A stretch of 61,027 nt of DNA, the filler included, from Streblomastix strix (taxonomy: Eukaryota), in NCBI GenBank assembly GCA_008636045.1. It is 4 parts of 4 records of this genome, joined end to end, with 100 filler letters (N's around TTAATTAATTAA, not from the genome) between each part and the next. Parts side by side here need not be neighbours in the genome. Positions count along the whole stretch, not along the records: positions 1 to 15,183 come from SNRW01001021.1; 3 more parts are not named here. The stretch is one strand, 5' to 3'. A program made the translations under genes and the position numbers. The notes beneath the pieces are model-generated. The model worked only from the letters and a program-made list of their open reading frames with translations. It ran no database searches and was not told where the DNA came from. Positions 1 to 61,027 of the stretch are shown here, piece after piece. Positions within the stretch are counted from its first letter, which is position 1, and the number at the start of each line of letters is the position of its first letter.

Positions 1-204
1 TTTTCTACTAAGAAGAAGTTTCTTAACTTAAAATTTATTAATATATTTAATGTTATAAATATTTGTTTTAATTTCATTATCAAATATTTAAGTTCCCAGA
101 AAACCACTATTTTGTGGAATTGATCAAAGTCGCACTCATATTATGACTTTTTTTTAGTTGTTCCATCATATATTCAAAAATAAAATAAAACTCTAGATGT
201 CTGT

Positions 205-1355
205 TGTGATGAGAATCGCCCATTTGGAAAATATATGTGCTTCTATTCTTATTATCTATGATTACTTATTGATGATTGTCATTTCATAATTGATGATATT
301 AAATGCGTTATAACATTCTCTAAACATATTTGTTTTGAATCATTCGTCAGAAAATTCATGTAATAACGTATCTAATCAAAGATTGAAAGAAGTGATAGTG
401 GAGAATAATTCAGTAAGATTACTATGAACAGCTCTTATGGAAGTCATGGTGTGAATCAAGAGCACTATTCAGATATTAAACTATGTGATATTCATGAAAC
501 ATTCAGGAAACATCTCAATGGTAGATTCAAAAGTTATCGTAAATTAGGAGATAACTTATACGCTGTTGAGTTTGAATAATAGAAATTTAATTACAAAACT
601 TGCTTATAAGTTGCATTTGCAGTATTTGATTGTGCCAAAATTTTTTTTATGAACTTCTATTATAATTTCTTAACTCGTATGGTTGATATGAATCGAGTTT
701 ATCTCACATATTGTGATACAAATTCTATGATGCTAGCAATTGCTGGAGAACCGAAATAAAATTATAGATAAAAATTCTCTGCATTAATTAAAGATAAAGA
801 ATTCTATGACTAAAATTTTTATAAGTTCTTCCTAAAACCTAATTCAATAATCTCTAAGGAAAGTTAACCAATATTAGATAAAATTGAGTGACTTGATGAA
901 AGAAAACTTAAAATAAAGGAATTGCAAATTAAAAATGAAAAGAAACCTTTAGGATTTGTAGATGAACATTGTGGTTCAAATCATATAGCTTTTACACCAA
1001 AGAATTATTGGTTAAGATAAGAATTTGATAAGAAAGATCCAATAGTTGTTAAACTTAAAGGAATGAGTTTAAAATTGAATCCATAAATCAATAAAGATGT
1101 TTATGAAAACAATATTAAAATGGAAAAATAGTTAAAGACACGAATACTTCGTTAAGATAGCGTTAGGAAAGGAATTCTGATGATGAAATATTTAGTAAGA
1201 TGAGTAAATTTAATACAACAAAGAATGGAATTACTGTAATTTATATTAAAATGATTATACTAGAAAATTAATGCTGTTGTCCGTATATTGATGGAATATC
1301 TGCTGATAAATACAAAATTTAATTTAAAATATTGATGCTTCCATAAGATCAATGA
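205..1355 (+). pseudogene. Protein-primed family B DNA polymerase (pPolB), C-terminal part
   Basis: Frame 1 contains KITMNSSYGSHG (motif B, ~415-450), YCDTNSMML (motif C with D->N, ~709-735), PKNYW and VKLKG. In-frame TGAs and a frameshift near 1120. Confidence 0.88.
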
Positions 1356-1408
1356 AAAAACAAATTATAAAAGGTAATTAATTTATTTTTGTTCATTAAA
1401 ATCCATTT

Positions 1409-1683
1409 ATGTAACACAATTTAAGTATTTGTTAGAGTAAAATTCCAGTATAAATACTTGATGACCTTCTTCAGACATTTGATTAAAATAAAAAATAGGT
1501 CAGAATCGCTGAATATTCTATGAAACTATCGATCTATTCATTTTAAAAATAATCTCGACGATTAAATCTTGAAGAATTTGTATATGGAATCAAAAATCAT
1601 GAAAATGATAACGAAACATAAGTCATTTTAGATAATGCTGATAAGATTCAATTTGGTGGTAAATCAATTGAAGAATGGCATGA
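1409..1683 (+). pseudogene. Small hypothetical viral ORF, frameshifted
   Basis: ATG after the TTATTTTTG motif, between pPolB and integrase; no recognisable motif. Confidence 0.35.
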
Positions 1684-2735
1684 AGATTTTCTTACGTAAG
1701 AGATGTAAAAGGGTAAAAATAGATAAAATATCAGATAAAATTTAAACATTTCTAATTAATAATTACCTCAACATATAAATTTTCCATTCAAATCCAAGGT
1801 GAAAACATATGAGTAAGTTCATGGAATAAAATTGAAGTAAAATAAAATTTCCCCTGCAATTGCAGTTCCTGATTATCAAATTAAATAACTCGATGAATAA
1901 TATGGACGACCATACTTCTCATATCATATTGGCTCATGGGAAATCGATATTGTTTTCTCGATGAATCCTGAATTGGTACGAATAAATTAAATTTACTTAT
2001 GCAGCATTAATATCAATACAAAATTTCTTGTAGTTTATAATTTATGTAGTAAATCATAAGATGAGGTTAGAAAAACTTTATATAATTTATTTCAATATCA
2101 GAATATAACTGATATTAGAGGAGATGATGAAAAACGATTTGTTAGTAATTATCTTATGCAATTTTATAAATCATTTGATATATAAACATATTTTGTAAAT
2201 GGATCTTAGGAATTTACTAATCACAATCGTATAGTTGATTCTGTAATAAGAACTATTAGAAATGCTTTTTGAATGGATGAGAGAGCGTTTGAAAATCTTA
2301 TATTGGTGTTATAAATGGTTGAAAGTTAATTATAATACTCCTTATAGTGCGTTTGAAAATTAATTTGTATCAAAATAAGCTAATGGATAATAAGAGCTTG
2401 AAAGGTATTTTATAAGAAAGAATGAAAAGATATTCAGATAAATTAATGCAAAATTATAAATGTCAGGACTATATATGTATATATATGGAAATATTATAGT
2501 GAATCATGTTGATAATTCAAAAAAATCATCGATTCATGAAGTAAAGAAGAAATTTCAATGAATTAGCAACGTTTTTAAGATGTATTATTGATTATATTGA
2601 ATGTCTATTATTAAAATCATTTGTTGATTTAGATAGAATTACAATTCCGATATATTATATTATATATCTGTGAAAATGAAGAATAATTAAATTCATCCGA
2701 ATTCAAATTATTTAAATAATTATTTAAATTTGAAA
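1680..2735 (+). pseudogene. rve-type (Polinton/Maverick) integrase
   Basis: RPYFSYHIGSWEID...ININTKFL...IRGDDEKRF...NHNRIVDSVIRTIRNAF; premature TGAs and frameshifts. Confidence 0.85.
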
Positions 2736-2795
2736 ATTATAAATATTTAAATTATTTTTTTTGTAAAATTTATTTTAATTATTTCCAAAAGAAAA

Positions 2796-3245
2796 ATGGA
2801 AAAGGAATAAATTTAATAAATTGTGCTTGAGACATTTGCGTCAGTTAAAAAAGTTTCCAAAATAATAAAATAAACAAAATAGATTAACATTCAAGAAATA
2901 ATTTCCGAAGAATAAATAAAATCCATCACATAACGTAGACAATTATGTAAATATTAATCAATAGAAGAAGTATTTGAAATAGCAAAGTAATAAAGAAAAG
3001 TATTAGCAATAATATTTACTTAATAAAATTTAAATTTCAGAAATTAAGCGTATGCATCTTAATTACATTTAATAAAATGATTATCAACAATAGTAACTAT
3101 AGATCCAGCTTAACTTGAAGTCATGCATAATATTCTAAATTTATCTGAGACTGTTTCAGAAAATCAAAGATTTGTTTTATCACCTTGTGATTCATTAGAT
3201 AAATGTTTAGAAAATCTATCTGTAACAGAAGAAAAATAAGAATGA
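2796..3245 (+). pseudogene. Small basic hypothetical viral protein
   Basis: MEKEQIQQ... ORF with one internal TGA; positional counterpart of the ORF at 24965. Confidence 0.5.
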
Positions 3246-3339
3246 AAATCGAAGATTTACATTAATACTTCGCATTTCTGAATTAATAATTAAATAATAA
3301 AATATGAAAATTATTTTTATCAAACAAATTCTGGATAAG

Positions 3340-4397
3340 TAATCTCTGCCACATTAAATAAGAAATTATTTTACATATCTCTTTCTAAAAGAATTTCATT
3401 TTAACTACTTGTGTTATTTCAGTTTCTTTTGATGTTGGTGCTTTAATTAATCTTCCACTTGGTTCATATTCAAATAAACTATCGAAATATGCTTTTGCCT
3501 CATCATTTATTTATTTATATTTAATTGGATCACTTTTATCTAACTCAGCCAAATCAACCTATGCATACGTATTTGCAATTTCAGGTTTAATGAAACTTGT
3601 CATCATTCTTTTAATGAAGTAATCTCTCCATATAACACTTGGAAAAATTATATAAGAATTTCTTTATTTATTATTAATATCTTCTCCAACTTCTTAAACT
3701 CTTTAAATTTTATGACCAAAACTTTTAAGAACTTTAACAACAACTTTTTTAAAATAATTCTATGGAGAAGCATATTTAATAGGTCTAATATTTTCATCTT
3801 ACCAAACTTTCATTGTTGTTCCTTTACGATCTTATTTTGTTGGATATTAATCTTCATTTCACATTGTCCAATATTTCTTTTTAGGAGCTGTCGTACGATA
3901 ACCAGCGACTGAATATAGTTTTTCATAACTATTCTTACAACTGCATCATTTAACGTAGATACATCGTTATCCAAATCTTCTGAAGCTGCTGTCCATCCTT
4001 TCTTATCCAATTTCTTTTCTTTCAGCCAATCTGCAGCACTTTAAAGATGAATAAGTCTAATAACTTTTTAAATGTCTCTATGAAGTTTGCCAGCAACAAA
4101 GTATCTTAATTATTTCATTTTTTCATCTACATCGGTACTTGGCCATAATCCAACTCTCCTTGATTTCTAATCCTACAATTGGTTAAATGCAGGTAAATCA
4201 GATTAAATTTATTTTCTTATTGGTGGCCTCTTAAGTAGTTTCAAATTATATGCATAACCCATTTTTTATCTAACAGCATCAATACTTTAAGGAACTGATC
4301 TTTCAATATCCATAAGACCTTAATAGTCTTAGAATGGTTATTCATCCCATGGCATATCATTAGAAGCTGGGCCTCATTGTTATGTTGGTGCTGTCAT
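3340..4397 (-). pseudogene. Conserved hypothetical viral protein (W...EDxDxD...VVR family)
   Basis: WLKEKKLDKKGWTAASEDLDNDVSTLNDAVVR resembles EWKGVEEDINGDKFPEFVVRD at ~31020-31080. Confidence 0.55.
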
Positions 4398-4493
4398 AGT
4401 TATTTTGATAGCTTTGCGTCAAAGATAAAACTTTGATTAAGTTCAATAATTATGAAGTGTTATTATAAATGAAATGTAAAAATCAAATTTAGA

Positions 4494-5160
4494 ATGAATC
4501 AGATAATTTTACCAGTAGATATGGATGTGAGTAATGAATAGAAAATAATAACTTTAACTTCATACACAAACACAAAATAATTAAATTAAAGTTAAATTTT
4601 AAGAATTATGTCACTGTCAAATTCGTCACCAAAATTTACAGCTTCAATACGTTCAACAATTGAAGTTGATTCACCATTTGAAAATGAATAATTACCTGTT
4701 GAATAGGTTTAAACACGAAAAGGATTATCTATATTTGAAGAAACAATTACGCCAGATCCATCTATTTGCAGATGATTACTTGATATTATAAGTGAAGATG
4801 AACATATGGCAAAAGAATCTGCTCATTTCATCTTATCAGGTCCTTAATTAGTAAGAGTAGTTGAAAATATATATGAAGTACTTGAAAGTTAAGTTGAAAT
4901 TATTGTTGAAGATGAAACTTGCTGTAGTAAATTCAGTTATGATGGTACAGAAACAATAACTGATATTGCAATTTCAAACGTAAACATCTTAACATTAGAT
5001 GTTGATAACGAAAATTTACTGAAAGATTCTTATAAAATATGTATGTAAAAAGTTAGACAAATTTCATCAATACTTGATTTAGGAGAAATTTCCTCAAGAA
5101 TAATGAGAACAATATCATCTGGATTAATGTAAGTTCTTTCTAAAGTATAAGCTTAATATA
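4494..5160 (+). pseudogene. Conserved hypothetical viral protein upstream of the fibre gene
   Basis: HFILSGPQL...VEIIVEDETCCSKF...ETITDIAISNVNI...DLG aligns by eye with 27538-28320 (DFILSSDNF...IEIVLEE...SCLSK...ETVRVIDVLIKNVSI...DLG). Confidence 0.6.
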
Positions 5161-5196
5161 TGTTAATTAATTTATTTTTGTTAGAAACATATAAAA

Positions 5197-7928
5197 ATGG
5201 ACGGGTACTTTCACATGTTAGATGTAGTTTTGTTACATGAGATATTATTTGGTTCTTAACGTTAAAATATTCATGGATTAGTTGAATAAGTTATATATTT
5301 CAATAATTGATTCAGTCATATTAATAATGTACATGCAACCGATCTTAGTAACTATTATACAAAACTTGAAGTTGATGATTTTATAAGAGAAACTACTATT
5401 GAAAATGTTGATTTGGTAAATTATTACAATAAACCCAAAACTTATGCTAAAACAGAAGTCGATGAATTACTTGATGATTACTATAGTAAAACTGAAACTT
5501 ATGCTAAAGTAAAAGTATATAATAAAACAGAAGTTGATGAATTTCTTGATGAAAAAGCTAATATTGGAACTTCATATTTTAAAACTGAAACAAATGAGTT
5601 ATTAAATAAAAAAGCTGATAAAACTGAAATTATTGATGCATACAGCAAAACAGAAACTGATTAGAAATTAGAATTGAAAGCTGATAAAACTGAAATAATT
5701 GATGCTTATAGTAAAAGTGAAGATGATGCGTAGTTATTATTGAAAGCTGACAAAACTGATTTTTATGAATATTACACATCTGGATAAGTAGAAGAATTTC
5801 TTGATGAGAAAGCTGGCAAAACATAACTGATTGATTCTTATTCAAAATCAAAAGATGTTGCATTGTTACTATTGAAAGCTGATAAAACTTGTTTAGATAA
5901 CTTTGTTGATCTAACAACCGCACAAACAATATCTGGTTAAAAATAATTCAGTGCAATATCAGTGTCAAGCATATCTAAATAGAGTAAAAATGATGAATAA
6001 ATATTATTAGCAGGTTGAGGTGATATGTTAGTAAGCACATTAGTGAATCAAACAGAATTATAAGAAGTTAGAGATACTGTTTAAGGAAAATCAAAAGGAT
6101 ATGTATTTGCAACATAGGAAGAATTGAATGATTGGATGGCTGTTCAAGATAATGTAGCAAACTTAGCTATTGATGATAATTTATATATCGTTGATAAGTA
6201 ATTTATAGATTATTGGTGGGATGGAACTTACTTAAAAAATTTTAGAAACAGAATTACCAGATATGAGTATTGTTGTTACTACATTATGTGCTGCAACTGG
6301 AAATTGAAATGCAATATCTGATATATCTATCGATGGAAATACAATAACACCTGCGAAATATTCTAAGTTTGTTACTACTGGATTTGTTCAATTGATTACT
6401 GGAATGAAGATTTTTACATGTACTATTATTTCTAATGGTATTCAATATTCTGGAAACGATAATAACTCTGTATTTCTTGCTTATGGAGGAGTGAAATCAA
6501 TATCTGATATAAATGCAAGTGTTGATTTGAGTAATTATTTTAATAAAATAAAGAACGGATGAATTATTAGATGATAAAGCTAATTCAGCAGATATAGCTA
6601 ATTATGTCACATTAGATACTTCATAAACAATAAATGCAAATAAGACATTTAGTAATAGTTGTAGATTCACAAGTATTATAGATGGAATGTCAACAATTAT
6701 TGGTGCATCATTTGTTAAATCAGGTGCTGATAATACCGTTGTTTTACTTGAATCTGGTGGTACCAAATCAATTTCTGACTTCAGTAGTTCAATTGATGAT
6801 TCGAGTTTTGTGAAGAAAACAGGATAAAATCTTTAAATTATTAGAGGAAATTAACGAAAAAGGGAATTTGAACCGGAAATGGACGAACAAAACATTTTAA
6901 AATAACGTTACTGCTAATAGATTCGTCAAATCTAGTGGAACAAATCAACAATTATTATTAACGAATGGTACTGTTAAATCACTTTCTGAATTCGGAAGTG
7001 GAAGTGTTGATGATTCGAATTATTTGAAGAAAACAGGATAAGCAACATAATCTATTAAAAGAAATTAATTAGAAGCGGAAGTATAGAATCATTTAGTGCA
7101 GCAAATATATCATAATATATGACTAAAGACTAAATTGCTGGAGGATGCGTACTTATAAATGACGGAGGAAATGTTAGTGGGAATATAGAAGCACCGGGGA
7201 ATATTATTTCTGCATGTTTTATTAATTCTGGTGGAGCAAATCAGCAAGTACTATTAGCAAATGGATCAACTAAGCCATTATCAGAGTTCAGTGGTGGAAT
7301 AGGTGCTATGAGTAATTATGTTTAAAAAATTGGAGCAGATGTTTAAGTTATTATTGGAATACCAAGAAAAGGAGAAGATGAGGAAGAAGAATCGGAAGAT
7401 GATGATGATTACATAACAAGAGGCGAATATAATAATAGTACAAATTAAATTACTAATATCTATTGTATGTGAAAAACAGGATAAAATACATAAAGCGAAA
7501 GAGATAGATAATTATATATTTATCCATTCGGTATCGAAGATGATGAATCACAAGAACTGACAGATACCGCTTATCTCACATGGAGTGAAACAAATTACGT
7601 TACTACTTCGAAGTTCTATAATTTCTATCAAGAAATAACTCCACCAGTAATGTTTTCTGGATTTACAGCATCATAATCCAGTTTAATAAAAATAAACAAT
7701 CAAATATATTTCTTTTATTTAGTTGTCAAGCTAGATAATATAATATAAGCTTATTAAGGTCGTAATATTTGAACGGTTAATCCCCCACCATTATTTACAC
7801 TATTTCATCTATTTAATAGTAATTATTTAGCTATGTTTACAGATGATGGATACGTACATTTCACTACGTATGCAGCAGTATGGACGTAAAACGATAATGT
7901 TGTAATTAATATATTTTGGGTAAGATGA
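5197..7928 (+). pseudogene. Tail-fibre/spike-like repeat protein
   Basis: Tandem YSKTE[TV]DxLLxxKADKT repeats (5350-5890), a YVFAT...DNLYIVD...DYWWDG segment and three FVKSGGTNQQLLLANGS-type repeats (6710-7290); frameshifted. Confidence 0.75.
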
Positions 7929-8000
7929 TCATGATTAAAATGAAATTTACATATAACAAACGAATTATGAATAAACTATTTTTGTTTGATCTCAAATGTA

Positions 8001-9576
8001 ATGAAAGTACATATTGACGAAGCTTTACTTGACGCAGCTGGACTAATGGATTTTCCGGAATTATATGCATATGTTAGAGAAAGAGAACCTAGACCACCTG
8101 TTGAAACTGCACCCCCTGTTCCAATTGAAGAATAAACATTATAAGAGTAAGTGAAGATTAATGCAGATATTCATGAAAATTCAAAAGAAGCATTCATATC
8201 ACCTGAACCAAATATGCCAGTAAAAATTGATTATGGATCATAAATTATAAATAAACTATTTGTATTTAATGAGATATCTCCATCATTAGCTGTTTATGGT
8301 GATAGAGTTACACTGAATTGCTTTGTAACTATTAAATATCAATTCAAAGGATTTGTTTTCAATTCATATCCTCAAGAGGCATAACCAAAAAATGATGCAG
8401 AAATAATTGCTGTAATCTGTAATAATTTCATTAATAGTATTAATTATTTCTGCTATAATAAAAAAAATGATCCATACGTTTATGTTGATTAAGATTAAGA
8501 GATATTTGTAGATACTTCATTAATATAATCAATTACATGTTATAAGTTATTTAAAGAACTTAAATAAATAAACGATGATTCAAATAGCGATGGTAAAGTT
8601 GATATCATGGATGTTTGGAAAGAACGAGGATAAAGTATTCAAGAAGCTTAATCTCATGCATATGCTGTAGTGAAAAAATAAATTGATTTAGTTGATCATC
8701 ATATAATAGAAATTAAGTTACACAATTTCTTGAATAATGATATTAAATTAAAAGATAAGTTAGGAATTTATAAACCTGATCGCGCAGCATATTATGTATA
8801 AGATGTACCATTTGGTACATATAGTTTCTGTAATAAATTAGTAGATAACGTAGGAAATATATATAAAATATTTTAAATAATTGATAGTAAAGTTTTGCCA
8901 ACTTATATTAAATATCTTTTCATGCATCCTGAGTAAAAAGAATATAGAGAAATATGCTACTAAGTTGAATCATTAGATAAATCAGCAGCATTTTAAGTTA
9001 GCATCTTCAGTAAATTAGACAAAAAAAGGTTGCGAATTCACTGGAGTGTATGTTTTAGATAATTATCAAAATATGAATGATGCAAATGAATCAAATGAAA
9101 ATAATGAAGGGTAATCTGAATCTGTAATAGATGAAGAGATAATTATATTAGATTAAAAACTTCAAACTCATTCGATATATGAATAAACTATTACTAATGA
9201 GATATGTTAATTGGATATTGTTTAAGGTTTCACATTAGGTTCTCCTCACAAATCATTTTATATTGTTGATGATGGCACTTGTAAAGTATGTGTGTTTAAT
9301 TTATTACTTGAAACTAAGGGATTCTACCAACAATATTAACCAGTTTCTTCAATTCCTGATGTATTAGTATCAGCAAAAAATAATTTGTTAGTATTTCCAG
9401 CATCAGCTATGGTAACTGTGGGAGATAAATATTAGACATTAACAATGGTATGTTATTTTATTACGAATGGTTCTACAAAATAATATTCATTTTCTGTTGA
9501 AGGAGCTGTAGTTATATCTCCTTCATCAACAGATATATAATATTATGGTGTTAACGGATTATATTACTTTGATTGA
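8001..9576 (+). pseudogene. Hypothetical viral structural protein(s) with a DxNxDGxVDxxD loop
   Basis: MKVHIDEALL... ORF block with beta-rich segments; DSNSDGKVDIMD at 8577-8612; may be two genes. Confidence 0.5.
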
Positions 9577-9639
9577 TTATATAAGTTAAAAGCAAATATT
9601 ATTTTTGTTTCATAGATACAAGATTATTAATCAAAAATA

Positions 9640-9964
9640 ATGGCTGTCGGCATATTCTCAAAACTCAAAGCACATGCTCAAAAAAATTGGTTACTGGTTA
9701 TCGTGCGTTTATGAAAAAGTAGTTAAGCCTTATGTATTATCAGTAACAAACTTCATTGCACCTGCACTTGGACCAGTTGTTAAAATGATTACTAAAGGAA
9801 TTAAATTAGGATCATCAGCAATTGATGTAATCGTAGGAAAAGGATCAAAATAAAAGGTGAAAGATAACTTTACTGACTTTAAGAACGATACATATGTTAA
9901 GTAGAATTTACCAATTGAATCATTAAGTCGAAGAATAAAACATGTTGGTTAACAATTTGTGTGA
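9640..9964 (+). pseudogene. Amphipathic-helix protein (adenovirus pVI-like) upstream of the major capsid gene
   Basis: MAVGIFSKLKAHAQK(fs)IGYWLSCVYEKVVKPYVLSVTNFIAPALGPVVKMITKGIKLG. Confidence 0.5.
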
Positions 9965-10053
9965 ACATCAAAATATAAATAGTAACTGATAGATTATTCA
10001 CATTTATGTGATTAATAACGAAGTTAATATTTTTATTCTTTCACAAATTAAGT

Positions 10054-11763
10054 ATGAATCGTTTTCTTGCAAAAACAATCTAAGTTCAAGGATTAAATAC
10101 AATTGAGTCATAACTTGAATTAAACGCGGTAGTTACATTCAATAATGACGGAGAACATGATTATTTCTCCAAAGAGATTAAACCCGAATCACAGATGCCA
10201 GCATTATTTGATAAAGAAATTATCATAAGTTTATCTGATAGTGATCATGATATAACTCAAATGTAAAATTCTTTCTTATCTATTTTGTTAACAGCTAATC
10301 TACAGTTTGATAAAAAGTTCGAATAATTTGATGGCTCATACAAGGATGGAGTTGTATTTTTTGTAGGATTGAAATCTGGAAGCAATATCATTCGAGAATA
10401 TACCGTATATCATCGTGGAAGAACTATTGATGGAAGCTTGCAAAATGATGCAACAACTGAATCATTCATCTATAACACCATTAAGCCAAAGTCAGAGAAA
10501 AATAATAGAAAACATATTCATTCATTATATGAAAATATCCATAAGTTCGATACTTCAGCATGTTGAACTTATATTGCAATGAGAGAGATTGAAGATGTTA
10601 TTGGATAATAAAAAAATGTACCTTACATGATGCATGTTAGATTCAGAATTTCAGTACCATTGGATGATTTGTTGATATTCTCATCTTTCACTGATTATCC
10701 CAACGGAATGTTTGGAGATCTTAAGGTTAAATTCAAGATTAATCCTAATGCATTTGTGTTTGCATAAGTTAATCCAACAGTATCTTTGGCAAAATATTAT
10801 ACAATGAATAAGGATGAATTACTAAGTTCAGGTTAATAGAAGTTGATGGATATTGGTTTATTCTTCCGTTATTGGAGCTTAACATTCTAATATACAAAAC
10901 AATTCACATAGCTTAGATGTACTGTTGATTTGATAACTAGCATAAGAACTGAATAACTTACTCCAAGTGGATTGAAGAATCTTGTTTGTGATATAACTCC
11001 AGTAACAGTTTCAATAAAGAATTACGTTGTTACTGAAGTAACTGCTAATATGGCTAGATATAAAGCAATTGATGTATGCTAAGCAAAAGTAAGAGATTTC
11101 TTCAGTACTCGAGCTTTTGTAGTTCAAGCATAGAGAGTTGAAATTTGGCCATTCCAAACATCAGCATCACTTTCTGGAATAAGAACTTCATAAAATATTT
11201 CTCTATCTTATGTTACAAATTATGTATTATTATTCCCTAAAGATGCTAGATGTACAATTTGCTTTGAGAATTCATGTTACTAAAATATGTAATTAACAAA
11301 TTATGGAAGAAACTCCAAAGATATGCCTATGAATGCCACTAATTAATAATTCTTCCAGTTATAACTCAATGCAAGTAATTTGGATCTATTATTTGAAGCA
11401 ACCTATGAATTTGAAGATGCTTTAACAACTCCTAGAAATACTGCAACAAGAAGACCTAATGCACATACGGATTTGACTTCTTTCATGATTTCGTTACAAT
11501 ATAAAAGAAATAGTAATGGCATATTAACTTTTGATGGACTAGACATTCAGAACTAAAATACTTCTATTGAACTTCGTTGAGCTCCAATTTATCAAGTAAT
11601 AACTGATTTTTATTATTATAATGTAGACACTAATGGAAAAAGACCTCCTCCACCAATTCTTTGTACAGTTCATGGTACTTTCCTGTTATTTAGTCCTAAT
11701 CAAGGATGTTCATGTCATAATGATTTAACACATTCATTAGACGAAGTTATTATAAGTGTTTGA
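10054..11763 (+). pseudogene. Major capsid protein (probably double jelly-roll)
   Basis: 570-codon single frame with two internal TGAs (10564, 11578). Beta-rich: FFVGLKSGSNIIREY...QNDATTESFIY, LLFPKD...CFEN, FDGLD, PPPILCTVH. Size and position fit a Maverick MCP; the fold is inferred. Confidence 0.72.
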
Positions 11764-11855
11764 AAACAAAGTTTATATGCGACAAGCGTCGCAGTCACAT
11801 GAAAACAAAATTAGTTATTAATGAAGTTTAATGTTATTTTTGCAATGAATGAAAC

Positions 11856-12278
11856 ATGATTGTAGAGCCAAATAAAAAAAATTTTATTATAACTCGTGAA
11901 CTTATTTAAATCTAAGATCGATCTTTCAAAAGAAGATTACCAACAGAATTTGTAAATTCATAGGATGAATGAGGAATAACAATCGTCTAATGCATAATTC
12001 CGAGGAAGATTAAAAAATATTATCATGATCTGTACTTATATGATGATCCTGATACAACTACAACTGAATAACGTAAAATTTATTTACATTCAACAATAGT
12101 ATAAGAAGAATAATATAATGACTATTATGTTTGAAAGTGTTATAAATAAAGAGCATCAAAAGTATTTCAATAAATGAATCAAATAACTTACATATACTTT
12201 TGGTTCAAAGGTAAAAATGGAAATTTACTTGATATAGGTCATATTGACTTTACATTGGAGTTACTGTTTGAATATTGA
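11856..12278 (+). pseudogene. Putative minor capsid protein (penton-like), 140 aa
   Basis: Directly follows the MCP; LPTEFVNS...KIYLHSTIV...DYYV...FWFKGKNGNLLDI...FTLELLFEY; two internal TGAs. Confidence 0.55.
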
Positions 12279-12378
12279 TTGTCATTATCACAGATAGTGT
12301 CTTCCAACAAAATTGGTTATGAAATGATAACTAATTATTTTTTTCATAATGAAACATTGCGACTCATTGTGACTCAAG

Positions 12379-12750
12379 ATGGATCGTTTCATTTTTGATT
12401 ATCGTTCTGGCAGTCGCACTAGGACTCCATTAAAGTCATCTGTTGAAATTTTTCCAGAAATATAACTTATGAAAAAATTTAATCAAGATCTCATAGTATT
12501 TGAGAATGTAACGCAATTCAAGTAATTTCTAACATTGAACAAGGGAGAATTGGGGAAAATGCCAACGTTGAAATTGAATAAGTAATATTAAATTAAAGAT
12601 GGTTATAGAATTACTAGATTGAAAGGATAAATATCTTTGTGATTTTAGCCAAAAGAATAGAAATTTGAAAGATAATCAGAAACCATTGATTAGATATAGA
12701 ATCTTGATCAAAGGTTAGAATGATTAATTGCTACTTTGTTAAGTAAAAAT
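12379..12750 (+). pseudogene. Hypothetical viral ORF
   Basis: Open frame under TAR=Gln with one TGA; no motif. Confidence 0.3.
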
Positions 12751-12779
12751 ATAATATCAGGTGTAGATTTGAATTTAAT

Positions 12780-13558
12780 TTTCAAGATATTTCTGATATT
12801 TGTAGTTCCATCTTCGTTATATTTAAATAACAGAGTATCTCTTTTAGCAAGTTATACATATTGATTCCATAATTCTTCTTTATCAATTGGAATTGATAAT
12901 TAATAGAAGAATAAATTGAATTTCTATCTATTAAATGCATCAAGGAAATAAATTGAATCCACATTTGACTTAATTGCTGCTTCCGATCCTATAATATCCT
13001 GTAAACATAAGAAATAGGTTATTTTTGGTTATCTATTCTTAAATAGTTTCTTGAAAAGTGGGCACATCTTATTTTTAAAAATTAACATTACATCATGGAA
13101 TAAAACAATGGTATGCGAAGATTTAATTTTGAAATCCGTCGCACCAACAGCATCAGGAATTTCTTTGCGGATGTTTCATCTAATTAATCTGTAAGATATT
13201 ATTCAATTATTTAATTATATATTTATATACATTCTATTAGATCATCAAGTGAAGTATCTGCTTATGAATATATTACTATTTTTGTTGGTATCTTAATTAA
13301 AATTTTCTTTTTCTTGTATGTTTAATCATTATTAGTGCCGGTTACATAGATAAATAAAGTATAGCAATGATTTTTTAATTAATTTAATTTAATTATTTCT
13401 TAGAAGACGTTGTAAGTCTTTCCACTATTACGTAATCCAATGAGTAAATTTATAGAATTGTATGTAAAATTTATCTCAGGATGAATGATAGACTACGTAT
13501 CATGATGATTTTTATTGATATTTTCTAAAAGTGAGTTAGCATGCTATTTTAATGACAT
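12780..13558 (-). pseudogene. A32/FtsK-HerA-like DNA packaging ATPase
   Basis: NSINLLIGLRNSGKT (Walker A, ~13415-13460), HTIVLFHD (degraded Walker B), KNRQPKITYFLCLQD (Arg/Gln sensor motif); frameshift near 13270. Confidence 0.85.
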
Positions 13559-13790
13559 TTCAACTTAAAATTCTTCGTAATAGTACTTTGCTATTACTTT
13601 AAAGAACTTATGAATCTAAAAATCATTAGTAAATTCGTTGATAAATAATCTAATAAATCAAATGATTTTTATTATTAATTTTATTTTTAAATTTTTTCTA
13701 AAAAATTTTTATTAAAATTTTTTCAATAATGAACTTTTTCATTTCAAAATTCATTTTAATTTTCTTCGAAAAACAGTCAAGAAAGAAAAT

Positions 13791-14488
13791 ATGACATCGA
13801 CATCAACATCGTATACAAAAATATTTGCAAACATATTCATCAATAATGAGTTTTAACTAAATGCAATCAGTTGCACTCGTAAATTTTATATGATTTCCCG
13901 TGAAAAGTTAGATGAATTAAACTATCTTATTAGGAAATCAGATATAATGAATATCAGTAATAAAAATCTTAATAATATTATTAAAAGAGCAATATATCTA
14001 GGAAATAGAGCAGATGATGATGATTAATCAGATAAATATAATTAAATTTATTAAGATATTGATATAAATATCTAATGTGCTAAATTTATTTTAAAAAATT
14101 TCCTGAAAATTAATTAAAATCAATTTGAAGTAATAATTTTCAGCAATAAAGATAAAGCATTGAATTAATTATTGGTTATTTATAATGTTCCTAATGATTT
14201 AAGTGAATAACTAGATGAATAAGATGGATTTCACGATGATATCAACATATCTATCTATATACCTAATGATTACCTAATGATTATGGTGTTCGTAATATAA
14301 ATCCTAATAAAATCAAAGATGAAACTATCAATCCTAATCCAAGTGATTAACTAAGATACTTTTAATACTATCGATTAAATGTTCCACTAGATGAGTAAGA
14401 TTTTGATTTTGGTGTTGATGAAATAGATTCATAAGGTGATATTGAAGATGAAGATTACATCGATTATGGTAATGATGGAGATGATTGA
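13791..14488 (+). pseudogene. Hypothetical viral protein with acidic C-terminus
   Basis: MTSTSTSYTKIF...DFDFGVDEIDSQGDIEDEDYIDYGNDGDD-TGA; one apparent frameshift. Confidence 0.45.
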
Positions 14489-14575
14489 ATAAATTAAAAA
14501 ATTTAATTAATATTTTTTAATTATTTTTTATTTGCCATTAATTTTATTATTTTTTCAGGTATTTTAATCATAATA

Positions 14576-14790
14576 TTTTTAGTAAATCAACGAGCGATGA
14601 ACTAGAGAAGACATCAAAACTGAGCTCTCACGACGCGAAATTTGGTTAATTTTTGCTTCACCAAGTACGAAACATGCTTAATTTTTGCTCTCACGAAGCT
14701 GAGTATGAGTAAAATGAGTTCTACCAAGTATGAAACATGCTTAATTTTACGTGTTCTTGAAATTTTAATTTATTGTTGATTTACTAAACT
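14576..14790. repeat. Subterminal repeat block of element A
   Basis: Inverted pair TTTAGTAAATCAAC (~14578) / GTTGATTTACTAAA (~14775) enclosing two ACCAAGTAyGAAACATGCTTAATTTT and two GCTCTCACGA direct repeats. Confidence 0.65.
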
Positions 14791-15183
14791 TGACGCTAAA
14801 AACCATGTCTACCAATTTGATGACTTCATTTTTGAAGTCTAATACGCAAATCGCTCATTGGCTTACGTAAGTTGATGAAAAAGTAGATGTTGGTACCGTG
14901 TCTGTCTTCTCTACATTATTGAATTATAACAAAAAATTAAACAGAAAATAAATATATAATTATATAATTATGTATAAATTATTAATAATTAGATAATCTA
15001 TGTACTTATTTAGTTATTAAGAAATTAACCTATATTTATAAATTGAATATAAGTAGAGTAGTTATGAGAATATGGAGAGTGCCCCACATAGAAAAATAAA
15101 ATAAATAATGTTAAATAAAATAATGATTATAAAATAATAATAATAAATAATGAAAATAAATAATTATAATAAAATAATGTAAA

Positions 15184-15283
15184 NNNNNNNNNNNNNNNNN
15201 NNNNNNNNNNNNNNNNNNNNNNNNNNNTTAATTAATTAANNNNNNNNNNNNNNNNNNNNNNNNNNNNNNNNNNNNNNNNNNNN
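15184..15283. other. Artificial contig spacer
   Basis: N44-TTAATTAATTAA-N44. Confidence 0.98.
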
Positions 15284-15638
15284 TTTTTCTATTAATTCCT
15301 TATAGATAATTCGCACAAAAATTTTATAATTCGCACTTCAAACATAACAAATTTAGAAAAATAATTTTTGTTTCTTAAATAAGTTATGAAAAACTTTAAT
15401 ACTTAATGTAAATATTTAAAGTTTATTATTATAAATTACTGTTAATACAATATCATACATAAAATTTTCAAAAATACAAAGTTTTTTTTTAGTTTTAAAA
15501 AAAATTGAAAAAATAGTTATTTTTTTGAAATTTAATCAAAAATTCTTTGATTTTTTACTTATAAAAGTGCGAATTAACTTAATTCGCACTCGCATTTTTT
15601 TCGCCGATGGTAGTGCGAATTAGCCGGATTTTACTGTA
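15284..15638. mobile_element. End of a Tc1/mariner-pogo-like DNA transposon
   Basis: Terminus ...GCGAATTAGCCGGATTTTACTG|TA (reverse complement TA|CAGTAAAATCC); AATTCGCAC repeats at ~15308, 15328, 15581 and inverted at 15567, 15613. Confidence 0.6.
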
Positions 15639-16660
15639 TTGTTTTGTTCTATCAAACAGCTTGAAGTCCTCCTGTTCCAGCTACTGCAACTTCCTGTGTT
15701 AGAGAGTAATAAATTCGGCATTTCAGATTTTTCATAATTTCAAACATTTCTTCCTGAAGAGTGAGACCAAGTTGTAGGAGGATAGTAGTCAGGTTTTTTG
15801 TTCCTTTTTGATAATCTCCTGCTTGTTCTAGTCTATTCTAAGCGCCAGCTTATCTATTATCCACTCTCTTAATATGCAATGCATGCAACATCAATCCCAT
15901 TTGCATTGCTTCGTAAAAGATTAATCTCATTGTTGTTGCCAGTTGGGCTACAGATGTTTTCCGTTATTGGTTAATTACAGCAACTTGGTTATCTGTCTAA
16001 ACAGTCAAGTGATCTTTATCTGCAAGTTATAGTATGAACTTTCTCAACGCTTATAGAATTGATCTCACATATCTCTAATTGCTGGATCTAAAACTCATTG
16101 GTTTCTTCCATGTCTAGGCTTGTAGTAATTCTGATTAACCCAGCTTCAGTACCGCTCCCCATCCAGTTCTACTAGCATCTGTTGTCAGAATTGCTATCTA
16201 TTGTATCTTTATTTGTAGTTATCGTGGATTATTTTGTGTTATTGTCGAGTACCATCAATAAAACTCTGATAAGATTGTATGCTTGAGTCGAAGAGTCGAA
16301 TCTCATCCTCACTAGTGAACTGCATTTTCATTTAAGCGATTCAACTTCTTTAGTTGAAATGATGCCTGTTGGAATTAAAATTTGAAGAACTGTAACTTTC
16401 CAATTAATTTTGCTAATTATCTAGTCTGAGCTTCCAGTCGTTATTGAATCTAATGAATGGGGAGGTTCAATTGATACAGCAGCTTAATCTCTCTATCTAG
16501 AGGCATCATAACAATCATTTCTTCCGAGTTCCAAATCCATCCAAGTTTACGTATTTCTTTGATTGGTTCAATCTCTGATTTCTAATTGTTAATTATCGAA
16601 ATGAAATCTTACAGTACATTCTTTATCAGTTAAGTTTCTTTACTAGATTCTTATAGATTT
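15639..16660 (-). pseudogene. DIRS-like retrotransposon fragment: RT C-terminus, RNase H and start of the methyltransferase-like domain
   Basis: INNQKSEIEPIKEIRKLGWIWNSEEM; ILTTDASRTGWGA...SSNQR...QTDNQVAV...HIKRVDN...RLEQAGDY; NLKCRIYYS. Confidence 0.85.
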
Positions 16661-18591
16661 TGATTGATTTTAACTCCATAAATTATAAAATATTTGAAAA
16701 TTCTTAGATTCAATAGAAATATTGATCTTATAATTATTATTTTGAAATTGATTTTGTTTTTTCTCAGTACTTTCCCATACTACTAAGTTGGGGTAAACCA
16801 ACTTTTGGATCCAACTGCCCCCAATATGTCCCGAACTTTTTAATAAATACCTTTGAAAATCCTAATATAAATGCCAATTGATTAAACAACTCATACTTAA
16901 ATTGAGTGGTTCAGCCCACAGACAACAATAACAATTTTTTATTTTAAAAAAAATTTACATTAATTATTTATTAAATAATTTTTTAAATAAAATCAGCGAA
17001 CAATTTTAAATTTGTAGCCGCTAGTACTCGAAAAATCGAACTAAATTTTTTTCTGTTGATTTTTTTTCATGGCAATATTTTTCAATTTACATTTATGAAA
17101 AATTTTTAAATAATTCATTTAAATATTTTTAAATAAAATAATAGTTAATGTTTAGTCTGGTCGGAATCATCCAATTAATAATTTTACATATATTACCTAA
17201 AAAAATTTCTCCCTTGGCCTTTCAGACTTTGTGATACTAATTTTTTTCAAATATGATACCTTCATTTTTTAAACTTATACCCCCAACTTTTTACAAACAT
17301 GCAACAAACTTTTCTTAACTGCAATGAGCTTTTTCCTAAAAGAAAACACTGTTTATTCTAATGAATTCATTTAAAATTTTTGCATGTATTCAATTTCTAT
17401 CAGAAAATAATATTTTTCTCCAGAATAATCATAAATAACATCTTAATCCCCAACCTCACAATAGCAAAATAAACAATAATCATCATCAAGCAATGACCAG
17501 CTCCAACTGATCTTCACTTAACTTCCTTTATAAGTATAAGAGCAGATTAGACTGTTATAACCGGTACAATAATAAGAATATTTAAGGTAGGTGTGGAATT
17601 AACAACAAAAAATATGCCTATTAAAATTCGTCAAACTTATTTCAAATGACGGACGATCTCGTCTAAGTTATTTTTATTTTTGACCAATCAATCATTTCGA
17701 CTCAATTTTCTTTTAAGATGTCCAGTTTAATTTGATGTGTAGATGCGTTTTCAATCATTGAAAAGCCAGAGCTATTGTTATTGAACTTGGAAGATATGAT
17801 GTATTTGATCCTAATAAAACAGGAATCTTTGTTGCACTTTTTATCAGATGAGCAGCAGGTGCACGAATATCTTCAACACAGTTTTTTGCTAATTCATCAA
17901 GTTCATTTGGAAATAATAATTTATTACTTTTAATTTATTATGAATTCAATTTTTTCATATTCATTCTTTTTAAGTGAAATGTTTTGTTTCAGAGCTATAA
18001 CTGTAATTTCAAATGTTGCCCTTTAGTTCCTTTCTAAGTTACTGCTGCTACTCGATATATCTACATATTCTAAAGCTTTTTTATCATCTTTTGCAATAAA
18101 TAAACAATTATTCAAATTATATAAAATTGTTTATGATAAAATAAATATTATTTTTAAAATATAATGTAAATAATGATTAATGTGATATTTAAATAAAAAT
18201 AAAATATATATATTATTGAAATATGCATTAATCATATAAGTACATTATTACTATTCGGTTGAATCATGAAAAACTTTTATTTGTAAAATAAAATTATCTT
18301 TTGTCAATTTCTACGAAATATAAATATTTTCAATGGAAAAATTTTAATTATTATAAATTTAAATATTATTCTATAAGAAATCTAAAAATATATTTGAAGA
18401 ATTGTTAAACTGTTTATATATTAATTATTTTTTTCAAATAAATATTTGTTATTTGATTCAAGTTTAGTAATTATTATTGGAATGATTTATTTATTATTTA
18501 TATAGTATTTATTATGCAAATTATTGACAATAATAAACGAAATATTTTGATTTGCGACCAGAATCTAAAAACCCATCTTTTTTCAGATATC

Positions 18592-19003
18592 AGTAGTATA
18601 GTCCCGCGAAACTTGCGCTCAAAACAGTTAAATTAACGGGTAAACTTATCCATTAAGGCCTCGAAAGCGTGGTAAAACAAAAGAAAAGAACTGATTCTTG
18701 AATAATTTGACCTTTGTCCCCACATTGCTTCGTCTCTCGCATGGGGTCACGACAGTGATTCATTTCTCCCCATAAAATAACGTGTTTCATCAATTTAGGC
18801 TTAATTTAGAGCAATCATGGTAGGAAATAATGTAAAAAAATATTACATAAATAATATACCCCCACGAAATAAATAAAAACAAGGTCAAATTATTCATAAA
18901 TCAGTTCTTTTCCTTTGTTTTACCACACTTTCGAGGCCTTAATGGATAAGTTTACCTATTAATTTAACTATTTTGAGCGCAAGTTTACCGGCACTATACT
19001 ACT
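18592..19003 (+). mobile_element. 412-bp MITE with ~130-bp TIRs and AGTAGT...ACTACT termini (copy 1)
   Basis: Starts AGTAGTATAGTCCCGCGAAACTTGCGCTCAAAA and ends TTTTGAGCGCAAGTTTACCGGCACTATACTACT. Confidence 0.85.
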
Positions 19004-19469
19004 CATATTATATAATATTTCTTGTTTAATGTGCATTATTTATTAAATCATATGGATTAAAGGAACCATATATTTGTGACTATGCTGTTGCCGACTTAAA
19101 TCCTAAAATTCCAGCGTTTGCTTCTGCTTATGTAATATATTAATCTCTTTACTGAACTGAATCTATTAATTACTATTTTTATATTTTTCCAAGTCTACTT
19201 TAAGCAAATTAATATTTTCCTAATTATTTTAAGATAATCGGTACTTTTTATATTTATTATGGTCTAACAACACTACCTCTAAATTAAAATGGTTACTTTA
19301 ATGTCATGAACTATTTTATATTCGCAACTTAAGGTAAAGTACTTTTTTTTCCTTTTTTTACCTTTTTTACCAACTTTTTTACGATACTATAAAATCTTTT
19401 ATTCATATTCTTACTATTCCTCTTTTTCAGACATTTTATTAATGTTAATTATAATTATAGTTATTAGCA

Positions 19470-19800
19470 AATGAGATACAATGTAATTCTTGATATTTTG
19501 ATAATCGCTTCAAGTATTTTATTGATATTTGCCTTGATGAATTGTTATTATTTTTCTAAATTAAAATAATAGCAAAAATTAGTGGAGAAGAATTTATGGT
19601 CTATTCAATGTTTCTAAATTAACTTATATCAGTAGCTATAAAGAATGATCCTGAGATAGAATTGAGATTTATACTAAGATAATACAATAAACGATTCAAG
19701 ATGGATTAACTAAAAGAAATTATTGAAATAGCTTAGGAAAATAGATAATCAGCAGTAATGCAATTGATATAATATTTAAATGAAAGAGTTTGTCTTTTAT
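19470..19800 (+). pseudogene. Small viral protein, EFMVYS/DPEIE family, with N-terminal hydrophobic segment
   Basis: EEFMVYSMFLNQLISVAIKNDPEIELRFILRQYNKRFKMDQLKEII; homologues at 26521 and ~37525. Confidence 0.6.
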
Positions 19801-19815
19801 TTTTGCTCTAATGAA

Positions 19816-20376
19816 ATGACTAATATTGGCTTATAAATTATCAACTCAGATTCAGATAAAGAATATGTAACATGGTAGACAACTATCCCTAGCGGTTGTT
19901 AAAGCTTTTAAGTTGATAGTATCAATAATATTCCAATTAATTTAACATATTATTTGAACAATGATTATATAGAAATATAGCATAATATAGTATCAACTAA
20001 TGATAGAAAAATATGTTATTAAAATCTAATCGTTGAGAATTAATTTGAATGTGTATTATTGGAAAAATTTCCACCAATTTGAATATGTTTGAATACTGCA
20101 ATTAATAACGCTTATACTAGTGATTAAACATAATAAAGATTTAAATTTTAACTTTTATTACTATATTAAACACTAACTACATTATATAGCTTTGCTGATT
20201 CAGCTAAGAAATATTTTAGACCATAATGAACTTTGAATATCAGGCTAATTTGCTTTAATAATATAATTAATGAACATGTACAAAAACTTTAAAATAATCT
20301 GTTCTCCTTAAACTACAATTTTGGATAAGATTTAGTGAATTCAGCAATCAATTACATTAACCATAGGATCGATGTA
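19816..20376 (+). pseudogene. 5' fragment of a long penton-like viral gene, truncated by MITE copy 2
   Basis: WQTTIP...FQVDSINNIPINLTYYLNNDYIEI closely matches the N-terminus of 22248-23690. Confidence 0.65.
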
Positions 20377-20787
20377 AGTAGTATAGTGTCGGGAAAGTTG
20401 CTTCATTTTAAGTTAAATTAATGGGTTTACTTATTATACTGGTCTCAAAAACGTGGTAAAACAAAGGAAAAGAACTAATTCTTGATTAATTTGACCTATG
20501 TTTTTATTTATTTCGTGGGGTATATTATTTCGAAATTATTTTATTGATTATTTCCTTCCATGTTTGTTCAAAATTAACATAAAATTAGTGAAACACGTTA
20601 TTTTATGGGGAGAAATGTATTATTGTCGTGATCCCAAGCCGTGAAACAAAAAATTGTGTGGACAAAGGTCAAATTAATCAAGAATCAGTTCTTTTCCTTT
20701 GTTTTATCGCATTTTTGAGGCCTTAATGGATAAGTTAGCCCATTAATTGAACTCTTTTGAGCGCAAAATTCGCGAGACTATACTACT
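20377..20787 (-). mobile_element. 411-bp MITE (copy 2, inverted relative to copy 1)
   Basis: AGTAGTATAGT...ACTATACTACT termini; the spacer is the reverse complement of that in copy 1. Confidence 0.85.
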
Positions 20788-20930
20788 TTCTCCCTGTATA
20801 ATATCTGACTGAAGTTAAAGCTATAATTAACTAAAAGATCAAACTCCTAACTAATATTGAAAAATAAAAGGTAGGTGCAAATTACTTTTTTTATTTTTAT
20901 TTTTATTTTTTTATTTGGATAACAGATAAT

Positions 20931-21590
20931 CTTCCTTGATCAATGTATAACAGATAAGGAATCAGCATAAAATAAGATGAACAGAGTTATCTATGAAAAA
21001 TAACGTTAAGGATATGAACCAATAATAGATTACCCCAGATATTTGATTAATGATTAATTAACTGTTTGGGACTCAAAATTAGATAGAAAAGTTAACCCTT
21101 AATCAATGAAAACTAGAAGCGGTGGACTTATAGATAGATAAATTAGATTGAACGATACCAACGGAAAACGTTGTGATTTGTCATTCAGTTATCTCGTAGC
21201 TAAATAATTTATACCAAATGATGATATTAATAAAAATAAAATATTCCACTTAGATAATGATCTCGAGAATGATGCAGTCGATAACTTATTATGGATGGAT
21301 TAATTTAACTATAATAGATATAATAAAAAATAAACACAATTAAATAAGATCTAAAGATGAAATGAAAAATAAAAAAATTAACCGATTTGTTTGAGTATAA
21401 AAATAGAATATTAGGTGATTTCTACGTATTAGATGAAACACAAAATTTACAGTTTAACAATCTCGATAATGATACTTATATGTAGCTAAAAACAAATGAT
21501 AATGGCAAAGGTAATTTATATGTTAACGTATATGATAATAATAAGGTTGAGTTTAAATTGTATATCGAAACATTAATGAAACAATTTTGA
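20931..21590 (+). pseudogene. NUMOD4/HNH endonuclease-like protein
   Basis: YEPIIDYPRYLIN...LVAKQFIPNDDINKNKIFHLDNDLENDAVDNLLW; internal TGAs. Confidence 0.7.
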
Positions 21591-21655
21591 AAATTATTTT
21601 TTTGGTGCAAATATCATTTTTTATTTTTATTTTTATTTTTTAATCTGGTTAATAA

Positions 21656-22225
21656 ATGTAATAATTTACTACTCTTATTGTTGAGCCAACTTACGAGATT
21701 ACTACCGAGTATCCGTGGATAATTAGACGAATATCAGATAAATTTATACCAAAGTTATCGACTGAAAAATGCGGTTATTAATAAGTTGGTTTGAATGGTA
21801 CAACTTATGGTATCCACATATTAGTCGCCATTTAATTTATTCCAACTGATTACCGAAATAAATAGGTAGATCATTAAAATATTAATTGTTCGGATAATTA
21901 AATCAAAAATTTATGCAAGTTATCTGCAAATGAAAATTGTTTAAATAGAACCAAGCCCAATAGAACAAAAATAGAATAAATATTTGTTGATTCATTACTG
22001 GAAGATAAAATAACTATTACCGAATATGGGAAACATAAATTTGAAGGTCTATATTTTGTAACTAGTAAAGATAAATGTTATAAATATAATGGTTCATAAT
22101 ATAAATAATTACTTGTTAATGAAAAATTAAATGGTGCCCTATTTGTTTATGCTGCTGATAGGAATGTTAAATGTCATTAGATACGTTACATCAGAGTTAA
22201 ACATTTGTTTAAAGTGGAAAATTGA
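21656..22225 (+). CDS. HNH endonuclease, 189 aa (open frame, some motif residues degenerate)
   Basis: YEITTEYPWIIRR...GYQQVGLNG...HILVAIQFIP...VDHQNINCSDNQIKNL...NENCLNR; ATG to TGA uninterrupted. Confidence 0.8.
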
Positions 22226-22247
22226 TTAAAATTATTTTTGTAAGTAA

Positions 22248-23690
22248 ATGGCTGCATAAGGTATGAAAGTACTCTCATCATCAACTGAATAGGAATTCGT
22301 GTAGTGGTAAACGACTATCCCATAGGAGTATAATTAATTTTAAGTTAATAATATCTGTAACGTTCCAATTAATTTAACATATTATTTAAACAATGATTAT
22401 ATTGAAATTACCCCAAATATTAGATCTATAGTCGATAAGTAAGTAATAGTATAGAAATAATAACCGTATAATTTATTTAAATTAACAGCTATTGATTAAC
22501 TTCCCCCAATCAGAATTAAGATAAACACTCATATTAATAATAATTACGTTAATTAAGAAGGATACTAGGGATATAAATTTAATCCATAAGTAGTTGCTCT
22601 AAGGAATAATTAATTTAATGAGTTTGCTGATAATTCCGAATAATATTTTAGTTTACCTGATACAACTAATGGGGAGCCAAAAGGCTTTAAATTCAGCCAT
22701 AAACGAACATACATAAAAGTAATTAAATTAGTATATCCTAAGCTAAAATATAGGTGATGATATATTTTCTTCTGCTATTAATTATATTAATTTACGACTT
22801 GATTCGTTCTTATACCATTATTGGATCTATAACTAATAATTATAGGTAGGCTTTCGTATGATTAGATTAATTAAATTATATTGCCCTACTACTGATAATT
22901 ATATATCTAGTGTTGAACCACATATGTACTACTAAAATAAGTCCATTAGTGTTAGATACAATTTTGGAATATAATGTACGTTTAGTGGGGAATCAATATT
23001 ACTAGCTGAAACATAACCAATTAATGTATAAGGGCCAAATTTATAATTAATTACGAATAAAATTAACACTTATCCGATAAGAATAATATTTTCCCTACCT
23101 GCTCTATCTGATAATTAGTGGGATTACATTTATACCAGTGTGCAACACGTTAATGATTACGGATAATTTGTACCTGAAATATTAGAATAATTATATTATG
23201 ATAAGTTAGAACTACCAAATAAATTAGAAAAAATAGAACTTAATAAAAATTTACATATATAGTTGACCATTGGTAAATTATTTATACGAGAATTACGATC
23301 GGGTAAAATAAATGTAATTAGAAACATGGTATTATAAAGTTAAATATTAAACTTAGGACTATCATTAAACATTATCTATATTTTGCACTTTCATTGACAA
23401 TTTCATGGAGTATCCACAGATGTTAATAATAACAGTGAACAATTAATAGAGAGGGCTTGCGATGGAGGTGTGTGATAATAATTCATTTAGTAATGTCGTA
23501 TTCAAATAGAACTTAATTGGTGCGCCAGTAATATTGGGATAAAATATTCTATCTCACACAAACGTTATTGGGTAAAATAGCGAAGTATTATTCAAATTAT
23601 TCGATAATTTTGGTAGATTTGTGCCTGAATAATATATATGGACATCTATAACAATTTGTTATTAGAAATATAATATAATTGATATAAAGT
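22248..23690 (+). pseudogene. Long penton/minor-capsid-like viral protein
   Basis: Beta-rich, ends FKLFDNFGRFVP (penton-like LxDxxG signature); paralogues at 19816 and 34529; internal TGAs. Function is inferred. Confidence 0.5.
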
Positions 23691-23883
23691 TCTACCTACT
23701 AAATTTTATCCCATTAATTAATGAATAAATTAATTAACAAATTTTTTTCAATATTTTTCGTTGGTGCAATCTGCCTTCTATCAAACTGAAATTAGAGCTA
23801 AAATTAGCCATTGGGAGATGGTGGAATTAACCACTACAAATTGATATCGGTCGAAATTCGGCTAACAAATTTATTTTTATTAA

Positions 23884-24941
23884 ATGGAATAATTTATTAC
23901 TGACAAGGTAAGTCGGTTAATGAATAAGTTAACTATAAAGGAATTTATCAATAACATTAATTATTAGTTTAATAAATACATTATTATATCAGATCAATTT
24001 TAAGGTAAGAGTATAGAGTAGTGGTATAAATTATATGTAGAAAAATACAATTCCAAAAATATATAAAAATAAAAATAAAAACAACGTGAAAGTAATTTAC
24101 ATCAATATTAACCCCCTGAAATGATTAAAGATTACAAATTAAAGCCGCTTGCGAAATATTAAAGACCTTACATTTCTCCACAATTAGGTTCATGGGAAAT
24201 TGATATATGGTTCTTCAAACAATTATTGTTCTTATTTATTATCAACGTTAGTATTAAGTATCTAATTATTTTTCTAATCCGAACAAAAAAAAACAATCAC
24301 TAATCCCAGTTTTAGAGTCGCTAATATAATCCGAGTATGTGACAAATATTAGATCAGATGCAGAAACATCATTTGGAAGTAAATAAATAAGGGCCCTATT
24401 AATTAAACATAATATATAATATTTTTATAACAAATCTTTATTCACGAATAAAAGTAGAGTGGTAGACAGTGTGATAAGAACTATGAGAAATAAATTAATA
24501 AATTAATAGGTATCTAATCATGTACTAAAGTAAGCAGCTGACGAGTATAATAATACAAAACACAGTGCTTTCAACAATAAATATACCCCGACATTAGTTA
24601 ATGAATCACGTGATTTAGAAGGTAGTTATATTCGTCAAAAGTAATAAGAATTAGAAGGTAAAATTAATTTATAAATATAAGATTAACTATTAAATTTAAA
24701 AGTAAATAACATTATCTTAATACACGTAATCTTGGCTAAAACAAAACATTAATTCGATAAGTAGCGTAGGAACTTTAATGAGCTGGCAACTTTTATTAAA
24801 TACAATCATGGTAATGTAATCTGTAAATTATTGAAGCTCTATAAGGATATTAATGAAGTTGAAGTACATAGTTATTATATTAAATTTTAATCTAATGACA
24901 TTGATTAATTAGAAAATAAATACAAAAAATAATTTTTATGA
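23884..24941 (+). pseudogene. rve-type integrase
   Basis: RPYISPQLGSWEID...NIRSDAETSF...SRVVDSVIRTMRN...YNNTKHSAFNNKYTP; frameshift in the A-run near 24290. Confidence 0.88.
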
Positions 24942-24964
24942 ATCTTTTATTTTTAAACCAAACC

Positions 24965-25270
24965 ATGGAATAAATAAACGAATAAATTAATGAAATAAAT
25001 TAAGATAATGTTCCGACTAAAATTAAAAGAAGGCCTAAAAAGTACTTTACTTCTGAGGAAGCCAAATAGCGGGCTAAAGAATAAAGATAGTAATTTAAAT
25101 AATGATAGAGGGATAAAGTGAAAAAATTTAGATCAGATGTTACAGCGAAATAATTAGATATACAAAAGTTACTCTATAAATTGATAATTGAACAGGACGA
25201 CATTAATAGTATTATGAACATATTTGAAATTATATAAACAAACAATAAAATTGATCATTTTTTTTCGTAA
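24965..25270 (+). pseudogene. Small basic viral protein (KRRPKKYFTSEEAK)
   Basis: Directly after the integrase, as in element A; one internal TGA. Confidence 0.5.
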
Positions 25271-25279
25271 TTATTTTTA

Positions 25280-26502
25280 ACCCTATAATGTTTTATTTAA
25301 TTCATCTTTTGAAATATAGTTCTACTTTTTACGGGGCATATTCAATAACGATTATTTATCTAAATTAACCTAGGCCTATCTTAGTAAGGTTTATCCTTCA
25401 TCAGTGTACCATTAATATTTCCGATCTGGAAAATGTTGTTAGTTAAAAAATTAGTTAATCGGTTGTTTTCTCCAACCTGTTGCACCAACAACATACTTTA
25501 ATCCATTTATTATTTCGTCATTGTTCTCTTATAATTCTTCACTCATCTAATAGTTGGATTAACGTTACAACATTTGTTCTTACATAAATTAACTCGCTGA
25601 ATCCGGTACTTCATCTTATACACTGCTAATTTAATTAAATTGTTAATTAATTTAAATGCTATCTTATTATATTAGTTATTCATCCATACGCTATTATATT
25701 GCGTCCTTTTTCGGAATTGCTTAGGCAAGCTATTATTCTCCATCTTCTTATTAAAGTATACTAACATATTCTTTAGGCACTTCTTCACTTACTTCCTTTA
25801 ATAGAGTATTTGGATCTGGAGGTAGTGCTGCATTCCCAGTACGAGCTCTAAGTTCAGCTAATCGGGCATCAATATTAAAATCTGGTTCTCTCGCTATCCT
25901 ATATGGTATTATTTTTGGAGGTAATGATGATTAAATATCGCTAAATCTAGGATCAGGTATACCTTCATTTTGTTCAACGATTTTTTTTACTTTTTATTCT
26001 ATACTTCTTTTATCATTAATAAATTTTATTATTATTGTTCGTCCAATAATTATAATACATCATCATTCCGTACAATTCGTTTCAATAAATGTGGATATTA
26101 TTATATTTTTTCCCATTCAGGACTAAATATTGCTTTATTAACATCAGGCTAAGTTCCATACTATCCTCGACGGATAACTTAAAAATTTCTAATCCCTTCA
26201 TAATCTATTTTTCCTTTTAATTTTGGATCTATTGCAATAAATTGATTTCTTAGATCTTCTATCATCGTATCACAATTTAATCTATCAGGTGGTTTAATTT
26301 TACTTTAATTTCGTACATATATATTGTATAGTTTTCAGGCTTATCTTTCACCACTTGTAGTTAATGTATGTTTAGATAATTCTACACCCTTTAATTTGCT
26401 TACTTAACTTATTTTCTCATCATATTCCTTTTATCTTTTGGAGCTAATAACAGACGATAATGATTTCTCACTTTTGCTCTTAATACTATGTTTACTTCTC
26501 AT
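25280..26502 (-). pseudogene. Hypothetical viral protein
   Basis: MRSKHSIKSK... long minus-strand frame with lesions; same position and orientation as 3340-4397 but no clear homology. Confidence 0.45.
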
Positions 26503-26520
26503 ATTTATTTATCATATAAA

Positions 26521-26748
26521 ATGATACCATTAGGAGTTTAAGAATTTATGGTATACAGTTAATTCTTATCGCTATTAGTTTACTAGGCTACAAAATCAGA
26601 CCCCGAAATTGAAATTAGATTCTTATTTCGATAATTTAATAGAAGATTACGAATGAAATAACTAAAGTAAATAGTTAAAATGGGGAAAGAAGATAGCCAA
26701 AAAGCCACCTTAGAGTTAGTATAGTAATTAGAGAATAAAAATAAATGA
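26521..26748 (+). CDS. Small viral protein, EFMVYS/DPEIE family, 75 aa
   Basis: MIPLGVQEFMVYSQFLSLLVYQATKSDPEIEIRFLFRQFNRRLRMKQLKQIVK...-TGA; open frame. Confidence 0.65.
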
Positions 26749-26879
26749 AAAGGCAAATTGCACCAACGAAATAAATTTCAAAAATTTAAGTATATAATTT
26801 TAACCAAAATATATTTATCTTTATATGAGAACATGCACTTCTTAGATAATATGAACATTTAACAAAAATAATAATTTTG

Positions 26880-27506
26880 TCAAATAAAGCCAACAAATTT
26901 TTCTATCAGACAGTTTTGTCTGCTTAATTCCAGCTGGACCTCTTATCAATAAATATCATATTAACTATATTATTATTGTGGTTATTAACGATATTATTAT
27001 TGAGGAAGTTATTCTTATTCTTCTTCACTTGCTTCTTATTCAATTTATTTTGGTTTATGTTTAACTTAATTTAACACCTTCAATTTATTTTTATATTTCT
27101 CATTCTATTTAATTGCTTCAGCGTGCTATTATTTTATAAATTTATTCTCAGTTCGAAATGAAATTAACTCCTCTAAATCTAATTAAGGATTAATATATTT
27201 AACTTGTGGTTATTTTTACACTTTCTTTTTTACAGTTTATGGTTTAATTTATTCCTATTCTTATTCGTCATCAATATAATCGTCACTTGATTCGGAATCA
27301 AATAATTTTTATTTCTATTAGCGGGAGGTTCCTCTTGCTTACATCATTAATTTATTTTAAAAAGCTTAAGTAATTATTATTTGGCCTTTCTTTCCATCCT
27401 CGAAGCACTTAATTTGTTTCTTATCTCGAATAAAATATTCACCATCAAAATGTTCAGTATTTGTTCCATTCTCTATCATAAATTTAAACGCTTGTGATTT
27501 GTCCAT
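26880..27506 (-). pseudogene. Hypothetical Q/E/K-rich viral protein
   Basis: MDKSQAFKFMIENG... open for ~185 codons under TAR=Gln. Confidence 0.45.
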
Positions 27507-27537
27507 TTAATAATTAACAAACATTTATCGAATTTAA

Positions 27538-28320
27538 ATGTTACGCGGAGTTGAACGAAATTAATTGCGACTCTCTAAAAGTAAGAAGTAAATGAATGAA
27601 CTGACTTACTCAAATAATTAATAAAGATTACAATAAATAAATAGTTTAATATCAAAAGCAATTTAAAATGAAGCAAGTTAGCCCAACATTTATTCAGAAC
27701 ATTAATCATAACGATAGTTCAATAAAAATAAGTACACTGATGCCGATAGGATAACTATTTAAGTAACCCCATAGGAAGTAATTGGTAAATTAGCCCAACC
27801 AATTATTTAGCCAATACTGACTTCGTCAGCGGCATAAATGCTAGCTCAACCGATAGTCCAGCCATTAGCTCAATCGATAATTGTGGACAATCATTTAAAC
27901 GCTTATTTATACCATTCTAATCTGGAAGTTATGAAGTTTGTAGTTGATTGTATATGGCGAATTGTTACACAAAGAAACAAAGGTGAAGATTTTATTTTAT
28001 CGTCGGATAATTTTATTAAATTTTAATCTATAGTAACGTAAGTGACGGAAGATGATATTGAAATTGTACTGGAGGAATCTATTATTGCAACACAATCATG
28101 CCTTAGTAAATAATATAAGAAGAAGGAAACTGTTAGAGTAATTGACGTACTGATAAAAAATGTTTCGATTAACTCTACGGATAATGTGCTCTGGAATAGC
28201 GTAGAAAAAATATATAGAATTAATAAAGATCTAGTTTGACTAAGTGAGGTTTCAGCAACTGATCTTGGCCCAACTGAATTTGGAACATTAATTATTTTTG
28301 CAATTAATTTAAATGGATGA
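27538..28320 (+). pseudogene. Conserved hypothetical viral protein (homologue of 4494-5160)
   Basis: LAQPIxQP repeats followed by the FILS...SCLSK...DLG segment; one internal TGA at 28238. Confidence 0.6.
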
Positions 28321-29359
28321 CCTTGAACTTCCTACCTAAGAATAATTATAAGCGATGAAAGATGAACTAGATAAAATAAGAGAAATTGATAATGAATAAA
28401 AATAATTCAAATAATTACGTAAAAAATTAACTTCCTTTATTGAAAAATAAATAATTAAGTGCTTTACTTACTTCAGTTAATATATTAGGAAATCAACAGA
28501 TATTGATTTTTCAAATTTAATGACTTTAGATACTAATCAAATAGTAACAGTATACAAATTATTTACACAATCAATATAAGCAGATAAATTTATCAAAATT
28601 AATAGAACATCAAGCAAATTACTTCTAGCTAATGGATCAGTATCATATATTGATTAATTATTACCAAAACAGTATTACGATGCGATGGGTTAATTGATTA
28701 TTGAAACAAGTGATACTATATTAGATTAAGGTATTAGAATAATGAAAAATAAAGCAAATTGGGATAGTTTTATACTCACTGGCTGTAATGCTGACCCTAT
28801 GAATAGAGATTGGGTATGGAAAGTTGGTTCTACTTCATCATAATTTAGAATATAAAAATAAAAAGATTAAGTTTAAGATTATAAAGGTATCATTATTGAT
28901 TTCGATTGTTCTACATTAAAATTTAATAATTAAATTATAGCACCTCTCCCCGTCCCTCCTATTGATTATGCCACTTAATAAGCAATTGCTTATGGAATAT
29001 TTGAATAACGAATATGGGGTACATTAACAACTTAAAATGATAGAATATATTTATCAATGTAAATAACTCACAATGATCCTAATACATTAACAGAATCAGA
29101 ATATATAATGTTTTCAATAGTTAATGATGCAATAAAACCAAAATTTATAGGAACACCTAGAAACATACCTGTAAATGCTGCTATGTTTGCGTTAAAAGTA
29201 TTATGTTATCTGATACGTTGGAATGGTGCTATTCCTATTGATTGTTTTATTAATCCTAACTGTAATGTTATAATTAATACATAGTGTTAGATTCATTTAT
29301 CGGATAACTTTTGTGTTTAGTTTTGTGATTCTTATGTTTTTCATAACTAATCATGCTGA
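28313..29359 (+). pseudogene. Fibre/spike-like protein
   Basis: DFSNLMTLDTNQIVT...ADKFIKINRTSSKLLLANGS shares the shaft motif of the element A fibre; different C-terminal head. Confidence 0.65.
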
Positions 29360-29399
29360 TTAAATTTGTGATGGTTAATTTCACCTCATGAATGAATTT

Positions 29400-29695
29400 A
29401 TAAGGCTAGTTTATTAAGCTAATTATAGCTCTAATTTAGGGTCAGATTAAAGGCAGATTGCATCAACGAAATAAATTTCAAAAATAGTTTACGTTTGTTC
29501 GGAATATTAATTACATCGCAAATTTAGCAAATTCATACCAACGCTTAAATTTCGGCGATCAAATTTTACACTAATTATTGGGCTAATTTAATAAGCTAAT
29601 TATAGCTAAAATTTAGGGTCAAAGAAAAGGTAAATAGTACCAACGAAATAAATTTCAAAAATAGTTTAAGTTTGACCGGAATATTAATTACAACG
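29400..29695. repeat. Two ~100-bp direct repeats, period ~176 bp
   Basis: AAGCTAATTATAGCT..AATTTAGGGTCA...CAACGAAATAAATTTCAAAAATAGTTTA.GTTTG..CGGAATATTAATTACA occurs twice. Confidence 0.8.
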
Positions 29696-29715
29696 TCTAT
29701 TCAGGTTAATTTTAT

Positions 29716-30466
29716 TCAATTTTATCGCTTTAATATATCGAATATATTTAATGATTTGTTTATTATGATAAACTCATATTTCTAAAGGCTGTTATAAATA
29801 ATGATAAATTCCTATTCATTTAATTCCTAAACATTATTTTCCTCATATATTCATTTTAATTCTTATTCTGATATGTTAGCCCCCAACTGCAATCATATGG
29901 CATAATACACGGGCTGATTTAGACAAATAACTTAGTCTTTACGCACAGAAGAATATGGAATTTTTACTATGTCGGCTATCACTAACCAAATGTGTGATTG
30001 ATCTAGCCAGCTCACTAGTGTATCATTAAATGTCCGTATTTGACCCATTGTCATCAAATTTCATTAATGTGGAAAGTAATGAAGAGCTACTCAATATAGG
30101 TATTTTTTTAGAATTCTTATTCCCCATCTTGTTCTATTACTTTCAAACTTTTAGAATATTTAACCCCCTAGATTATGGGTGGAAAATAGAAGCGCATAAT
30201 TGTTGTAGGCTAACTAAATTCGTTAATTATTTTTATACATTCAATTTGAAATATATCCCGTAATCTATGTTATTATTATTTATCTGTTTCATCTCTTTAT
30301 CGTTTATTATTTTCGACTATTGATTCTTTCATTCTAGTTATATAATCTGAATCATATCTAATATCTCGTTCTTTTAACTTCCAATTCGTATAAATTTCTT
30401 TAACTTTATATTTAATTTCGTCGAATTAAGGTAGAAAAGATTATGCTTCTGAGTAAATTATATTAA
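29716..30466 (-). pseudogene. A32-like packaging ATPase, C-terminal part
   Basis: STLMKFDD (Walker B), SDSRHSKNSIFFCAQRLSYLSKSAR; Walker A not seen before the contig end; internal TGAs. Confidence 0.75.
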
Positions 30467-30566
30467 NNNNNNNNNNNNNNNNNNNNNNNNNNNNNNNNNN
30501 NNNNNNNNNNTTAATTAATTAANNNNNNNNNNNNNNNNNNNNNNNNNNNNNNNNNNNNNNNNNNNN
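30467..30566. other. Artificial contig spacer
   Basis: N44-TTAATTAATTAA-N44. Confidence 0.98.
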
Positions 30567-30599
30567 CGGTGGATTCAATCGTTAGAAATTCAACTTATT

Positions 30600-31815
30600 T
30601 TACTACTAATCTTCTATACCATTCGATAAAGATAAGGTATGGGAATAGTATATATAATTAACAAAGAGATAAGCCTTAATTAGGATATGTCTCCCGAACC
30701 AGACCAAGAGTTTAAGAAACAGATTACTATGGAAATAAGGGGATAGTGCTACCATATGAAACATATCAGAAGACAATAGGACCGTAATTAACATTTAATT
30801 AAGAACTCAAACTTAATAAAGATTATTAGAAAGTTAGATAATAGGCATCAGATAAAAGAAATGAACTCGTAGCACAATCGAGGTAATAATCATATGCTCC
30901 TCTAATGGATTTGATAGGTAGGAATAAAGATATTCAATTCAAGAAAATGTGGTCAAATTAGCCATCATTTGAAGAATGGCGGAAGCATAAAAAGGATACA
31001 GATAAAATAAAATATACAGAATGGAAAGGAGTGGAAGAAGATATTAATGGTGATAAATTTCCAGAGTTTGTTGTTCGAGATGATAGAGGATTTATTCAAT
31101 CAGCTGATGGACTTAGAATTACAGTTCCAATTAAGCGTCAAAGAGTAACTAAATATTTTACTTAAAATCCAACTAAAGAAGCCCGTTAAGAGAAGCATTA
31201 TAAGGCATGGAAAGAAGAAGATAAACCAGCTGATGGTTATAGGCATTTCATCAAACACTATCTATCCCCATTCCTTAAAGAGCGCGGTTATACTGTTGCA
31301 TAAGTATATTCAGTCATTGGGGGTGGAATATGGAAAGGTGTTATTGCTCCATGGGTATTGTAATATTATGATTAGTCATATTAAGAATAATCATTTATTG
31401 GAGGAAATGGTACTTCAATAGCAATATATATAAGAAATTGAGTAAAGCAATAAAATAAGCATATGATCAATATTTCATAACTGGTCAAACTGAATAAAGA
31501 GATAATTAAATGATGAGACTGATATAAATAGGTTATGCGGCATTTTGTAATAGACAATTAGGTGAAATTCCTGACACTACAATTGATGATGGAGATGAGA
31601 TATTTACTATTCCAACAGAATAAGCTATTAAATAGGCAAAATAGAAAAGAGATGAGAAGAGAGAGAGAGAATATGAATAATATAATAATGCTATGGCAAA
31701 AATAAAAGCAAGGAAAAAGCCAACATTTAGTGAAGGGAAGACATTAGAAAATGCTAGACTAGTACCATATGACTTCTAAGGTGATTTATATGATTATATT
31801 ATTGAGAATGAGTGA
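30600..31815 (+). pseudogene. Hypothetical viral protein (homologue of 3340-4397)
   Basis: EWKGVEEDINGDKFPEFVVRDDRGFIQSADG; frameshifts. Confidence 0.55.
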
Positions 31816-31841
31816 AAATTATTGTTTTTGCTTTCATTAAA

Positions 31842-32132
31842 ATGAAATTTATAAGCTGGAATCTTGTTCACGTAGATAAATAAGGTAGAATAGAATTAAT
31901 TGGTAACATAGGTTCCGATAATTTCAATGAAATATAGATATCAAAGTTCTGTTTACTCTTAAGATAAGATTAATTATATGAGTATAGTGAAAAAATTAAA
32001 AATATTTGTGGAGAAGAACTGAACAATTACATTGATGAAATGTAAAAAGTTAGTGAAAAATAACAGAAATTACGTGAATAATGCATAATAGATTGGCGTT
32101 AATTTTAAAAATAACTGTTGGGAGAAGATTGA
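31842..32132 (+). CDS. Hypothetical 96-aa protein, probably viral
   Basis: Open ATG..TGA frame, intronless, adjacent to a viral ORF. Confidence 0.45.
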
Positions 32133-32139
32133 TTTATTT

Positions 32140-32480
32140 TTGTGTTGGTTGTGGGGATTATGATTCCAATTATTAGGTTAAAATCAGTTGTTGAGATTTA
32201 AGTAAAACCGCCTATGTATTTATCATGTAACGTGACATAAATGAAGTCATTTTGATGTGTTAATGATGATGGTTATTTGATGTGGACAAACGATTTCCAA
32301 TTAGCGCGGCAGAACTAGTGCTCTCAGTTGCAGAGATTTAAGTAAAATTGTCCATGACTAATTAGTGCTCACTGATGTGGATAATTAACTAAAACCGCCT
32401 ATGTCATTTGATTTGTGAAAATGATTGATTTTGTGTTGATGATGATAGTCATTTGGCAGGGACGAATGAGGGCAAATTCA
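32140..32480. repeat. Degenerate direct repeats, likely the subterminal region of a viral element
   Basis: TCAGTTG..GAGATTTAAGTAAAA x2, AAAACCGCCTATGT x2, TGTGTT.ATGATGAT.GT.ATTTG x2. Confidence 0.55.
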
Positions 32481-32788
32481 TACGAAAAATCATAGATTCC
32501 AAAATTTTTATACATTATCTCTAATAAAACAATTTTATTACCAAGTATTGAAATGTTCTTGATTAATTATTAACATTTAACCTATCCTTTTATATAAAGA
32601 TTAGAATTTCTCATTCATCCTGTTCTGCTCCTTCTAACATATTATTTGCACGAATATTAGATTATAATTAACATTTCATTTCAATATTTGCATACTATAT
32701 AATAGTCAATTAATTTTGTTTCAAATTTCAACAGTATTTTTTAAATTACTTTATATTTTCTTATTTTTAAATTACAGAACTTTCTACA

Positions 32789-33307
32789 ATGTTTAATATA
32801 GAATACGGTGATATTAGTGATGAAGATCACAATAGCACTGAAGAAGAAGATGATTATATTTCACCAGAAGATATGAATCACATTCTTGAGCTTTTAAAAG
32901 AAAGATAGGAAAAAGCAAAAATTAGTTTGAAATCTGTTTATGAGGGAGTGTCCAACCTATCTTTGTGCATTAGGGCATTGATCAAACAAAAAAGGGAATC
33001 TGGATCAACATCATTTGATATTGGCCAATATGCAGTAATTGCTGGATTTGCAAACACAGTTAGTATAAACCTGAAAAACACCCATAGTAGAGTGAGCATA
33101 TAATGGCCTACTAAAGAACGTGATCAAATACCATTAGCATTAACAATAATAAGCATAGGGGCGAATTATAACAGTGTTCTGAAATTGCTTGATAGTTGTC
33201 GTAGTTTAGAAGGAGTTGTAGAGAGCTTTGGAGAAGAAAATTTTAATAATCTTACAGATTCCAACAAAAAACTTGAAGAATTTGTAGTGAAAGAAGAAGC
33301 GTAATGA
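32789..33307 (+). CDS. Hypothetical protein, 172 aa (possibly the last exon of a longer gene)
   Basis: Open frame to TGA; preceded by a pyrimidine tract and ACAG acceptor at 32777. Confidence 0.45.
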
Positions 33308-33967
33308 AAATCGCACATTTTCACTTTAAACAGGCGAACTTTACTCGATCCATTAAGTTAAACAACTTTTTATAGTAATAATAAAAATGCTAAGCAAATT
33401 ATTCTTAGAATATTCGAATGATAATATGTTTTAATTATTAATTGAATTTATTTTTAAGACATTTAATAATATAGAAAATAATTTAAATGATTTACTAGAT
33501 CAAATTGAACATACTTTACTGAATATTATAGAGATTATAGAAAAATAAATTTTTGATATATAAGCAGTACAAAATGGAGCAGTTTGTGAATACTAACAAA
33601 TTCTTCTCAATGAAATAAAAGCATCGAAATTAATAAATTAAGTAGAATAAATAGGGTAATTGTAAAACTTCCTGAAAGTAAAACAACCTACTGAATGTAT
33701 ATTTTCTGATATAAGATAATTTAACTATATAATTTATTTATGCACGTCATTTTATAAAATCGTTTAATGAAATTTTTTTCAAAATTTTTGTATAGGACAT
33801 AAAATATATTTCAAATTTTTTTAATTTAAATAAAAATTAAATTTATTTTTAATAAATTATTATAAAATTAATTTAAAATTTTTAAAATATTATAAAATTT
33901 AACTAAATTATTAAATTTAATGTAATATTTAACTTCTTTTTTGAAAATACCCCATAATAATATCGAA

Positions 33968-34528
33968 ATGCCTCGTCAAATTCAAAATTAGATGATCATT
34001 ACAGAAATCAAATTATTGCATATTCAAGGAAAATTATCTTGCTCACCTTTTACGTTACAACTTGCATGGGAATTACTCGTTACGCGTGGCTATGAGCGCG
34101 CAAATATTCTTTCCAAAGGCCTTGTTTCTCGATGGCAAATAGATCATGCTGCAGATGTTCATAATCACCATCGTACTTTAGGTCATGTGGGGAGACCATC
34201 AGAATTATGGGAAGTGGAAGAGATATCTCTACACGAATGGATCTCGAGAAAAATAAAATTTAAACAGTACCCAACTCGTCCTGAGATTTAAGATAATGCA
34301 TAAAGTTTAATTGATCAAAATCAAAAAAAAAGAAAAGATAATCAAAAAGCAGCATTATCAAAAGATTAGGCTGATCATTATATTGACAGAAGTAAATTGT
34401 ATAAAGTATTAGAAGATCATCTTCTGGACATAAAGCGTCTTTACGCGAGTACATAATCGAATTTAAAGCCTTTTTATGAGTATTTTGAGAGTATTCTGAG
34501 TAGGTATGATATCGAGAATATCTGGAAT
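33968..34528 (+). pseudogene. pogo/Fot1 (CENP-B-like) transposase N-terminal DNA-binding region, truncated before the DDE domain
   Basis: GRPSELWEVEEISLHEWI...PTRPEIQDNAQSLI...LDIKRLYA...FYEYF...YDIENIWN, ending where NxDE would follow. Confidence 0.65.
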
Positions 34529-35914
34529 ATATATTATTTGAATCAAGATTATTTAGATATATATCATGGTATGAAATCCTCTGTAAATAAGAAACACTAT
34601 GAATAATCTATGAATCCTAACGGTATTTATAAATTTATTGAGATAACTGAGATTCCAATTATAAAAATCAACTTCAGTACTACTGTCCACAATAGATATA
34701 CTAATGAATAGAATTTTCAAGGATATTAGCATACTCCCCTAATAATGAGTATTACTTCAGCATAATAAAAGTAGTTCGTAAATGCTTAAAAAATAGTACT
34801 TTAGAACCAAGAATACTAGTAATTCAGGTGCTATTTGCTTTAAAATTGCTGTTAATGAGTACAAATAGAAATTATCAAATGGAAAATACTCACTGAGCAT
34901 TAATGATGGCTCTGATATAATGTCTTCTGCAATAAATTTATTTAATATTCTCATAGATTCATTTCTTTATAAGTATTTTATGCTTAGTACCAACTCTATT
35001 GGTGACAACGAAGTTGCTACTGGTTGCTTCTATTGATTAATTGGTATCATTCGTTTATATTATCCTACGATAAATAACTTTATAACAACTATAGAGCCAT
35101 TCTTAACTACAACTACAGTTCATTCAGTAAAAAAATGATATTTACATGGGAAATAATATATTTTCAATGATAATAATACGATATAAAAAGTAATAGCTTT
35201 ATCAATGAATATCAAATAAACTTCAATGTAATCTATCTTTAACAGTATTTATACCTATCCAGTAAGAATTATATCTTCATTTCCCGGTTAGAATTCAAAT
35301 GATTGGGATTTTATATATATACTGCGATTAAAAGACTTCAATATTATGGATAGTATATTCCTGATGCATTAACTCAGTTTTCAACTATGAATTATCATGC
35401 TAGTCCTTAGGTTCTATGGTAACCAAGGAAATTAACTCTATCTCCAAATTTATTCTTATAATTTACAGGTGCTTTAGATTTATATGATGGATTATCTGAT
35501 AATTCTGCCAATCATATCGTAAATAATGGTTCTTCAATAAAATTTATTGACTTTGAAACTTGATATTTTAAATCTCAAAATGATTCTTAAAGTTTAATTG
35601 TAGATATGCCAATTCTATATTCATTTATTGGAAATTTCCAATAATATCATCAGATGTTAATCATAACTGTATCTAACTAATTATAAGGTATAACTTTTTT
35701 TTAAAAAATTTGAGGATAAGGCTTCTCAAATGTATGTTATAAGTAAAATCTTATCGGAGATCCAGTATTATGGGGCTAAAATATGTAATCTTAAGAATTT
35801 ATGATAATCAAAAATAAAGCTGTTATCTTCACTGTATGATAATTATGGAAGAAAAATAATTAATTAACTTATGAAAATGTATAATAATTTATTATTTGAA
35901 ATTCAGACATAATG
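34529..35914 (+). pseudogene. Long penton-like viral gene (paralogue of 22248-23690), 5'-truncated
   Basis: YYLNQDYLDI...IPIIKINF...FQGYQHTP...LYDNYGRKI; frameshifts and TGAs. Confidence 0.6.
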
Positions 35915-35943
35915 AGAAAACTAATTTTATAAACCGAACTTAA

Positions 35944-37078
35944 AGGACCTCGAGCCCCAAGCCTCGATGCACATCGAATTCTTTATTTTTGACTAACTTA
36001 ATATATACATATATAATTGGATCATTAATAATTATTAATTTTGCAAAGGAAATTATTTGAATTTCCTTTGTTTATAATTATTAAAAATAATTTTAACATG
36101 CATATTTTATTTTTCCATGCTCATTCACTTCTAATCATAGTTCCACTAACTTCACCAATAATTTCAAAGTTTAAAACCTATGGATCAGGAGCATCATCAA
36201 AAGTAAATCTAATGATTGCATTACTGAAATAGTGCATCTAAGGAGTTATTTAAGCAATTTATGAAGTAGGATACACTCTTGTCGCAATAAAATGTTCTGT
36301 AATCAATTGCAATAATTATAAAATATAAAGAAAATGGTTGATGAAAAAGATTATAAAAATAAGCTATTTAATGAATAAGATAAGTTCTTCAAAAATAAAT
36401 TCCTATTAATCAAAAAGTCATTAGTTCTAAACAATAAACCAAAACAAATAAAGAAGCACATTATATCAGAGGTAGTTCGAGTTTTATCAAGATTTTACGC
36501 TAAAAAATTTAAATATTTCATAATCATGGAAATTTATAAAGAAGTTATTGAATTGGCATTCGTTTTTTATCAAAAATAATCTCATTTCGAATAGTTTTCA
36601 TCGAATATTTAACTATAAATCTAATTTTCCTACTAATTTTCCAACTGTACCCATAATTAGAACAATTCATAGATGCAAAATATTTACTGGACCACTTAAT
36701 CCACCCAATACTTTATGAACCATACGGGATAACCAACTTACAGTTATCTTAACACATGTTAGAATTTTTGATCAAAATTTTTCAGTCCAGAGTTGAATCC
36801 CATGCTTATTTACTTAAATATTAAAAATCTATACATAATTTTTATGTAATTACCAAATAAAAGCTATCTTGAGTTCCTCTGTAAGTCTCTATATATATAT
36901 AAACTAAATAAATTAAGAATTTGCCAAAGTTATCGATAATTTACTTGATAATGGAATTAGACGGAAAATAATGGAATTTAATTATTAATAATTGAATTGA
37001 AAAATAATATAAAAAGTTTTTTAGAAGCGTTAATTAGGATAAAGTTGAGGTGTCTCGGGGTTCAGGGCTCGAGGTCTT
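35944..37078. mobile_element. Non-autonomous TIR element (TTAA|AGG..., Kolobok-like) enclosing viral gene fragments
   Basis: Left TTAA|AGGACCTCGAGCCCCAAGCCTCGATGCAC; right GTGTCTCGGGGTTCAGGGCTCGAGGTCTT|TTAT. Confidence 0.5.
36598..36803 (-). pseudogene. pVI-like amphipathic viral protein
   Basis: MGFNSGLKNF(fs)SKILTCVKITVSWLSRMVHKVLGGLSGPV...IMGTVGKLVGKLD. Confidence 0.5.
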
Positions 37079-37339
37079 TTATGTTTAATAATTTTGAATT
37101 TTTAAAAATGATATGCTATAAGTAATATGCTGTAAGATATATATTCTTAGGAATAGTAATTTAGTTTAGGAAATAATTAGATTATGTAACGACATTAGCT
37201 ATATTATCTGACATCTCTACTTCAGATTATAAACTCTTAGTTTTACTCATCTTTCCTTTCTTAAGCATTTTCTTAATTTATTTGATTAATAACTTTGGTA
37301 AATATTTTAAATATATTTACAAAGAAACTCAATTTTCTA

Positions 37340-37690
37340 ATGTCTTGGGATATATTTATAACAATTTCTTCTTGTTTATTACATGTTGTATAGATTATTA
37401 ATATCTATAGAAAAAATAATTAAAAACCATAGGTTTACTGACTACATCAGAGCAAAGCCTGTAGATCTACGAATTTCAGAAAATTTTGCGTATTTTATAA
37501 ATTTTTAAAGAATACGCATATAACAGTAGAAGAATTTCTTGTTTATTCTAATTTTTTAAGTTCATTATTATGTGTTGCAACTAAATCAGATCCAGAAATT
37601 GAACTTAAATTTCACTTAAAATAGTCCAATAAACGTCTTATGATGGAATAACTCAAAAAAATCATTGGAATTGCTTAGGATATTGGTGGA
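37340..37690 (+). pseudogene. Small viral protein, EFMVYS/DPEIE family (third copy)
   Basis: VEEFLVYSNFLSSLLCVATKSDPEIELKFHLKQSNKRLMMEQLKKII. Confidence 0.6.
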
Positions 37691-38571
37691 TAATAAACTT
37701 CATTACTTAACCCAGGAGAGAATCAAAATAATCACCTATTATTTTATGCAATCCGCAATCCTACGAATCCTTGAATAACGTATATAACTCCTTTGATGCC
37801 TCTTCTTTGTGATGCGACTGTTAGATTAACACTTGATGTTGCATCTGATTCGTAATTTCTCAGTTTAGAAGTAATTGGAGAAATTTTAGACGACCAGCCA
37901 TTGAAAAGTACGCATTCATTTTCAAATACAAAGTTTTTTTAATGAATGTAATTTTACTACAATTACAATTTTCGATAGCTTTCCGATCTGTAATTGGATA
38001 AATCAAGTATTTCACCAGTATTTTTTATCTAAATGTAAAGTATAATGTATAATTAAAACATATATTTATTGTATTACAACATAAAGCTCAATATCATATT
38101 TCTCTAACCACTATTGCATCTGCAAATTTATATTACAGTAAATTGCTCCATTCATCGCTAACAAGATTATACTTGCCTATTTTTATTCACAAACAGTACA
38201 AACATTTTTATTTAAATAGCATGTATTCAGAATTATATATTTTAACTCCACTCTAAAGAAACTTAATAAAAAATTTAGAAAGAATTAAAAACAAAATGAT
38301 TATTTTTCATTTTGCTTATTTATTTGGTTAAAAAAATTAAAAATTTCACATGAAAAATTATATTAATTTAATACATTATATTCTCAATTAATAAATTATC
38401 TGAATTATAATGATTGTAAATAAAAAATATAAAAATTAAGCATAAACATATCGTTGTAATAACAATCTTTTTTAAATTGAATAATTTTCATTTATATTAT
38501 AATTATATTAATTAATTTTATATACGATATAATAAAATTTCATTATTCTTTTATTTTTTCCACAGATAATC

Positions 38572-41500
38572 ATGAATAACGATCAAGATTCATCAACTTC
38601 ATATCCAGAAGATATTACAGTTGAAAATCATCAAAATTATGTTTCAACACAGCTTGGAGATATTTAATAACCCAGTGAAGAGATAAGTGCTAATTTAGCT
38701 TTATTGAAGAATGATGAATAAGATCAAGAATAAATTTAGGTATTATTTTTATTAAATTTTATTTTATTATATATAAAATTATTTTAGAATTAGTAGACTA
38801 TTCAAGCCTAATTAGATTAATAATAACTAATTGATGCAGAATAAAACTGAGAATAGGAAAATAATTTATTAGTGGATCAGTAAAATTCTGCATTTCCTAT
38901 ATAAGAAGAATAGACAATATTGAATATCACAAATATTGAAAAAGTGAAATCATCAATTGATATTTTATATGAAGAAACCGAAGAAGAGAACATTCAGAAT
39001 CGTCAGTAGTAAGCCAATCATTTCCAATATTTAGCCAATTAAAAAACATTAATTGAAAGGATGACATTGGAATAAAAGGAATAATTGATTTGTAGTGGTA
39101 TTTTAATCTAATTAACATAAATACTTCAATGGGCTCACAAAAAGCCACCGATTCATGCTAGGCCTGTATAAGATGCTGTCTGTGATGTATTCAGTTTGAT
39201 TGTAGAAAGAAATAAATATTCTATAGTTACAATCTTAACCTCATATATTTTGAAGGAGTTAGTGATGTTTATTGAAGAGGATCTTCCAGATGAGGAAGTG
39301 AAATTAATTCATCTACAAGGAATTCATCATCTTATTGAGAATGATATCTAATTAAACCATTAATATATGTTTAATATTGGTGTAGTTTAATCGATTGCTA
39401 AAATTTTGAAAAGTACTGATCAATAAGTTGTAGAAATTGCAGTAAATATAATCCTTAAACTCATTAATATTAAGATTAATAATATAAATATTAATCATAG
39501 TTAACTTTGCACTGTTCTTGAACGTGATGGAGTTATACATGCCATTTGTTAGGATATTTTGCTGAGAGAAGAAGTTTAAGAAAAGTTTAAAAATGATGTT
39601 GCAATCTCATTAGGAAGTCTATTCATCAAAGGAAAAATATCATAATAATTTAAATATATCGTCATAAAACAATTGAAAAAAGGAATAATATGCAATGATG
39701 AAGATATTTTAAAAAATTCATATTCTCTTCTTGATTCTCTCTCTTAAATTCAAGGTATTATATGAAAATTAATTATTAAATAATTTCACATAATTCTTTT
39801 TTTAAAAAAATTATATTCAGAAAATCATTCGCTCATTCTTTCTGATAATTTTGTTACTAATTTAATCCATCTATTGAGGTATAAAATATTTTTAATTGTA
39901 TTTTTTTTGTTAACTTTATGTTTTTATATCATTAGGACGAATAAAGATGAAATAATAAAATATTCTTTAAGATTGATCACAACTTTGCTTGAATTTGGAA
40001 CTGATGCAACAAAAGAAGAAGTTATTAACATTATCCCATAAGATTTTTTATAATATCAAAGAAAATGTGGAAATGTTTATAATTAATAATTTACTAATAT
40101 GATTAATTCTTGGATTAGGCAGAAAATTAAAATGCTTAAAATTGCTGAAATTAATAAATAAATATAACTGAATAATAAAGATTAAATTACAGTAATGATT
40201 GAAAAAGATGTGTTTAAAGATCTTTATGCTATTGATGAATTAATGAAAGAAGAAAATGATAATGAAGGAGTTATTCTGTTTACATGTTAGACACATATTA
40301 ATCTCTCTGACTATAATTAATAATTAATGTAGGAAGTTTTGAAAGATGATTACTTTGCTGATTCATTATTTAGATTTCTCCATTCAATTCCTATTGATTA
40401 TATTATGCCAATTCATATTGAATGCCTTTAGAAGATAGTTTTCAATAATTCATTTAACATTCAAAATTTCAATATTTGTGAAAATAGAATTATCGAAATT
40501 TGGAATATAATTCTTAATAGTTAGAATAAAGAAATTCTTGAAATGATAATAAATTAGATTAAATAATGGACTTAACATAAATTACAATAATTAAAGTAAG
40601 GATAGCCACATCCTTATCGAGATGCATTTATTACAAATGGTTCAGTTACAAGACTTGTTCATTTACTTCAACTTTAAAATATCTCAAGTATCAAAATTAA
40701 ATCAAACTCAGCAATTATTTTAGGATCAATATTCAAAGCAATTCCCATCCCCAAAGAATTCAGAACTATTGTTATTAATCAACTTAAGAATATTGATGCA
40801 GAAGATAATACTTCAAATATAAATAATCAACAAATGAATGTTGGATTTAGAAATAATCTAATCAATGATGAGAAACTTTAAGTTCTTACATACGTTGCTG
40901 AGTGTAAATGTATAAAAAAATTAATAATATATTGAATATTTTGTAAAATTATTTATTTATACATATTATTAAAATTTATATTTCATCTTTTTTTCATATA
41001 ATTAATAGCCAATTTAGAAGAAATATTTTCTAATTAATTCGCTTAGACAATTGAATAAAGAATTAGAAGCGATAATAAGGAAATAAGACAAAATGCATTC
41101 TAATTTCTCCAATAAATTATCAATCTTTCCAACACAAAAATAAAAGCTGAATTATTTGCTGAAATTTCATTGGATTAAATAGAAGTTCTGACAAATTCAA
41201 ATGATTGGGAAATAAAATAATAAGCATAAAATTTACTTAAAGTCATGAAAAAAAGTTTAATGAAATTTAACAAACAAGAATCAGTTGAAGAAAAATAAGA
41301 AAGACTGAAAGAAATATTTTCTAAGTTGAATTAAACTATCATTGTAAATCATCAGATTGAATTTAGCATTGCTGAGTTTGAAAAGTAGCTTGAATAAATC
41401 AGATTATTAAACAGAAATGATGATTTGATAAGTGAATATGGAATGAAATTGGGAATATTTGATGAAATTCGAAATTTATTATAATAAATAATAACAGAAT

Positions 41501-44500
41501 TATAATAAGAAATAATTAAAGAAGATAAAGTTAATGAAAATGAAAATGAAAATAATACCGAGTAAGGAAAATTTGAACTTATTGAAGAAATATATGAAAA
41601 AATAATGATATTCATAAGAGACGATTTAGTTTGGAGCTAATAAATGACTACTATATTGATGAAAACTCAAATTCCATAACAAATAATTCTTTTATTTCAA
41701 TTTCTTCCTCTTGATGACATCTGCCTTGCGCATACTATTACATTATCCTAAATCATAATCTGGACAAATAATGAAGAGAAATTATAATTATTCAAATTGG
41801 GTGTAATTGATTCAATGATTCTAATTTTAGGTAGTTCAAATGATACAATTATTAATTGCACTTCCTTTATAATCCTTTCAATTATAAAAGTACTTAAACA
41901 TTATAACCTTTTCAATGAACTTTCTGATGTAATAATAACTATATTCTCATTACTTGATAAAAATCCAGATCAAGGATTAATCTAAAATAATAAATCATAG
42001 TATTGGCTTAAATTTATATAATTGTTTTATTAAATAATTCAATTTGCTCCTCCTTAAGCTAAAGTTCAACTCTATAAATCAGGAATTATTCAACAATTGA
42101 CAAACATTAACATTGCAAATTTTAGCTAATATTTCTAATAAATTATATCAGATATATTAATTGCAGGAGCAGATTTAGTTGTTGAAGGATAATAACATCC
42201 ATGGTTTGATGATCTTGAAACTGATGGTACAATTCAAAAACTGATAAATAATAATTATAATAATTGTGTCTGCCTCCTTTACAAAGCTAAAATTCTTCCT
42301 CCTGCTATTGGTTTTAGAATAGTTTAATAAATAATAGAAGAAATTATATTTTGTCTTTAACGAACTCCATATGAATTTTACCTCAAAATATTATGTTTCT
42401 TTGTTGAATCCAAAGGTTTATTTAAGTTGTTTTATTTATTATCGCATTTATTATGATTTTTATTATTAGAAAACCATTAAATAATTGTCAATGATCAAAG
42501 TTTCATTAAAAAATTCAATCTTAGAAGTTTTAAAAATGATTCATAGGCATATATATAATTTATTAAGTTATTAAATGTTCTTTCTCGCAATGGAACAGAT
42601 GAAATAAAGTAATAAATATGGGATTACACATCATCATCATTTCGAGTACAAATTCCTTCACTTGTGAAATTTCATCAAGAATCAATGAAGAAATAATAAG
42701 TACCTATAACAAATCTTCCAAGCTCATTACTTATTGATTTCGCGACAAACAAGGAATTTGCATAAAATGAAAATTAGAAAAACATTAATCTTGATCCTGT
42801 GGTATGTCTTTTATTTAAAATTTTTAATTTTTGTTCATCTTTAAATCATTCTTGATGTAGAATATTTCTTCTCTCTTCATTGAAATATTAGTTCTTTTGG
42901 ACTTCTACAACAGGCATACAACCAAAACTCAACAAATAAATTTTGATTAAACGAATATTTCGCCTTGGTTGGAAACTCGATTCTGTTTGCATGTTTTCTT
43001 TCTTTATTTTTATTATTCTAAATTTATTTTGTATAGTATTACTTTCTCATTCTCTGGTACAGAGGCTGAAATGTTACAAGTAGAACGACTCAATGTTTGA
43101 TTTTATTTTCAATAATCAATTTAATATCATATAATTTTCTAATAATAATATTACAGTGAATAAGAAAACAACAATGTGATGAATGCAATAACATTAATTG
43201 AAGATTTGTTAATGAAATGTAATTCACACTCAAATCAGAATTTAACTGAAAAACTTGGAAGATTTATTACAACAATCAAGGAAAGAATAAAATAAGGAGA
43301 AATTGTATGAATTAATTTTTATCAAATTGGTTTTGTTTTTCTTTATTCTTTTTATAGATACAAATTTAAGACTTATTTTCTTGGAAAACACCAGGATAAG
43401 AAGAATAGTTTAATGAATTAAAGTAATATTCTGGAAATATTAATAAAGAAATTGAATTATGTTTGGAGGAACACAATGAAATTATAATTGGACTTGTTGA
43501 TTATTGTAAGAAAGAAAAAATTGAGCAAATTTCTGAACCATCTGAAAAATCTATCTAAATTCTACATGACAATTAAAACTTAATGACTTCTACTTTTGAA
43601 TCTGTTCATATTTAGTCATAAATTATGAATAATACAACAATATTCTCACAAGTTTTCAAGATTGATAGTGAATTTTGTTTTATTTAACCTAATAGTTTTC
43701 TTGATGAAAGAAATTAAAGTTAGACATAGTAATTAGAATTGTAAAGTAATGATGAATCAATATCTGAGAATGAATAAATTGTTTATGGATTGAGAAGAAT
43801 ATTAATGAAAGAAAAAGAAAGAAGTTAATTAGAGTAAGAAGAACTTGAATGGGCATGTGAAGCTTCAATTCCATTGCTTGTATTAATATTGAACTAATAC
43901 ACTGATAGATTTAATCAAACAAAAACTATACAAATGAGATAGTATGAGAAAAATTCATTGTTAATTCTTGCTCATATTGTGCTGAAAGGAATTGTTAATA
44001 TGAAAACTGAATTTGAAATAGAAGAAACCTAATTTAATATATTCTAAGCATAATTTGAACTATCTGGTTTGGTTGAAATAATTGAATAGATTGTAAATAT
44101 TCATAAATCAAAAGAAGTTGATAATGAAAATAAGAATAATGAAATAATTTCAGAGAATAATGATTTAATAAAGATAAATGAAATTGAAGCACAAATCAAT
44201 ATTCTTCATTTATACTTGAAAAAATTATAAAATAACAGTAATTTGAAGAAATAATTATATGGATAAATTTGCAATACAATTGATTTTGAGGAATAAGAAT
44301 AAGTTGTAAGTAATGATGATAATAATTCAGTTCTAGAACAAATTATCTAATATATGAATTTTTACATTAATTATCATAATTAATAATTGAGTATTAGTAA
44401 TCAGATGATCCTCAATGATGAAAGCAAAGATGATGAAGCATTTATATTTTCTGGAATTTGTCTTTCTTTATTAAATAGTCTTTTAATTGGCATGAATAAT

Positions 44501-45331
44501 ACTTATTCATTTATCAGTTAAAACAAAAAATTAGAAATCTTCAGCATTTTAACTCAGATCATACAACTATCTATCCAAAAGTCGGATTCATATTTCTTAT
44601 TGCAAGCAAATGCAATCAAATGTTTATTCATTCTTCTTAATAATAATTCACATCTTTCTTCGTTGTTTAATTCGAGAAAAATTATTAATATTATTAACAG
44701 TAATATTTCTGATGCAATTTCATCTCCTAATAATTTCATTCTTATTCACCGTGCTATTAGTTCTTTACATCTTCTTATTGCTCTTGAATTTAATAAACAT
44801 TAAAATCAACAAAGCAACTTAGATTATAATTATGGATCATCACTCACATTACTCACATAAAGAAGCAGAACTTCATTGATTAACAGCAGCACATCTGAAG
44901 CAATCAGATAACTTTGTATGGAGGCCAGTAAAGCAATGAATATATTTTTTGGTGATCATATTAAAATGAAATTGTTTCTTCGATGCAAATTTGGTCAGAT
45001 TTTAAGTCTTTGGATGTGTAGTGCTGGTGGAGAGGAATAAATAGATGATATAATTACAGAGACAATGAAATAACTTTAGAGACTTGCCTATTATTTTAAT
45101 GATAAATATAATAAAGATAAAGAAGATCGGTTAATTGATTAAAATGAATTATATAATAATGGTTTGCTAATGAAAAAAGAATTTGAGGAAGAAATTGAAG
45201 AAGAAGGAATTGAAGAAGAATGTGAAGCAAATATTCATTCATCTTAAAATAAATTTAAAAGAGAAGCAGATTCATTAAAGAGAGAATTGAAATAATTTTA
45301 TAAACAATAATAAATGTGGTTAAATATCTGA
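38572..45331 (+). CDS. Large multi-exon alpha-helical (ARM/HEAT-like) repeat host protein
   Basis: Long TAR=Gln frames split by short GT-AG introns (e.g. 38740-38787, 39755-39820, 39879-39935, 40909-41008, 42416-42469). Recurrent GQPHPY...NGS...L / LGSIFKA.PIP.EF...VI.QLK units; C-terminal EEIEEEGIEEECEA. Confidence 0.75.
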
Positions 45332-45747
45332 AATTGAAGAATGAGTTAAGGAAATACAAATACAAATGTAATTCATGTTCCATGAGTTTATTTTATTTAC
45401 ACATATCATTTTAATATCTATAGAAAAGCTTAGTAAAAATAAATACTATTTACAATTAAAAATTTTAAATTTTTTATTTATTTGTTTATTAACAACAATT
45501 ATGAAAATATGATATTAAATAATCTATACTTTTCTAATTAATTAGTTTTCATCTAAGATTAAATTACATATAATATTTGAATGAAATTGAAAGCAAATAT
45601 TTTTTTATTTGTTATCGTATCTACATTTTCTAGGTATGGAAAATAATATCTGGGTATGATGTGTTAATTTTTATTAAAATGGTACATATAGATAATTTAC
45701 ACTTAACAAATTTTAAAATAAAGCTTGTGCGAAAAGTTTGATTTTTT

Positions 45748-45847
45748 NNNNNNNNNNNNNNNNNNNNNNNNNNNNNNNNNNNNNNNNNNNNTTAATTAAT
45801 TAANNNNNNNNNNNNNNNNNNNNNNNNNNNNNNNNNNNNNNNNNNNN
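45748..45847. other. Artificial contig spacer
   Basis: N44-TTAATTAATTAA-N44. Confidence 0.98.
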
Positions 45848-45940
45848 GACCCCCTAATTATTTACATATATATCATAACTATTATTTGTATATATACCAT
45901 ATTAAAAAATTCAGTCGTCGCCATACCGTGAACCACCGCC

Positions 45941-46034
45941 TAATATAATTTCAATTTTTAATAATTCGACTTATAACTTCAATAATTATTTTATTTTCAA
46001 GTTAACTAATCCATTTATTATTTTTTTCTTTATT
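45941..46034 (+). repeat. ~95-bp upstream element duplicated at 57422-57515
   Basis: First ~67 nt identical between the two copies. Confidence 0.85.
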
Positions 46035-46054
46035 TTCTATTTAAGATTCGGGAT

Positions 46055-50795
<4,741 letters not shown>

Positions 50796-51100
50796 GTTAA
50801 CTTTTAGAGAACTCTCTGATATATATAGACAAATCCATTAATTTTTTCAGGTTTTTATGTATTTATATTAGGATAATTTCATGATTTAAACTTCCGTTGC
50901 CAATTATAGACTAGATTTCGAATTTGATTGTTTTTACTCTATATTCATTCGCATAATTTACCCTTCTTTTTAGGATTTGTATATTCAACAATTTTTCAAC
51001 TTACCTTGAAATAAATTTTCATATTTTTTAAGTATCTATCCAATAAATAGAGTTATTTAAACTAAATTATTTATTTACTTTCATAAAACTAATTATAAAT

Positions 51101-54100
51101 TCATTTAAATCCTTATATGTCAGATTTTTCAGATGATTACAATCCCCAAAGTGGTTCTGGATTTGAATATTGTCCAATAATCTTCCTTTCTTATTTTCTT
51201 CCATTATTTCTTTCTTAGTTTTTTGAAATATCAGACCCAAATAGAAAGCGTAGAGCCAACTGAGGATTTATCCCATTCAATTCATTAATTTAATTTTCAT
51301 TTTGCAATTCACTGTGGATTTGAGTAACAAATAAATTGGCAATTCTAAGATGAGTTGGTTGGATTATTCGTGGAGTATGAGATGAAGATGAAATTAATGA
51401 AATTGAATTATTTTATTCAATTATCATATCAGGAGTTATATAGAGAGTAGTTTTTAAAGGTTCTTTCTTAGTATTTTTCTTTCTTTCTAACTTTTTTATT
51501 TTCTTTTAATTATTTATTCTTTCATTTTTTTCATCAACATTTGAACTATCCTCATTTTCATCTAAAGAAATTCCTTTTTTTATCTTGTCTGATTAAATAT
51601 TCTTCTTATTCTAAACCTTTTTTGACGAATTTTTATGGATATTTTCTTTTATTTTTCTTTTTTTCGATGATTCTTAAGCATTACTATCATAAAGATCATC
51701 TGCTACAAACTGTTAAAAAAAATTATCAACTTCAATATTATCATCCTAAGTTTAAATAAACGATTCAGTATTTGTGGATTCGGTATTAATGTCTTATTTT
51801 ATAACATTTTCTATTTCATTTTCTTTCTCTTTTCCCAATTCTATCTTCACAAACTCTAAAAAACTCCCTTTCTCTTTTTCCTACTTTTATTTATCTTCAA
51901 TCTCTTTGATATTCTTCATTTCATTGTCTAATATTGTCCTATTCACTAATTTACTCTAATTTCCTTTAATCCAAGATGATTAGGCAAATTGAGAAAGAAT
52001 AGCCAGTGCTAATGATTATTTATGAGGAGATTTAGATTAGAATGAAGATGAATCAAGGAAAGACGATGAAGTATTACTCATATATTTTTATTTAGTTGCA
52101 ATCGATCCTTTTTATTCATTTTTAATTTTGTTTTCCACAAATTGTTGTAATTCACCCTCATTGTCTTAAATTATTTTGGTTTTTAAACTTTCATTCAGTT
52201 TCATTTTTAATATTTCTTTAAAATTATCATCATTATCTTCATGTTTTTCAATTAATTTATTATTTTCATTATTAGTTCTTTTTTCATTATTATTTAGAAT
52301 TTGTTGATCAATTATACTATTTCCATATTTATATTTGTTAAAATTATTTTCAAAATTATTCTCATCATTTTATTAATTATTAGCTAATTATTAATTATCT
52401 TACTTTAATTTCTATAAACCTTTCTACTTGAAGTTTTATTTTCTCTTCAATAATTTTTAATTCTATATTGGAATATCTGAAGAATTAGAAGAAGATGATT
52501 AATGAATAAATGAAGCAAATGGATTTGGAGATTTTATCAATTGAGATTTAGGTTTTGGAGATAAAGAAGAAGATAAAGAAGATGGAGATAAGGAAGAAGA
52601 AGATAATTAAGATTAAGTTGTAGATGATGATTCTATTTGTTAATTAAAATTTCTCTCTTTTCTTGGAGTAATTTATATGCATTAATTAATAAGTTAAGGA
52701 TTTAAAGGAATAGATGATACCAAAAGAGGAAGAAGAGCTTATGAAGGGAAGGGTGAAGATATAATTACAGATGAGGTGGGAATAGATGAAATTAGTGAGT
52801 GTTATGTTGTTGGAGAATGAATATTAGTTGAATTGTTTGAATGATTTGAACTAATTTAATTTGATTATGAGTAAAAATATGAAGATTATGAATGATTCTT
52901 ATCATATAATTCACAATATTTATTATCATCACGATTTATAATTTTCTTATTTTTAATCTGTGGTGTATTATATTATTATTATGATTATAATGTTGATTAC
53001 GAATGAGAATGATTAATAATTGATTGATGCAACTAATTAAATTCTTTTTCTTTATATTAGTCTAATTATTACTTTTATTCTTTCTCATTTTCATTCTATT
53101 TGTTAATTATTTCATCTTTATAAATATTTTCTTCTCTATTGGTTTAAATAACTGATAACCTTTTTCTTGATTTATGAATTCTAGTTATGTGCAGTTAATT
53201 ATCTTCTTCTCGATTATCTTCATTACATTATTCTTTTGGAGGAGTTTTAAATGTTTATTATTCATTGTTAATAATAACTTCATCTTTCGTATCTTTATTA
53301 TTATCAATCTTATCTTCTATTTCTTTTTATTCATTAATTATATTAGTTTTGAATTATGTTTATCTATTTTTTCTCCTTTTCTTATTTAGCTTATAAATAT
53401 TATTATCGGTCTTTACATTTTAATAATTCTCATCAGCAGCAACAATAATTTATTCATCTTCATATATTTATTTATTCATTTTTTATTATTTCTATATTTA
53501 ATCCTCATTATCTTCTTTTTATTATACAATTTGTTTATCAATTTAAATTTATTGCTTTATTTTCTTTTTAGAGATTGATTTGTTTTTCTTATTATTCTCC
53601 TTTAATTATTTATTCTTCTTCTCTTGTTTATTAATTTAAATATTCTCTTTTAATTAATGTTATTAACTTTCATTGTCATCCCATATTATTGTCAAATTTC
53701 TATTCTTTATTAATTAAATTCTATTCAAATCAATCATATTACTTTTAATTTATTATGGTTATTCTTCTTTCTTAACTTCATCATTCTCATTTTCAGTATC
53801 ATTGTCATCATTAATTATTGTTATTCTTCTTCTTCCTCTATTCAATAATTTACTTTAAATTTAAATTTAAATTTCATTTTATTAATTCTTTTTACTTTCT
53901 TCATCACTTATTTCACTTTTCTAATCTGTTACCATTTCTTCATAATTCCTTTTCTTTCCTATTTTTAATTATCCTTCACCACTTTCACTTTATTCAGATT
54001 AATTACTTATATTTTATTCAATTTAATTAAATGTTTATTATTTTCTATTTTTCATCAAACGTGGTGGAGATGAATATTTTGATTTCAAATTAAAAGATTA

Positions 54101-56608
54101 AGTGAGAGAATGTGGAATAAATTATTAAGGATAGTTATTATTCATGTTATTTTTCACAATATTATTAAAGTTATATTAATTATTTATTTGTTATGGAATT
54201 GGAATTGGACAGAAAGAAAATATTGATGTTACTGTTTATTTTATTTATTAATTTTGACTATTATTATTTATAAGTTAGTTATTATTGTAATTTTATGAGA
54301 AATTTCTGAATATTTGTCTCCGAGGTGTTTAAAAATATGATTATTAAGAATAAGATAAAGGAGATGAAGAATATGAAGATTGATATTATTAATTTCCAGT
54401 TTGTTATAATTGATATTAACTATAAGTTGGTGAATGAGAAGATAATAATTATGATTATGTATTAATGAAATTAATAATTTTTTTTGTTTTATTATTTGAT
54501 TATTAATTTTAATTTTTATGAAAATGTTAATGAGGATGGGTATGTTTACAATTATTAATGATTGGATGAAGAATCAATGTTTCTTAATTATCCATTATTT
54601 CTTATTATTTTTATTCTTAATAGATATTATTTTAATACTCTTCTTATGCAACAATATATTCATCTTCATTATTTATAGGGTCTATAATATTAATTTAATT
54701 ATTATCTTTATGAATTTATTAATCTATTAATTTTTATTTCTTTTACTTTTTCAATCCAACATTTTCTTTCATTTTCTTTTATTCATTTTCACTCCCTTCA
54801 TCAAAATCATCTCTCAATATTATAAATTTTCTCTTCTTCTTCTTCTTCTTATTATTTTGTTTTTTAATTTCAATTTATTTTTATTCAAATGATTCACTTT
54901 CATTAACTTCGTCATCATTCATATAAATATCATTATTTATCATCTCTTTATATTTTCTTTTCATTTTCTTTACTAATATATAATTATCTTTATCTTTATT
55001 TATTTATTTTCATAGAGAATCTTATTCAATTGTTTGCTATTAATTATCAAATAATTAGTTTTAAATATTTTAATTTACAATTTCTTTTTCATTAAATTCA
55101 TTTGTATTATCTTTAAGTTTTAAATTTATTTTTTTTTCTTTTTTCTTTTTCTTTTTCTTTTTCTTTTATTTATCTTATTTCTCATCATTAATATCATAAT
55201 TCAAATCAAAGGGGTGTTCAGATAATGGTTCAAAAATGTCTAAAGATTGTTATTCATTTTCATTAATAAAATATAAATCTTCTTCTTTATTTGCAATATT
55301 TAATAAAGAAAAAATGTCATTTTAATCATTTTATATTTCCTATTTATCATGATCAGAAGTAAATGAATTAATTCAATCAGTATTCTCAGTTTAATTAACT
55401 GAGCAATTATGTTCAAATGGTTAAATATCACTGTCCATGTCAATAATTATTATTTTATTATATTCATCTTATTTTGATTAATTAATATTGTGTTTTTCTT
55501 CAAAATGGATGTTTTCTTCATTTTCAAATATTTTACTCACCTCCTTTTCTTTTTAAGAATTATCATCATAATCATCTCAAATAATCGTTCTTTTTCTTTT
55601 GACTAATTTTGAATTACTTAAATTCTTTGATTGATGTTATTCATTAAGTTTTTATTCTTTTTCTTTTTGGAATTTCTTTTTCTTTTTCGTTTATTATTAA
55701 TTGTTTATTGTTAATTAAATTGGAAGTGAAATTGTATGTTAAAATATTGGAGTATGAGAAAAAAATGATTTTTAAGACTACATAATCTCAATATTATTAT
55801 TTTATTAATTATTATTAAATGTTTGTTATGAAAGTTTTAATTGTGGACTAGTTGCATTTTGGGATTAATTATCATTTTAAATAAAATATTATGGAAATAA
55901 CAATTAGTCATTGTTTACTGATTATGATAATGAATGAGAAGATATTGGAGAGGAATTAATTGAATTATTTTAATTCCTTGTTAATGTTGTTGAAGGAGAA
56001 ATCAGTTATGAATGAGTAACAATTTAAGGCTTGGGTGTTATTTCAGATGGTGATTCAGTTGAAATGTGAATTGATTATGATTGAAGTGGATTGTCTATAA
56101 AGTTATTATTATTTCATGGAGTAAATATTATTGATTAATGAGAAAATAATTAAATTGTATTATTAATTGTCTTTTCTTAATCTTATTCTTCATTTTCACT
56201 CCAACATTCTTGTTATTCTGCAGATTAAATATCATTTTATTTGATTTCAGTACTCAACTTTTTTCTTTATGCTGTTTATTTGAGTAGTCTTATATTCTAT
56301 GGGGTAGTTTTAGCTTTTTAAAGATTTATATCTGATTCAATAGGAACATTTTCTTTAAGAATTTGAGCAGAATCTATTTGTTATTCATTGTGATCATCTT
56401 TTGTTATTGTTTCTATAAAAGTAGAAAAATCATCATCATTTTATGATCCGTTCATGAGTTTTATTAAATAAGACATCAAGTTTTTCATTTCTATTCCTTA
56501 AACGAGTACGCAATTCCTTATGTGTTAAATCTTCTTCCTTTTTGAGCTATAATCGAATTCATCACTGCATATTGGACAATTTGTGAATTAATTTATAATG
56601 TTTTCCAT
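51101..56608 (-). CDS. ~1835-aa Q/N/E/K-rich protein with N-terminal C2HC (UBZ-like) zinc finger
   Basis: MENIINQFTNCPICSDEFDYSSKRKKIQHIRNC. ATG-to-TGA span is 5508 nt, a multiple of 3 and consistent with one exon; the interior was not checked codon by codon. Confidence 0.7.
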
Positions 56609-57421
56609 AATTTATGGTGATTTTAAGGGCTTCCTGAGAAAAATATTGGTTATTAACTTTAAAAAAGCTGACAATTTTTAAAATATATTATATATTGGAT
56701 AGCTTTAATTTCAAATAAAAATGTATAGTGCAAAAATCCGTCTTTGAATTTGGAAAAAAAATAAAAATAGTTAAAGTTTAAATCTTTCATATTCGATTAA
56801 TATTAGTATAATCTTGTTTATATGTTTATTTGATCACTATTGGAATAAATAATTCGTTGTATATCCAGTGATTGTGGAGGAAACAGAAGAATATTATTTT
56901 TAGCTTAAATAACCGATGTGGATTGTTATTATAAAAAAATTAAGAGGGGAAATATACACAATTGGTAGAATATATAGTGAAAGGCAAACAAAGTGTAAGC
57001 TCGAAGTTCAGAAAGTTAGTTACAAGTTTCCGTTTTGGTTTTTAATAACCTGCATTCTCTCCATTCTCCGTGTTGAATTACATTGCATAAGGTTATTAAA
57101 TCAATTATTTGTATTCATTTGATAAATTTATGATGGTATTTACATCACCAATTGCAGCATAACTGGACAAATTGTTAATTCCTACTTTTCGCCATAATCC
57201 TGATCGTCTAATCCAAATATTAGTAATTATATTAATAACATATGCAATTTCTTTCCGTTTCATACCAATCTTCATAATTTATTATTCTCTAACTCTTTAA
57301 TATTGCATTTAATATCTTTATTTAATTAAACGCACGTTTCGCAATCCATGAATATTTATTGAAGTTTAAATACACACAATTATTCATTATTACATAATAT
57401 CAACCAAATTTATATATAATA

Positions 57422-57515
57422 TAATATAATTTCAATTTTTAATAATTCGACTTATAACTTCAATAATTATTTTATTTTCAAGTTAACTCATCCTTTTATT
57501 ATTTTCTTTCTTTAT
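57422..57515 (+). repeat. Second copy of the upstream element at 45941
   Basis: Direct sequence match. Confidence 0.85.
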
Positions 57516-57596
57516 TATTTTTCTAAATTGTATTAAATAATATATATATTTAATTCTTACAGTTTCTTTGCATTCATCATAAACTTTGCCAGCAAA

Positions 57597-60500
57597 ATGA
57601 AGAAAGACATTGATGAGTTTGAATTTCCTTAAATTCAATCAGCTTTGCTAAATCCAACGATGATTTTTGAAAGTTTATCTATTGAGGATTAAACTATGTT
57701 TAACCTACTTGTAAAATATGTTGTAATAAATTAGAAGATCTAATTAATAAGTAATTCATAACAATAAATTGAAAAGGAAGCTTAAATTCTGAGAGTAAAA
57801 AATAAAGAAAGGGTTTATTAAGGTATAATTGATGAATATAGGTCTTTGGAGAATTTCAAAAGAATTAATATTAAATAAGTTAATATTGAAGAGGATATTG
57901 AATGTAAAAAATAAAAGAATGATAGGATGAATTATAATTAATAAATAAACATTTAACATAATTAGTAAGAATTTCATTCCAGTGAAAATGAAAATGAAAA
58001 TGAACTTGAATAGGCAGAATAAAAGTTTGATTAAGGATTAAAGAATATTTCGCATATAAAGGATATGTGGGAGAAAGATAGATTGACACTAGTCATTAAC
58101 TATCCACTTTATTCATATTCTCCATTACAAGTAGTAAAAGAATAGAATTAATTTGCTTCATAATAATAAAATATATTATAATCCTAATATTCAAATATGG
58201 AAAATGAATTTATTATTATTCCATCGCCTTCGTAAGTATCTAGATCTCTAATTCTGAATTTTGTTTAAAAAGAAAGAATTACAAGATTTATAATAAGTGT
58301 TTCAAAAAGAATACAATTGGAAACATAAAGAAGATTGTGGAGGTAAAAAGTTGAGAAATAAAATCAAAGAAGAATAAAAAAAATGAATTTAAATTAAGAA
58401 TTGATCAATTAAAAGAATCTAATAAAAAATGAAAAGAATTCAAATACAAAATCAAAAAGAAAGAAAGAAGATTTGAATTAGAAGGATCCATTATAAATAT
58501 TAGATAATGAAAAATAAGATAATAACAAGTAATAATAATTAGAAAATATAGAAATAAATAATGAAATGATCTCAGATATGAATAAAGATGATGATTTCTT
58601 TGATGATGACACAAAAGAAGAAGATAATGAAGTTTTGAATGAAGAAGATATTTAATAGAAAGAAAATAAATAAAGATTTGATCAAAAAGTGAATATTCAC
58701 AAAGATGAAAGAATAAATAGAAAATATGAATAGAAGGATGGTTTGATAATTGATGATTAAGATTAAGATATTATTGATGAAGATGATAATAATAACAATA
58801 AATATGATTTAGTAGTAAATGATTAATAAGAAATTGATAATGAGAATATGTTTGAAGATATTATTAAATTTTGTTGTAATGATTATTCTGAGGAAGATTT
58901 AATTTAACAATTGTAATAATCTGATGATAGTGACATGAGTATTAAATATTATGAAATGAATAGTATAGGAGATTTGAGTAATAACTCAAATACAAGTAAT
59001 TTCTAATAATAGGATAATTCATTAATTTATAATTAAAACATTAATAATAATTAGAATGAATTCTAATAATTTGGAGAAGGTAATATTAGATAGAATTAAA
59101 AATATTCTAATTTATATAGTAATTCCGGATCCCAATAGTTAATTGGAAATTATATTAATAATAATATAAATAATAATTAAGAAAAAGGAGAAAAATTGAA
59201 TAAATTAAAGAATTAAGAAGAATATTAATCAGAAGAAATTAATTATTTTAATAATCCATCAAACATGAATTAATTTGATCGATTTTGGAGTGTAACCTTT
59301 CCTAGACTATTAAGCAGAATTGAAAATACAGCCGAAATTCCTTAACTCATTAAATTTAAAGATTAAAACAGTGCTAATTAATAACATATGATAACACCTT
59401 CAAATTAATAATAATTGGAATAATCTTTATAATCAAATTCAATTGAGAATTTTAATCAAACTTAAATATCAAATCATTTGAATGAACTTGATAAATCAAT
59501 TAATGTTGATAATAACCATTCATTCATTAATAATAACAGGATTATTCTAAACCCATAAGCTGAATATAGATTTTATATGGCAAAGAAACTGTTAAAATGG
59601 ACAAACGAAGAGAAAGAGAATTATAAATAGTTATATGTCCTATTTCCACATGATTTCCATTTTATTTCAGAATTTATTCATAATAAGACAACATCAGATA
59701 TTGTATTCTTTCATAATAGTTTTAAATATGATTAGTAATTAAAATAAGAATTAAGGAATATGTATGATATATTAGGAATTAATTCAATTGTTGAATATAT
59801 ACCTCCAATTATTCAATTAAGCATTCCTGACAATTATTTTGAATAAAAAGTTGGAAATAAAAATTAGAATAATATTGAATAAATTATTTAAAATGAAAAA
59901 TCTTTAATTAACCAAAATATCTCTTAAATATAATAAAAATAATCTGAAACACCTCTCATTATTGATGCAAATACTTAATAATATTAAAAGCAAAATAGTC
60001 AAACTGATTAAATATCTGATTCAAATTAAATTCTTTCTTCGTAATAATATTCTAATCAAATAAATATTTAATAATCAAATACAAATAATAAGCATGATCT
60101 TGTTTCATAACCTCGTACTTCAGATTAGATTCCTTTAATTGAAAATAGTGAAGAATCACAGAAACAATAGAATTAAAATTAGATGTAAAATATTTAATAA
60201 TCATTAAATTTGCCAATAAACTAAAATTAAATATAAAATATTATAAGTAATTCACTCCTTTCCCCTTCTGGTAATCGTGTTTAATCTCAATCAATGCAAT
60301 AAAAGATATAGAAATTAAAAGAAGAAGAAGAATATCAAGTACTTTCAAATTAGAAAGTACATTAATATTTGTGCTAAAGGCATAATAAACAAATATAATA
60401 CAAGTATCTAATTTCATATCTATTACAAGATGAAAGATTAACTCCATTTGTCAAAAGAACCGTTATTATCCGTCTTCATTAATTATATGGAGATCATTTT

Positions 60501-61027
60501 ACTGATATTGAAAATGAAGGAAAATAATTTATTGGATAAAATGAAGGTTAAACATTTAATTAATATCCAACGTATCATTCAAAATTCCAATAATCGTAAG
60601 CTTTCAAATAGTTTCTTATTAATTCAAATACTCCATATTATTTAAGATTTTCTCCAACATCTAATATTAGAAAACTAAAAAAAATAGAAATAATTGAATA
60701 AATATTAGATCAAGTAGTGTAGGAATTTCGCTAAGCTGGACATCCAGTGGAAGTGCAAGAAGATATTCTTGTTACTATGCATGATCATGAATCAAATATT
60801 ACATAAGGAAAAGATTCTAATGAATTATTTAATACAGTTAGAGGTGATAAAAGAAGAGGAAAGAATAATGGAATTTAGTAAAGAATTATTGCTCCTACAG
60901 TTATAAGGGGAGTTAATTCATCTTTAACTAATGAAAAATCATCAAGAATTTCATTGAAATAGAATTAAATAAGCGATAAAAATGAAGTAAAATAATAAAA
61001 GTAAAATAAATAAAAGAAGAAATCTGA
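57597..61027 (+). CDS. SANT/Myb-domain protein, NCoR/SMRT/Snt1-like (3'-truncated)
   Basis: TAEIPQLI...FINNNRIILNPQAEY...KWTNEEKENYKQLYVLFPHDFHFISEFIHNKTTSDIVFFH (59330-59730) fits the DAD-SANT1 pattern. Confidence 0.75.

Follow-up and report, generated by a model that had tools for sequence, protein, structure and literature searches.

Streblomastix strix is an oxymonad protist of the termite gut that reads TAA and TAG (TAR) as glutamine. The closest described systems are the S. strix endogenous viral elements (EVEs) of the 'Metamonada group' of Bellas et al. (2023, PNAS, PMC10120064), which resemble the locus described here in host, major capsid protein (MCP) family and TAR=Gln table. In the portions of that source consulted here, 820 MCP hits from S. 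strix are counted, falling in one cluster, and the EVEs are said to share the host's table; its text gives no gene-by-gene account of the S. strix elements, five loci of which are drawn in Dataset S1. The Mavericks/Polintons of Trichomonas vaginalis are alike in having a protein-primed family B polymerase (pPolB), an rve integrase, an ATPase, a double jelly-roll (DJR) MCP and a high copy number, and Table S5 of Bellas et al., as far as consulted, aligns a T. vaginalis contig with an S. strix MCP at 32% identity over 527 aa (E 1e-70). They differ in that the TAR=Gln code belongs to the S. strix family, and DUF4106, named as the T. vaginalis MCP family in the same portions of that study, was found by Pfam in 0 of the 82 members of our alignment A3. 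Animal Group 1 Maverick-Polintons/adintoviruses (Polintoviricetes) share pPolB, an rve integrase and a DJR morphogenetic module, but no cysteine protease was seen at our locus and the MCPs are only 9-11% identical. Finally, the pPolB2 Polintons of oomycetes and nematodes carry an HNH domain that was called unique to them (Jeong et al., bioRxiv 2023.08.22.554363), and S. strix pPolB paralogues resemble them in this respect. A 2026 preprint leaves the Metamonada elements ungrouped. Literature searches on Streblomastix with Polintons or endogenous viruses returned PMC10120064 only, and those on oxymonads with Mavericks returned nothing relevant.

The window analyzed here is a stretch of 61,027 nucleotides, filler included, in which positions 1-15183 are a single S. 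strix contig. This contig carries a pPolB, an rve-type integrase, fibre-like and pVI-like genes, an MCP, a penton candidate and a P-loop ATPase. The identity proposed in the initial annotation, a Maverick/Polinton-type gene set with a DJR MCP, is correct. We conclude that the locus is very probably a truncated member, riddled with mutations, of a Maverick/Polinton-like virus family that has many copies and uses the host's TAA/TAG=Gln code, likely an integrated fossil whose virus production is over. This explanation draws on gene content, the fold of a paralogue, TAR=Gln coding, purifying selection on the MCP, lesions and a piecewise recurring gene order. The headline of the initial annotation, Polinton-like S. 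strix EVEs that use TAR=Gln, was already published in 2023, and this locus is therefore a single decayed representative of several hundred copies. Its worth is as an annotation anchor, giving the gene order for a group left unplaced by the 2026 classification; what this analysis adds is a gene map, a candidate penton of 140 aa, the HNH insertion in pPolB and hints that one subfamily is younger.

The major capsid protein and its family

Under translation table 6 the proposed 570-codon capsid-like gene spans exactly 10054-11763 on the plus strand (stop codon included), with in-frame TGAs at 10564 and 11578. Instead of a repaired multi-copy consensus, we folded a natural full-length paralogue, P0002, which is intact and 87% identical to the window MCP. 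The predicted structure (pLDDT 90.6, pTM 0.90) matched the MCPs of iridovirus (E 3e-14), Sputnik (9e-14) and mavirus (4e-12) in Foldseek, superposed on PBCV-1 (VIA) with Z 20.2 and an rmsd of 4.2 A over 341 aligned residues, and had an adintovirus capsid protein as its best structural match in BFVD (E 2e-15). Read from this intact paralogue, the product of 10054-11763 is predicted to be a double jelly-roll, as the initial annotation had expected. Sequence searches were less productive: the MCP profile gave one unrelated match in the PDB (E 0.5), and among IMG/VR sequences 169 pattern matches yielded 0 confirmed relatives and a second scan 0 matches.

The multi-copy status of the element was also borne out. 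The name S. strix is carried by the window's gene model and by each of the 120 proteins listed of 266 matches to the MCP; the 119 others listed are 52-86% identical to the window MCP, and alignment was near gap-free over at least 480 residues in 32 of 120 paralogues. Among 267 proteins, 17 matched the MCP and another place, or 15 after removal of the window's own model and one off-target. The genes co-occur in other genomic copies, where gene order recurs piecewise; the whole gene set was not seen on any one other contig. In Table S3 of Bellas et al., as far as consulted, EZS28_010462 (Foldseek match to Sputnik 3j26_A, E 2.6e-12) begins like our paralogue P0017 when compared by eye, and the tag of our locus was not found in the tables consulted. 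Judged from MCP similarity and TAA/TAG=Gln coding, the locus belongs to the S. strix MCP cluster of that study. Since NCBI already lists S. strix gene models for these proteins, the supposed invisibility of the element to ORF calling does not hold.

Use of the host genetic code

Positions 1-20000 contain no ATG-initiated ORF of at least 80 aa under the standard code, in agreement with the claim that the block is readable only with TAR=Gln. The longest TGA-free run of the contig under table 6, 369 codons, lies inside the range of 30 base shuffles (286-904), and ORF length was rejected as evidence; TGA at gene ends was discounted too, being true by construction under table 6. The code reading rests on homology. 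MCP codons 286, 360 and 413 are TAR, and the same columns hold Gln in 66, 60 and 42, respectively, of 68 distant relatives. Between the window MCP and copy L008 (pS 0.78, pN 0.17), TAR and CAR were exchanged at 8 of 15 shared Gln codons. TAR codons thus sit on conserved Gln columns and exchange freely with CAR under purifying selection, and the substitution pattern indicates that this selection on the MCP is strong between subfamilies, with saturated synonymous sites. Of the 158 Gln codons in 11 in-frame viral stretches, 118 are TAR, as are 320 of the 387 in four in-frame host stretches (one viral stretch of 12 and two host stretches of 6 were left out as out of frame, and three of the four host stretches retained are unverified ORFs).

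Standard-code relatives exist elsewhere: in close relatives from other samples (L001-L007) the MCP is open in the standard code and is 38-100% identical to P0123 and 39-43% identical to P0002. In a midpoint-rooted tree of 50 MCPs, which took in 36 of the 68 distant sequences, the 14 sequences from S. strix group in a single clade (support 1.0). Together with the conserved Gln columns and the TAR/CAR exchange, these relatives uphold the proposed adoption of the host code. Given the midpoint rooting and the sampling of 36 of 68 distant sequences, we put forward the direction of the change as tentative: the lineage probably descends from an ancestor that used the standard code, adopted TAR=Gln once and then diversified in S. 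strix. The locus shows recoding to have taken place under purifying selection, not through post-insertion drift.

Replication and morphogenesis genes

All hallmark genes are present, at the places given here, but the A32, penton, pVI and fibre labels derive from context or motifs, with no family-level match. The pPolB C-terminal part lies at 229-1353 on the plus strand and is 73-81% identical to S. strix paralogues P0301 and P0343. Its match to PF03175 is just under cut-off (E 8e-6), and both paralogues score above cut-off and contain motifs A-C; through them, the gene is identified as that of a protein-primed family B polymerase, of which the window keeps only the last ~28%. Homology begins at ~229, equivalent to residue ~955 of a 1324-aa paralogue, and bases 1-228 gave no significant pPolB match. 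The S. strix paralogues carry an HNH/endonuclease VII insertion (PHROG 1035, E 1e-11; Pfam HNH, E 0.05-0.08) in a part that is absent from the window copy. A PDB sequence search with P0343 found no match.

The rve-type integrase (1352-2660, plus strand, 3′ end approximate) is broken by a TGA at 2270 and frame changes near 2330 and 2520. It is 68% identical to the integrase part of paralogue P0302, and the Pfam rve matches, both under cut-off (E 0.017 in the window, 0.002 in P0302), align the catalytic core, which points to an rve-type integrase in the element. The third acidic position, usually E in rve integrases, reads D.

The penton (minor capsid) candidate, 140 aa with two in-frame TGAs (11856-12278, plus strand), follows the MCP in both TAR=Gln and standard-code relatives. 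An Atlas lead (score 0.93) points to clusters in which 19% of members carry V18-19 and 12% carry DUF5901. Its own low-confidence model (pLDDT 44; 0 Foldseek matches at E<=0.001) is uninformative, and a PDB search with its profile gave six unrelated matches (E 0.3-1.9). Adjoining the MCP upstream, 9640-9964 (plus strand, frame change near 9670-9684) encodes a small basic amphipathic-helix protein that we take to be pVI/PX-like. Its hydrophobic moment is 0.57, against 0.56-0.61 in paralogues, 0.74 in L002 and 0.35-0.48 in ten MCP windows; homologues lie near the MCP in L002 and L003. No match to a pVI family was obtained, and literature searches linking pVI or amphipathic proteins with Polintons and adenovirus found nothing.

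The fibre-like gene lies in several pieces at 5215-7900 (plus strand, ends approximate), with N-terminal KADKT-type repeats followed by four related beta-repeat units; its homologue in L007 (E 7e-6) has PHROG matches to families of minor tail and tail fibre proteins (E 8e-7 to 2e-5). On the minus strand, 12708-13558 encodes a P-loop ATPase, likely the packaging ATPase, with a frame change between ~13250 and 13175. Walker A is present, the only Pfam matches were AAA_14 (E 0.006) and ATPase_2, both under cut-off, and none was to Pox_A32; the motif order would fit an A32-like packaging ATPase. A paralogous ATPase C-terminus occurs at 30571-30726 of the window. The single IMG/VR match to the ATPase (L009) extends over 19 residues and was set aside as a chance similarity. 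As reported initially, no adenain-type protease was recognized by a simple pattern scan, Pfam or PHROG, but the missing left part could hold one. The MCP, the penton candidate and the pPolB C-terminus are colinear with their homologues and so need no introns, which supports the description of the block as intronless for those three genes.

Proposed life cycle of the family

In intact members, the integrase would insert a linear genome into host DNA, and after excision the protein-primed polymerase would copy it from its termini. MCP trimers, a minimal penton and the fibre may assemble a particle that the ATPase fills, and the amphipathic pVI-like protein may help it cross a membrane. All element genes would depend on host ribosomes and on Gln tRNAs that read UAR; with TAR at about three quarters of the family's Gln codons, no expression should be possible in a standard-code cell.

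The initial annotation called the lineage virion-forming, which fails for this copy but may stand for the family, given purifying selection on the MCP and the full-length copies. A different life cycle, in which the family spreads in the genome as a self-synthesizing transposon that has lost infectious virions and whose capsid module is carried along or acts within the cell, agrees with the lack of a recognized maturation protease. We consider it unlikely, since the MCP is under strong purifying selection with synonymous sites saturated between subfamilies, 32 of 120 paralogues are near gap-free as noted above, and fibre-like, penton-like and pVI-like genes are kept beside the MCP in both codes. 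Such a life cycle would be compatible with a Maverick/Polinton-like identity.

If the family does form virions, S. strix may tentatively be proposed to host a live, code-locked subfamily, arising from a single recoding, with its ancestor's standard-code descendants in other microbiomes, and having a 140-aa penton, no protease, a D-D-D integrase and an HNH-bearing pPolB of 1,300 aa. Hints of youth are a cluster of 91 MCPs at 90% identity, a 565-aa MCP identical at two tags of one contig, the nearly lesion-free L008, and single variants far deeper than this copy in sequencing run X1, depth not being copy number. Were this so, the genetic code would act as a natural firewall limiting the host range of a eukaryotic DNA virus, and the subfamily would offer a gene-level template for the Metamonada group, still unplaced. 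Because standard-code sister lineages exist at ~40% MCP identity, a code change as a host-confining barrier for such a virus is testable.

Probable decay of this copy

The contig is far from the near-complete element first described: ~72% of pPolB is absent, as is the left end, no terminal inverted repeat (TIR) or target site duplication (TSD) was found, and all seven hallmark genes contain stops or frameshifts, leaving none of the intact core genes expected of an active virus. The column interrupted by the first MCP TGA is invariant across 68 of 68 relatives. At 236 conserved columns the window MCP departs 20 times (2-31 times in paralogues, median 8.5); in the comparison with L008 it departs at 10 of 174, versus 1 of 174 for L008. 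The copy probably lost its left part and decayed after insertion.

One could argue instead that the element is intact in the cell and that the stops, frameshifts and left junction arose as artefacts of amplification or assembly when many similar copies were collapsed. In the portions of Bellas et al. (2023, PMC10120064) consulted here, stops in such EVEs of other protists were often assembly artefacts, removed by polishing; moreover, all contigs counted at the first MCP stop have another letter, relatives in the runs are far deeper than exact matches to the window, and chimera-like contigs exist in the assembly, as in L008, where a TAR-coded MCP is joined to a fragment of a GH92 glycosidase in the standard code. 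However, independently assembled X1 contigs equal the window with zero differences over 364-391 bases at 6622-7012, 8721-9084 and 11001-11376, the second bridging the frame change at 9022 and the third holding seven departures at conserved MCP columns, and collapsing copies into a consensus would be expected to remove private changes rather than create them. As X1 could itself be the source sample, amplification errors may still play a part. We regard an intact element as very unlikely. The least probable alternative is that the contig is a free virus, infecting S. strix or a different TAR=Gln protist present in the sample: the contig shows no identified host gene or TSD, and single variants reach contig depths of ~3,700-3,900 in X1, but a replicating virus could not carry broken versions of all seven hallmark genes, exact-match contigs of this copy have depths of 12-22, and paralogues are found on contigs as long as 57 kb. 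We therefore retain the decayed, probably integrated copy as the best explanation.

Remaining ORFs and the right end

Comparison with sequencing runs took in the contig minus its last ~600 bases. The minus-strand ORFs 3810-4355 and 3121-3813, possibly one frameshifted gene, are covered by relatives; their similarity to an ORF of contig 3 is weak, with scores reached by 2 of 300 and 14 of 300 shuffles. A conserved plus-strand ORF with one in-frame TGA (4494-5240) has a distant homologue preceding the fibre-like gene of contig 2 (E 0.003). The ~525-codon gene at 8001-9576 (plus strand) has one frame change near 9022, across which P0078, P0163 and P0217 align; no Pfam or PHROG family was found for its product, which is likely structural. 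Also on the plus strand, an unbroken small basic ORF of 87 aa (12379-12642) is spanned by record 19 of run X3, and an acidic ORF with a frame change near 14285 (13791-14510) is covered by relatives in runs X1 and X2. A search of 1-14940 found no TIR pair, the left end of the element being absent. At 14601-14913, a GC-richer stretch of 310 bp (GC 0.345 versus 0.13-0.17 on either side) contains short direct repeats and has an inverted 10-mer at its ends, as would suit either an element terminus or a MITE.

Capsid gene, fold and host

N spacers at 15184-15283, 30467-30566 and 45748-45847 separate the four contigs of the window, and the Polinton-like block is confined to contig 1 (1-15183; GC 21-30%). 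The initial annotation had read it as a near-complete endogenous Polinton-like virus; most of what it observed stands, and so does the identification, but the copy itself is a truncated fossil. The major capsid protein (MCP) gene at 10054-11763 has 570 codons, two in-frame TGAs among them, and is colinear with and 87% identical to an intact 570-aa Streblomastix strix paralogue (P0002); the MCP profile search recovered 545 representatives at E<=0.001. For a model of P0002 folded on an 82-sequence alignment (pLDDT 90.6, pTM 0.90), Foldseek ranked highest the MCPs of iridovirus (E 3e-14), Sputnik (9e-14), PBCV-1 and mavirus (4e-12), and the first BFVD match was an adintovirus protein (2e-15). VIA-align gave Z 20.2 against PBCV-1 (rmsd 4.2 Å, 341 aligned), 17.0 against mavirus and 11-14 against adenovirus hexons. 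We conclude that the MCP has a double jelly-roll fold, as predicted from the intact paralogue; with identities of 5-11%, such a fold does not give family placement.

With the C-terminal half of the MCP as query, 266 of 1159 candidate proteins matched, and S. strix was the named source of all of the matches listed (at least 120 of the 266). The best was the window's own NCBI gene model, in which the pVI-like ORF is spliced to the MCP. According to the available text of Bellas 2023 (PMC10120064), S. strix, an oxymonad of the termite gut, translates TAA and TAG (TAR) as Gln.

Gene content and co-occurrence

Co-occurrence of these genes elsewhere, on which the initial annotation had staked its reading, was found piecewise in other copies and sequencing runs. 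The MCP is joined to a neighbour in 15 other database proteins (6 include the pVI-like ORF, 7 the 8001 part, 6 the 9073 part and 2 the fibre; the interval 8001-9576 forms a single gene whose reading frame changes near 9022). These are apparently mis-spliced gene models, and the five looked up were all from S. strix. The protein-primed polymerase (pPolB) is joined to the integrase in paralogue P0302. Contigs covered 30 of 30 bins of 1-14600 in runs X1, X2 (a separate study) and X3, and 27 in X4. Single contigs extended from the MCP end to the ATPase (X3, record 19), from the pPolB end to the integrase (record 16), from the integrase end to the 4494 ORF (record 17) and from the 9073 part to the MCP (X4, record 22); none of the pieces listed from the four runs covered the whole block.

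The penton candidate (11856-12278) matches one 140-aa S. strix paralogue at 65% (one of three candidates), and a standard-code homologue lies directly 3′ of the MCP in metagenome locus L001 (E 2e-9). The nearest named Atlas clusters (score 0.93) were ones in which a minority of members carry DUF5901 or V18-19, the latter being the Sputnik minor capsid protein; a low-quality model of the candidate (pLDDT 44) gave no structural match. The ORF that we term pVI-like is amphipathic and matched no named family; in L002 and L003 a homologue lies close to the MCP (pVI-like P0196 versus L002: 30.5% over 59 aa, E 2e-5). A free-standing HNH gene (901-1527, minus strand) lies between the pVI-like ORF and the MCP in L002, a standard-code relative. 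The fibre-like gene contains repeats, and its L007 homologue matches phage tail families. The ATPase candidate has a Walker A motif and only sub-threshold AAA matches, with a motif order that we take to be plausibly FtsK-HerA. X1 and X3 relatives carry a 39-base insertion upstream of the ATPase (window 13615-13618) that is absent from the window copy. No protease was seen in the window copy by Pfam, PHROG or pattern scan; the left part of the element is missing.

The integrase shares 68% identity with the rve part of P0302 and is interrupted by one stop and two frame changes. At the third catalytic position, usually E in rve integrases, D occurs in all three copies seen (window 2230-2270, P0302 and window 24450-24500). 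The pPolB remnant (229-1353) aligns with residues ~955-1324 of P0343, a 1324-aa paralogue with exonuclease motifs, polymerase motifs A-C and an HNH/endonuclease VII insertion. Bases 1-228 had no significant match, and the pPolB loss therefore sits at a junction, not at the contig end. The insertion lies inside pPolB of P0301, P0302 and P0343, in a part absent from the window. HNH in pPolB is termed unique to oomycete and nematode Polintons in the portion available of bioRxiv 10.1101/2023.08.22.554363; S. strix pPolB paralogues also have one.

Genetic code

Under the standard code, 1-20000 contains no ATG ORF of at least 80 aa. The longest table-6 open run was 369 codons, versus 286-904 in 30 shuffles; because shuffled sequence yields equally long runs, open frames alone prove nothing. 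The proof comes from homology: MCP TAR codons 286, 360 and 413 align with Gln in 66, 60 and 42 of 68 distant relatives. Among Gln codons, TAR accounted for 118 of 158 in the 11 viral stretches that were in frame and for 320 of 387 in the 4 such host stretches (one viral and two host stretches, out of frame, were left out). One host control was a P-type ATPase gene at 46370-50795, in several frames and probably with introns (E1-E2_ATPase E 2e-45). Over 387 codons, the window MCP and that of the TAR-coded locus L008 gave pS 0.78 (saturated) and pN 0.17, and 8 of 15 common Gln codons differ as TAR versus CAA/CAG. TAR was therefore in use as Gln during purifying selection on the capsid gene, which rules out the TAR=Gln reading as a product of decay. 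L008 holds, at 705-1079 (-) and 1923-3083 (+) of one contig, a lesion-free TAR-coded MCP fragment and a fragment of a GH92 glycosidase in the standard code (E 1e-22), and is likely a chimeric contig.

Seven of the eight metagenome loci have standard-code open MCPs (39-43% identical to P0002), and the five in which the gene terminates within the contig stop at TAA. In a midpoint-rooted FastTree phylogeny that sampled 36 of the 68 distant MCPs, the 14 S. strix MCPs included formed one clade (support 1.0).

Decay and element boundaries

All seven hallmark genes (pPolB, integrase, fibre-like, pVI-like, MCP, penton candidate and ATPase) are broken in the window copy. Its MCP deviates at 20 of 236 conserved columns, compared with 2-31 (median 8.5) in 32 paralogues, counts biased low because those paralogues define the columns; against the independent L008 the comparison was 10 versus 1 of 174. 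Stops in such EVEs are often assembly errors, as the accessible text of Bellas 2023 (PMC10120064) has it. X1 contigs are identical to the window in three stretches (364-391 bases), of which one bridges a frame change and another holds seven conserved-column changes, and lesions inside those stretches are therefore present in the reads. The source sample may itself be X1, and amplification may have introduced lesions.

No TIR pair was found in 1-14940. Positions 14601-14913, which are GC-richer, are bounded by an inverted 10-mer and followed by very AT-rich DNA, may be the element terminus or a MITE; an 11-base inverted match was reached in 26 of 500 base shuffles. We therefore infer integration from decay and copy number.

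Relation to published elements

The striking claim, Polinton-like EVEs in S. strix using the host code, is already published: the available text of PMC10120064 gives 820 MCP hits, ~11% of the genome by its authors' estimate, a Metamonada group, and use of the host's translation table. The part available of bioRxiv 10.64898/2026.06.19.733378 leaves Metamonada elements ungrouped. A candidate younger subfamily (a 91-member MCP cluster, identical copies, near-intact L008) may be active to this day, with the code restricting it to its host, and is worth following.

Other elements in the window

Contig 2 carries a second, divergent table-6 mobile element (21551-29359) with an HNH endonuclease (21551-22225), an integrase (23887-24941; 40-41% to P0302), a homologue of the 4494 ORF (27991-28221) and then a fibre-like ORF (28154-29359). 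MCP profiles A3 and A4 found no capsid gene on contig 2, and the element may thus have a different or missing MCP. The same contig has long duplications, both inverted and direct (105-155 nt, 76-91%), at 18587-20787 and 19906-22420, and a motif of ~42 nt that recurs at 26744, 29444 and 29621 and, in inverted orientation, near 23740; these are either rearranged copies or amplification chimeras. Contig 3 starts (30567-31441) with a paralogous ATPase C-terminus (53-54% identity), then an ORF weakly like 3121-4355, and represents a variant of the family in which the genes are ordered differently. A decayed RNase H of a reverse-transcriptase element lies at 15652-16254 (minus strand; RT_RNaseH E 7e-5), and 33710-34858 weakly matches a Tc5 transposase DNA-binding domain (E 0.003).
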